A stretch of DNA of 63,097 nucleotides, counting the filler, from Folioceros fuciformis (lineage: Eukaryota): NCBI GenBank assembly GCA_049999805.1. It is 11 parts of 11 records of this genome, joined end to end, with 100 filler letters (N's around TTAATTAATTAA, not from the genome) between each part and the next. Parts side by side here need not be neighbours in the genome. Positions count along the whole stretch, not along the records: positions 43,064 to 50,817 come from JBNGIO010004864.1; 10 more parts are not named here. The stretch is one strand, 5' to 3'. Position 1 is the stretch's first letter; each line of letters begins with the position of its first letter. The notes below the pieces were generated by a model. The model did not search any database. It was not told the DNA's origin and saw only the letters and a program-made list of their open reading frames with translations. The position numbers and the translations under genes were made by a program. This document shows, piece by piece, positions 1-63,097 of the stretch.

Positions 1-382
1 CCGTAGGGAAGTGTACAAGGTAGTGGTGTCGTTGCTGGTTGCTGGTAGTTGTTGGTGTTGGTGCTGGAGCGAGAGAGTGAGTGAAGGAAGTCGCAGATCT
101 GAGAGGTTAGAGTCGTTGTAGTGACTGGAGTGAGTTTGTGGGCACCGAGAGAGGTGCAGCTGACCGCCGGACAGCGAGGCCTGTCCTACGCCTGATCGGA
201 GCTGGAGGGGAGCCCTCGAATCCATCATCGAGTTGATCAAGTCCGACCCTCCCTCCACAGCAGCAAGGAACCCCATCGTTCCTTCGTGGGAACGAAACCC
301 AATGTCTCAACGACAGTGGGATAAGTGTGGCCACTAAAGGTGGAATCCGTCGGCAATCAGTGCCCGGGGTTTTGCCTCCACA
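1..382 (-). mobile_element. LTR fragment (family X; 5' end TGTGGAGGCAAAACCCCGGGCACTG at 382) inserted into a gag-like gene
   Basis: 334-382 aligns with 10065-10113 (ctaaagg..g..ggcaa.cagtgcccgggg.tttgcc.ccaca). At the second copy this terminus abuts a polypurine tract. Confidence 0.65.
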
Positions 383-980
383 TGGTGTAAGAGTTATGAC
401 CGTTGGGGGTGGCACTGTTGGTTCCACCGTGGTTGCAACAATGGCCTGCTGATGGCCCTGAATGGCTGCAGCCAGCTTGGCGTTGTAAGCCAGCTGAAGA
501 GCCTCCTAGAACCTTGGATTAGGCATGGACACCATGGCTGTGAGCTCAGGCTGATACAGCTCATAAAGGTCCAGAGCTCCACCTATCATATAACTTGAAA
601 GCTGCTCGAACATATACAAATGGTTGTAAGCTCCAGCATGCTTGAATTTTACCCGACTGATGACAACATTGAGGTGCAGTCTGAAATCCCGCAAAGTTTG
701 TGTCCCTGGTCTCCCAGAGAATCTCTCCTGCTTGTAAGGTGCTCCTCCCTCCATGGATCCAGTATCTGAATCCTCAAAGAGATCTGCCCGACCTTGAGAC
801 CCTACCTCGCAGTTGTGACTACAGGACAATTGAAACCAGCTCCTTGGCTTCCCAAAGGAACCGTGGGGGCAGCTGTGGTTGTCCAGCCCACAAACGGAGA
901 CCAACTCTCCATCTCTGGTTGCTGCTGGTCTACGGCACTTGGCCCAGCTTGATGATCCTCTTGGACCTCTTCCTCCCAAG
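383..980 (-). pseudogene. Degenerate retrotransposon gag-like N-terminus
   Basis: Reads YKQERFSGRPGTQTLRDFRLHLNVVISRVKF..., with an in-frame stop at 506-508, and is cut by the LTR at 382. Resemblance to gag is by eye only. Confidence 0.4.
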
Positions 981-1876
981 ACAAACGTTGCTGACGTGCA
1001 GCTCTCCTCCTCTTGGCTCGTCCACGCTCCGGTTTAACCCTAGCAGGGACGTTCCTCGATCGCAAGTGATAACTTGGGCTACCTTCAGGCTCCTCGGGTT
1101 GCATAACCCATGCAACAACTCACACACAAACAACCAATTCTCAGCGAGAGGTGGCATGCAAGCACACCTGTTAGAGAACCCTAGGTGCCTCCCAAGCACA
1201 AAACATAAAGCACAACTACTCTAGATCTGATCATGCTACAACACCCACAATTCCCCATGTCTGCCATAGGATTTAGGAACACAGCACAGCAAAACTCCAG
1301 CTCACATGTGAAGATTGCAGCACGCGGCCTCGCTCACTCGCGATGCCAGATCGAAAATCAAAACAAATGCAGCAAGAGCAAAACCCTGTTGTCCGAAACT
1401 TTCAAATGTAGTCAGTCCCTGAATAGGGCTCCAAATCGCACACAAAGCATACCAGACTGCTTGCCTTGACAAGACGAGTCAAATGGTCAAAGAATCAATG
1501 GCAACCAATCTGTAATGCGGGCGCTATGAGCCCTGGTAGCTTGTTAAGTCAGCGTTGCAACTGGCGGCTGGCAAGACGGGGAGGATGGCACCTTGCTGTA
1601 GGTGCGTCACTACCTCCTCTAAGCCCAGTCGCACTCAGATCTTGCAGCTAGTCGTCGAAGTGACATGGAATTTGCTCACACGCAGATTTGTGGACGGTTT
1701 TGTTGGAAGAACTTGATTGACGGGTAAATCGGCCGGGTAAATCACACCAGGTGCTGCAGCAAGATACGAAGAACATCAATCCTTACAACTCTTGAGCCCA
1801 AATATGGCTGGAACAACAAAAGCAATTGAGTTTCTAAGATAGCGGCAGGCACTCTCCCTTGGTGCGACTTTGACGA

Positions 1877-2371
1877 CTAGCGGCCTCCATCTCCATCTCC
1901 ATGGTTTAGCATGGCGGCCATGGCTGACGTCAGCGATTCTGGTGCGGGCTTGCCTCTTTTAGTCATGATCATTTCGTTGGGCTCACACTCTCGGTGTGAG
2001 CCCACGTGGACTATCGGGCTATCGGTAGTCCCGTGGACTACCGGACTACCGGTAGTCCCCTCGACTACCGTTCCCCTGGTTCGGCTACCGGTAGCCCCTT
2101 CTGCTACCGGGGTCGCTGACTGACTCGGACGCCCAGCCTTGCCCTTCCCCTTCACTCTCTCTCTGGCCTCATCCCGCTCCCGCTTGTATCTGTTAGCCAA
2201 CTTCTGAGCCTGCTCCGCAGCGGCTATCTCCATCTCCTGTGCCTTGGCCATTTCTTGTTGCATCTCCAGGTTAGTCTCGTGAGCCTCCCTCACCTGAGCT
2301 AGCAGGGTCCCCTGTTGCTCTTTCAGCGCCTGCACTTCAGCCCTCGCCTCGCGCACCTGTGGAGACCACAT
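1877..2371 (-). other. Coiled-coil, low-complexity ORF fragment, probably TE-derived
   Basis: Has an E/Q/A/K-rich helical segment plus 9-aa repeats (VVEGTTGSP/VVHGTTDSP). No real ATG start. Confidence 0.35.
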
Positions 2372-3358
2372 GGGAGATAGGCCTCTTAGAAAATGGGTGG
2401 TATTTGTTTTTTTTGGAGTTTTGATAGAATTCCTTGTAGAGGTAATTAGGAAACTATGTTAGATAAGGCTAGATTAAATAGGATGATCAGGAGATAGTGG
2501 TGGTGCAGTTGAGAAGGACAACAATCGTCTAGCTAACCCGTGGCCGTGGAAAATGTGAAGTAGGGGGTAGGGTGTGCCCGTGGAGAGGGACGCCAGCGTG
2601 CGTGGGACCCTAAGTCGGGCGTGTGAGGGTGAGCTGGGGCCTCGCGAGCGTGCAGAAGGCGGTTGGGCATAGGCAGGGAGGAAGGGTGCCTAGGCCTGCT
2701 CTGGCCTTAGGCCAAGAGGCTGGGGTTGAGGGTCTAGCTGGAAGGCGGGCCGGCCTGCTGGTGGAATGGATCTGACGAGCGGACCGGCAGTGGCTGCAAG
2801 CCCAGGCAAGATTCAACAGGCCGGGTTACCGTAGGGCGGCTCCAAGCAGGCTAGGTTGTGGTGGCTTGGCAGCCGAATCTAGCCAGCCAGCAGACGGGCT
2901 GGCTGGTCTAGGAGGGGCTAGGCAGGAAGCAGCCAGCCCGAGATGGCGGCGGGTTGGTCGGGCCAGCGGCAGCCGAGTGGAAGACCTGCTGGCCGGCAGA
3001 CAAAACCAGCAGGCTGGCTGGGGGATCCCGAAGCCAGGTAGCAACCTAGCCAGTTGTTGTAGCCAGGCAGTCGCTGACTTGCAGGTAGCTGGGGCTGGAT
3101 CCGGAGGTTAGCAGGCCGGCCAGGCAGCAGGTAGTAGGAATGGACCTAGCCCGGCTAAGCGAAGAGCGGGCAGCCTGGTTGGGCGGCTGGGCTGGTCAGA
3201 GGTGGAGGCAGGCAGTCCGGTGGAGGCTGGTTGCCAGGGCCGTCAGTGGCTGTGGCTGGAGGGCCTAGCAGCAGCCCAGCCTGGGTTGGCACCCATGGCG
3301 GATTGGCCTGGATCGTATTGCAGGCTGGCTGGATTGGGTTTGGCAGGGTGGTTGGGCC

Positions 3359-3458
3359 NNNNNNNNNNNNNNNNNNNNNNNNNNNNNNNNNNNNNNNNNN
3401 NNTTAATTAATTAANNNNNNNNNNNNNNNNNNNNNNNNNNNNNNNNNNNNNNNNNNNN
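3359..3458. other. Artificial contig spacer. Others lie at 9430-9529, 19609-19708, 21592-21691, 24121-24220, 29660-29759, 39852-39951, 42964-43063, 50818-50917 and 52402-52501.
   Basis: Each is an identical 44N-TTAATTAATTAA-44N block, and the 12-mer puts stop codons in all six frames. Confidence 0.98.
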
Positions 3459-3594
3459 TGCTCGCGTCGATCGCTGGCCCAGAGGCTTGCTGGCCTGGCC
3501 ACACTGCGCTTACGTCAACCGCATCTCGGCGTCCACACTTAGGCATCCTGCTCCCGGCGTTCGCGATGCTCGCGTCGATCGCTGGCCCGGCAAG

Positions 3595-6500
3595 TAGCAG
3601 TAGGCAAGTGCCCCTGCTTTTGTGATTTTGAAAGTTCTTCTTAATTGCTCCTTCAATTCATAGATCATGCGCATAGAGTTGCTTAGCAAGATTATATCAT
3701 CCACGTAAATTGCTAGGGCTAGAAAGTCAGTGCCTTCGCGTTTCACATATGCATTGCTGTCGGCATGCAGGTTTGCATACCCGAGCTCATGCAGGTAAGT
3801 GTCTATTCTCTCAAACCAGGCTCGGGGACTTTGTTTTAAACCATATAATGTTTTCTGAAGCCGACAAACTGGACGAGGGGTGCCTGCAGGTATTGGCACT
3901 CCCAGGGGAACCTGCATAAAAATCTCTTCCTGTAGGTTCCCGTACAGAAAGGCTGTGATCATGTCTAGCTGCTCCAACTCAAGATTGTTGACTGCAGCCA
4001 GGGCTACAAAGATGCGTAGGGTGGTCAGCTTCACCACCGGACTGAATGTGTAGTCGTAATTGACACCAGATATTTGAGAATACCCCTTGGCTACAACTGT
4101 GGCTTTGTACCTTGCTATGCTCCCATCAGCCTTGAGTTTTATTTTGAACACCCACTTGCTGCCCACTTGCTTCCTGTCCACAGGCAGACTGTCAATCGTC
4201 CATGTATTATTTTCGTACAAAGAAGCCAGCTCCGATTGTATGGCTGCATGCCAATGCTCCGCATCTGGGCAGCTCAGTGCATCCTCGTATGTGGGTGGCT
4301 CATACAATACAGTGTTGGCTGCTAGACAGTATGTCAAATGAGATTTTGGATGCCGGAAATCTTCAGAGACATAGGTATCCGGAGGCTTGTGATGTCTGGA
4401 GGAATGCCGGGGCTCGAGATGAGCATGTTTTGCATGCCTCCTATGCTGACCTTCAGGTGGAGCCGAGGGAATGACGATCTCAGGCTCCTCGAAGTTAAGG
4501 GACCCAGCAAATGGTGAGTCAAACAGACTCCTATTGCTCACAGGCTTGCCGGGAGTCCTCAGGGGCATTTGGATATGAGGTGAGTGTGCAGCTACAGGTG
4601 GTCAGGGAGCTGCCCCTTAGACTGTTTGATGCTGAGGTACTCTACGCTGCTGATGTGTAGGTTGCTGCAAATGTGCAGCTGGCGCAGCAGGAAGAGGCAC
4701 TGGGAGTTGTCCCACCATGATCTCCTCCGCCTCTCCTGGGGAGTCAGCATCCGAATCGGACAATTCAGGGGGAGCTCCCAATGGCTGCTGGGACTCCACT
4801 CCTTCCACGAACACAACATCCCGAGTATGGGTAATTCTTCGTGTCCGCTTGTCCAAGATTTTATAACCTTTGATGCCCTCGGTGAAGCCAACAAAAATAG
4901 ATGAAGCTGACTTAGGCTCGAATTTCTTCCGCAGATCCTTATGCACCTTAGCGTAGACTGTGGATCCAAACACCCGAAGATGCGAGAGGTTCGGCTTACG
5001 TCCTGTCCACAGCTCGTAAGGTGTCTTGCCCTTCACCGATTTGTGGGCAATGCGGTTCTAGATATATGCTGCATAGGCCACTGCTTCGGCCCAATAGCAC
5101 TTAGGCAAGTTTGCATAGTGCAGCATACTGGATGCAAAGGTCTTCAGTGACTGATTTTTGTTCTCCGAAACCCCATTCTGTTGGAGTGTGTGTGCATTTG
5201 TCAATTGCCTACTAATGCCGTGGGTCTTGCAGAAAGAAACAAACTCACCAGATAAGTATTCACCTCCATCGTCAGATCTTATAGCTTTCAAACGGTGGCC
5301 AGTTTGGATCTCAGCCTAGGCTTTGTACTCCACAAAGCAAGCAAAAGTCTCCGACTTATACTTCAGGAAGTATACTACACAAAATCGAGTGTAATCATCT
5401 ATGAAGGTGGTAACGTATTCCTTCCCTCCTAATGAAGTTGGCAGTTTGCCACACACATCTGTATGTACGAGCTCTAATGTTGCTGTGGCTCTGGTTGCTT
5501 GCCCTACAGGGAATGACGCCCGCTTGTGTTTGCCTAGGACACATGCTTCGCAGACCCCGAAATCCTGGAGGATGTCAAGCTGAATGCTGTCAATGAGCTG
5601 ATCCTTGTACATATTGACGAGCTTGTTGAAGTTGACGTGTCCCAAGCGGAGATACCACAGGTACATCAATGAGGGATGTGCAAAATGTGCACTAGGGGAA
5701 GCAGCATATGCTTGCTCAGCCTTCATATCAAGATGATACAAGTCGTCCTCTTTCAGGTGGCCAGTTGCTAAGAGTGTACCCTCTTTGGTCTCGACAACGC
5801 ATCTCCCCTCACCAAAACAGACGTAGCATCCTAACTGATCTATCTTTTTGACAGAAACAAGGTTCTTAGCAAGGCCAGGCACATAAAGGACGTCTGGAAT
5901 TTCCAGGTGCCGGTCTGGTCGCAAGTCAAGCTGAATTGTGCCTTGTCCTTAAATAGGATGCTGAGAATTGTCTCCTAAACAAACGTATTTTGCAGGGCTA
6001 CTCTCCTGGATGTCAGTAAAGTAGGCAGCGTGAGGCGTCATATGCTGCGAAGCCCCACTGTCAATGTACCAAGTGTGCTCCGAATGGCTGGCAAAGCATG
6101 TGGCGACGTTACACAAAGGGAAGCTATGATCATCTCCGAGAGCCACATTCGCTGCTGGGACCATAGTGGTACAGAACGCTCGTGAGTTCTTCTGCATAGT
6201 CATTGCCAAGTGCCTTGACTGATCGCCTTCTTGTCCAAGACGTTTACGGCATACTTCCCAAGTATGGTTAGTCATGCCACAGAACCCACATGGGGGTTTG
6301 GATTTGCCTGTGCTAAATCCTTGAGGCCTAGGGAGCATGCCTCTACCTCTGCCCCTGCTTCTCGTGAAGGGACGCCCACGTCCCTGGCCTCTACCAGGCC
6401 TGCCAATCCAAAGAGCTTTGTCTCCTCCAGCAGACAAAGTGGTATGTGCAATCTTTCTCCTTGACTCCTCTACGAGCATTGAACCTATGTCTCGATTTAC

Positions 6501-6760
6501 TGAGATGGGTCTTACATCTTGTAAACCTTAGACAACACTTGTCCATGTTTCTGGCAGTGTGTTTAGGAGAATGCAAGCAAGCAGCTCCTCCTCAAGGTTA
6601 AATCCTGCCGACACCATCTTTGCTCTCGCATTACGAAAGTCGAGGACATGTTTGTCCACTGGGTTGGATTCCTTCATTTTTAGGGTCATAGATTGTTTAA
6701 GAACAAAAGTTTGCATAATCCTTGATCTCATGGCAACAAATGTCGTCCAAGGTTTTCCTA
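3595..6760 (-). mobile_element. Ty1/Copia internal region (gag, Zn knuckle, protease, integrase, RT N-half) with stops and frameshifts
   Basis: Motifs CGFCGMTNHTWEVC, WYIDSGASQHM, LWYLRLGH, LELVHTDVCG, KWVFKIK, LYGLKQSPRAW and IYVDDII, in PR-INT-RT order. Confidence 0.95.
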
Positions 6761-6769
6761 CATTAGATG

Positions 6770-9220
6770 GTTATGACTGGAGCAACGTCAACGTCTCTGA
6801 CCTTGTATGACTAAAATGCTGTCCTAACCCCCTGCTGACCTGTGTCGATTGCTTGTGAACCATACTCCCACTGTCCTTCAAACAGGGTCTGAAGATAGAT
6901 TGGAAGAAGAGAACAGTCTTGAGACAAAGGAGAGAATTTCTTATCAGGAGAGGAGGAAGAGTTTTCTCCTCGCGATGAAAATGAAACTTTCTCTTCAGAG
7001 TCTGTGGATCGTGATTCCTGGGATAAATATGATGATTCAACGAGCTCTGAGAGCATGAGATCTTTCCAAGCTCCACCAGGAAATTCAAGCAATGACGACA
7101 GCAATGACTGGGATTGTGACTAGCTTGGTTAGCTAGGTCTTAGACATGGCTGTGGGGCTGCCTTCATGGCTCCCCATGCCAAGAACTTTCATGTACTTTT
7201 CGTGAAGTTCCCTTCCTAGGGACTTAGTTAAAATGTCTGCTGCGTTTTCAGCGATTGGCACATACTCTAGATCAATCTGTCCAGATTTGATCAAGTCACG
7301 TATGACGTGGTATTCGACTTCCACATGTTTGGTTCTGGAGTGAAACACTGGATTGTGAGCAAGACTCATTGATCCTTAATTGTCTGTTTTTATTGTGGTG
7401 CAGGTGGGAAGTGGTAATCCAAGTTCCTTAAACATTAACTTACACCAAGCAATTTCCTTTGCAGCAGCTGTAAGTACACGATACTCAGCCTATGTACTTG
7501 ATAAAGCCACAATAGGCTGTTTTTTTACTCGACCAGCATATTGGTCCTCCTGCTATCATTACTACATAGCCGGAAACTGATTTTCGTGTATCTATGTCCC
7601 CAGCATAATCTGAGTCTGTGAGGGTACTCTAGGTATATTTATGCCAATGTTATGAGTGCCTTTTAGGTATCTGGAAACTCTTTTAACACTTGTTTAGTGT
7701 GTTTGGCCTGGATTTTCCAGATACTGTGAAAGCACACTCGTAGCATAAGCCACTTCTGGTCTTGTAGTGTTTGCAGAAAAGATAAGTTTTCCTACAGCTT
7801 GTCTATAGGGTACTGATCTCATTTGATCCTTTTGTGTTTGTGTTTCAGGACACATTGATTTTCTCATTTTCAATCCACAAGGTCTTTAAAGGAGTAGCTG
7901 ATGGTTTGGCATCCTTTAAACCAAGTTGTTTCAATGCTATTTAACAGGTATCATGGCTGTGTTAAAGAAATGGTCCTTTTCTGCCTGTTACGCTGAATCA
8001 ATATACCAAGGCAACTTTGTAGAGCACCTAGGTGTGTCATCTCAAATTTGGTTGACAACACCATGTTTATGTCTTTGATGAAGGTAGGGCTGTTACAGGC
8101 CAGTATGAGATCATTTACATACACAGCCAGGTAACATACTACAGCTTTAGATCTGTAAACGTATAAGCTTCCATTTGAAACACATTTAACAAAACCTAGG
8201 GATCGCAATTCTTCATCAAGAACAACATTCCACTCAAGGGCAGATTGTTTCAACCCATACAGGGTTTTAATCAGGCATAAGACATAGTCTTCTTTTCCTT
8301 TCACCTCATATCCAGGTGGTTGTTGCATGTATATTTCAGTGTCCAATTTCCATGTAAGAAAGCTGTCTTTACATCAAACATATCTAACTCATAATCATAG
8401 TGTGCTGCAAGTGCATGGATAGTGCCAAAGGTAGCCAGCTTCATAACAGGAGCATATGTTTCCAGATAGTCTAGACCTGGCACTTGAGAGAAGCCTCGGG
8501 CAACTAGCCGAGCTTTATAGCGATCAAGAGTACCATCTGCTTTAACCTTTAGTTTAAAAACCCACTTGCAAGATACAGGCTTGCGTCCAGGGGGTAACTT
8601 TGCTAATTCCCATGTTCCATTTTTTATCAATAAATCATATTCAGACTGAATAGCCTTTTCCATTCTACAGCATCAGGGCTACTCAAGGCTTCTTCATAAG
8701 ACTGAGGCTTTACGGGATCAAGAGCAATAGCTTGTACAGAGGGTATCCTGAAATCTTGAGACTGATAATAGTTTGGTGCTCGTCTTTCTCTTGCAGGATA
8801 ACGGCGCATAGGTTCAAGTATATCCTCATCATTAGGGTCAAGATCTGGATCTAGATCAGGACCATCATTGTCATCAGGAGCAAGGGGTTCAGGATCAACA
8901 ACAACATGAGGAGGTGAATCCTGTAAGTCAGCAGCAAGATCAGGTATTGCTAATTCATCTGCCTGCTCTACACCCTGTCCATCATTTTGCTGATTATCGT
9001 CCCCCCTTTGCAGGAGCAAACTCCTCATGTGGAAGGTCAGGAAAAACTGTGATGTTAAGAAGAGCAGACAAGTCAAAACCCTCTTGGGAGGTGGGAAGTG
9101 CTCCCACTGGCTGCCAAAAACGTGTTTCATCAAAAGTCACCTGCGGGCATAAGCCACCTGATTTTGAGGTACATCATATAATTTATATGCTTTAATACCT
9201 TCATTATACCCTATCATGTT
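6770..9220 (-). mobile_element. Degenerate Ty1/Copia integrase tail, RT, RNase H and 3' UTR
   Basis: Motifs MIGYNEGIKAYKLYD, KWVFKLK..RYKARLVARGF, FDVKTAFLHG, LYGLKQSALEW and HSRTKHVEVEYH..ENAADILTKSL. Confidence 0.93.
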
Positions 9221-9343
9221 TTTAAAATATTTTCTTCAAAAGAAAACAACAATAAAATTCGACAACAGAATTGATCCATCTGCACATCAAATTGTATAGA
9301 ATTTAATGTGCATTCTTATGAAGGCAATCTACACCAAAGCATA

Positions 9344-9429
9344 GCTCTGATACCATGACAAATATTGGATTGGATTGGTGTAGACCAATTGCTATAATGA
9401 ACAATTACATTATTGATAAAGAGAATATT
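9344..9429 (-). mobile_element. tRNA-iMet primer binding site (9344-9355) and adjacent end of a 5' LTR (9356 to gap)
   Basis: gctctgatacca is the reverse complement of TGGTATCAGAGC and is followed directly by TG. Confidence 0.8.
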
Positions 9430-9529
9430 NNNNNNNNNNNNNNNNNNNNNNNNNNNNNNNNNNNNNNNNNNNNTTAATTAATTAANNNNNNNNNNNNNNN
9501 NNNNNNNNNNNNNNNNNNNNNNNNNNNNN

Positions 9530-10061
9530 GGAAGGGGGCAAGAAGGGAATGGAGGAGGAAGGGGGAAAGGGGGAAAAGGGATGGGGCGGCTGCAACCCCT
9601 GCCTCTAGCTCTAGCTAGGGCATGGCCTCCACAGCCGTTCATGTCAGCCAAGCAATCAGCCAGCCTATCGTCAGACCCTGACCCCTGACACTGACATACC
9701 CAGATACCCGTTCCTATGTTCAAACCATTATTATATTATTTTTATTATTTAATATTATTATATTATTATTAATCATTTAATATTGTATATCTTTAATTAA
9801 TATTAAACTAATCACCCAACCCTATGGCCTGGTACCGAACCTAAACCTTCCCAGCTCTGGGACCAAACCTATACCCACTCTTATAACCAAACCCACTATT
9901 TCCTAGTCAATTAACCCAATTAGCACAAAGAAAAATAGGAAAAATGATCAGAAAATAAAGGAAAATTAGGAAAAATAAGTTGAAAAAGAAAACCAAACCA
10001 TACCACTATTAACCCTTTTTCAACCAAAACAAACTACTACCCCAAACTTTGGAGGTTCACA
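9530..10061 (-). mobile_element. Gypsy-family LTR 5' portion (TGTGAACCTCCAAAGTTTGGGG...)
   Basis: Same terminus as 52303, which follows the Gypsy integrase and PPT, and as 19558 and 30464. Confidence 0.8.
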
Positions 10062-10128
10062 CTGCTAAAGGTTGAACCCGTTGGCAAACAGTGCCCGGGG
10101 CTTTGCCACCACAACCCCCCTCCCCACC
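10062..10128 (-). mobile_element. Family X 3' LTR start (10113) with polypurine tract (10114-10128), interrupted by the Gypsy LTR
   Basis: The minus strand reads GGTGGGGAGGGGGGT-TGTGGTGGCAAAGCCCCGGG, homologous to 334-382. Confidence 0.7.
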
Positions 10129-10329
10129 AAAGGCCAAGGACGATCAGCATCTCCCAAACACTTGGTCCGACCACTGATTTGCCCAACGTACTATGGTTCA
10201 AGGAGACTTTGGGTATGAATACCCTAGTCTTATTCTTAACTTAGGCCATTTTCCTCACTCTCACAAAAAAAATCAAAACCCACACAAATTATCACTCGAA
10301 AAGGGGATCTCGAATATTTTTTTTCCTCT

Positions 10330-11628
10330 TCACCTACCTATGCATATATCCATGAAGAACAGCGCAAGAAGCTTGAGGATAGGGCCATACCTCTTGTGTT
10401 TGTGGGCTATGGTGAGGAGACTAAAGCTTATAAACTTTATGATCCTCACTCCAAGTCCTCTATTTTTGCCCGCAATGTCATTTTTAAGGAACTGCATGCT
10501 CCTGCTTCCCCAGCCACCATTTCTTCAATATCCTCTTCTTTGGATACTGATGATTTCGATGAGTTCCCCTCTGAATATCCTCTAGATGTTGCCTATGAAC
10601 TGCCTCCTGCTCTTCGTTTTGATTCACGGGCTGGCGGTTCTGAGGGTGATTATGCAACAGCTCAGTCACTAGCACATGCTAAGTCATCATCACAGTCTGT
10701 CCCTGTGACTATACAGGTAATACAACCATTGCCTGTAGCACATGGACAACTTACACCAGAGGATGATACGGATCACGATCATGAACTCCCTATTCATGAT
10801 GCTGAGGTGGTGGACTCCCTACTAGTTGAGGAACATCAATCCGAGGACAACTCACATTCAGATTTAGACATCCCGCCTCTACCCTTTGACACTCAAGACG
10901 CTATTGTGCAATCTGTTGAAGAGTTGGAACCTACTCAGCAAACAGCTGTTGAGCCTCATGAGTTGGAGACTGTTGAGGAACCAGCTCCAGAGCTTGAACC
11001 AGTTGTTGAGGAGCGTAGGTATCCCAGCAGATCCCGTCCATCAAGGAAAAACTGGAACACAAGGCCCTATGAACCTGAAGATTTCAGGATCCCTCGATCT
11101 GCTCGACTTTGTGAAGCTTTCTCCACCAGTACCCTCTATCCAGCAGAACCTCGCACATATCAAGAGGCTGTAAATGGTCCAGACACGCATCATTGGATCC
11201 CTTCAATTCAAGATGAGTACAATTCATTGATCAAGAATGGGACATGGGAGCTTTGTCCTTTACCTGCTAGGAGGAGAACAGTAAGCTGCAAATGGGTGTT
11301 CAAACACAAGCTAAATGCTCAGGGAGAAATAGCATGGTACAAATCACGATTGGTTGCTCGAGCCTTCTCCCAAGTTGCTAATGTAGACTTCAATGAGACA
11401 TTCAGCCCTCTTGTCAAGACACAGACAATTAGGATGATGCTGGCCCTTGTAGCTGCTAGAGACTAGGATCTTGAGCAGATGGACGTTTCAACTGCTTTTC
11501 TATAAAGAGAGCTTGAAGAAGACATCTACATGGATAAGCCTGAAGGCTTTGTGGACCCTGAACATTCATATTGGGTTTGCAAATTAAACAAGACACTAAA
11601 TGGCTTGAAGCAAAGTGCCCGTGAGTGG
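10330..11628 (+). mobile_element. Ty1/Copia integrase tail, linker and RT N-terminus, truncated
   Basis: Motifs FVGYGEETKAYKLYDP, EPRTYQEA, KWVFKHK, EQMDVSTAF and GLKQSAREW. Confidence 0.92.
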
Positions 11629-14600
11629 TGCAAATAGAGATCTAGCTAGGGATCAAGGATGCAAGAGTAGGAAGCTTAGAAAAGAATTTATTAAATTGCA
11701 TGTGTCCATGAGACTACAAGCCCGTAAGCGAGCAAGAAGTGTCTGTTCACAGAGGTGTGAACCAACCGTCAACAGTCACGATGTGTGAAACGTGACAACG
11801 TTTCATATCTATGTTAATTAATTAATTAATTAACCCTAAAATCCTAGCTATTTAATACTATAACTTAATAAGGTATGGTATTTCTTTACTCCCACTTAGA
11901 CAGGCTGCATGTTACTTAATCTTCATGTGCTTCTGTCCTCATGCAAGTTACTTCCAACCTTAGCTGCCACGGCTTATGAGTTCTTGGCAGTAATCCTCTT
12001 ATTGTCGGTGATGGTTTTGTTACTGCTAATTGCGATGATGCGTCGCTGGAGTCCGTGCCCGCTGTGTGTGCAATTGCTAAGGTGTAATCTACTGAGAAGG
12101 AGTTGAATGCAGCTCAAGCTCGTCGGTGTAGGCTGCAGGGATCTCTCAGACTTGCTCCAGATTCTCCCTTCCGCTTCCTGCCTGAGTTGCATGGACAAAT
12201 TTTATGTATGCTAGTAGCGAGTTTACTGAAGAAGGCCGTTGATCACCAGATATGGTGAGACTTCTATATGCTCCCACTGATGCTGTTATCCTCCATGTAT
12301 TCTTCTCGGAGTTCTAACCCTATGTTAGTTGTTTTGCAGAGTCTTGGTATAGGTGCACCACCTCCATGTCTCTGAGGCGCTTAAGAGTAGCTGAGAAACC
12401 TCCACGAGTTATTGTGCTTGTACTGTGCTTGTCTTGTGGGAATTTTTGACAGCTAGGGAGCCTCAACGAGCCCCATAGCCTTGCATAATCTATCGTGCTT
12501 GTCTTGAGCTAGGGCTTTAGTTAGGTTATCAGATACATTGCTATTTGTTGGAACATACTATAGGTTAGCCTGTTCACTGCTGATCACTTGCCTTATGAAA
12601 TGATGCTTGACCTCGATACGTTTTGTACGCGCATGCATCATTGGATTTTGTGCTAACGCTATTGCTAACTGGTTGTCATATAACAGTAGGGTGGGTGCAT
12701 GCTGTGTTTCACCAAGTGAGGAGAGCAACTCCCTTGCATACAAAATGTCCTGAGTAGTAGTGGCTGTCGCTGCATATTTTGCTTCAGTGGATGATAGAGC
12801 GACCACCTATTGCTTCTTGCTGTACCAGGATATAGCTGTAGAGTCATACTCATCTGCTCCCAACAGCAGACAGTTAGCTGAGATTGACTTGCGAGTGTCT
12901 GAGTTAGCGGCCCAATCAGCATCACAAAAACATGTGAGTAATAAATTTTCTGGCCGTTGTTTGTACTTCAATCCAAGCTTAGGTGTTCCTTTTAGGTAAT
13001 GCATAACCCTCTCAACTGCTGTCTAGTGTGATGTTCCATAATAGGTAAGGAACTAAGATGTAATGCCCATAGCATGTGACGGATTTGGACATGTCCAATT
13101 CCTACAGTAAATTAGTGAGCACACTGCTGAATGATATGGAACCTTTTCCATTTGTTGGCGTTCCTCTTCAGCCTTTGGAGATTGCTGATTGCTTAGCTTC
13201 TCTTCTACAGCCATTGGGGTAGGTGCTGGCTTACAGTCTCCCATTATGAACCTAGACAAAATTTGACTAATGTATTGTGCCTAGTGTATCAGAACCATGT
13301 GGGTGGCAAGATCTTGAAGTATTTCTATGCCAAGGAACCAAGTTAGCTTGCCAAGATCTGTCATGGAGAACTCTGAGGTGAGAATAGACTTAACCTTTGC
13401 CATAAGTGTTGGATTCCTAACAATGAGGACTGCGTCATCCACATACAGAGCAAGGTACACCACTCCATTCTTGTCTTCTAGCGTGTAGACGTTGGAGTCA
13501 GCCTCGCTCTGGATGAAAGCTGACCTTTTTAAGTATGTGTCAATCCTTTTGTACCATGCCCTAGATGACTGCTTAAGGCCATAGATGGTCTTAACAAGTT
13601 TGCACACTTTCTTTGGGTGTGCAGGGTCTACAAATCCTTCTGGATGGCACATATAGATTGTTTCCTCAAGTGTCCCGTTCAAGAAAGGTATTTTTACGTC
13701 CACGTGCTCCATGATGTAATCTCTATGGGCTGCGATGGCAAACAAGGTGCGCACAGAGGTTGCCCTAACCACAGGTGAGAAGGTTTTAGTGTAATCTAAC
13801 CCTTCTACCTAGCTGTACCCTCTTGCAACAAGCCTTGCTTTGAACCGAGCCACACTTCCATCTGCTGCAAGCTTCTTCTTAAATACCCACTTACACGTGA
13901 CTACTTTTCTCCCAGGTAGAAGGTCCTCGAGTTGCCAAGTGCCATTGTCCAGCAATGATTGGTATTCTGAGTCTATAGGAACCTTCCACTGGGCAGCTTC
14001 AGGGCAGCTAACAGGTTCCTTGTAAGATAGAGGTTCTCCCAAAATATATGGAGTGATTTCATCTTGAACAAGAAAGGTGCTGTACATTAGAGGTGGGGTG
14101 TTCCACTCTGAAGGATTTGAAGTATGCCTACGACCACTCCTTTGAGGCTGGTCTGGTTCCACTTCCACATGTGTTGACGTATCAACTTCTACTTCATTAG
14201 CAGCAAGGGTAATTGATTGTTTATTGCCATCTGTTTCATTTTCACCTTCAGGAAAAACACTAACTTCCTCCTGTAGTGGTGTGGTGACTGGAGGCTGCAC
14301 AGGAATAGGTGGGGGCACACTTCGCTATTGTACTCCCACTGAAGATGTTTGAGATAGAGGATAGGTCACAGATTAATAATCATACGTATCATGTTCCTGT
14401 TCCAGCATGTCATCTGAATGACTTGTGGAGGCATCATCATTCGGCATGGAGGCAACTCCCTCTGTTGGGTAAGTGAGTAATATTTGCTCGTGAAAACCTA
14501 CACTTCTACAATGAGTTGTAAAATGAGTGTCGGGGTCAAAAAGTTTGTAGCCTTTTATGCCCTCTGCATAGCCAACAAAGACAAATTTCCTTGCCTTGTA

Positions 14601-15925
14601 ATCTAAATTCACCCTCTGGTCTTCGGATAAGTGGGCATACGCAGGTAAGCCAAATATTTGAAGATGGTTAATACGAGGTTTGTAATTTTTCCACCTCTCA
14701 AATGGAGTTGTTCCTGCAAACACATTGGTAGGCAATCTGTTTCTAATATAGGCAGTTGTGGAAACTGCCTCTGCCCAGTAGCTTGGGGACAATATGGCTT
14801 ACTTCAGCATGGACTTTGCAGTTTCCTAAATGTGGTTGTTACTAACCTTAGCAATTGGATTTTGTGACGAGGTGTAAGGAGTGGTGTACTGCTTGGTAAT
14901 ACCTTGGCTTTTGCAAAACGATTCAAAAGCCTCAAAGCAGTACTCCCCTCCATTGTCACTGCGAAGAGTCTACAACAAAGCTCCAATTTGGCGTTGCGCG
15001 AAAGTAACATACTCCATGAAGCAACTGAGTGTTTGGTTTTTCTGAGCTTACTGAGGTAGACAACTATGTACCTACTTCAGTCATCAATAAAGGAGAGAAT
15101 ATATCTTGCACCTCCAAAAGGCACAGTAGACATAGGTTCATATAAGTCTAAGTGTACAAGTTCCACTAGCTGAGTGGCCCTCATAACTTAAGTTTGTCAA
15201 AGTTAGTGTGTCTAAGATGACAGTGCCAGAGCCTTGTATCCCTTTCAACTTGCTGAGCTTGACTCATATTGACAATGGGATTGGCTAACTTGTAAGCGAT
15301 GTCAAGTTGGTATAGGTTGTGCACTGGAGTGCCTATAGCTACCACTTTATTCTTATACTGTGTATTTACTACTATACAGTGCCCACCAGTAAATGTGGTG
15401 CTTAGCATGTGTTGAGTGGCCAACAGGTAAACAGAAATAAGGTTCTTGACCAGTGCTGGAACATGAAGGACATCTATCATGTCGACTGTAGTCCCATCCT
15501 TAAGGAGAATGGGCACTTTACCAACGCCAAATGTAGGTAAGCCACGATCATCACCTAGTAAGACAATTTGCCCTCTAGGGATTTTTCTATAATCAGAGAA
15601 CGCTGATAGGGTGTGGCAGATATGTGAAGAGGCATAGGAGTCTAGGTACCAAGCATGGCGATACTGAGGTGTAGACACAATGTAAACTGCCATAAGGGTG
15701 TTGGTCTTGCGCTGGACCATATTGCTTTCTGGAGGTGCAGTCCTCCTTGGCTCGTTTGCCTTTTTCTTCCTGCACTCCGCCTCCTAGTGACCTGGGATGA
15801 GGCACCAATTGCACGGCCCCTTCTTCTTAGTAGGTGCTGATGATGATCCAACTTTCTTACTTGCATAAGAGTTTGTTTGATTGTTCCAGGATCGCCGAGA
15901 TGGTTGCCTGCGAGGACCCTTATTT
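11629..15925 (-). mobile_element. Degenerate Ty1/Copia with 3' LTR (about 11629-11870), PPT (11880-11897), RNase H, RT, integrase and protease
   Basis: Motifs DADWA, HARTKRIEVKHHF, LYVDD, IYGLKQSSRAW, YWAEAVST and WYLDSYASSH. The PPT reads AAGTGGGAGTAAAGAAA. Confidence 0.92.
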
Positions 15926-15926
15926 A

Positions 15927-16222
15927 TGTAAAGGGCCTTGTTTGAGGGATCTCCTGTGAAGGATGGTCCACCTCTACTAGCGTGCCTTGTTGTCTCCTCT
16001 TCAAGGAGAGTTTCTGAATAAATAGAAAAATGCAGATTAATAACAATATCTGTATTGTATTACATTGTATCACTATATATGTAAAGAATACACACTTATT
16101 AAAGTTCATAATGGTTTAAGTAGAAACCAAAAGCCATGCCTTTACGAAAAGACGTAACCCTAAAGAAACGCTATGACCTTTTAAAATAACTTAACATATT
16201 AACCCTAATCGTGATTCCAACA
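15927..16222 (-). mobile_element. 3' LTR (296 bp, TG...CA) of the Copia element to its right
   Basis: TGTAAAG...TTCCAACA, flanked by a PPT at 16228-16245 that matches the one at 11880-11897. Confidence 0.75.
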
Positions 16223-19200
16223 CATCTATTTCTTTACTCCCACTTGTTGGTCATGATTCATTTGCATGTTCAGTCTTCAGGGTCGACTGTATGTTGCTTG
16301 TGGACTGTGAATTCAGCTGGGTTGTCTTTAATCTTCAAGCGCCATAGCCAACAACTTTTGTCCTTAGTTATGCTCCACCTTTCAAGTCACAGTGAATCAA
16401 GATGGTATTTCTGAGTACTTGCTCCAGTGTTCAAATTGCAGTGATGAAGGCTGCTGCCTACATAATGTTGAGCCTCTTCACATCCTAAGTATTCTCTGAG
16501 CTGTTAAGGCATAGAATCACGCGCCTCCTGTTAATCATGGCGTCCTCCACTTCTGATTCTGATGCTGCTCCCAAAGACCACCGCTACCAGCACGATGCTA
16601 AAGGTAGATTTGCGCCTAGGACAACTACCAAGACCGAGACGGGTGTGGAGATCAAGGCGTCTAGCAGCAAGTGAGGAGTTGGAAGACCGAAAGGGACAAC
16701 AAAAGAAGTTCTGGAGTGGCACAAGGTCAAAGGCTTCAGAACTTGTCAGGATATGAGCGCTCCTTCCTCTCCTCCATCACCCAAAGCTGAGTACACCTGT
16801 CAGGTCAGGGTCATAAACCTGGATTTTGCCTACTATGATAAATACTCCACCCGCCGTGTGCATGTGCATGTACTCCACCCTCCAACATCCTCAGCACGAA
16901 CAACTTGAGTTCCATGATCAGTTTGATCAAAGTGTGAATCTTGAAGCACGGTTGTGTCATCATCATCATCAAGAGGGGGATCCTTGGAAGCTCCCACTGA
17001 TGCCCAAGTGCTCCCTTCATCAAAAGTAACACTTCTGGCATATATTACTTTATTTTTAGGGACATCATAGAGTTTATACGCCTTGATGCCCTCTGTGTAG
17101 CCTAACATCAAAAGTTTACATGCCTTGTCTGATAACTTTTTCCTCTTTTCTTTAGGGACAAAAGCATATGCTACACAGCCAAAGGTGCACAGGTGAAGAA
17201 TGGATGGCTTGCGCCCTGTGAAAGCTTCATACAAGGTAAGTCCAACTACTGAAGTTGTGGGCAATCTATTTTTAAGATAAGTAGATGTCATAATGGCTTC
17301 TGCCCAATATGGCAGGGGGAGCTGAGCATGATGTAGAAGAGAAGATGTCATCTCGTGCAACGTTAGATTAAGACGCTCAGCAACTCCATTTTGCTGTGGA
17401 GTGTAGACTATTGTGACCTGGCGACTAATGCCCTCAGCCAAACAGTAATCCTGAAACTCATTGAAGGTAAACTCTCCCTCGTTGTCTGATCTTAAAGTTT
17501 TAAGTTGCTTACCAATCCATCTTTCAACATACCTAAGGTAATCCTTAAAGTGAGTAAAGCATTCACTCTTCTTCTTCAAAATGTAAGTAGTAACAAACCT
17601 AGTTTTGTTATCTGTAAATGTCAGGAAGTATTTACCACCACCAATGGACTCCTGTGAGAGAGGTCCACACAAATTTGTATGGACAAGTTCCAAGACATCC
17701 GAAGCCTTGTGTGGTGCCTTGTTTTCAAAGGCTGCTTGATGTTTCTTTGAAAGAACATAGGATTCACACAAAGGAAGTGGTACCAGAGGCCCTATATGCC
17801 CATGCTGGTAAAAATCGCATACAGCTAGTTTTTGTAACTTTGCTGAATGTGGATGGCCTAGTCATGAGTGCCATAACTTTGACTTTTCTATCTATTGTGT
17901 AGACGCAGTAGTTGCACCCTTTGTCAAGTTTAAGAATGGTACGCTACTGTTTGTGTGGAGACAAAACAAGTCTCTATCTGATGACCCATAGGCAAGTACT
18001 TTATTATGATTAAAAGCATCTAGTACTTGACATTCTGTATGAGTGAATAAGATGTGACATTGATTATTAGCATTCAGCTTTCTGACTAAAATGAGATTTC
18101 GTGTCATATCAGGTACGTAGTAGACGTCATGCAGTACTAAAACATTTCCTGATGGAATTGGCAGGTCTATCGTGCCAAAACCAGGAGAGACTAGGGATCT
18201 GTCATCACCTAGGTATATGTACTAATCCTTAACTGCTTTGTACGTTTGAAACGCTCCTCTGTCTAAGCAAATGTGGGCTATAACCCCAGTGTCTAAGTTC
18301 CAATCAATGGTATGCTTAACATTTGTATTTGTTGACAGGTAAGCAAGAGACAAGAATGAACGTGTTGCAAACACTGTTGTACCGACTGTGAGGGTAGAAG
18401 GGGTTGGTTGCTTCTTCACAACCACGCGAGTCTCAGCACTGGTTGAACCCTCCTTGCAAGGAACACCAACTTGCTTTTTTTGGCACTCACGCTCCTAGTG
18501 ACCAGGGAACTTGCACCAGCTGCAATTTCCTATCCTTTTTGGTTTTCTCAGGTTGGCTCCTTGTCCTTGTGAGCCACCACCTCTTGAGGTACTGCCCCCA
18601 CCCCTGTTGTAGGGTCTTCCTCCTCCATGTTCTCTGTTGGATGTATAGAGGGCTTGCTGTTTACCAGAACGTTTATTATAATACTTTGTTGCTTCCTCTT
18701 GTAGTAATGCTCCCACTGATTCTGCAAAGGTAGTTTCTGGAAGGGAATCTGTTGAGGCCTTTGCAAGTTTCTCAGTTTGGAGTCAAGAAGCGTTAAGGGA
18801 GGTCATGAAATGTGACCAGGATATGAGGAAATAAAGTGTAAGTGTATCATCCTTTATAACCTTGTTTGAAGCACTTTCCAGCCTAGACACAAGTGTTTTG
18901 AAATGTCCAAGATGCTTTCAATTGATTCTCCATCTTTCATTTTGCAAAGCTGTAAATTTCGCAAAGCTGTCATCTGACTTCTATGATTGTTGCTTGCATA
19001 CAGGTCTTGAAGTCTGGACCAGATTTTGTACATCTTGAACTTGTACATCCTAAAGTTTGTCTTAACATCTCTGGGGTAAGACCACTTCGGATGAGGAACA
19101 TGGCTGCTTCATCTTTTGCATCCCATGCATCCTGTAACTTTATTTCAGCTATTGTAGATGGAGTGGAGACAACTGGGGGCTTATCATCCCCAATAACTAT

Positions 19201-19557
19201 ATTCCACAGTTTCTTATTCTGCAAGGCTCCCATCATCATGATTACCCATATATCGTAATCTTGCCCACCAAACCTTTCTTTCTCTTTGAACCCTTCCCCA
19301 CCTAGACAAGATAAGGCATCTCCTACTGCCATTTTCCTCTTTTGTATCTTGGGTTAGCTACTCCCAAAATACCGAGATTATGTGATGGCTATTGCAGGGG
19401 TTAGAAAGACTCAAGACTTCAGACAAATGATGCTCATGCAGCACAGTCAAAGAATATTGATAGCATTAGGCAGTCTGTCAGCTGCAAGTATAGCTACTAA
19501 CTCCTGTTGTATTCTACTGATTATTCTCTGATTTCTAATCTCCCACTTATTGAAAGC
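16223..19557 (-). mobile_element. Ty1/Copia derivative: gag (ATG 19332), protease, integrase, no visible RT/RNase H
   Basis: Motifs RFGGQDYDIW, CSWCKFPGH, WNLDTG, LELVHTNLCG, TPQQNGVAER and LGYTEGIKAYKLYD, then under 1 kb without RT motifs before the PPT. Confidence 0.85.
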
Positions 19558-19608
19558 TGTGAACCTCCAAAGTTTGGGGTAGTAGTTTGTTTTGGTTGAA
19601 AAAGGGTT
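19558..19608 (+). mobile_element. Gypsy-family LTR 5' end, cut by a gap
   Basis: TGTGAACCTCCAAAGTTTGGGGTAG matches 52303. Confidence 0.85.
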
Positions 19609-19813
19609 NNNNNNNNNNNNNNNNNNNNNNNNNNNNNNNNNNNNNNNNNNNNTTAATTAATTAANNNNNNNNNNNNNNNNNNNNNNNNNNNNNNNNNNNN
19701 NNNNNNNNCTCTAATTACAAAATAGGTGTAGATGTGACAATAATGAGCATCTTGGCATTCATGTATGTATTATTTGTTGTAGGTTTCAAAACATTCACTC
19801 ATGACCATGGTGG

Positions 19814-20100
19814 TGTAGGGTTATTAAAGCCCAATGTGTTTAGACTAATGTGTTTAGTCTAAGATTAGTGTCTAGTTAAGTATCATTAATTTAGATTAGC
19901 TTAAGCTAATCTGAAGGAAGCTTCTTGCGCAGCTTCCTGTGCGCTTCTTGTGAAGCTTCCTAGGGAGCTCTTCTAGAGGGTATAAATACCCCCTTGAGCT
20001 CCCTTGCATATGAAGACTCATTGTGAGAGTGTGACCTCTCTTTCTCCTCTCCTCCTTCACCATGTAGCTCCTGGAGCGATCCTTCAAGTGGAATAACGCA
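19814..20100 (+). mobile_element. Copia-family LTR copy (TGTAGGGTTATTAAAGCCC...), TATA box at 19981
   Basis: Homologous to the reverse complement of 58990-59260. The 3' end is uncertain. Confidence 0.8.
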
Positions 20101-20825
20101 CATGACATTGGAGCACCATGGACCACTGGATCACTAACAGTGTGGTTTAACTTCTTACAAACATGGCATAAGGAAACCTTGTGGCCAAACTCCTTACACA
20201 CCTAGCAAAAGGGAACGTGGTGGCTGAACTTCGTACACACTTAACAAAAGGTAACATACGTTATCTACCTTTTTGGCTAAGGGCAGTTGGAGGCTTAGTG
20301 CCTTGGCATGTTGCTATTAAAACAACATCCTACTAGGATTAACATCAATTATTAGGACGAAGCAAACCTCCACTGCCCTAGTAAGGTTGGTCGTACACTA
20401 TGGAATTAATAAATTGGGATTATTTGAAGTCTCTCTCTGTGTACAGTCAGCCGAAGTTGTTACAATCATTGTTATTATTAATTTTTAATGTTTGATTTGC
20501 TCTTTGATTTTAGATTGTAGAAGTGGCAAGGCCAAAGTCTATTGCGGCAGCCATTAACCAAGTCTTAGAGCTTGTGAAAGAAGCTGAACTGCTTATAAGT
20601 CTAAAAGGGAAGGATCATTATCGAAGAAAACTCTACAGAGGACTTCGACTAGGGTGTGCATGACCAGAGGAGTTATGTCAGATTGACAACTAAGGCAACA
20701 ACAAGCATAAGGAAGACACTTTTTTCTCCTTCTTTTGCTTCTTCCTCCTCCCACTAGCCCCTCCCTCTTCTTGTCTGTACACAGGTTGGCTTGTTCTTCA
20801 TAGAAGAAATCACTCTAGCCTAACA

Positions 20826-21018
20826 TTTTAGACTTTTCTCCATGCTCAAGCCATTGTAACTCATGCACCCATCCATCCACCTACCCGGTTGGCCGGTTCT
20901 ACATAAACAAGTCACTCCAACATGACGTTTTAGATTTTTTCTCCATGGTCAAGCATTGTGTCCCATGTTTTAGACTTTTCTCCATGGTCAAGCATGATGT
21001 CCCATGTTTTGGACTTTT
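20826..21018. repeat. Imperfect direct repeats of about 39 bp (ttttagacttttctccatggtcaagc...)
   Basis: Three to four copies are visible. Confidence 0.75.
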
Positions 21019-21425
21019 TGTAGGGTTAATAAAGTCCAATGTGCTTAGACTAATGTGTTTAGTGTAAGATTAGTGTCTAGTTAAGTACCATTAGTTTAGA
21101 TTAGCTTAAGCTAATCAGTTGGAAGCTTCTTGTGCAGCTTCCGATGCGCTTCTTGCGCAGCTTCCGATACGCTTCTTGCGCAGCTTCTGATGCGCTTCTT
21201 GTGAAGCTTCCTAGGTCCTAAGATTGGAAGCTTCCTAGGACTCTAGTGGTAGTTAGACCCTTGCTCGATGCTAGGACCTAGGACTCTAGTGGTAGTGAAG
21301 ACTCTTTCTTCTTACTAGCTTGGAAGACCTAGGACTCTAGTGGTAGTGAAGACTCTTTCTCCTTACTAGCTTGGAAGACCTAGGACTCTAGTGGTAGTGA
21401 AGACTCTTTCTCCAAGCTAGCTTGG
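21019..21425 (+). mobile_element. Copia-family LTR 5' part with expanded 23-bp repeats, followed by a 51-bp tandem array
   Basis: Starts TGTAGGGTTAATAAAG. The 23-bp units span 21125-21210, and the 51-bp units start at 21277, 21328 and 21379. Confidence 0.8.
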
Positions 21426-21691
21426 ACACAGATATTTTAGCTACTATTGGTAGCCATTAGGGTCAGGGGTAGCCCTAGCGTCTAATCACGATTTATCTCC
21501 CTCATTACGGATGGATGGATTTTTCATATTGTCTTTATAAAATTAATGGACCTAACCTTCTTGATGCATCGAAGATGTGCATGAGGTTCTTNNNNNNNNN
21601 NNNNNNNNNNNNNNNNNNNNNNNNNNNNNNNNNNNTTAATTAATTAANNNNNNNNNNNNNNNNNNNNNNNNNNNNNNNNNNNNNNNNNNNN

Positions 21692-24120
21692 ACGGCTCCG
21701 GCTACGATGTCTGGATGCAGCGTGTGAAGATTCTTCTCCAACTTGAGGACTTGTGGGATGTGGCTTCTAGCGCAACCGCCAAGCCTGCTGCCGCAACGTC
21801 AGCCCCCGATGTCATCGCCAAGTGGGAGAAGATCAACTTGCGTGCACGAGCTTTGCTTCAGTCCGTGCTGGACAGCTCAATGATGCACCATGTCAACGAC
21901 GCCGAGTCCACAGCTCAAGCTTGGGCGTCCCTCCATCAGGTCTTCGCAACAATGAATTCCACATCGCTTGTTTCAACCAGCCGTCTTTTCTCGAATTTGC
22001 ACATGAAGGAGACACAGTCGGTCGAACAACATATCCAGCAGTTTCGCCATTTGAGGCAACGGCTGGCGTCGGCCGGCACAAAGGTCTCGGAGCTCCAAGC
22101 TGCCGTTGCTCTCCTCATGTCTCTACCAGAACGTTTCAGAACCTTTGTAAGTACTCAAAATGCAACCCTGCGAGCAGCAGCAGCAGCGCCTACAGGCACA
22201 GTGACAATCACATTGTCAGAAATCATCGGAGCATTGCTGGAGGAGGAGTCCTCTCACAAATCAACTCGAGAAGCATCTCCATCCTCCGGCAACAGCAACA
22301 ATCGAGTCCTTTTTGCCGCAAGGGGGAGAGGGTGAGGCTGTTTTCAAGCCGGCCGACCACCTTGGCAGTCCAAGAAGCCAGCATATAATAGAAGCTGGGG
22401 GAGCTCACCTTCGACAAAGAAGAAAGGTAGCTGTAATTGGTGTCTTTTCCCTGGACACCACGAACACGAATGTCGCAAGAAGAAGGCGGGAGAACCTCGC
22501 CGGACAGCACCTCTAGAAGCTCATGCTGCTACCAAGGCTCGGGGCCCATCCATCCTTGCGGTGTACGTGGCGCATGCGGTTGGCGACAAGCATGCGTTGT
22601 ACCTGGACTCTAGGGCGTCTGCTCACATCTGCAACACCAAGTCTGCATTCGTCTCTTACAAGCAAGGCCCGGCACAACAGTACGTGCTTTTGGGAGACGA
22701 TAGCGGCCTGAAGGTTGAAGGTTCAGGTGCGGTCGAGGTCACACTCAACAATGGCGCCGTTCTAACTTTGGATGACGTGCTGTACGTTCTACAAATGGCG
22801 AAGAACCTTGTGTCAGTCCGCCAACTCTGTAAGCTGCACAAGTTTAGAGTGTGCTTTCAGGCTGAGGCCTGCATTGTAAGTGACGAAGGGGGAGATGGCA
22901 GCCCTATTGCTCTAGGCTCACCTATTCACGATTTGTACAAGCTGGACATCACTCTTCGAAGATTGAATGAAGGGAAGTCAAGTGCATGAGCTGCCATCTC
23001 AAGGAGAATCTCTGCATCTGATGAAGCTTTCCTGTGGCATTGCCGACTTGGGCACACAAATTTTCAACGACTCAAAAGCATAGCTAACTCGGAACTGTAC
23101 AAAGATAAACTAGATCTGTCAGTCCCAAATGATGTCTTTTGTGAATCTTGTATGTATGGCAAGCATCATAAGCTGCCGCATGACAATAAGGATGCCACAC
23201 GAGCTACACAGCTCCTAGAAGTCGTACATACTGACCTACGTGGCCCCATGTCCACCACTTCGTTTGGTGGGGCCAAGTTTTTCATGGTCATTGTAGATGA
23301 CTGGAGTCGTTATACCCTGACGTATTTTCTATCACATAAAAGTCAGGCGTTAGACATGTTTGTCAGGTACATACAGTATGTGGAGCGTTTTACAGGCCAC
23401 AAACTCAAGAGCCTGAGAAGTGACAACGCTAGTGAGCTGGCCTTTGGCGATTTTAAGGCATACTGTGAGAAGGAAGGCATACCAAGGCAGTTTACGGTGG
23501 CTTACTCTTCTGATCAGAACCCTCTCTCAGAAAGAAAGAACCGTTACATACAAGAATGTGCGAAGACAATGCTCCACCAAGCCCAGTTGTCTCGAGGATA
23601 CTGGGCAGAGGCAGTCTCGGCTGTGACCTACATCCAAAACAGGCTACCAACATCAGCATTCACTGGAGAAACACCATATCAGCGCTGGACGGGTCACAAA
23701 CCTTGAATAACTCACCTCCGCGTTTTCGGCTCACCAGTGTATATTCATGTCCCTACAAAGACTAGGCGGAAGATGGACTACAAGGCATGCAAGCTGCTAT
23801 TTGTAGGCTACACGGAGGGAATCAAGGGATATAAAGTCTTCGATCCAGCAACTCGGAAGACAAGCTACTCTAGACATGTCATATTTGACGAACATCATGT
23901 TCTGGACTCAAGCTCAAAGACGTCCATGGAAAATAGTGATCAGAGTAGTTCGTCAGATAGTCAAGCCACAAACGTTTTCCCTAACAATAGTAGTACAAGT
24001 AGCATGCCTAGCAATGTTCAGAACATTACTTATTTTTCATCTGAGAGTGACAGTGATACTCACAGCTATGACGGGGCTGATTATGAGCCCCCGTCTCCAC
24101 CTGCTAATCTCACCCATGCA
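21692..24120 (+). mobile_element. Ty1/Copia gag, protease and integrase, degenerate and bounded by gaps
   Basis: Motifs GYDVWMQRVK, LLMSLPERF, LYLDSRASAH, LWHCRLGH, LEVVHTDLRGP, YWAEAVS and FVGYTEGIKGYK. Confidence 0.93.
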
Positions 24121-24220
24121 NNNNNNNNNNNNNNNNNNNNNNNNNNNNNNNNNNNNNNNNNNNNTTAATTAATTAANNNNNNNNNNNNNNNNNNNNNNNN
24201 NNNNNNNNNNNNNNNNNNNN

Positions 24221-27200
24221 CCCATTCTCAAACACTTCCTCCACCTTGTAAGGACCCATCCACCTCAGCCTCAGCTTACCTGGGAAATCCATGTACCTAC
24301 TGTCATACAGTAGCACCAGATCGCCCTGCACGATGGTCTCCTTCTTCCTCAACCTACCATCGTGGCGGGTTTTCCTTTGCTCTTGTATCCTATGTGTCTC
24401 CTCCAAGGCTTCTTCTCGGTCCTCCTCGTAGGTGATGAAAGCTTCCAACCTAGCTTCTTGGCTCTCCCTCACCGGTAGCCTAGCCTCCTCCATGACACGG
24501 TGAGTGGGAATCTCAAACTCAATGGGAAGAACAGGCGACATACCATAGGTCAAGTAGTATGGAGTCCTCTTCGTGGTGATCTTCTCTGTCGTCCTGTAAG
24601 CCCAAAGTGCTGAATGCAACTTGGTATCCCAATCGTACATGTGAGTCACAGTCACCTTGGTCAAGATGGTCCCCAAAAGACCATTGGTCTTCTCCGTCAA
24701 CCCATTCGCCTTCGGATTGTAAGGAGTGGTCTTCCTATGTCGAATGTTGAAGTAGGTGGTCAAGGCGGTGATGACTTCATTGAGGAAATGTGTACCTCTG
24801 TCGCTGACCAACTCCAACGGACACCCATAGCGTGCGATGATGTTCTCAAACAGAAATTTGGCCACTGTTGGGGCATCGTCCCGTCGGGTAGCCTCTGCCT
24901 CCACCATCTTGGTGCAGTAGTCCGTCGCCACTAAGATGTATTGCTTCCTTGTCCAGCGAGTAGGTGGACGAATCGGCCCTACAAAGTCGATCCCCCACTT
25001 CTCGAACGGAGCCAACGGCAAAATGTAGGTCAACGGCCACCTGGTTGTCAATGTGGGTCTCCCTACCCTTTGACAAGCATCACACCTTCTTACAAACTCC
25101 CACACATCCCTCTGCATGGTAGCCCACCAAAACCCAGTATCCAAGATCTTCTTGATGGTAATGGGGACTGAATAGTGGCCTCCTGCCTCTTCCGCATGCA
25201 AAGCTTCGGTCACCACAACACCTTCATTCACTTCCAAACAACGCCTCACCTTACCATTTGGGCCTAGTTTGTACAAGACCCCTTGCTTCAAACAATATGG
25301 GCCTGTCTTGTGCAAGAACACTGCCCTACCCTCGCGGCTCAATCCAGCTGGCATGATTCCAAACTCCAAAAATCTCCTCACCTCAACTGGTAGCAATTGC
25401 CTAGCACAAGGCCTTCCCAACCTGTCGCTACGGCGGTTCCTCTTCCTTCGAGCCTGGCTGACCTTTTGGCTACTCTCAACCCTTGTAGAGGTTCCTCCTC
25501 CCTCACCGGTAACCTGTTCATCGAATTCTCCCTCTTCTACTATATGTACTGCAGTAATCAACTCCTCATCAGGAAACCTGTCATCCGTTTCTCTAACCTT
25601 CCCTTTGGTTTTGAGTCTAGAAACAAAGTCAGCATTAACATGGCTCTTCCCTGCTCTTGTTTCCACCTCAAAATCAAACTCCTGTAGCAAGAGAATCCAC
25701 CTAGCGATCCTCCCTGATAGGTCAGGCTTGTTCACAAGATACTTCAAAGCAAAGTGGTCCACATGAAATACTACCTTGCAAGCTAGAAGGTAGTGACGGA
25801 ACTTCTTACAAGCGTAGATGATGCCCAAAGCCTCTCTCTCCGTTGTGGAGTAATTCCTCTCCGCATCCGTGAGTTGCCTTCCGGCATAGAAGATAGGGTG
25901 ATCCCTCTTCTTGTCGTCTTGTTGGCTGAGGATGGCCCCTATAGAATACGCTGACACATCCACATACACATGAAAGTTCTTCTCCCAATTTGGTGGGCTC
26001 AATGTGGGTGCTGCCACCAAACTCCTCTTCAAATCCTGAAACGCTTCCTCCCGCTCCGGGGTCCACTCATACAGCACATCCTTCTTCGTTAGCTGGGTCA
26101 AAGCTGCCGCCTTCTTAGCGAAGTCCTTGATGAATCTCCTGTAGTAACCCACCAACCCAATGAAAGCCCTGACCTGTCTCACGCTCTGAGGTGCATCCAT
26201 CTCCGAGATGATCTTCACCTTTTCCATGTCGACTTGCAACCCCCTGGCTGAAACTCTATGGGCTAGCAAGATACCCTCCGTCATGCAAAAGAAACACTTC
26301 CCCGGATGCAACTTGAGGTTAGTCTCCCTACACCTCTGCAAGCACTTCCTTAGCTGTTCCAAGTGTAGGTACCTCCTTCCAAAGACACAAAAGTCATCCA
26401 AAAACACCTCCATGAACTTCCGAAGGAACTCCTTGAAAATGGTATTCACCACCCGCTGAAAAGTTGCCGGAGCATTGCAGAGCCCAAAAGGCAACTTGGT
26501 GTAGGCGTAGGTCCCCCAATCAGTTGTGAAAGTCGTCTTGTCGCGATCCTCCTCCCTCAGTGTGATCTGATTGTAACCTGAATACCCATCTAGAAAACTG
26601 TACATCTCATGTCCAGCAACTGTGTCCAGCACACTGTCCATGAAAGGGAGTGGATGATGGTCTTTCTTGGTCGCCTCATTGAGCTTCCTGAAGTCCTGGC
26701 AAACCCTCACCTTGCCAGCTTGCTTCTTAGGCACCACCACAATTGGAGCTACCCACTCACTAGTTAGGACAGGATAGATGACTCCAGCCTCCAAGTACTG
26801 ATCCAACTGCTCCTTCACAACCATGGAGTACTTTGGGTTCAATCGGTATTGCTTCACCCGAACCGGTGTGCTTCCCTCCTTGAGATCTATCCTATGAACA
26901 CCCAGCTCCTCTGGAACACCTGTCATGTCCGTCACCTTGAAGGCAAACACATCCAAATATTCAGTCAACAGTGCCTTCAAACCTACCTTCTCCTTGGGTG
27001 TGAGGTACTTGGACACCTTGACCTTCTTCCCTGGGGTCAACTCCATGTCCTCAACAGCATCGGGATCCACGTAAACTCCTTCAAGACTACTCCCTACACT
27101 TGTTCCTGATCCTTCTTCTGGGAAATCATAGTCATAGGCTTTCCCCTTCCAAAAGGCAGCTCCTTCCCTTTGCTCTTCATCCTCCTGTGGATCTTCATTC

Positions 27201-29659
27201 TCCACCACTTCAGTATGGAAACAAGTCACCTCTTGATCCAAATCCACCATCCTGACAGTATGCCCTACTCCCTTGTAGGCTCCTGTACTACTGGAAGTGC
27301 TACCTCCAATACTACCGGATGTGTACCCGGGGGATGGTCCTGCTGTTTCTCCCCCATAGGGAGCTTTGCTCCACGAGACAAACGAAACTTCAGCAGGTCC
27401 TGTAGGTTTAGACCTAAAGGTCACACCTTTCCTGCCAAAATCAAACACACAAGCTGTTCCGTACAACCACGGTCTCCCAAGGAGCACCTTGTACCCTAGG
27501 TCAGACACTGGCCTCATGACAATGTAGGTTAGCTTGAACATGATCCCTCCTATCACCGTGGGCACATCCTTCAACACTCCTAGAGGCTTCCTCTTGGTCT
27601 GATCTGCCATCCGAAGGTACACGCGGATAGGGTCGAACTCCGTGAACCCCAAACGGTGGGCTGTGTCCTCCGTCATGAGATTGACACCAGACCCCGTATC
27701 CAACGGTACATCCGGTACCAGACAACCTGCAATCTCCACCTCTATTTCAGGAGCTCCACAATCAGCCAACTCAACTGAACTCATCCAAGTCGGGACTGTC
27801 TTCCCTTCGAGTGGCTCCGGTATCCCTCGGATGGCTTCCTTGACGATCTTCCTGGCCTTGGGACTAACAGACAAGAGCTGTCTCAAGCTCACCACAAACT
27901 CCTGGTCAAGCAAGGCGTCAGCAAATCCAGCAACCTTCATGGCCAAAGCCTCCCTTGCTGTTGTTGTCTTAGGAGGATTGATCCCTCCATCCTCCTCGCT
28001 TCGATCAACCTTCTCTCCTTCCAGTTCCTTCTCCAAGGGACTTGCACTCTCCACCACCCCTGTCACAAGAGGGTCTGCAAACGTGACCTTCTTAGACCGG
28101 TGCATCAGCCTAGTCAGCTCTTCCTCCAGCATTGCAGCAACCTCCTTGCTGATGTTGGGTGGGAATGCTGATTCTTCAACCTCTCCTTCATCTAGTTCAC
28201 CTTCCTCTCGATGGGGTGGACCAACCTCTTGTCCAGTCGACACATCATTCTTCCCTTGCTGGACGAGTGGTTCCTCCCTTGACTCCGATGGTTTAGGAGT
28301 GTTGTCACGTTCTCTCCTCCTTCTCTTCTCTTCCTTCTTCGTCCTCTCTCGATAACGACGTTCAGAACGAGTGGTGACCCTTGCCACCATGACTTCTTCA
28401 CCATCGCTAGCTTCGCCTGAATATCCCTCCTCCACAATGCCAGAAAATGCTTGAGAGTCAATCAAAGGCTCCTCCTCAGCCTCCACCGACAACACAGGTG
28501 CGCTTGTCACCGGAGTTGTTGTCTCCACCGCAGGAGGAAGTCCCTCTTGCGGTGCCTCTGTGATCCTCACTCCGGATCTAGGCAGCGCAGGCCTAGGGAT
28601 GCCTGAACACCTTGGATCCCCAGCCCTGTGCCCTGGATCCTTACACACCTGACAAAACGGCACAAATCCAAGTTGCCTACGTGGCTCTGTGCACTCGTTA
28701 GCATAGTGTCCCGGCAAGCCACAATTGAAACAACAACCTGCTGCCACCACTTGTGGACGCTGGGACGGATCTGGCCTCCAATGGCCTGGAGATACTGGAC
28801 GAGGACCATACCTCATTCCAGGAGGTCCTGGTGGTTGGAAAGATGGCCGAATGGACTGTGGTGGTCGAGGAGCAGTCACAGCCTGTACCTGATAGGAGTC
28901 ATCCACGTACCAATAGTCTCCTGGCAGGTAGGTGTCCACTTGGTTGACGGCGTGGCGGGGAGCCCTAGTGCACTCTTGGTGGGTGTGTCCTGATTGGTGA
29001 CAAATAGAACAGTACACCAGCTGCCGGCCCGGTGAAGGTGACCTCCTTGGTGCTTGGTTGCGTACAGCCTTCACCTCCAACTCGGCCAGCCTCCTCGTCA
29101 ATGCCTCAACCTGGCTGGTCAATCCTCCACCACTTGAGGACGGTTCGCCTCTCTCCATCCTATAGGATCCTTTGCCTCTCTTGTCCTTCTCAGCTCGACG
29201 ATCCTCATCCTCCTCGCGCCTCTTGCGTGCTTTCTCCAGGTCCTTCCTCATCCTCTTCTCATAAGCCTTATCGGACTCCTCATCGGTGTAAGGATCCGAC
29301 ACAAGGCTATCATAATCTGGATCTGAGTGAGACGGTGACCTCGACCTTGAAGAGGAAGATGGGCTGTGATGTCTTGACCTCCTATGATGCCCATACTTCC
29401 GGTTCTGCTTCCTCTTCTCTCTGCTCAACTCCGAAAGCTCAAAATCTTCAGCAGCCTTCAAAGCCTCCTGTAAAGTGGTCACACCTCTTGTGCAGTAGGT
29501 CGCCATCCGATCGGGTAGTCCTCCAGCAAACCAATCCAAAGCTTGAGCATCCGTGTACCCTGGAGTACTCGGACCTCCCGGAACAACTGGCCTACCACGT
29601 GGGATCCTGTCCACATAGCTGTAGAACCTCTCAATGTAGTCATAGAGATCCTCCTTCCT
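24221..29659 (-). CDS. Ty3/Gypsy (non-chromovirus, Athila-like) gag-pol polyprotein, open across the whole contig
   Basis: About 1800 codons without a stop. Contains CCHC knuckles, protease LDTGS, RT FLDGYSGYNQI/FLDD, RNase H YSTTEREAL and integrase WGIDFVGP...WMGPY, in RT-RH-INT order. Confidence 0.97.
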
Positions 29660-29759
29660 NNNNNNNNNNNNNNNNNNNNNNNNNNNNNNNNNNNNNNNNN
29701 NNNTTAATTAATTAANNNNNNNNNNNNNNNNNNNNNNNNNNNNNNNNNNNNNNNNNNNN

Positions 29760-30464
29760 GGGCAAACCCCTTCACCCTGGTCATTACACCTTGTGATCCT
29801 TGAAGGATCGGAAAGGGAGCCACATGATGAAGGAGAAGAGGAGAGGAGAGGAGAGGAAGAGAGGAGAAGAGGAGAAAGAGAGGTCTCACAATGTCTTTCA
29901 CAGCTCTCTCCCATCTCTCTCATCTCTCTTGAAAAGGGAGCTCAAGAGGGTATTTATACCCTCTAGAAAGGCTCCTAAGGAAGCTTCACAAGAAGATCAC
30001 AGGAAGCTTCACAAGAAGATTACAAGAAGCTTCACAGGAAGCTATGCAGGAAGCTTCCTAAAAATTAGCTTAAGCTAATCTAAACAAATGATACCTAATT
30101 AGACACTAAACTTAGACTAATTACATTAGCCTTATTAAACTAATCAGATTAGCCTAATTAAACTAATCACATTAGTTTAATTAGACTAATCACATTAGTC
30201 TAAGCACATTGGGCTTTAATAACCCTATGGCCCGGTACCAGACCTAGACTTTCCCAGGTCTGGGACCAAACCTATACCCACTCTTATAACCAAACCAACT
30301 ATTTCCTGGTCAATTAACCTAATTAGCATAAAGAAAAATAGGAAAAATGACCAGAAAATCAAGGAAAATTAGGAAAAATAAGTAGAAAAAGAAAACCAAA
30401 CCATACCACTATTAACCCTTTTTCAACCAAAACAAACTACTACCCCAAACTTTGGAGGTTCACA
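29760..30464 (-). mobile_element. LTR with a Gypsy-type first ~240 bp and a Copia-type remainder; candidate 5' LTR of the Gypsy ORF
   Basis: 30221-30464 matches 9818-10061. About 29800-30227 matches 19816-20090 and 58990-59258. Confidence 0.8.
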
Positions 30465-30734
30465 ACAGTTTATTATGATTAGGTTACCTTAACCCAGGCT
30501 TGTCTAGCCAAAAGACACATAGACAGTATTTAAATGTTTTTGACACTGAGATTGGTAACTAATTATTTCTTATGGAAGTTGTTTGTATGCTCTCGCTTAT
30601 GCTTGTTTTACTCACCGAAACATACTGAAGATGACCACCTTTTGAAGTTCCAGACAGCCGTCACAAAAGTGGTAAGACATTTATGTCTTTTGTTGTTTTC
30701 CTTTTCGCTAATGCATTGTCACTTCTAGTTTATT

Positions 30735-30935
30735 GAACTGGAGTGCGCCAGTCTATCGGCACACTCCAGCCTGCTCGGGCCCCATGCGCTGATAGACCGG
30801 CACACGGGAGCCGGGTCAAACCTCAAGGCACCGGTAGACTGGCACCCTGCTGCCGGCTTGGGCTCTAGTGCACTGGTTGACCGACGCACTGTTGCCAGCT
30901 CGGGCTCCAATGAGCCAGTAGACCGGCGCACTTCT
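30735..30935. repeat. Degenerate 42-bp tandem repeat
   Basis: The minus frame gives 14-aa units: RRSTGSLEPELAT/VRRSTSALEPKPAA/GCQSTGALRFDPAP. Confidence 0.7.
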
Positions 30936-32177
30936 CTCGGGGCGTGGCAACTAGGGGGTCCAAGGACCTATTTATGGTGAGCCAAGCAGAGATCGGACAA
31001 CGAGGAACATGGCATGAAAAGGTCATCTTGTCTACTGACAAAGCACTCTCAAATCCAGTTCTCAAGTCCAAGGTGTTGCAATGCCATGGTATCAATTTGT
31101 CTATCGACAACGTCACCGAGAGATGCACATTCGACTTCCGGAGAAAGGGTTTAGGGTTCACTCTTATTTGAGCTTGGACCTTGTACTTCCAAGCCTAGAG
31201 GAAGTATCCAACCACAGTCTTATGGGTCCTCGAGGCATTTAGGTAGCCATTCACTCAAAGGATTGGAATTGGATCAAAGTTGGGCATGATGTAATTAGGT
31301 CCTTCTTCATGCACACACCACTTCTTGTCTAGCAGTCCTTGCTCCAGCAATGCAGGATAAATTTTATGTAGTGCTTTCTTGTCCTTTACTGTTAATAGGT
31401 TTTCCAAGTCCATGCCTAGCACAACGCCGAGATCCTCCATGATGATGGCTACCGAGTCCGTCTCCAAGGCCACCCCACCCTTATTTTCTCATCCCCTACG
31501 ATCATTCTCGCCTTGCTTGCAAAAAGACACTTGAAGTTTGCTTCTCTTGTCGAAGAAGACGCCTTGTGCCTAGCTTCGATGTCCTTTGAGGCTCCCTTTG
31601 GTTTGGATTTCCCCACCCCTCTATCCTATCTTTTTGGGGGCTCATGTGCATTCTTCCTTTTCCCAAAGCTCTTTGCCTCTCCTTTGGGGTACACTCTCTT
31701 CCTCTTTTTAGCCAAAGCCACCATATGTGCTTTGACAACATTGGCATGCTTAGCCCAAACTTGACGTGTAGGTTGTGACAATTTTGCATAGGGCAATTGC
31801 AACATGGGATTATACCCTTAGTCTAGCATGCATGCCCCAAAGCCAAGCAAAAACGTTTGAATCAAGTGTTTATATGAATGTCCCCAAACATACTATTTCG
31901 AGATCTTAACAACGGTCATTGGAAAAGCCTCAAAGAACCACGTTTGCCTCGTTGGATGTGGGTACTTAGTGTGTGATATGGTGAGCCCTGCAAGGACACG
32001 AGTACGGGTTGCAGGCTTGATCTGGAGTGAAACCAAGGCTCCAAACGCGTAAGGGCATTGGCATCACAATCAGGCATCAAGCAGGATGATATAGACAGAC
32101 GTCTCATTGAAGATTAGGAACACAATATGAAGTGAAGGGGGAACACTTGCTGAATTAGGAGAAAAAAAAACCAGTAG

Positions 32178-35100
32178 TGTTCCCAAGAGGAGAGCGCGCC
32201 CAAGTTGCCTCATGGCTCCCTGCTATAACCAACGTGGATCCCTACCTAGTCTGTGCACGCCCAAGCTGCCTCTTGGCTCCTTGCTATGACCAACATAGAT
32301 ACCTACCCAGTCTATTCGCACTCAAGCTACATACAGGCACCGGCTCAGTTATAACTGTTATGGGTGCGGTTCAATATTTGAATAACTTAAGTAACTACTT
32401 TGCTAATCTCTTGTAACTAACCTCTTGTTTAACGAAAGTGCCCTTAGGGTTCTAGGCATCTATTGGCGCTAAAACCCTTATCTAACCCCAACACTCCCCC
32501 TCGCTGCCAATCCTGAAGCTGCTTTGTGCTGGTTGTTGACCGTCTATGGCCTTGGTTTTGCATGCCTTGCTGCAAGTGGTGTTGAGTCTTCTCTCCAGCG
32601 TCTGGTGGTTTCTTCAGCTCCTTAGCCATTTAGTCGTGTGTGTAATGGAGAAGATTGCAAGTTTCGAACAAACGGGATTGCTCAAACACAAGACTGAAGG
32701 ACGGGGGGATGTTTGCATGCTGCCGGTGGCAAGCAAGACTCAAAGATGAGTCGCAACTCAGTCTGTATGGAGGAGTTTGTGAGAGCGTCTTCCCAACCTT
32801 TGCCGCTTGAAGAAAAGTTGAAGTGGTGAAACCACATAGGGAGCCGTTGCTGCTGTAGTCTCGAAGCTCCCTCAAGTTGAGCAGGGAGTGTCGGCTCTGA
32901 TGTTGCCCAGATAATCCTCCTTACTGATTAGCCCTATACTTTTCACATGCTTCTCATGCAGCGCCTTGCTAAGTCCTTTTGTGAGAAGATCGGCTATTTG
33001 TCTAAGGTATTCACATTGCAAAGCAAGACTTGTTTGATGGATACTATTTGTCTTATGAAATGGTGCTGTATCTCGAAGTGTTTAGTCCTAGTGTGCAGGA
33101 TAGGGTTGTGAGTCATTGCTATTGCTGATTGGTTGTCGCATGATAGTTCCGTGGGTTCGTGTTGTTCCTCGTTGATGTCTTGTAGGAACTGTCAAATCCA
33201 GAGGATTTCCTTCGCTGCGAGTGAGGTGGTTGCGTACTCTGCTTCCGTGCTTGACAGACATACGGTCTCCATTTTCTTGCAACCTCGTGAGACTGTCGAA
33301 TCGTTCACCATCATGCAGTATGCGGCGGTTGACTTCTTGGCATCTGGGTCACCTACCCAGTCTGGATCGGAGTAAGATGTAAGTGTAAGCGTGGTGGAAG
33401 TACCTCTGTAGAGCAGTCCTAGGGATTTGGTTTCCTTCAAGTAGCGGAAAACTCGCTTCACGTAGGTCCAGAGTGCTCTTCCGGGGTTTGATAAATATCT
33501 CGATGCTATGTTTACTGCCTGAGATATGTTTGGCCTTGACCATATGGATAGGTACATTAAGCTTCCTACTGCCTCACTGTATGGGACTTGTTGCATCTCT
33601 TTAGCCTCCTTCGGTGTGCTGGGACAGTCCTTTGCTGATACTTTCTCCCCTGTGGCTATAGGGGTGGACACTGGCTTTACATCTTAGAGCTTAAACCTTT
33701 CAAGAAGCTGATCTATGTAATGTTGTTGGTGTATGAAGAAGGAGCTATCCTTGGGGTTGTTTTCAAATTGGACACCTAGAGCATAACGCAGGGGACCTAA
33801 GTCTACGACGTCATATTCCTTTGAAAGTAAGTCTTTTGCGTACTGTACAGATGACAGGCTATCTCCGAAGATGAAGTTATCATCTACGTACAAGGTGATG
33901 ATGACTAGTCTGTTTGTTTCTTTTAATACATACCCGCTAGGATCTGAGGTAAATGTGTGAAGCTACATTTCTTTAAGTACACGTCAATAGCCTGGTTCCA
34001 TACCTAGGCGGATTGCTTGAGTCTGAGGGACCTGAGCAGTTTACATACCTTGCGTGGGTCTCTCACAAACCCTGGTGGTTGCATCATGTATATTTCTTCA
34101 CTCAGTGTGCTGTATAGTAAAGCGATTTTGATGTCGACTTGATACACCTGCAGGTGATGATGCGCTGCGAAAGCTAAGAGGATCCTGATGGAAGTTGATT
34201 TGACTACAAGGCTGAAGAGTTTGTTTTCCTTCTAGTCGAATCCAGGGATCTGTGTGAAACCCCGTGCCACCAGTCTCGCTTTATGCCTTGCCACTATGTT
34301 GTCTGGGTTGAGTTTTCTTCGAAAAGTCCATTTACAGGAAATGGGTTTCCTCCCCTCCGAGAAGTCTACTAGTCTCCCTGTTTTGTTGCTGATGAGGGAA
34401 TCGTATTCGGACTGAACAGCAGCTGTCCACTCAGGGGAAGAGAGGGCCTCATCAATGGAGAGAGGTACACCTTGCATTTCTATGGCTAATAAGGCCTGAT
34501 GGATGGCTTTGTCTAGTGGATCGGTGTGAGGATGAGAGGTGGCTCTTACCTCTGATGGTATCCTATTGAAGAGTGTGTCTCCAAGGGCGTATGGTGGCTC
34601 CTTCCATTCATTTCTTGGGGGTCTGTTCCTAGAGGATCTTCCAACGGTTTCTGGTGGAGCAAGGTGGGTTCAGGGTTTACCTGAGCTTGTATGACTGGCT
34701 GGTTCAATTTGGTGTCATCCGAGAAAGGAATGGAGGGAGGTGAGTCTGTTTGCTATGGTATTTGTGTAGTCTTTTAGATGAACTGCTGTGTGTGGGATGA
34801 ACTGGCTGTTGGATTACCTCTTGAGATTGGTTCTCACTATCGTAGTCTGTGGCCCCTTCAAGCTCAAGAGGGGGTGTAGTTGCAGAGTGACCAAAAATAC
34901 TAGATGCTGGGAGAGGAGCAGAAGTGAGAGAAGACCGGAGGAGGACATTGAGTAAGTGGGATTCATTGAACTGAACACTTCGGGAATGTATTACCTCTCT
35001 GGAGCTAGGGTCAAAAAGTCAATAGGCTTTAACCTGATCGGAGTACCCTATGAAGAGCATCTTATGGCCTTTGTCGTCCCACTTGCGTTTGGTTTCTGCA

Positions 35101-35601
35101 GCAATGTGGGCAAAGGTGGGGCGCCAAAAATGCGTAAGTGGGATACTCTGGGTTTGTGGCCTGTCCATCGTTTGAAGGGTGTGATGCTGGGGAGCTCCTT
35201 TGTAGGGAGCCTGTTCTTAACATAATGAGAGGTTGACACGGCTTCAGCCCAGTAGCCTTTAGTAAGTCCAGCAAGCTTGAGCAATGATCTTGAGGTTTCG
35301 AGAAGAGAGCGGTTGAGGCGCTCAGCAAATGGGTACTGGGCAGGAGTGTAAGGTACCGTGCATTGCCTTTGAAAGCCCTTTGATTTGCAGAATTCCTGGA
35401 ATGCTTTGCTGACATACTCGCTTCCGTTGTCTGTGCGCAGGGTGGCGACTTGGAAGCCTATTTGTCTTTCTGCGTTGAGGAGGAAGTCCTGGAAGCATGA
35501 GAGGGCGGTGTCCTTATGCTTGAGAAAGTACACGTGACTATATCTGTTCCACTCGTCCATGAAGGTGATGAAGTAGCTATGGCCACCAAAAGATTCTGAC
35601 A
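32178..35601 (-). mobile_element. Degenerate Ty1/Copia with 3' LTR (32178-32493), PPT (32494-32502), RNase H, RT and integrase
   Basis: LTR TGTT...AACA and PPT GAGGGGGAG. Motifs YSDPDWVGD, LYVDD, RHKARLVARGF and YWAEAVST. Interrupted at 35601. Confidence 0.92.
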
Positions 35602-38600
35602 TGTTCGCGTGTAGATAAAAGAAGGGAATTGAATAGAATGTCACGATACATGTCATATGAACTTGACCAGGTGACGGTTATTGATTGTAACCGTCACCTA
35701 ACCCCTAACCCTAACCTGAACTAATAAAAAGAAAATTAAATATAACCTGTCACTCCCACTCAGGTGCAGGGTTAGTATAGTCAAGTTATTTACATAAAGT
35801 ACTCTAACTTATAAGAAACTTGAATCAGGGTTCAGTCTTCATCTTCGTCTTTGTCTTCGTCTTTGTCTTCGCGCGCCGCCATCGCCTTGCCCTTCCCGAT
35901 TACTGGATCCGGAGCCGAACTCCACCTCAAGTCCTTGCCTGATGCGCGGAGTTCGAGCCCAGCTGCGTGTTGATAGTGCTTCACGCGTCCGAGCCCCTTC
36001 GTCAAGATGTCTGCTGTCATCAGCTCCGTCGGGCAATACTCAACTCTGACTGTTCCAGCATTTACAACTTCCCTTATGTAATGGTGCTGAATTTCTATAT
36101 GTTTGGTGCGCGCGTGGAACCTGGGGTTCATAGTCAAGGCTATAGCACTTTGATTGTCACAGAATAGAGTCACCGGTAGGGTCTGTGGTACACCAAGCTC
36201 GGTGAGCGCTCCCACTGTCCAGGTGACCTCCTTGCATGCCTCAGTGAGGCTCTTGTACTCAGCTTCGGTCGAAGAGAGCGCAATAGTCGGCTGCCTCCTG
36301 CTGCTCCAGCCAATGGCGCCTCCATCTAGCAGGGTAATGTAGCTGGAGATACTCTTCCTGCTGTCAGAGTCTCCGGCCCAGTCCGCATCGCTGTAGGCGA
36401 CCATTTGCAATGCTTTGTGTGCCTTTGAGCTATACAGGATGCCCCAGTCCACGGTGGCTGCAATGTATCTATACAGCCTCGTCATCAGATCATTATGCTT
36501 CGAATTTGGGTTGGAGACGAATCTTGAGGTCAGCCCGCTACTGAAAGCTAAATCAGGCCTTGTGCCTATCATAAGATGCATGACTGACCCGTTCTTGGAG
36601 GCATACTGATCCACGATGGCTGCTTCATCCTCAGGTATGCTTCCAACCTGAGCTTCGTACTTTGTGTTTTGTTCTACATGTGTAGAGATAGGCTTGCATT
36701 TAGTCATTCAATATCGTTCTAAGATTTGCATGGCATATTTTGTTTGATGCAGGAAAATTGTGCCCTCTTTTCGATTTCGCTGCAACTGCATGCCTAGACA
36801 GAAAGTAAGTGCCCCTGCTTCCTTGATCTTGAACTCACTGCTCAGCTGACGCTTGAGAATGAAGATCAGCCGAGGCGAATTAGTAAGGACTATGATATCG
36901 TCTACATATATGGCCAAAGCTATGAAGGAACCTGCTTCACGTCTCATGTATACATTGGTGTCAGCATTCAAGCTTGCGTACCCCAACTCGTGCAGGAAGG
37001 TATCTATCTTCCCAAACCATGCCTTTGCACTCTGTTTTAGACCGTACAGCGATTTGAGCAACTTACAGACTGGGTTTTGCAGGTCATGGGGGATGCTGAC
37101 GCCATCCGGTACTTGCATAAAAATGTCTTCTTGCAGGTTTCCATACAGAAAAGCTGTTGTGACATCAAGTTGCTCCAATTCGTAATCATTGACCGCGGCC
37201 AGGGCAATGAACAACCTGAGTGTGGTCAGCTTTACCACTGGGCTAAAGGTATCATCGTAATCTATTCCTGGAATTTGGGAGTAGCCTTTTGCAACAACTC
37301 TTGCCTTGTATCTCTCAATGGTGCCATTGAGAGATACACCCATCTGCTCCCTACTGCCTTTCTATTTGGTGGGAGACTGGTCAAGACCCAAGTCTTGTTC
37401 TCATATAGGGAGCTCAGCTCCGAGTCTATGGCCTTCTGCCACAACTGTGCATCTGGGCACGACAATGCATCCTTATATGTTGGAGGTTCATACCAAGCAG
37501 AATAGGAGGCCAAGCAATATGTTAAATGTGACTTGGGGTGCCTGAAATCTTCAGATTCGTAGAATTCAGGCTGCCTTCGTGTTCTGCTAGATGTCCTAGG
37601 CTCCAGATGTGCATGCTTTAATCTCCGTCTTTGCTGTGCAGATAGTTGTGACTGCGGAGGTGCTTGGAATCTGGTGCGTGTTTGTGGGCGTATAGACTGC
37701 GGTGCTGCAGGTATTTGTGGAGCTGCAGTCTGTGATGCTGGCAATGGCACAAGGACATCGCCAACAAGGATCTCCTGGTCCTCATCCTGTGAGTCTTCAT
37801 CTGAGAGCTGCCAGTCACCGACATCTGCTCCCACTGTATGCAAAGATTCTACACCTTCGACAAATACTACATCACGGGAGTGGACGGTTTGTCTAGTTTG
37901 CCTGTTGAGCAGCTTAAACCCCTTTACGCCTTCTGTAAAACCAACGAATATGAAGGGGCTTGACTTTGGCTCGAATTTTCGTCTGATGTCTTTAGGAATC
38001 TGTGCATACGCCTTGGAACCGAAGACACGCATATGAGATACACTAGGCTTGCTTCCCGTCCATAGCTCGTATGGCGTGGCACCAAGTACGGATTTGTAAG
38101 ATACTCGGTTCTGAATGTAGGCTGCATAAGCGACAGCTTCAGCCCAATAGCATTTGGGCAGCTGTGCATACTGTAACATGCTGGAGGCCATGGTTTCCAG
38201 ACCCCAGTTTTTGTTTTCGGTCACTCCATTCTGCTGTGGCGTATGCGGATTTGTAAACTGCCTGACAATGCCTTGCTGCTTGCAGAAGTTGAGGAAATCT
38301 CCTGCAATATATTCACCGCCATTGTCGCTCCTGAGGGCCTTCAGTTTGTGACCCGTTTGCAGCTCAGCCCAGTTAATGTACTCCAAGAAACAGGAGAAAG
38401 TAGCAGATTTACGGAGTAAGAAATAAACCACACAAAAACGTGTGTAATCATCTATGAACGTCAAGAAATACTCCTTGCCTCCGAGGGACTTCGGCAGGGG
38501 TCCACACAAGTCACTATGGACGAGGCCAAGAGGTGAAGTGGCTCTCGTTGGTGGATCAGTGGGGAACGAAGTCCGCTTGTGCTTGCCAAGGATACAGGCT

Positions 38601-39851
38601 TCACATTTGCCGAAGTCCTTGTGTTCATCTAAGGTGAGCCCGTCCACCATACACTTCTGGTGCATGTCAACAAGTTTTCTGAAATTGACATGGCCAAGTC
38701 TGAGATGCCAGAGATAGGTCCTGGAAGGCCGTATAGGTTGCGAGGAATTGGCTGCATTGGCTTGTGCTGACTGGAGGTCAAGGTGGTACAGGTCATCGGA
38801 CTCCAATTGTCCAGTAGCCAGAAGGTTGCCATCAGCTGTCTCCACTATGCATTTGCCTCCTCCAAAACAAACATAACATCCCGACTGGTCGATTGTCCGA
38901 ACGAAAACAAGGTTCTTTGTCAGGCCAGGTACGTACAGGACATCCGGAATTGCTATGTGCTGAGCTGGCTCCAGGTTAAGGTTTATGGTACCCTGTCCTT
39001 CAATTCTATGCTTGGTGTCGTCCCCAAGACATACATACTTAGCTGGCTCACTTTCATGCATTTCAGTGAAGTAGGAGGCATGCGGGGTCATATGTTGTGA
39101 TGCCCCGCTATCGATATACCAGGTATGCTCCTTCTGGCTGGCATAACAGGTGACCACATTGCATTGGGAATTGGAAACTTTTGTGGAGGCGGCAACAGGG
39201 GTGACAGGTGACACGTTGGAGAAGAAGGCACGACTATACTTGTTCATAGTAATAGCAAGATGTCCAGAGGGGCCAGAATGGCCACTTTCACCTGCCAACC
39301 GTTTCCTGCAGGTTTCCCATGAGTGGTTTGTCATACCACAGTGGCCGCATGGTGGTCTAGATCGGCCACCAGCAGAATTTTGAGGTCTGAAACCTCCTCG
39401 GCCTCCTCTGGCTCCTCGGCCTCCTCTCGTGAAAACTCCACGGCCTCTTTGGCCTCGACCCCGTCCAGGTTTGTTCAACCATAAGGCCTTGTCATTAGAA
39501 TACAGCGCTCTGTCGCTGTTAAGGCTAGTACTCGCAATTTTTTTTTCGGGACTCCTCAGTTAGCATAGCAGCTATCACCCTGTTTACAGTGATTGGGCGG
39601 ACTTCCTGCAGGCTGTGTACAACACCCGTCCAGGATTCGGGCAGCGTAGTCAGCAAGATTACTGCTACTAATTCTTCAGCCAGGTCAAAGCCAGCAGAGA
39701 TGAGCTTGGCTCTCCAGTTTCGGAAGTCAAGGACATGCTTGTCCACTGTATCCACCTCCGTCATTTTCAATCCTGCAAACTATTTTAGCACATAAGTTTG
39801 CAGCATCAAGTCCCTCGAGTCGTAGACTTCATTTACTTGTTGCCAGTATTG
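35602..39851 (-). mobile_element. Near-complete Ty1/Copia (same family as 3595-6760) with a short candidate 3' LTR at about 35602-35747
   Basis: Long ORFs at 37262-39478, 36708-37343 and 35832-36707. Shares the SEDFRHPKSHLTYCLA linker with the first copy. PPT-like GAGTGGGAG near 35755. Confidence 0.95.
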
Positions 39852-39951
39852 NNNNNNNNNNNNNNNNNNNNNNNNNNNNNNNNNNNNNNNNNNNNTTAAT
39901 TAATTAANNNNNNNNNNNNNNNNNNNNNNNNNNNNNNNNNNNNNNNNNNNN

Positions 39952-40706
39952 CCCGATCCAGTGATGCTTGCAATTTCTTCGAGATGCACCTGAACTCCAA
40001 TCTGCGAATTATCTTTGCTCCTTCCCGCTGACCAAAAAATTTGGATGCTGAACCAGGTTGGTGCGGGACGGAAGTCGGCAAAATAGCGTCAATTGGTGAT
40101 CGGTCGTAAGTTGATATCGGTCCCCCTCCACAAGCGCATCCGCGGCGAAAACAGTTAGCTGTCGTCGTCGTGATGGGAAAATGGTTGCGATGTTGGGGCC
40201 AATGTCCAGATTGAGCACGGCTGTATGAGGTGAGCACCGCGTCTAGCAACGGGGAAACTCCACATCTCAGCGCGTGTTTTTCTTGGTAGCCATACCGTAG
40301 GGACTCCGCTTGGTGAGCTCTCCTATGGTAGGCTCCCCGTCGCGGCATTGCTCATGTACAGGATCCAGAGCAAAGCTCTGATACCATCTCACAAAGTTGG
40401 CTTGTGCAGAAGCTGTCAATAGGATTGACTCCAGTCTACGTGCAAGTGTAGGAGAGGAGAGGAGAGAAGAGAGGGTGGTATTGGTGATCACAACCATGAA
40501 AACAATACACATCACCACTGTCTTACTATGGAGGTCCGAGGTCTCCATTTAAGTAGTACATTTAGGGCTACACAACTTACAGGTTCAATATGGGATAATC
40601 TACACTATCCTAAGTTCACTAATAACTAGAACTAGTCTAGTATGAACCCAACTGGGATAACTAACACCACATGAGTTTAGCTCATATAGAGCTCGATAAC
40701 TCAACA
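39952..40706 (-). mobile_element. 5' LTR (about 40387-40706), tRNA-iMet PBS (40375-40386) and leader
   Basis: gctctgatacca is present and the right end reads ...ctcaaca. Confidence 0.75.
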
Positions 40707-40854
40707 GAAGCTAGTTGAGAAACTATTATAATATATGAATTAATTAAATACAAACAATAGTTTGTTTAAATACAAATGGCGGTGACGTTTCGCTAATAAC
40801 TATTTAACCAAAAATGACTAAACCAGGTAGTTAATGTTTATCCTTATTTTAACA

Positions 40855-42140
40855 TTGCATTTCTATCATGCTGAAATTGTGTGCCTAAACACCAATGTAA
40901 CTCACCTAGGTCAAACATTTCGAACTCTTGTGAAAACAAGTGCTTAACCCTCATCAATAGAGGCATTGTGATGCTGGCTAGTATGCAGTCATGAAAGTAG
41001 AGGGCTAGGAACAGGTATGACTCCTCCTTGCCTGTAAGTATGTACACATTAGAGTCTGATTCACTTCGTTTGAATCCCATATTAATTAGAAATATGTCTA
41101 GTCTTTGGTACCATGCTGTGGGTGATTGTTTCAGTCCGTAGATAGCTTTTACTAACTTGCATACTTTGTCCTCCTGACCCTTTTTTTTAAAACCAGGTGG
41201 TTGGGACATATAAATGTCCTCCTTAAGATTGCCTTGCAAGAAGGCGGTCTTGACATCCATCTGGTGGATGAACATTGAGTAGAAGGCCACAAATGCAAAT
41301 ATTACTCTTAGAGATTGGAGTTTAACTATGGACGAAAATGTGTCGAAGTAGTCAACACCAGGTACCTGTGTGAACCCTCGAGCACATAGCCTGGCCTTGT
41401 AGCATTTGATAGAGCCATTCGCCTTCAATTTTCACTTGAAAACCCATTTATAGCTTATGATTTTTCTGCGTTTAGGTTTGTCCACTAGCACCCAAGTTTT
41501 GTTGTCCATTAATCAGTTGTACTCGGACTGAATCGCTTGTTCCCATTTTTCTTTATCAAGACCATTTCTAGCAGCCTCAATAGTCAAGGGATCAAGGCCA
41601 TCATTGGCCACTAGAAAGGCTTCAACTCCAGGGTCTTCTAGATCGTCTAGATCAGGTTCAACTGGAATATATTCATTCTCTTCTTCTAAACGTAAGTAAG
41701 AGAGATCAATGGGAGGGAACATCTTAGAGGACTGCCATTCAGCATCTGTGTATGGCTTTTCTGACCATTGAGACCTAGGAGGTCAATTTCTTGTTGATCG
41801 TTTAGGGGCTCCATTTGACTGAAAGCCTCTTGGTTGATTTACAGGAGGTTCAATTGTATGTTTAGGCTGTCCAACATCTAAGATGGGTTGACCAGCATTT
41901 AAATTAGGGGTTGTTGGTTGAATGAGAGCAGCTAGTGGCTGAGTAGGAGCAGCTCATGGCTGAATGGGAGCAACTGCATCTGGATCATTTGACCCCCTCA
42001 AGGTCACTACCTGAAGCATTGTGGGAAGAGTGGTGGCCTTGATTTGTGGATGTAGCTGGTACACCTTCACTGTCCTCAGGAAATTCTGCAGCATCAGTCT
42101 CTAAAGCAGGCTCATCAAAAAGCAATGTGGGCTCAGTTAG
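40855..42140 (-). mobile_element. Degenerate Ty1/Copia RT and linker
   Basis: Motifs YKARLCARGF, QMDVKTAFLQG and IYGLKQSPTAW. Confidence 0.9.
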
Positions 42141-42143
42141 AAT

Positions 42144-42963
42144 TGCTAACGCGGAAGCAGATGCATTGAAAATGATCTATTAGCAAATTAATTAGGTGGA
42201 TACAAAGGTAGGCCTTAAGCAGCAGTTTACGAAGGGTTGTGCCCTTTGACTAACCTGCCAGTTAAATAACTACACTTATAACTATGTCTAGTTAGGCTAA
42301 CCAACATAATACAGAACCACGTGGTCTGCCTTATATTCCAACTCTCCCTCTCAGACACGTGCTGATTGCTATTAGAAGAGAGCTCCTAAGTACAAACGGA
42401 GATCACTGCTGTTGACGCCAAGCTTTAAACATCTTCAAAACGGCTATCACCTAGAGTCGGTAGTCCTCACTCTTGTAGAGCCTGTAGTCTACAGGATCTC
42501 ACAAAGTAGAACACCACTACAGTGACCAGAAGAGAAGCATGCTAATTGCTTCATATCATCAACCTAAGTGACGGAATATTTGTGTAGTGAAAGGTCCTAC
42601 CAAATAAGTGATTTGTCTAGTGTCATGTATCTACTACAATCCACCAAACCAAGCCCTTCTCTGTGAAAACAGTGTTTGAACTTAGGCAAGGACTTGGTCA
42701 GGACATCTGTTGTGTTGTCGTTGATAGGTATATATTGAACCTTGACGATACCTCTCTCAGCAGTATCCCTAATATAATGATGTTGAATTTCTATATGCTT
42801 GGTGCGTGCATGGAAGACGGGGTTAGCAACCAAAGCAATTGCCGACATGTTGTCACAATGCAAGACTGTTGGCCCTTCTTGCTTCATACCCAAGTCTTCA
42901 CAAAGCTTCCTTTCCCACTCAGCCTCCTTAGTGGCTTCGGTGAGTGCCTTGTACTCAGACTCT
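42144..42963 (-). mobile_element. Ty1/Copia RNase H end, PPT (42344-42352) and 3' LTR (about 42144-42343)
   Basis: Motif CDNMSAIAL..HARTKHIEIQHH, plus a GAGAGGGAG tract. Confidence 0.8.
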
Positions 42964-43063
42964 NNNNNNNNNNNNNNNNNNNNNNNNNNNNNNNNNNNNN
43001 NNNNNNNTTAATTAATTAANNNNNNNNNNNNNNNNNNNNNNNNNNNNNNNNNNNNNNNNNNNN

Positions 43064-44300
43064 ATGGCTGTAGGAGGGACACAAAAGTTCGGCGATCAGG
43101 TCCATCAAAGTCTTCTGCTTGCATTGCCTGGCTCAATTTGTCCCACGCCCTGATCAGAAAATACTTGTCATCACACCATTCCATGTCACCAAACCTGCTT
43201 TTACCGAGCTTGTCGAACACACCAAGAGCATCGATATCGTCCAGCCTGCCATATCATGCTTACCAAACTCGAGGCATAGAACAACCATGCTTCATTCCAC
43301 GTTCTCCAATTTGTGGGTGAAACTGAGTCCAGAACTGGAGTATCCCACAGTAGAACGTGCAGCAGACACACAAATGGCGCAGGAGGACACCTGAATGCCT
43401 GACAAGTCATAGGGATGTACATACCAAAGTGCATCCCCATGTCTTGGTGAGCAATCAGCTTCACGTCAACCCCGAAACTCTGCTTTGGCCCCACGATTAT
43501 ATAGCCTGTTCTCTGCGCCATTTAAATGGCCTGCACACTCAAGAAGATCGATCAGTCATGCTATCGGGATGCTGAATACTTGGTTTCCATGCCATCCTAT
43601 TTAACCATGGATTCAAAGTGTTTGCAACCGCATTCAGTCCCTCACGACTCCCTGATCTTGAAAGGAAGTAAACGTAGCATCATCCGGCTCGCTACGGCGG
43701 TGAACATCCCCCAGAGTCAAGCTATCGCGTTCTGTGACCTCCATCACTAGTGCCACACAAAGCTATCAACGCATTCCATGTCTCCACATCCTTAGAAGCT
43801 AAGCTGTCAAATTCGCCAACTCTGCACACTTATTCACCGGGCAAGTGCCCCCAAGTACGTCATCTCCCTGTCCTCTTTCCAAAATCTGTGAAGCCAGCTG
43901 CCTGCCCTTAGGCCCTGCGCAGCTGCACTAAGGCTTGCTCTATTTGTCCACACTAACCCGAGCACCTCGTGGTTGCGAACATGCTGTGCACATCCAGAAT
44001 CGGAGCCGTTCATGCCGCCACATATTTCGTGTACAAGCTGTTAGGAACCTGGCTAGCATCTTCCAATTCGACTTGCCTGAATGCCAAGTAGACAAGTGGT
44101 GCCCATAGATGTGCTATCTAGCTTTCCTCTATCCACAGTCTGAGAGTGCAGCTGCCTGGCCTTCTGTACCGTACCAGCGCTTGCCAGGGCCTTCAGAAGA
44201 GAAATTGGCATGGTCATCAATAATCAGGCGCTCCTGTTCCGATTGCAGATAACAGTACACAAGCTTCTTGCGGAGCGTATGCTTGCGTACTCGTGCTTGT
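43064..44300 (-). pseudogene. Degenerate PLS-class PPR gene
   Basis: Broken motifs: LEDASQV..KYVAA*TA, DVETWNALIA, SSLVSM, VFDKL and AMQAEDFDGPDRRTFVSLL. Many frameshifts. Confidence 0.65.
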
Positions 44301-44662
44301 CACCCCTGGGTGACTTCCAACGAGTTCCCCAGTTTCTCCCCTGGAATTGTCTTCAGAATCTCTGCAACATGAGGGAGGAAGGCTGAACGGAGACTTGTGG
44401 AAGAAATCCGAAATCCTTGTGACTCAGGAGAGGCTGATATTCTTCGGACTCGCGGGAGTACATGTGCCTCCAGGTAAAGTTGCCCGCTAGGGAAGATCGT
44501 CGGTATGTTACTGCGGAACAAGTTACGTATGAATCAAAGGTTGACGACTTTGAGTCTAGAATTTGAATTGGGTACTAGGACACGACCTCGGTAGCCTGCT
44601 GCAGACGTAAATATATCTGTACTGGTATCCGGTAATCCTGGAAGGCGACGACGACCAGCGTA

Positions 44663-46546
44663 ATGAGGTTGTCGGGAGGTAACAGTAGCTTCTCTGACAG
44701 GGAGCGGGATAAGGACTGGGAGGAGCAGGAGGGCTTGATGAGCGAAGAGACGGGTCTGGGTAACAGAGTGGAATTGAAGAGGACCAAGGCAACTGCGCAT
44801 CACCTCAAGCTTCGGCCCCTAATAGTAGCCGTCGTTCTCACCGTCTTCTCCAGCTCACAGGTCAGTTGCGCTGATTCGTTATGTTCTTCACATTGCTATG
44901 GTTGAAGGCATGATGATTGATGTTTTGTGTGTCTTCTTGATCATGGCGTGTTCAGGGTATTCTCACCACTTTATCGCAGACCAATGGTAGCTACAGATAC
45001 GACTATGCTACCATTCCCTTTCTCAGCGAATTGCTCAAGGCATGGCTTCTTCCTTCACGCTAGAGGTGCGGTTTCTGGACTTTCGGTTCAAAAACTTCCA
45101 CTTTCAGTAACAATAGTCCTGGTACCTGTGTTCTTGGATGCTGCAGCTGCTGGTCTGTGTCTTCATGCTATGGAGGGAATATAGAACATCCCCCCCTGTG
45201 CGTATCACCACAGACTGGAAGAGCGTTCGTCTATTTGTCATTCCATCAATGATATACTTGGTGCACAACAATGTGCAGTTCGCAACCTTGACTTATCTGG
45301 ACACATCTACCTACCAAATTATGGGGAATTTGAAGATAGTCACGACTGGTATTCTATTCAGGTAGCTGCTTCTCTTGCGAACATTTTCTACTACTGCCCT
45401 GTAGCGTCCAGCATTGTGGCCCTGGGATTTTGACACTGTAGCATCGTTCAGGACATTCCTGAAGAGAAAGCTGTCGAATTTACAATGGATGGCTATCATA
45501 TTGTTTACTCTTGGCACTACAACAAGCCAGGTATTGAGATGTGAAACAAGGAGTTGACTGGACTCATGGGGGTCTGCTCGTAGGCTCTGGGAGTTCTCAT
45601 TGGAACCGTTTGTCCACTTTCCAGGTCAAGAGCTGCGGGGAAGCAAACTGTCAAGGACTACTGTCGTCACCATGGCAAGGTTATCTACTAGGCATTCTAT
45701 CAGCATGTCTGTCAGCGTCGGCAGGAATATACACCGAATTCTTGATGAAGAAGAACAACGACTCCCTGTATTGGCAGAATCTGCAGCTATATGCGTAGGT
45801 GCCTTCTGCAGTATCTGCTCTCCCTGATCAGAACTTCCCACAGGAATTACTATGGCTGCCCACCTTCTGCTGACTGTCCAGATTCTGAGAAAAGCCTCCT
45901 TTCATGTTCTGTAGAGAACTAATTTTCCGTCGTTGTCTGGATGTATAGATTTGGGGTTCTGTTTAACATGCTCCGGTTGACATGGGATGACATCGGAAGT
46001 GCATATGCAAAGGGAGCCTGGTGGTCCCGTCTTTTCTCTGGTTTCGACGTCGTGACTTGGCTGGTAGTGTTTAACCTCGCTTGGACAGGCCTACTGGTGT
46101 CATGGGTCATGAAGTACGCTGACAACATAGTGAAGGTACTACCAAATGCCCTCATATTTCCTTTTTGGGCACCCTCTTGAATGTTCTGGGCTTCAGTCTG
46201 CAAGCAAATCATTCTTTCTGACTTCCTCGTATGTAGGTCTACTCAACGTCAATGGCAATGCTCTTGACAACTGTCGTTTCCGTGTATTTATTCAACTTTG
46301 TGCCTACTCTTCAGGTCGGCAAGTCCTTGCAGTCCGTGAATCCTGAGTTCGTCACGTCATTGCGGTTCTGATTACCTTGTGTTTGGCTTGCAGTTATTTT
46401 TGGGTATCCTCATATGCGGTATGTCTTTGCAATTGTATTTCTCTCCTCCTCATATGCTCCTAGACCTTCCAGCCTCCCAATTCAAGGGAGGCACTGACGG
46501 TCCCGCTTTGCTTCCTGTAAGCTCAAAGAGCCCTGGAAGTTCTTGA
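44663..46546 (+). CDS. Nucleotide-sugar transporter, CMP-sialic acid transporter-like (SLC35A family), 8 exons
   Basis: Exons: 44663 (or 44738)-44860, 44956-45039, 45147-45361, 45452-45530, 45625-45794, 45949-46135, 46237-46314, 46394-46546. The spliced frame is intact, with YDYATIPFL, HNNVQF, YQIMGNLKIVTTG and MKYADNIVKVYSTS. Confidence 0.95.
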
Positions 46547-46904
46547 CTCGGCATGTAAGTTTTCACTATGCTCCATGTCCGAGCACTTGAATCAGTCCGA
46601 CACGGGGGAAAGATATGACGCATGCGAGTTATGGTGCTTCGTCTGTGAGTCATGGTGTTTCGTCTGCGAGTTTATGAAAGTGTGCCTGAAAGGATCTGCA
46701 CGACGGACTCCCCTGATCGTGGTGTACCTCGAAAATGGTTTTTCTTTAACTTTATCGTCCATACGTCGCAACTGTGCAGTTATCAAGTATTACGGGCTTG
46801 GTGTCATTTCTGATTAGTTCATTTCTAAGTACAAGTTTTAGTTACTTATTAGTGATTCATCTGCATTGTTTTTTTTAAATTTCGAATTCCTGAAGAGCTA
46901 TTCT

Positions 46905-47530
46905 AGTAACGCCCCCTTCCTTACGCAGCGTAAAAGGAAGCAACGGCCTCGAATCTCGTCTAAACACTCCGCAGCGCTCCACTTGCAATTCACTCACTCC
47001 CTCTCACACGACTCAGCACTAGGCTCCAAGTAGCCCGCCGTCCACTGACGACTCGCAGACCACCTCCTCTAGGTGCTGCTCTTTATTCCAGTTACTTACA
47101 AAAGAGTCTGGCGATCTACGCCCCACTGGCTACTGCCCTCGACTCTATCTGACAAGCTTGCTCTTCAAGCCCTCCACAGCTATGCCTCCAGGCTAGACTT
47201 CTCACTGTCTGCCTCTTTGTGTATCAGTGTATCACAGTATCCTTAAGACCCTAACACTGGCCTATTTATACTCCACAGCTAAGCCACTGCTAAAACTGGG
47301 AATGATACACACCACTCATCCTAGAATACTAGTGGTCATTACAACTCCATCCTTCTTAGGAGGTTTTGCCTGGAACACACATTTTGTTTCCAAAGGCAGC
47401 AAGAAGCATACTTGCTTCTTCATCAAGACAGCTCTAGATTTAGCTTTCACCTTTCTACTTTTAACTTTCACCTTATTTCATTTATGCCATTACTATTCTA
47501 GTAGTTCCTACCGGTAGAGTTGGTCTTTAA
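46905..47530 (-). mobile_element. Candidate decayed solo LTR
   Basis: Ends aGTAACGCCCC and GGTCTTTAa resemble TG...CA LTR termini, and TATAAATAG is on the minus strand. No TSD was found. Confidence 0.4.
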
Positions 47531-48033
47531 GGATTAACGGAAAATATGGGACTAGAAGCCAATTCACAATTGGACTCTTGCAAGGTTGGACTAAAAGTTG
47601 ACAACGTAGTTCAACCCCCCCACTGTGAAGGTCGTGGGAAGAAGTAGACAAAGAACTTTCCTCAACGCGATTGTTGGCCACGCGCTGTGATAGAGAGGAT
47701 CAGAGAGAGGTCGAAGCGAATGGGAATGAATTGGTCAGGGGAATGGAGTCACAGCTAACACCGCCCATTGTTATTAAATTCTAGTCAATGTTCCTAGGAA
47801 TCCTAGCCAACTTGGAACCGGGTCACTGGCCGGCAGTTGCACCGCGTCCCAAGTCACTAGTCGCGTACCCCACCTGCTGACCGCGTCCCGGCAAAGACGT
47901 CACCTTGCCGCGTACCCCATGATGTGCTGGGGGGAGGGGGGGGGTCATGAAAGAACAGTCATGGAGTCTTTCTTGATGAGACCGCATGAGTACTCCCTCA
48001 GCCCTGTTCCAAATTGATCACAAGTTTGGACCC

Positions 48034-50176
48034 ATGGCGGAGCTGGAGCTGCATGGGAGAGTTACGGCACTGACAATCATCTGCTGCCTCCTGATCATGA
48101 CCAACTCTGTCCACGGTGAGTTCAACTGAGTGTACATGAGATTCGCCTGAATTCGAACTCCTACCTTGGAATGTTGAGCTTATCTTAAACGTGACGTCCT
48201 TTGTGGTGTAGGTTGTGCCGTCAATATTATCAACTCTTGCTCCCACGAGATCACCTCGTGCACCCGATCTGGAAGCAGCCCCGTGCTGCGAAAGATCTTG
48301 CCTCCAGAAGGCTCCCAGAGCCTGAGCTTCGAGCTTACCGACTGCAAATTTCCTTCCGGAGGAATATGGGCATCTTCGACAGGGCAATGCGACGACGAAT
48401 CCACTTCCAACCTTGTGGAGTTCAACATTGGCGACGGCGTTGCTGACTTCTACGACCTGAGCAACGTGAGAGCCTACTCCATCGGTGTGCAGATCGTGCC
48501 GTCCACACCAAACTGCGGGGCACCCATCTGCTCCATCCCCAACATCACCTCCTTCTGCGCCGTCAGCAGCGTCAACCGCCTTCTCTTTCACAACGCGACC
48601 AGCAGCTCAGTAGGTCGTGAACCTTATGCCTGCATCAACACAGACGGCTCCGTCGGTCGTGCCACCAATGGCACCCTCGCGTTTAAGGCTGCCTGTCCCA
48701 CCTCTTACAGCTACTCCTTCGACGACAATGCCACCTTCACCTGCTCTAACGGCACCGACTACCAAGTCATCTTCTGCCCCATCCCCACCACCGTCATCTG
48801 CATCGGTACGTTTTTTTTTTCCACCTGCTTGTACGAGAGCTCAATTATGCCTCACCAATGATGCTCAAGGCCATATGGGGCTGTAGGAAGGACAGTATAC
48901 ATTCATTCATCCATTCATAGAAGCTTGCGCTTTTGCAACTTGCTCAATTGCAGGTTGCACAAGCGGTGGCGGTGGCATCCAGCTGTGGAAGATTGTGGCA
49001 GTGGCGGGGGCGTGTGTGGCGTTGTTGGTGGCAAGCGCTCTTGTTGTGGCCTGGCGGTGGAAGGTCTACTCCAGGAGGCACCAGCAGGACGTGGACCTGA
49101 TTGCGCAGCTGCAGGAGAGGGAGACAGCCACCGCGCTCATGTCACTCCGGGAGCTCCGCAAGGCCACGGCCAATTTCTCCGAGACCTGCCAGATCGGGGT
49201 GGGCGGGTTCGGGACCGTCTACAGGGGGCAACTCGAGGACGGCACTCCCGTGGCCATCAAGCGGAGCAAGCGGCAGTCGTCCCCGGAGCACAAGCACCAG
49301 TTCCTGACCGAGGTCAGGATCCTGACCAAGGTGCACCACCGCCACCTGGTGACGCTGCTGGGGTGCTGCCTGGAGAACAAGACGGCGCTCCTGGTGCTCG
49401 AGTACGTCCCCAACGGCACCCTCAAGGAGCACCTCCGCCCACCTAGACCCTCCGCCGGCCGCCACGTCCCTCTCACGTGGACGCAGCGCCTCCGGATCGC
49501 CATCCAGACGGCGGACGCGCTGGCGTACCTCCACGACGCCAGCAGCCCCCCCGTGTACCACCTGGACGTCAAGTCCGCCAACATTCTGCTGGACGACAGG
49601 GCAGACGCCAAGGTGGCGGACTTCGGGCTCTCCAGGCTGGCGCCGGGGCTGGACACCTCCCACGTCACCGCGCAGGAAGGGATGCCCGGGACGCTGGGCT
49701 ACATGGACCCCGAGGCCATGCTCAGCACGCACCTGTCGGGGAAGACGGACGTGTACGGCTTCGGGGTGGTCCTGCTGGAGCTCATCACCGCGCAGGCCGC
49801 CGTGGATGCGAGCAGAGGCGACGGGCCGGAGAGGAGCCTCGTGAGTTGGGCCACGGACCACATTTCCAGGGGGGAGTTGGACGAGATCGTGGATCCGGCT
49901 CTGCAGCAGCTGGGAGGGAGCTCCGGAATTGGGAGGCAAGCCATCTTTAGAGTTGGGGAATTGGCTGCCTCGTGCTTGCAATTCAACTCCAAAGCCAGGC
50001 CGACCATGCGAGAAGTGTGGAGTGCATTGCAGGCTATCTGGGACGAGTCGGAACAACCCCAAAGGTTAGACAACCTGGAAGCATTGCAACCAAGTCTGGT
50101 GCCCGTGGTGGTGGATTTTGAGCAGTCAGGTGGTGGCGGTGCATTCTCAGACTGGTCTTCACTCCAAGGAAGGTGA
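48034..50176 (+). CDS. Receptor-like kinase with a thaumatin (PR5)-like ectodomain, TM helix and non-RD Ser/Thr kinase, 3 exons
   Basis: Exons: 48034-48115, 48212-48805, 48954-50176, with two phase-1 GT-AG introns. Has a signal peptide, DFYDLS, FKAACPTSYSYSFDD, YQVIFCP, GVGGFG, VAIK, HLDVKSANILLD, DFG and GYMDPE. Confidence 0.92.
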
Positions 50177-50284
50177 TCTCTCCTAGTCTAACGGCTCCCA
50201 AAGCTATGGTCTGCACTTCAAACTGCGAATTGCAATGCCAGAATGATCCAGAAGGTCTAACCATGTGCCATCATGTTGGTTGAG

Positions 50285-50680
50285 CAACGTAATTGGAACA
50301 TAATCTGGCTGGACGAATGGCAGTCCCAGCACATCTGTAGGTTTTGCGTTACCAGCGTCCCATCGGGAGTGGACAAGAGACCAAAAGCCAAAGCTAGCTT
50401 CTCATCACGCCATTACCACCTGTAGTTCAACATCCTTCTCTTTGGCTTCAACAGAAGCCAGGTTTCCGACAGGCTCCGAGCAGACACAACCATAAGGGAA
50501 GATCAGCCTGCAATGGCATTGTGGACAACAAATCTTGAACCATGGTGAAGTGACCTGCACGGCCAAGAAGGTCTTCCATACAGACATAGTGCTCAAACTC
50601 CGGGGTGATGCCATGATCTCTTGTCATGGATTGGAAGCACTTGACGCCTCTATCCACCTCTCCAGCATGGCTGCAAGCTG
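50285..50680 (-). pseudogene. PPR-E-DYW remnant
   Basis: Reads ACSHAGEVDRG..HYVCMEDLLGRAG..LLGACR, then RDEKLALAFGLLSTPDGTLVTQNLQMCWDCH. Confidence 0.88.
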
Positions 50681-50817
50681 GTGAAGGATAAGGAGCTCGG
50701 GAGTAGACAGCGGTGCGCCTAGGGAACAACAGCGAGATAAGTGTGGGGGTGAAGGATAAGGAGCTCGGGAGTAGACAGCGGTGCGCCTAGGGAACAACAG
50801 CGAGATAAGTGTGGGGG
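50681..50817. repeat. Perfect 68-bp tandem repeat, two copies, running into a gap
   Basis: Units start at 50681 and 50749. Confidence 0.92.
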
Positions 50818-51585
50818 NNNNNNNNNNNNNNNNNNNNNNNNNNNNNNNNNNNNNNNNNNNNTTAATTAATTAANNNNNNNNNNNNNNNNNNNNNNNNNNN
50901 NNNNNNNNNNNNNNNNNTCGTGGAGTGCCTTCATGAAGTGCCGAACTCAAGCTTGAATGAGAAACGACGAGCTCATCGATTCCAACTCTTCTCGTTTGCG
51001 CACTTAATCTTCTCTGTTGACGATTAGAGAATGATCTTGAGTGACTTGACGTCAATTCGATGTTGCCAGGGTGGGTTTCTGCCGGTGGATTCCAGCCTTG
51101 ATCTTGCAACGTATGGAAGAGAGCATCCAGCCAGCTGTCGCCAAGAAAATGTTGTGATCTCGGTGAGGAAGAATGCCCGGTCCACTTGTCATTGCTGTTG
51201 CGATGTGAGCGTCCACGAATTCGATCCCGATCTTCAACACTTCGCCTTGTTGAAGCTTGAGAGCGGCGATGATTCCTTGCCATTTGAGAATTGGGAATCT
51301 GGTGTAGAAGAGAAGACTTGCAAAGGATGTCTTGTAGAGAAAGCACTGAAGGGAAAAAAAGCGTTTAGGGCTCCTTCTCCCCTACTTTCTCTTTTAAATG
51401 CCATTTGCTTATACCCCTTTAGATCCCACTCAAAACGGATAGGTTGAGTAGTCAAATAAACGAACAAGAATTGTTTCTAACGTTTGCATTTTGACTAAAC
51501 TATCATTCACACATCTAAATGTATGAACTACTCCATGATCTAAACATAATGCCTAGAAACCATGGAGATACCCCTAGAGCCTAGA

Positions 51586-51801
51586 GCTCTAATACCAAGT
51601 TGGAAGACTACATGCGAAAGCGTGTCTTCAAGCAAAGAATATGATTAAGAATTAATATAAAAGTACAATAGTTGTGCTTTTATAGGCATCACCCTAAAGG
51701 GTGTGACCTTTCACTAGCCTAGCTAATTAACCTTACACATAGTGTGCTAAGCTAACATGACTTAGGGTTACATAACTCTAGTGAACCCCTTCTAACTAAC
51801 A
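51586..51801 (-). mobile_element. PBS variant (51586-51597) and a 5' LTR of about 200 bp
   Basis: gctctaatacca differs by one base from the iMet PBS, and the right end reads ...ctaaca. Confidence 0.6.
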
Positions 51802-52401
51802 AGTGTAGGGAGTAGTCCCAAAGGAGTTTACGTGGATCCAGATGCTGTCGAGGACATGGAGTTGGCCCCAGGAAGAAGGTGACGGACATGATAGGTGTCC
51901 CGGAGGAGGCTAGGCTACCAGTGAGGGAGAGCCAAGAAGCTAGGTTGGAAGCTTTCATCACCTACGAGGAGGACCAAGAAGAAGCCTTGGAGGAGACACA
52001 TAGGATACAAGAGCAAAGGAAAACCCGCCACGATGGTAGGTTGAGGAAGAAGGAGGCCATCCTACAGGGTGATCTGGTGCTACTGTATGACAGTAGGTAC
52101 ATGGATTTCCCAGGTAAATTGAGGTTGAGGTGGATGGGTCCTTACAAGGTGAAGGAAGTGTTTGAGAATGGGTCTGTCCAGTTGAGGGTATTGGATGGTG
52201 ATTTGTTGCCAACTAGGGTCAATGGTTGGCAAGTCAAGAAGTACTATCAACCATGAGAGGGTTAGTTGTTTGCGAGGACGCAAACAGCTGAGAAGGGGGG
52301 CATGTGAACCTCCAAAGTTTGGGGTAGTGGTTTGTTTTGGTTGAAAAAGGGTTCATAGTGGTATGGTTTGGTTTTCTTTTTCTACTTCTTTTCCCTAATT
52401 T
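51802..52401 (+). mobile_element. Deleted copy of the Gypsy family: integrase C-terminus (stop 52256), PPT (52290-52300), 3' LTR from 52303
   Basis: Near-identical to the reverse complement of parts of 24221-27105. Reads GAGAAGGGGGG-CA-TGTGAACC at the LTR start. Confidence 0.93.
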
Positions 52402-52501
52402 NNNNNNNNNNNNNNNNNNNNNNNNNNNNNNNNNNNNNNNNNNNNTTAATTAATTAANNNNNNNNNNNNNNNNNNNNNNNNNNNNNNNNNNNNNNNNNNN
52501 N

Positions 52502-52632
52502 CCTCTACCCAATCGACTGTTGAAACCTTCTCTACCCAATTGACCTATGAAACCCCCTCTACCCAATCGACCACTAAAACCCCTTGTAGCAAATCGACCA
52601 CCGAAACCCCCTTCACCGAATCAACCATTGAA
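52502..52632. repeat. Degenerate tandem repeat of about 28 bp (ctctacccaatcgac...aaac)
   Basis: Four to five copies at a contig start. Confidence 0.7.
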
Positions 52633-53776
52633 TGAGGGCTCACTGTAAGGTTTTGTTTGTTACCACGTTTGTGATATAGAATTGCTTATATCCATTAGTG
52701 ACAAGCAACACCTAGATTTTAGGATTCAGTAATTGGCTAGGAAAGTTGTTGAACTCTTTTCTACAAAGTTAGCTTACGCGGGATTGAAAGTAAAGTTCTC
52801 CAAAATCAATCTAGGATTTGGTACCCTTCTTAGGAGGTGCTATCACTCATGTGACTAAAGGGCAATATTGCTTTCTTGCAAATCCTTTGGGTGTTGGACT
52901 TTATGATAAAGCCTCAACCGTTTATACAAGAGTTTGTAAATGCAACTTCCTCGTGTGGATTACCATCCCAAATTGGGGACCTCTCAGCGGCATGAGCAAA
53001 AATTGAAGAGCTTGGGTCTAACCATTTACTTGCAAGATTGCTTAGGGAGCATAGGACTAGACATGTGGATTGTCGTAAGTTAAAGCATTGGCAAGCAACG
53101 GTCCCTAAGAAACGGTATTCTTATTTCTTGTAATACAAAAATTATATTTCTCGTGATAGAGTCTTAACATGATAACTTTGGCAACAAAGACCCTAGAGTG
53201 TGTGATGCCATTATTCTAATATGCCAAAGATAAGGGTTGTTAGTATGTGTACAGCCAACCAGTAACGTATTCCTGTTTATTTGTCACCGGCTTTTGATTG
53301 AGGAATACGTTGCCCTTAAGTAATTTTTTCCCACAGCCATTCTTGTTAAGGAATTTTCCCACCATTGTGGGTTTTCCACTTTTTTTAAATAAGGTCTGCT
53401 TTCAATTTATTACTCGATCTTATAGATGAAGGGAATTTCCCATCTGAAGCCGTCTACAAGCTGGCTGTTGTAGATACAAATGTGATCCCGATTCACATCC
53501 CGTCGTTTGGAAGGTGGTGACATACGAGGAATGCTACTTGGCAGGGCATGTTGCTCACTTCTGACTAATCGTTCCATCAAACGTACAAGCTTCTCCGAAC
53601 CTCTACCCGTTGATGTGCTGCTTCTGTTGCTGTGTTGTGCGTGAGCTGTTTTTCTGTGGTAAGGTGTGATCAGTCACAGCTAGGCTTGGGCATGGGTGGT
53701 GCGCGGAACACATCTCTTTCGCTTCTATTCTCGCCTCTGCTGGATGTCGTAGCCTTACGAGATTCAAGAGGTTCGT

Positions 53777-55806
53777 ATGGACGCAGGGGTACCACCCGCA
53801 CGGTATCTCAGGCCGTGCACCACGATGGCAGTACAGGACAATTCCACTTATCTGAGGGATGTGAGGGCGATAGTCCCAGGCAAAACGAACGTTGGGTAAA
53901 GGTCCAGTCCTTATATGTCTTCCTCGGGAGCTGCAATTGGGTGTCCACCCCCAATCTCCATCTCGATCAGCAGACTGTGGATTGGCGTTGAACTTGTAGG
54001 CATCAGCTGAACACATTCCTGGATGCAGATGGGTAGGCACAGGAGTGATGGGACAAGCTATGTGTGGTCACGTGCAAGCAGCTGGCTACAATGTGACTGT
54101 TTTCAACCGAACAGCCAGGTGTGGTGTCAAGTTACAGCGCATCACTTGAAATGAGCAGGGTGAGATGTTTTGTCCTGAGATGCTTTAGTATTGCACACCA
54201 GGAAGGCTGACGTATTGGTCAGCAAAGGAGCAACTCCAGTGGACTCACCGAAAGTTGTGGCTGAGAGGAGTGACATCGTGTTCACCATTGTTGGGTACTG
54301 CAAGCTGGTCTCTAGTTGTGCAATGTGCAGAGACGTGCATTGCGACCATGTCTTACAGTTCTCTCAACTTATTGCTTCTGCAGCTACCCTTCAGATGTAC
54401 GAGATGTGATACTTGGAGAGAATGGCATTTTGCAAGGTCTTCGACCCGGTGGGATTGTGAGTACGCCGAATCTGGATCATGTTTTCGTAAGATCCTGTGC
54501 GTGTGAATATTTCATATGACCAGCAGCTTTCCCCAATAAAGGATTGGTAAATGCTGTGTTGTGGTTTCTAGATCGTGGATATGACAACAAGTGAACCTTC
54601 ACTTGCTCGTCAAATTTTTGCTGCAGCTCAAGAAAAGTAAGGGTTTCGCTGCAGTACAGTCTCGTTGCTGAAAAAGAGCGATGAGACCCTACTTCATCCG
54701 TCTTACTTGCGGATCTTTCTTGGAAGGGGGTGCGATGCAGTGGATGCACCAGTGTCTGGAGGGGACAAAGGAGCTACGGGAGGTACTTTGGCCATCATGG
54801 CTGGCGGCCGCCAGGAGACAGTGAGTATCTATGTCATCAATTTAGAAAAGGGTCATACACTGTTGCATGTGTGTATCTGTACATCTTGTGTGTCGGCTAC
54901 AGGTCAAAGCCCTGGGCCCACTCTTTCAATGTCTGGGCACACCTACATATCTAGGCCCAGCAGGATCAGGCCAGAGCTGCAAATTAGCAAATCAGGTGCT
55001 GGTGTTGAAGTTCCGTTTTTGATGCACATCATGGATTTGCGTTTTTCCTTGTTGGAAAGCCGTGTCTCATGAAGGCTATATGGAGACTGTTTCAGATAAC
55101 AATTGCTTCAACAATGGTGGGGCTGGTTGAGGTGTGTAACAGCCAACGAGATTTTCTCACTTTGAATAGTCCTCTGGATTTGTTGACCATTTGAGATAAC
55201 GGAGCGGAGAAACTGATGGTGCAGGGAATGCTATTTGCTCACAAGGCTGGACTTGATGTTACCACGTGAGTCCGTTATCTTCTTTACTTTCGGAAATGCA
55301 TTTCAGAGGATGCACCATAAATCAAGCATGGGGGTGCGGAGGCTATGCTGACAGGTATTTGCAAGCAATATCTGGTGGAGCTGCTGGTTCTAAGTCGTTG
55401 GAGCTGTACAGCGGACGAATTCAGAGTCGGGACTTTGCTCCAGGTGACTGGGCTGCGTGATTGATTTGCCTGTTTGCCTCTCCTACCTACTAGAAGTAGG
55501 AAGCTAACGCATTTCTTTGTGGCAGGCTTCTACGTAAAACACTTCGTGAAAGATTTGGGTATCTCCTTGGAAGAGTGCCGTCAAATGGGGATCTCACTAC
55601 CTGGGCTTGCCTTGGTTATTTTCTCACTCAGCACCCTCATTTCTTTCTTACAGTTGTCACATAGCAGATTGATTCTGAGCAAAGCTTGATTGCAGGCACA
55701 GCAGCTTTATGTGTCATTGCAAGCCTTTGGTGAGGGCGATCTGGGCACCCAAGCTCTTGTTCTATCTCTCGAACGTCTGAATAACACGACGCTGCCCAAA
55801 GTGTAG
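53777..55806 (+). CDS. 3-hydroxyisobutyrate dehydrogenase-like (beta-hydroxyacid dehydrogenase family), 12 exons
   Basis: Exons: 53777 (or 53825)-53895, 54029-54118, 54202-54294, 54384-54456, 54572-54636, 54727-54820, 54903-54995, 55096-55131, 55225-55265, 55355-55443, 55526-55614, 55696-55806. Motifs [21 protein letters not shown] and HFVKDLG. The start codon is uncertain. Confidence 0.93.
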
Positions 55807-56573
55807 GTAGTATTTTCACCTCCATCGCCGGCCGTAGTTAAAATTCCATGTCACCAGCAAACCCTAAGCCCTAACCACCGTCGACCTTCACTAAAATCTC
55901 CGCCTACAAACCTTAGAATGAGGGGCCTTTTTCCCATTTTGTGGTCCGGAAACTCTCCGGAAATTATTCTGAGTCTTTTTGCGGGGCTGGATTGAATTCT
56001 GTTTGATTATGGGAAGACTCCAGCAAGCCGTCACAAATTCTCTCCAAGAAGCTCTCGAGTGCTCAACGGATCCATAGAGACTGGACCCGTCTATTTTAGT
56101 ATTTCAGCTTCCTCAAACTAAGCCATTGGGTTGCGATCGACTCGTATTTTCTGCATTATTTCATATTAAGTTTTTCGTCGAAAAAGGTGTGACAAGCCAC
56201 CAAAGGTGACTAGGCCATTCAGGCTAGCCCCGTATGTCATTGAACCTAAACACTAACCACAGCACCCAAGATGTCATGGTTTGGGAGGTAGAAGGGTATG
56301 CGTACCATTAGAGTCACTGATGTAGCATGCCCTACCATTGTAGTCATCTTGTATATAACTTTACGTTAGCTAACTCCTACTGTCAGTAGTGTAATGAAAA
56401 CACCTTGGACAAAAGAAGGCTACAATACATGACAAGGGAAACCAAGCCTATTTTTCCTATTATGAATCACCTTAGCTGAAGTCTTTAGAAACTTGAAAAA
56501 TGCCTTACACACTGGCCCATGGGTCTTAATAGCAAGGGGGATAAAGATGTGTCTAATCTAGAGAGGGGTGTAT

Positions 56574-56713
56574 TAATGGATCTTAATTGATCTCTCCTCT
56601 CTACTGACCAACCTATGTAGTTGAGGACAATATGCTCGTAGACTAATGGATCTTAATTGTCCTCTCCTCTCTATTGACCAACCTAGATAGTTGAGGACAA
56701 TATGCTCGTAGAC
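56574..56713. repeat. 70-bp tandem duplication
   Basis: Units start at 56574 and 56644 with few mismatches. Confidence 0.9.
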
Positions 56714-57450
56714 AAAGATCTGTATGGGTCCGCAACAACCACATTCACAACATAAACATATCCTATGTAGGTGAGGAAAAGATTAGTTTGGAGAGAAACT
56801 TCATCTAGTATAGGGAATAGGCATTTTCTTGAAAGGTTGAAAATTGGCCTCTTTACCCAACGAAAACATGACATCATACACAACGTCATGTATAGCGATG
56901 CATTGTCTACCATTTAAGCAACAAGCAAAATTCTTTCCAAAGTTGTTGGGTGACACCCAACACTTGTAAGAGGAGAAGACCATGCCAGAAGTTAGCCCAC
57001 ATGAAAAAAAACATAGGGTAAAGGTAAGGGTCGACCTGAATACCCCCTAATCTAGACAAAAAGACTCCTCTACAATAAAATTTGAGACTTTTTTCGTGAA
57101 ATAGGGGTTTCGATGTCAAATGAAAGGTGTGGAAAGCCATGATGGTTGCCTAGAATACTGAAGCCAATGGCTTAGGACAAAGAGCCCTAGCATACTCCCT
57201 AACAAGACCAAGCAAAAGAATCCTCTAGAGAAGCCCCTTAGGAGAATCCCAATGAACCTCATATTCTATCTTAACAAGATGCAACCAACATCTAGTAGTG
57301 TAACCATATCCTCCTCACTCAAAACAACGCAAGCAAGAGGCCACCTCAAGTGGCCTGAAATACCACCCTTGAGGCATTAAAAACACCACCTTGCAAGAAA
57401 AAGGAACAAAATCCAAGTAGCTTCGCCTAGAGAATGAAATGCTAGCCACT
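56690..57450 (-). mobile_element. Remnant of a CRE-like non-LTR retrotransposon C-terminus (restriction-like endonuclease region)
   Basis: Fragments GRQCIAIHDVVYDVMF and SLQTNLFLT...VYVVNVVVADP recall the RHD...RxD...DVxVxDP motif series. Heavily decayed. Confidence 0.5.
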
Positions 57451-57648
57451 CCAATGAAAGTCGATAAGTCAACTGAACATTATCATGAGGGTGTTGTGGG
57501 AGGCCATATAATAGGTGTGGCCCTAAGAATTGCATATGAAATAATGTGAGGAGATGACTAGACTAAGGCTCTAACCATTAGAAGGGATTCTGTAGAAGGC
57601 ATATAAACTTTATACCCTCTTATTTAGAGAATGGATCAATCTGCACCG

Positions 57649-57755
57649 TGCCCTAATCATAATGATAGCTCTAACCATGGCGGCAACCCCGCTCCCTTTG
57701 CACAATGCCCTAATCATAATGATAGCTCTAAACATGGCGGCAACCCCACTTCCTC
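57649..57755. repeat. 57-bp tandem duplication
   Basis: tgccctaatcataatgatagctctaa.catggcggcaacccc occurs twice. Confidence 0.9.
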
Positions 57756-58221
57756 TGTACCCACCGGCCCTGTTACATGTTTTCACTCTATTCCTCTCAA
57801 CTCCACTTCATAAAGGCATTTTGTACCTACCTATGTATATATTATATCCTATTAAACTTCAATTTGTATTTACTTATGTATAGATTATATGTATACTTTA
57901 TAAAGCTTTGTACCTACTTATGTATACATTGTATGCCTACTCCATGGAGCTATGTAGCTACTTATACCTATATATAGGTAGTTATATAGGTAGCCTTTTG
58001 TTATTCCACATCATGGGTAGCCTTTTGTTATTCTTTTGTTATTCCACATCATGACATTTTGGGAGCAGTAATAGATTTTGAAAATGATATTCATAGGTAA
58101 GAGTTCCTTTTTTTTTTCTCCAATCTTTGGAGTAGATGGGACTTTCCATCTCTTTTTCAATCATGGAAAATACACTTCTTTGTTATGTATATATTTTATA
58201 TCTACTCTACGGAGGTTTGAA

Positions 58222-58223
<2 letters not shown>

Positions 58224-58252
<29 letters not shown>
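58224..58252. repeat. (TA)n microsatellite
   Basis: Seen directly in the sequence. Confidence 0.95.
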
Positions 58253-58257
<5 letters not shown>

Positions 58258-58989
58258 GCCTACCCCATGGAGCTTTATACCTATCTATGTATATATTATA
58301 TGCCTACTCAATACGTTTTCTTAAACAAGTTATTGTAATATAACTTTAAAAATGCCTTGATTTCAAGTAAACATAAGCACCCAAGCCCTTAAAAGCTTGG
58401 CCTCATGCTGTGTTGCACCAACTCTCCCAAATTCTCTTCTTCAAAGCACATCTCTTAGGCCGCTAACTATGTGGTATCATATTAGAGCTACACCACACAC
58501 CTAGGTTCTATTATCACTCTCTACTCCACCATCACTCTATGCTGCACTACTGTTGTATAATTAGTCATGAAAACAATCTAGAGATTGTCCTCATTTGTTT
58601 CATGCTATATTCATTATCTTATAATCATAATTAATCATCATAAATAATGATCTTACTCAGGATTTTGCAGAGAAATTATGACCTCTTGCACATAACTTCT
58701 CTCACCATGACCTAGACTCTTACCAAGACTTCTTCAATCTCTACCAAAACTCTTTAAACATGTACCAAGACTCCTTCATCCTCCATTAAAACTCTTCTCA
58801 GCTCAGCTAACACTAAATGTAAAGCATTAACAATGAACGAATTTGAAGACTTTATTGGACAAGTAGGGATATCTGTTGAACGGAAAAGTTTGGTAATCGG
58901 TCTTGGAAAGTCTAAGTTGGTTTCTTTTTGTTCAGAAGAATTCGAAGGGAGACATGTGGAAGGTAGGTTTATGGGCAAGCACTTGCCCA

Positions 58990-61900
58990 TGGTGAAGAAG
59001 AAGAGAGGAGGAGGCAAGCAGAAGAGGAGAAAGAGAGGTCACACTCTCACAATAGAGACACATTATACAAGGGAGCTCAAGGGGGTATTTATACCCTCTA
59101 GAAGAGCTCCCTAGGAAGCTTCACAAGAAGCCCACAGGAAGCTGCACAAGAAGCTTCCTACAGATTAGCTTAAGCTATACTAAACTAATGATACTTAACT
59201 AGACATTAATCTTAGACTAAACACATTAGTCTAAGCACATTGGGCTTTAATAACCCTACAACCTCCCCCTTAAAGGCCAATTTACCTTCATAGGAGAGTG
59301 GCCTACCTCATGCCCATGAGTGTCTGAGCTTGTGCGAATTGCTCTGAAGAGAGCCCCTTGGTAAGAACATCTGCAGGGTTCTGACTGGTGTGAACTTTGA
59401 CAAGTTGTACCCTCTTGTCTTCCAACACCTCTCGAATGAAGTGATACTTCACTTCCACATGTTTGGTCTTCGCATGAAACACTGGATTCTTCGCCAATTG
59501 GATAGCACTCTGGCTATCACAATGCAACACTGGCAGCTCAACCTTGATCCCCAAATCTCCCACTAGACGAGCAAGCCACATGGCTTCCTTGCACGCCTCA
59601 GTCGCTGCAACATACTTAGCCTCTGTGGTAGATAGTGTAATGCATGATTGCAAACGCGATCGCCATGAGACTGCCCCTCCAGTGCACATGAAGACATAAC
59701 CTGATATGGACCTCTTTTTATCCATATCCCCTGCATAATTAGCATCCGTATATCCCACTGCACATGCATCTTCACTACCAAAACATAAGCACAAAGCTTT
59801 TGTACCATTTAAGTACCGCATAACTCCTTTCACTGCCTCCCAATGCTTCCTGCCAAGGTTTGACCTAAACCTGCTGACTACTCCCATTGCAAAGGCAATG
59901 TCAGGACATGTAGCAATCATTGCATACATCAAACTCCCTACAGCTGATGAGTATGGAACCTTCTCCATTTTAGGTTTGTCCTCTATAGAGCTTGGGCAAT
60001 CTTTGCTCGAAAGTTTCACATATGGAGGCAACGGAGTACTCAATACCTTCCCCTTCTCCATATTGAAACGTTGAAGTACCTTGTTAATGTATTCAGTCTG
60101 AGACAAGTAAAGCAAATGCTTTTGTCTGTCTCGACGAATACGCATGCCAAGAATATGGCTTGCCTCTCCCAAGTCTGTCATGTCAAAGCGACCATTCAAC
60201 TTTGACTTCAACGCTGAAATCTCATCACTGTTAGTCCCAGCAATTAGCATATCATCCACATAGAGGACCAGAATGAGCAAGTTTCCATCCTTAGCTTGCT
60301 TCGTATAGAGGCAACGATCCTCATCGCTACGTTTGTAGCCTTGAGAAAGCATAAACGAGTGGAATTTGAAATACTACTCCCTGGTTGCCTGCTTCAAACC
60401 ATAAAGGCTCTTCTTTAACCTGCACACCAGACTCTCTTTGCCCTTCTCAATGAAACCCTCTGGTTGCTGCATATATACCTCTTCCTGGAGATCACCATGC
60501 ATAAATGCCTTCACATCCATCTGGATAAGTTCCATGTCGTGCCTCGCAACCAGACCAAGGACACATTGCAAGGTGGTCATTTTGACAACCGATGAGAAAA
60601 TCTCATCAAAGTCAATACCTTGCCGTTGCTTAAAACCCTTCGCAACCAATCGTGCCTTGTATTTGGGTTTGCCATAATGGGGTATGTCCTTCATCTTATA
60701 CACCCATTTGCATGGCAACGCCTTCTTGCCCTTAGGCAACCGAACCAACTCCCAAGTTTGGTTCTTGTGGAGCAAATCCATCTATGACTGCATCGCCTTC
60801 TCCCACTTGTCTTTGTCAGGTATTGACATGGCCTCTTGGTAACAAGAGGGCTGCCCACAATCCGTTAGCATGACATAATCAAGAGATGCAACATACCTGT
60901 CAGGAGGACGTGAGATCCTTTCTGACCTATGAAGCACTGGCGCCTCAACCGAAGCTTGTTGCACTCTCTCCTCTTGTACAAGTGGAGGAACTTATTCCTG
61001 CACATCACGACGTTCAACCTGCGCAGGACGGTCAAGTCCGTCTTCTTGGAAGACCACCCGTCGCACCTCCACAATTGGAGTAGGCTTCTTGTGCATCTTG
61101 GTCTCATTGAAGAACACGTCATTGCTGCGAACCATCATCTTGGCCTCTGGATCCCACAGACGGTATCCCATCTCACCAGATTCACCATAGCCAAGAAAAA
61201 TACATTTCTTGGACTTGGGTGCCAACTTGTCCCGAAACTCCTTCGGAACATGGTAGTATGCTTCGCAGCCAAACACTCATAGATGCTTGTATGATGGCTT
61301 CTTTCCAGACCACATCTCTTGTGGAACCTATTCATCCACAGCCCTATTAGAAGATCTGTTAATAAGATGCTCTGCAATAGCCACTGCTTCTGCCCAAAAT
61401 CCGTTAGGCAATCCAGAGTTTGACAACAAACTACGCATCCTCTCCTGGATGGTCCTGTTCATCCGTTCGGCCACACCATTCTGGGGTGGAGTGTATGGGG
61501 CAGTCAATTCTCTCCTGATTCCCTTGGAATCACAGAATGACTAGAAAGCCTTCGAAACATACTCTCCCCCATTATTTGTCCTTAGACATTTCAGTGGCAA
61601 GCCAGACTGATTCTCCACAAGGGTGACGAACTTCTGAAACACTGTCAGAACATCATCTTTTTTCCTCAAAGGATAAACCCACACCTTGCGTGAGAAATCA
61701 TCTATGAAAGTGACAAAATAGGATGCACCACCTCACGATACCATGGGCATAAGTCCACAAACATCACTGTGAACCAACTCAAGAGGTTTACTTTTGCGTT
61801 TACCTCTTGCTCCATGTGGTGACTTCGTCTGTTTCCCATACAAACATTGTTCACACACGGAGAAATCGGAGAAGTCAAAAGCAGGGACGTAACCAAAATG

Positions 61901-62243
61901 AGATAGTATCTTCATTCCTTTTTGAGACATATGTCCTAACCGACTATGCCACAAGAAAACACTTGGTTATTCCGTTACACAAATCACATGATCCTTGACA
62001 ATGGTTACCTGAAGTGAGTACAAAGTGCCACACTTTGATCCATGAGCTAACACAAGAAAACCTTTGGAGATCTTCTAAGAACGATCTCCAAACCAACAGT
62101 GGTAGCCAGCGTCATCCAACTGCCCTGCACTAATCATGATTTTAGCCAACTTCGGAACATGCCTAACATCCTTGAGTATGAATGAAGATCCATTGTCGAA
62201 CTTCAGCTGCACATCACCAACGCCTACAATCTCGTATGCGTAG
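58990..62243 (-). mobile_element. Ty1/Copia (Tork/Tnt1-like) with 3' LTR (to 59260), PPT (59261-59270), RNase H, RT, integrase and protease end
   Basis: Reads AGGGGGAGGT-TGTAGGG at the LTR start. Motifs LYVDDMLI, GAVSWRSRLQ, KYKARLVAKGF and WHSRLGHMSQKGM. Confidence 0.95.
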
Positions 62244-63097
62244 TGTGAACGAAAAAAACTTTCGAAACCCCCATTTTGAGCGACGGAATGAGCAGGTTGT
62301 GATTTTTCTTGTGAAGGGACAGGCGAATCGGCTTAGTAGGTAAATAAGACCAGGGTGTTTATGCCCAAAGTCCCTCTTGGGCTTTGGGGTGTACTGAAGA
62401 CCAAGACAAGGAGGAGGATTGAGCGAGTGCCTCCTTGCCTCTCGGGTCATTGAGAACATTAAGGACCAGGTCTGTAGGTAGGTGAGTGGGGTATGACCGT
62501 GGCCTTTGGTGGTCCGGGGCCCCTTAGGTCTCTATATATGCTACCCCCCCCTCTCTTTTCTTTTGAGAAATAAGGAAATAGAAATAATTAGGGAACAGGC
62601 CAGTGGTGGACTTAGGCAAAAATAAGGGCCAGGACGACGGGGCAACGGTAGCCGGCAGGGCAACCGTCGCCGGGGGGGACGACTGGTGGCAGCCCGATGG
62701 GCGGTAAGAAGAGAAAGCAGGTAGGGCATAAAAATCCTAGAGAAGGGGGAGCTTTGTCTAGCATCCGGAAGCGCGGGGAGTGGGAGTAACTTGAAGCGTG
62801 AAGCGGCTGAGGAAAGAGAAAGCGCTAGGACGACGGGACAGACGGCGCAGGGCGTAAGGGTGATTACCTCCCGCCCGCGCATCCTCTTTGGTGCTTCCCT
62901 TCCTTGGTTCACCACAAACCGTCTTACTCACCTCAGAAACAAGCGCACGCACACATGAACAGCAACAATCTGTTAGACGCCTTCCACCCGCGTGATCTTT
63001 CACCTTAGATACGCCCCGGCGGTCTCCATTCAATTTCTTCACAATCTCTCCAGTCTCATGGCGACCAGTCACTCATACACACCACGTCTCGTGCACC
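62244..63097 (+). mobile_element. Probable LTR inserted in the Copia protease region
   Basis: Copia coding similarity stops abruptly at TGTGAACG. The sequence after it is non-coding with a TATATAT element near 62533. Strand is tentative. Confidence 0.55.

Follow-up and report, generated by a model that had tools for sequence, protein, structure and literature searches.

The window, meaning the whole stretch of DNA that was analysed, comprises 63,097 nucleotides (filler included) of the Folioceros fuciformis assembly GCA_049999805.1, in which 11 parts of 11 records are joined end to end; positions 43,064 to 50,817 come from JBNGIO010004864.1. Within this part, the plus strand carries a gene of three exons that encodes a predicted signal peptide, a thaumatin-like ectodomain and a membrane-spanning segment with a protein kinase. 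Joined by coordinate, the exons give a spliced coding sequence of 1899 nt with 632 codons and no internal stop. The features of the locus are listed below, with the basis of each in brackets.

47866..48033, plus strand: 5′ untranslated region, taken up to the start of the X1 transcript contig at 47866
48034..48115, plus strand: exon 1, with the ATG at 48034 and the predicted signal peptide (27 codons and the first base of a Gly codon)
48116..48211, plus strand: intron 1, 96 nt, GTGAGT..GTGTAG, phase 1 (sequence; omitted from the X1 contig)
48212..48805, plus strand: exon 2, the entire thaumatin-like ectodomain, 594 nt, symmetric 1-1 (Pfam PF00314, PDB, AF2, Foldseek)
48806..48953, plus strand: intron 2, 148 nt, GTACGT..TTGCAG, phase 1 (sequence; omitted from the X1 contig)
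48954..50176, plus strand: exon 3, with a short outer stalk, the membrane span, a juxtamembrane segment, the kinase, a C-terminal tail and the TGA stop (translation)
48989..49054, plus strand: transmembrane helix, about residues 238-259 of 632, followed by basic residues (Kyte-Doolittle and sequence)
49187..50020, plus strand: protein kinase domain, RLK/Pelle, of the WAK/WAKL/LRK10L-1 clade (Pfam PF07714, PDB search, tree)
49559..49567, plus strand: catalytic loop H-L-D (non-RD), CAC CTG GAC (direct reading, motif survey, X1 contig)
50177..50600, plus strand: 3′ untranslated region (X1 contig, which extends about 109 nt further)

An earlier note on this DNA had proposed the three-exon model, and all exon coordinates lie where it placed them, with introns that run from GT to AG and a frame that stays open over the 632 codons. 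The lengths of exon 1 (82 nt) and exon 2 (594 nt) put both introns around the thaumatin exon in phase 1, as the note had claimed, the codon being cut after its first base; in each case the split codon is a glycine (G|GT). Hydropathy analysis revealed two hydrophobic stretches, one within residues 4-34 (the signal peptide) and the other at residues 232-263 (the membrane span), over which the 19-residue Kyte-Doolittle windows peak at 2.8. Separately, a minus-strand ORF at 50451-50786 was considered as a possible pentatricopeptide protein; it has no Pfam match at E ≤ 1e-4, and this guess was dropped.

Transcript evidence comes from a 2600-nt contig of sequencing run X1, which shows no differing letter from the window and lies on 47866-48114, 48211-48804 and 48953 to beyond 50600 (contig positions 844-2491 correspond to window positions 48953-50600). 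Its two jumps, 96 nt and 148 nt long and each bounded by GT..AG, are exactly the two introns. Coverage is absent from both introns and from the flank at 47700-47865 (depth 0 in the first bin, 47700-47796), a pattern as for RNA; the run was typed ‘RNA?’ by guess and possibly derives from the same sample as the genome. The contig has a word depth of about 100, which shows presence only. Hardly any of the gene’s words occur in runs X2 and X3, leaving X1 as the one run with the sequence.

Junction 48805/48954, which the note had named for a check with RNA-seq reads, is crossed by this single contig without a mismatch. Because the contig skips exactly both introns, the thaumatin ORF and the kinase lie on one transcript, with the frame kept across both splices, and they constitute one gene rather than two. 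The thaumatin ORF with a stop of its own, also described earlier, does exist: when unspliced, its frame (ORF 48178..48861) reads through the donor to a stop at 48859-48861, which falls inside intron 2 and is spliced out. Since contigs reveal neither strand nor every isoform, the rare ones being lost from them, there may also be a form that keeps intron 2 and encodes a secreted thaumatin-like protein.

The thaumatin-like ectodomain

The predicted structure of the exon 2 product is a thaumatin fold. The Pfam Thaumatin profile (PF00314) matches it at E = 1.4e-16 (61.2 bits against a cut-off of 27.4), which places it in the family; the match covers 48376-48780 and profile positions 60-209 only, and is the sole Pfam match in the ectodomain. 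A PDB sequence search returned Jun a 3 at 4.8e-16, with 26 thaumatin-family sequences at E ≤ 6e-4, while the ESM Atlas gave ‘thaumatin-like protein, Streptophyta’ only. We also modelled the domain using AF2, with high confidence (pLDDT 91.5, pTM 0.88). Foldseek aligned the model with thaumatin 7vcg (E 1.8e-14, TM 0.76), and ranks 1-27 of the PDB search were all thaumatin or thaumatin-like structures (TM 0.61-0.76).

The domain contains five N-x-S/T sequons and 13 Cys, rather than the 16 Cys of large thaumatin-like proteins, and a Cys-rich stretch of canonical sequences is absent from it. It had been described as compact, which holds for the Cys count (13 versus 14-16) but not for its size (about 197 aa versus 198-222 aa in solved chains).

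The relationships of the domain were examined in a quick tree of 88 rows, with SH-aLRT support only. A split with support 100 separates a low-Cys clade of 17 rows, in which the Folioceros domain and that of the Ceratodon protein P0130 are found, from 71 canonical rows, and the 11 ectodomains of angiosperm (or unnamed) thaumatin-kinases that the tree includes all lie on the canonical side. The ectodomain thus stands apart from those of the angiosperm thaumatin-kinases. Rows of the low-Cys clade have 7-13 Cys, against 14-16 in most canonical rows, and the cysteines conserved within this clade are retained in the Folioceros domain. The latter belongs to a subclade (support 98) with four proteins of 211-236 aa, which are too short for a kinase domain; P0130, 39% identical to it over the thaumatin domain, is placed in a different subclade.

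The acidic cleft is altered. Of the five REDDD residues, a motif named in PMC3048497 whose alignment columns are our own putative assignment, the domain retains Glu (E69), Asp (D81) and Asp (D170/D171), and two are changed. The Arg column (R in 61/71 canonical rows) holds Ser, and an Asp column (D in 64/71) holds Arg. Among the 16 clade-mates, R is found in none at the first of these columns, and the second has N in 10 and D in three. The ligand need not be β-1,3-glucan, because the cleft is altered; sensing of β-1,3-glucan by the ectodomain is not supported by the residues present, which depart from those of glucan-binding thaumatin-like proteins, and the altered cleft weakens the idea.

A WAK-type kinase without the RD arginine

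The product of exon 3 matches PK_Tyr_Ser-Thr (PF07714, 4e-46; residues 78-355) and Pkinase (4.7e-44) in Pfam. It belongs to the RLK/Pelle kinases, with FERONIA (1.1e-62), BAK1 (8e-58), SYMRK, Pto and BRI1, followed by IRAK1 and IRAK4, as its PDB matches; the ESM Atlas returned generic plant kinase clusters only. All catalytic residues are kept, namely the Lys of VAIK, the Glu of helix αC, the Asp, Lys and Asn of H-L-D-V-K-S-A-N, and DFG. The loop nevertheless reads HLD and not HRD, so that the description of a non-RD kinase stands; the codons at 49559-49567 are unaltered in the X1 contig.

Replacement of the RD arginine by Leu is common to the Folioceros kinase and its nearest relative, the Riccia protein P0031, whose HLN loop has lost the catalytic Asp as well. 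The HLN-bearing Riccia sorocarpa gene, R1sor_012353, is a truncated model that begins in the juxtamembrane segment. HRD is found in the five other members of their clade, and in all 16 of the WAK, WAKL and LRK10L-1 rows surveyed. The sub-lineage of the Folioceros protein and P0031 may be drifting toward pseudokinases. Non-RD kinases are linked with pattern-recognition receptors, which often depend on partner kinases; the association of non-RD status with immune receptors is a correlation.

The kinase phylogeny rests on a careful IQ-TREE analysis of 66 rows and 296 columns, with no LRK10L-2 (Arabidopsis PR5K-type) reference among them. The rows were hand-picked, 65 from the 240 matches listed and three from an exhaustive HMMER thaumatin search, in addition to the Folioceros kinase. 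The latter lies in one clade with WAK, WAKL14/20 and LRK10L-1, supported at 100/99 in this tree and at 100 in a quick tree of all 68 rows, which bears out the WAK/WAKL-type assignment made beforehand. Supports for relations within the WAK-type clade are low (36-55). The Folioceros kinase and six other proteins form a clade at 99/99, and the three named ones are all from liverworts (two from Calypogeia fissa and one from Riccia sorocarpa); its nearest named relatives are liverwort and moss proteins. Among the 120 kinase matches listed, most of the named ones are WAKL14, WAKL20, WAK or LRK10L-1.x, and none contains PF00314.

With WAKL14, WAKL20, LRK10L-1 and WAK, the kinase shares the Y/I-H-x-D-V/I-K-S/T-x-N-I-L-L loop and the G-T-x-G-Y-x-D-P-E activation segment. 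The ectodomains of these proteins, however, are GUB_WAK_bind and/or EGF and their loop is HRD, whereas the Folioceros protein combines thaumatin with HLD, and by its ectodomain it is not a WAK. The clade-mates (P0006 and P0007 of Calypogeia fissa, P0031 of Riccia sorocarpa, P0005, P0010 and P0013) have a transmembrane, juxtamembrane and kinase cassette that is 53-60% identical to that of the Folioceros protein, but thaumatin is present in none of them: P0010 has an LRR ectodomain, P0007 has about 40 aa, and P0005, P0006, P0013 and P0031 have none or are truncated models. Loss of the RD arginine in WAK-type kinases has a precedent in cereals, where the immune receptors ZmWAK-RLK1/Htn1 and TaWAK6 act in quantitative disease resistance (PMC6957155). 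These are angiosperm proteins with WAK ectodomains and tested function, and the likeness drawn here is one of description.

Relation to other thaumatin-kinases

Arabidopsis PR5K (At5g38280) and its paralogues have, like the Folioceros protein, a signal peptide, a thaumatin-like ectodomain, one membrane span and a Ser/Thr kinase. PR5K, known here from description only, has a kinase assigned to LRK10L-2 in the accessible part of PMC3552996, as against the WAK/WAKL/LRK10L-1 clade found here. It has been proposed as a pathogen or stress sensor (PMC3048497, PMC10868138; accessible parts). Known thaumatin-kinase ectodomains are reported, in the accessible text of PMC3048497, to retain the acidic-cleft residues and the cysteines, whereas two of the five cleft residues are missing from the Folioceros domain, which contains 13 Cys.

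The earlier statement that angiosperm PR5Ks belong to LRK10L-2 holds for Arabidopsis, on the accessible part of PMC3552996; the PR5-like receptor kinases of grasses and Salicaceae group with SD-2b in our tree. These proteins (named ‘PR5-like receptor kinase’ or ‘SD2-5’; P0342 of Lolium, P0346 of Aegilops and P0362 of Populus) also join thaumatin to a kinase with an HLD loop. Their kinases, though, form a clade within or beside the SD-2b G-lectin kinases (100/98), far from the Folioceros kinase, and their ectodomains are canonical, with 14-16 Cys, on the opposite side of the thaumatin split. Three further thaumatin-kinases have kinases that we take, from their motifs, to be DLSV/CRK-like.

The moss protein KC19_3G166700 of Ceratodon purpureus (P0130) also comes from a seed-free plant, belongs to the low-Cys thaumatin clade and has an HLD loop. 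Its kinase is of the SD-2b type (100/100 with two Ceratodon G-lectin kinases) rather than WAK-type, and its stalk is long and Pro/Ser-rich, compared with about 20 residues in the Folioceros protein. Given these differences and its position in another thaumatin subclade, P0130 is a separate fusion. Thaumatin RLKs are also recorded from two bryophyte species in the accessible part of metaRLK 2.0, and the accessible part of a fern study lists a Thaum.-RLK class; together with P0130, these cases show that other seed-free plants have the architecture too. Fusions of this type are thus already known for three kinds of kinase (LRK10L-2, SD-2b-like and DLSV-like), the Ceratodon protein being one example. 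In the literature outside subscription journals, we found no account of this gene, or of any WAK-type kinase with a thaumatin ectodomain.

Origin and meaning of the fusion

All 12 other thaumatin-kinases in the kinase tree fall in another clade (99/98), and an AU test rejects a single clade of these 12 with the Folioceros kinase (delta lnL 276.45, p 4.4e-9), in keeping with the earlier view that the kinase stands apart from theirs. On the basis of the WAK-type placement, this rejection and the separation of the thaumatin domain from those of the angiosperm thaumatin-kinases, an independent origin of the fusion is well supported by sequence comparison, and the convergence proposed earlier finds backing in both trees. 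We therefore consider it likely that this is an expressed gene of three exons, encoding a single-pass thaumatin/WAK-type non-RD receptor kinase of 632 residues, in which a thaumatin exon was joined, independently of other such fusions, to an older transmembrane-kinase cassette.

The strongest competitor, which we nonetheless regard as unlikely, accepts the transcript but sees in it a chimera of recent origin, confined to one lineage and subject to little or no selection, made by exon capture in a transposon-rich region and with no dedicated ligand sensing. LTR-retrotransposon ORFs do flank the gene on both sides within the window, where tblastn detects one copy of each domain only. A second protein that pairs the same thaumatin clade with the same kinase clade was not found in a protein search or in two metagenome scans. 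The protein search, made with the thaumatin domain among proteins of 346-2000 aa, gave 0 of 1299 candidates at E ≤ 1e-3, a negative of little weight, given that P0130 and others turned up afterwards in the exhaustive HMMER search; no relative was confirmed when metagenomes were scanned with the thaumatin domain or with the product of exon 3. The altered cleft residues, the lost RD arginine and the further loss of the catalytic Asp in the nearest relative would likewise suit such a chimera. Decay of this kind is harder to reconcile with an intact frame of 632 codons that keeps every kinase catalytic residue and the clade-conserved thaumatin cysteines, with a confident AF2 model, and with the word depth of the X1 contig, which speaks for presence only. 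The cleft changes, too, are clade-wide across the 16 rows rather than private (D persists in three at the Asp column).

Far less probable is that the protein belongs to the PR5K/thaumatin-kinase lineage through one ancient land-plant fusion, its WAK-like look being due to divergence. The overall architecture is that of PR5K, SD-2b-type thaumatin-kinases likewise have an HLD loop, and the kinase tree has no Arabidopsis LRK10L-2 reference, so that the case against membership of that subfamily is indirect. Yet the kinase is firmly nested among the WAK/WAKL/LRK10L-1 rows and is 42-57% identical to WAK-type rows, compared with 33-40% to thaumatin-kinase and SD-2b rows; the AU test stands against a grouping with the sampled thaumatin-kinases, and the thaumatin domain lies outside the clade of the angiosperm ectodomains. 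The name LRK10L-2.x is absent from the 120 kinase matches listed, and a thaumatin ectodomain within LRK10L-2 is reported as Arabidopsis-specific in the accessible part of PMC3552996. Equally improbable are two genes, a secreted thaumatin-like protein ending at 48861 and a kinase downstream, falsely fused by ORF reading or assembly: the thaumatin frame does pass the donor to its own stop, its closest relatives are too short for a kinase and contigs can be chimeric and drop rare isoforms, but a contig without mismatch spans both canonical junctions in frame and has no sequence on intron 2 (though contigs cannot prove absence), and the exon-3 product has neither a signal peptide nor a start codon of its own ahead of the membrane span.

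For the independent fusion that we favour, the thaumatin exon would have been joined to a cassette that already existed and comprised the membrane span, the juxtamembrane segment and the kinase. BLASTP homology begins at residue 7 of the exon-3 product with P0010, which has an LRR ectodomain, and at residue 11 with P0007, which has an ectodomain of about 40 aa. One route would be the insertion of a phase-1/phase-1 exon between the signal-peptide exon and the cassette exon; alternatively, the cassette may have been captured by an upstream gene for a secreted thaumatin-like protein. The event would be distinct from those in Arabidopsis (LRK10L-2), in grasses and Salicaceae (SD-2b-like) and in Ceratodon (SD-2b). 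In the receptor so formed, a glycosylated thaumatin domain would bind a ligand outside the cell, most probably a carbohydrate or a molecule that comes from the wall or from microbes, and binding would be relayed through a kinase that has all catalytic residues but no RD arginine and that is putatively active, with a possible role in immunity.

A more far-reaching proposal is offered tentatively, as a possibility we would not bet on. The clade whose named members are liverwort proteins may own a portable cassette of stalk, span, juxtamembrane segment and WAK-type kinase that starts at a phase-1 boundary and has been repeatedly re-headed, with thaumatin here, an LRR in P0010 and almost nothing in P0007. 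The change from RD to non-RD in the branch of the Folioceros and Riccia proteins might then have come at about the time of thaumatin capture and marked the birth of a pattern-recognition-type receptor, whose remodelled, non-acidic cleft would read a ligand other than β-1,3-glucan.

As a class, thaumatin-kinase receptors are established but little understood. The gene described here adds the WAK type as a fourth kinase chassis, after LRK10L-2, SD-2b-like and DLSV-like kinases, and a second, separate case on the bryophyte side; plants have therefore repeatedly put a PR-5-type defence protein to use as the head of a receptor. In its low-Cys thaumatin clade the cleft is altered, and the ligand may be something other than the classical glucan. 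A symmetric phase-1 exon that directly abuts a conserved transmembrane-kinase cassette makes the gene a tidy natural instance of ectodomain swapping, and the clade-mates that bear other heads on the same cassette offer a chance to test how new receptors of the cell surface are put together.

Gene model and transcript

Reading 47500-50700 together with its stop-to-stop ORFs gave a three-exon gene model:

48034-48115, plus strand: exon 1, ATG at 48034, translating to a 27-residue hydrophobic leader
48116-48211, plus strand: intron 1, GTGAGT start and GTGTAG end, phase 1
48212-48805, plus strand: exon 2, 594 nt, Pfam Thaumatin
48806-48953, plus strand: intron 2, GTACGT start and TTGCAG end, phase 1
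48954-50176, plus strand: exon 3, the kinase exon, its TGA stop ending at 50176

Joined by coordinate, the exons form 1899 nt, or 632 codons with no internal stop, in keeping with the clean gene described in the earlier note. As exon 1 measures 82 nt and exon 2 594 nt, both introns are phase 1, which makes exon 2 a symmetric 1-1 exon. Each intron splits a GGT glycine codon, and a cysteine codon follows in both cases. In the hydropathy profile, one hydrophobic stretch falls within aa 4-34 and another within aa 232-263, and the ectodomain carries five N-x-S/T sequons. If unspliced, the exon-2 frame does stop at 48861, as previously stated.

Transcript evidence came from X1, a public sequencing run whose RNA label is a guess only and whose sample may be that of the genome; it contains a fraction of 0.86 of the words sampled across 48000-50300. 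With X1 contigs placed on 47700-50600, a single 2600-nt contig matches 47866-48114, 48211-48804 and 48953-50600+ with 0 differing letters, and the 96 nt and 148 nt that it leaves out, both bounded by GT..AG, are exactly introns 1 and 2. The bin 47700-47796 has depth 0, the contig starts at 47866, both introns lack a contig, and depth is flat and single-valued across the exons; such coverage is expected of cDNA, not of genomic DNA. The spliced contig bridges both junctions, 48805/48954 included, which bears out the claim of one gene. Because it spans all three exons, separate thaumatin and kinase transcripts were not seen. A minor intron-retaining isoform may exist, since contigs lose rare variants. 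X1 records 2 and 3 match short conserved kinase stretches (49558-49790, 90-95% identity) and then diverge from the window; these contigs probably stem from paralogous kinases in that sample.

The thaumatin ectodomain

Exon 2 matches Pfam Thaumatin at E 1.4e-16 (61.2 bits, cut-off 27.4), over profile positions 60-209 only. By sequence, the proteins of solved structure closest to it are Jun a 3, zeamatin, Act d 2 and thaumatin. A structure model built on a 52-sequence alignment reached pLDDT 91.5 and pTM 0.88, and Foldseek ranks 1-27 with this model were all thaumatin or thaumatin-like (TM 0.61-0.76). Searched exhaustively with HMMER, 1.84 billion representatives yielded 251 matches at E<=1e-3, only 24 of them at E<=1e-10. 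Among the best were short proteins of 211-236 aa (40-49% identity) and P0130, a 661-aa Ceratodon purpureus protein. The top match, P0124 (805 aa), has four near-identical, low-cysteine tandem copies of the domain type, and may be a tandem gene array fused into one gene model.

A thaumatin tree was built from the 88 domains with a near-complete profile match, out of 161 scanned (73 partial rows dropped). A split with SH-aLRT 100 separates 17 low-cysteine rows (7-13 Cys), including the query and P0130, from 71 canonical rows, which hold all 11 other thaumatin-kinase ectodomains kept (angiosperm or unnamed). The query lies in a subclade (support 98) with four 211-236-aa proteins, and P0130 in a different one.

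Residues in the alignment columns of the putative 'REDDD' cleft (canonical rows; query; low-cysteine clade-mates)
Arg column: R in 61/71; Ser; R in 0/16
Asp column: D in 64/71; Arg; N in 10/16, D in 3/16
Glu column: E in 66/71; Glu (E69); E in 15/16
Asp column: D in 63/71; Asp (D81); D in 15/16
Asp-Asp pair: D in 68 and 60 of 71; D170/D171; D in 14 and 10 of 16

On that putative assignment, the query would keep the classical acidic cleft at three of five positions. With the other two putative positions changed, the suggestion that the receptor senses glucans has no sequence support, and a glucan ligand becomes a weakened guess. The 'REDDD' cleft itself is mentioned by Petre et al. (PMC3048497).

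Kinase placement and other thaumatin-kinases

The exon-3 product begins with a short stalk; a membrane span with basic residues after it and then a juxtamembrane segment lead into a kinase domain (Pfam 4e-46) with all catalytic residues present. A kinase search gave 1145 matches at E<=1e-10. Of these, the 120 listed open with unnamed and liverwort proteins (Calypogeia fissa, 53-54%; Riccia sorocarpa, 60%, partial), followed by a WAK from Sphagnum that carries GUB_WAK_bind and EGF; the named angiosperm matches among them are mostly WAKL14, WAKL20, WAK or LRK10L-1.x. Neither PF00314 nor the name LRK10L-2.x occurs in any of these 120.

Kinase domains were excised from 68 hand-chosen rows, with no Arabidopsis-type LRK10L-2 sequence among them: the query, 13 unnamed or bryophyte, 9 WAK, 7 WAKL14/20, 8 LRK10L-1, 2 PERK, 5 others, 11 SD-2b, 9 SD-2b-like thaumatin-kinases and 3 thaumatin-kinases labelled DLSV/CRK-like, tentatively, by their motifs. 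A quick tree used all rows, and a careful tree 66, omitting the long-branch P0014 and P0076. The careful tree places the query in a WAK+WAKL+LRK10L-1 clade (100/99), within a 7-row clade (99/99) whose three named members are liverwort, and beside Riccia P0031 (99/87). Group order within the WAK-type clade has supports of 36-55 only. All 12 thaumatin-kinases fall outside the query's clade: the SD-2b-like ones group with SD-2b (100/98), and this group joins the three DLSV-like rows at 99/98. On all these placements, the query's included, the quick tree agrees. Forcing the query to join them costs 276.45 log-likelihood units (p-AU 4.4e-9). The separate kinase and thaumatin trees thus uphold the earlier note's WAK/WAKL-type kinase and convergent fusion, in a kinase comparison without Arabidopsis-type LRK10L-2 references.

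The catalytic loop at 49559-49567 indeed reads HLD, not HRD. Within the 7-row clade, five rows have HRD, the query HLD and P0031 HLN; as only the query and P0031 have Leu, it is a shared derived state of the pair. In HLN the catalytic Asp is lost, and the query/Riccia sub-lineage may also be losing kinase activity. P0031 (R1sor_012353, 234 aa) is a truncated gene model starting in the juxtamembrane segment. Two sources tie non-RD kinases statistically to pattern-recognition receptors and place non-RD WAKs in cereal disease resistance (PMC4295470, PMC6957155); this link is correlative and does not demonstrate such a function for the query, which we infer to be a possible immune receptor.

Other thaumatin-kinases sit on other chassis. 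P0130 (KC19_3G166700) has its kinase in a 100/100 group with two G-lectin SD-2b kinases from Ceratodon, which implies a putative additional swap, specific to moss, of a lectin head for a thaumatin one. Grass and Salicaceae proteins named 'PR5-like receptor kinase' by their sources make up a separate clade next to SD-2b. P0180, P0211 and P0250, thaumatin-kinases with HRD kinases, form a 100/100 clade apart from SD-2b and WAK types, and would represent yet another chassis. On these placements, thaumatin-kinases are polyphyletic.

The literature partly agrees with such polyphyly. Arabidopsis PR5K is LRK10L-2, with the thaumatin head in that group called Arabidopsis-specific (PMC3552996), whereas the query belongs to the WAK/WAKL/LRK10L-1 clade. 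Petre et al. describe the kinases of thaumatin-kinases as lectin-kinase-like, with none in Physcomitrella or Selaginella (PMC3048497); of the 163 species for which metaRLK 2.0 Table S2 gives thaumatin RLKs, 630 in all, 2 are bryophytes, 113 eudicots and 48 monocots, and six of the RLKs come from Ditrichaceae; and the classes listed in a fern study (PMC12512272) include Thaum.-RLK. Placements and literature together therefore make the query another independent fusion; its chassis is absent from the sampled thaumatin-kinases, and the receptor kind itself is already known.

Origin of the fusion and its surroundings

BLASTP homology of the exon-3 product begins at residue 7 against P0010, a clade-mate with ~346 N-terminal residues bearing LRR Pfam domains, and at residue 11 against Calypogeia P0007, which has a signal peptide and then only ~40 residues ahead of its membrane span. 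Thus the intron-2 boundary marks the start of a conserved cassette that carries different heads. If exon 2 were skipped, the frame would be preserved and a P0007-like protein would result.

Two routes fit the gene facts. A 1-1 thaumatin exon could have been inserted into a phase-1 intron of a short-ectodomain receptor. Alternatively, an upstream secreted thaumatin-like gene could have read through and spliced into the cassette exon, a route favoured on one point, because in the closest secreted relatives, as in exon 2, the mature chain begins with Cys after Gly.

A tblastn search of the window found neither another thaumatin copy nor another copy of a related kinase. The large ORFs of the window are LTR-retrotransposon remains, with Copia-type pieces both before and after the receptor gene (RVT_2, rve, gag_pre-integrs and SH3_retrovirus across the six):

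3510-4598, minus strand: Copia-type piece
10240-11463, plus strand: Copia-type piece
16833-17858, minus strand: Copia-type piece
22990-23703, plus strand: Copia-type piece
24176-29707, minus strand: Gypsy-type polyprotein ORF, 1844 uninterrupted codons with RVT_1, RNase H and integrase
37265-39559, minus strand: Copia-type piece
59306-60373, minus strand: Copia-type piece

The Gypsy-type polyprotein looks intact at ORF level. Such repeat-rich surroundings are compatible with a lineage-restricted gene and prove nothing. A 112-codon ORF at 50448-50786 (minus strand) overlaps the 3' untranslated region that the transcript contig spans; Pfam shows nothing for this ORF at E<=1e-4, and it may be either a chance frame or a convergent neighbour gene. 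N runs at ten places (e.g. 3359-3458, 50818-50917, 52402-52501) each consist of 44 N, 12 bases and 44 N, 880 N in total, and resemble masking more than gaps in the assembly.

The structural and evolutionary reading is supported by sequence comparison, with a kinase set that lacked an Arabidopsis-type LRK10L-2 sequence, and the functional reading, an immune receptor sensing glucans, is putative, with its ligand part weakened. The Folioceros gene is accordingly a further thaumatin-kinase fusion, on a WAK-type chassis, rather than a new kind of receptor.
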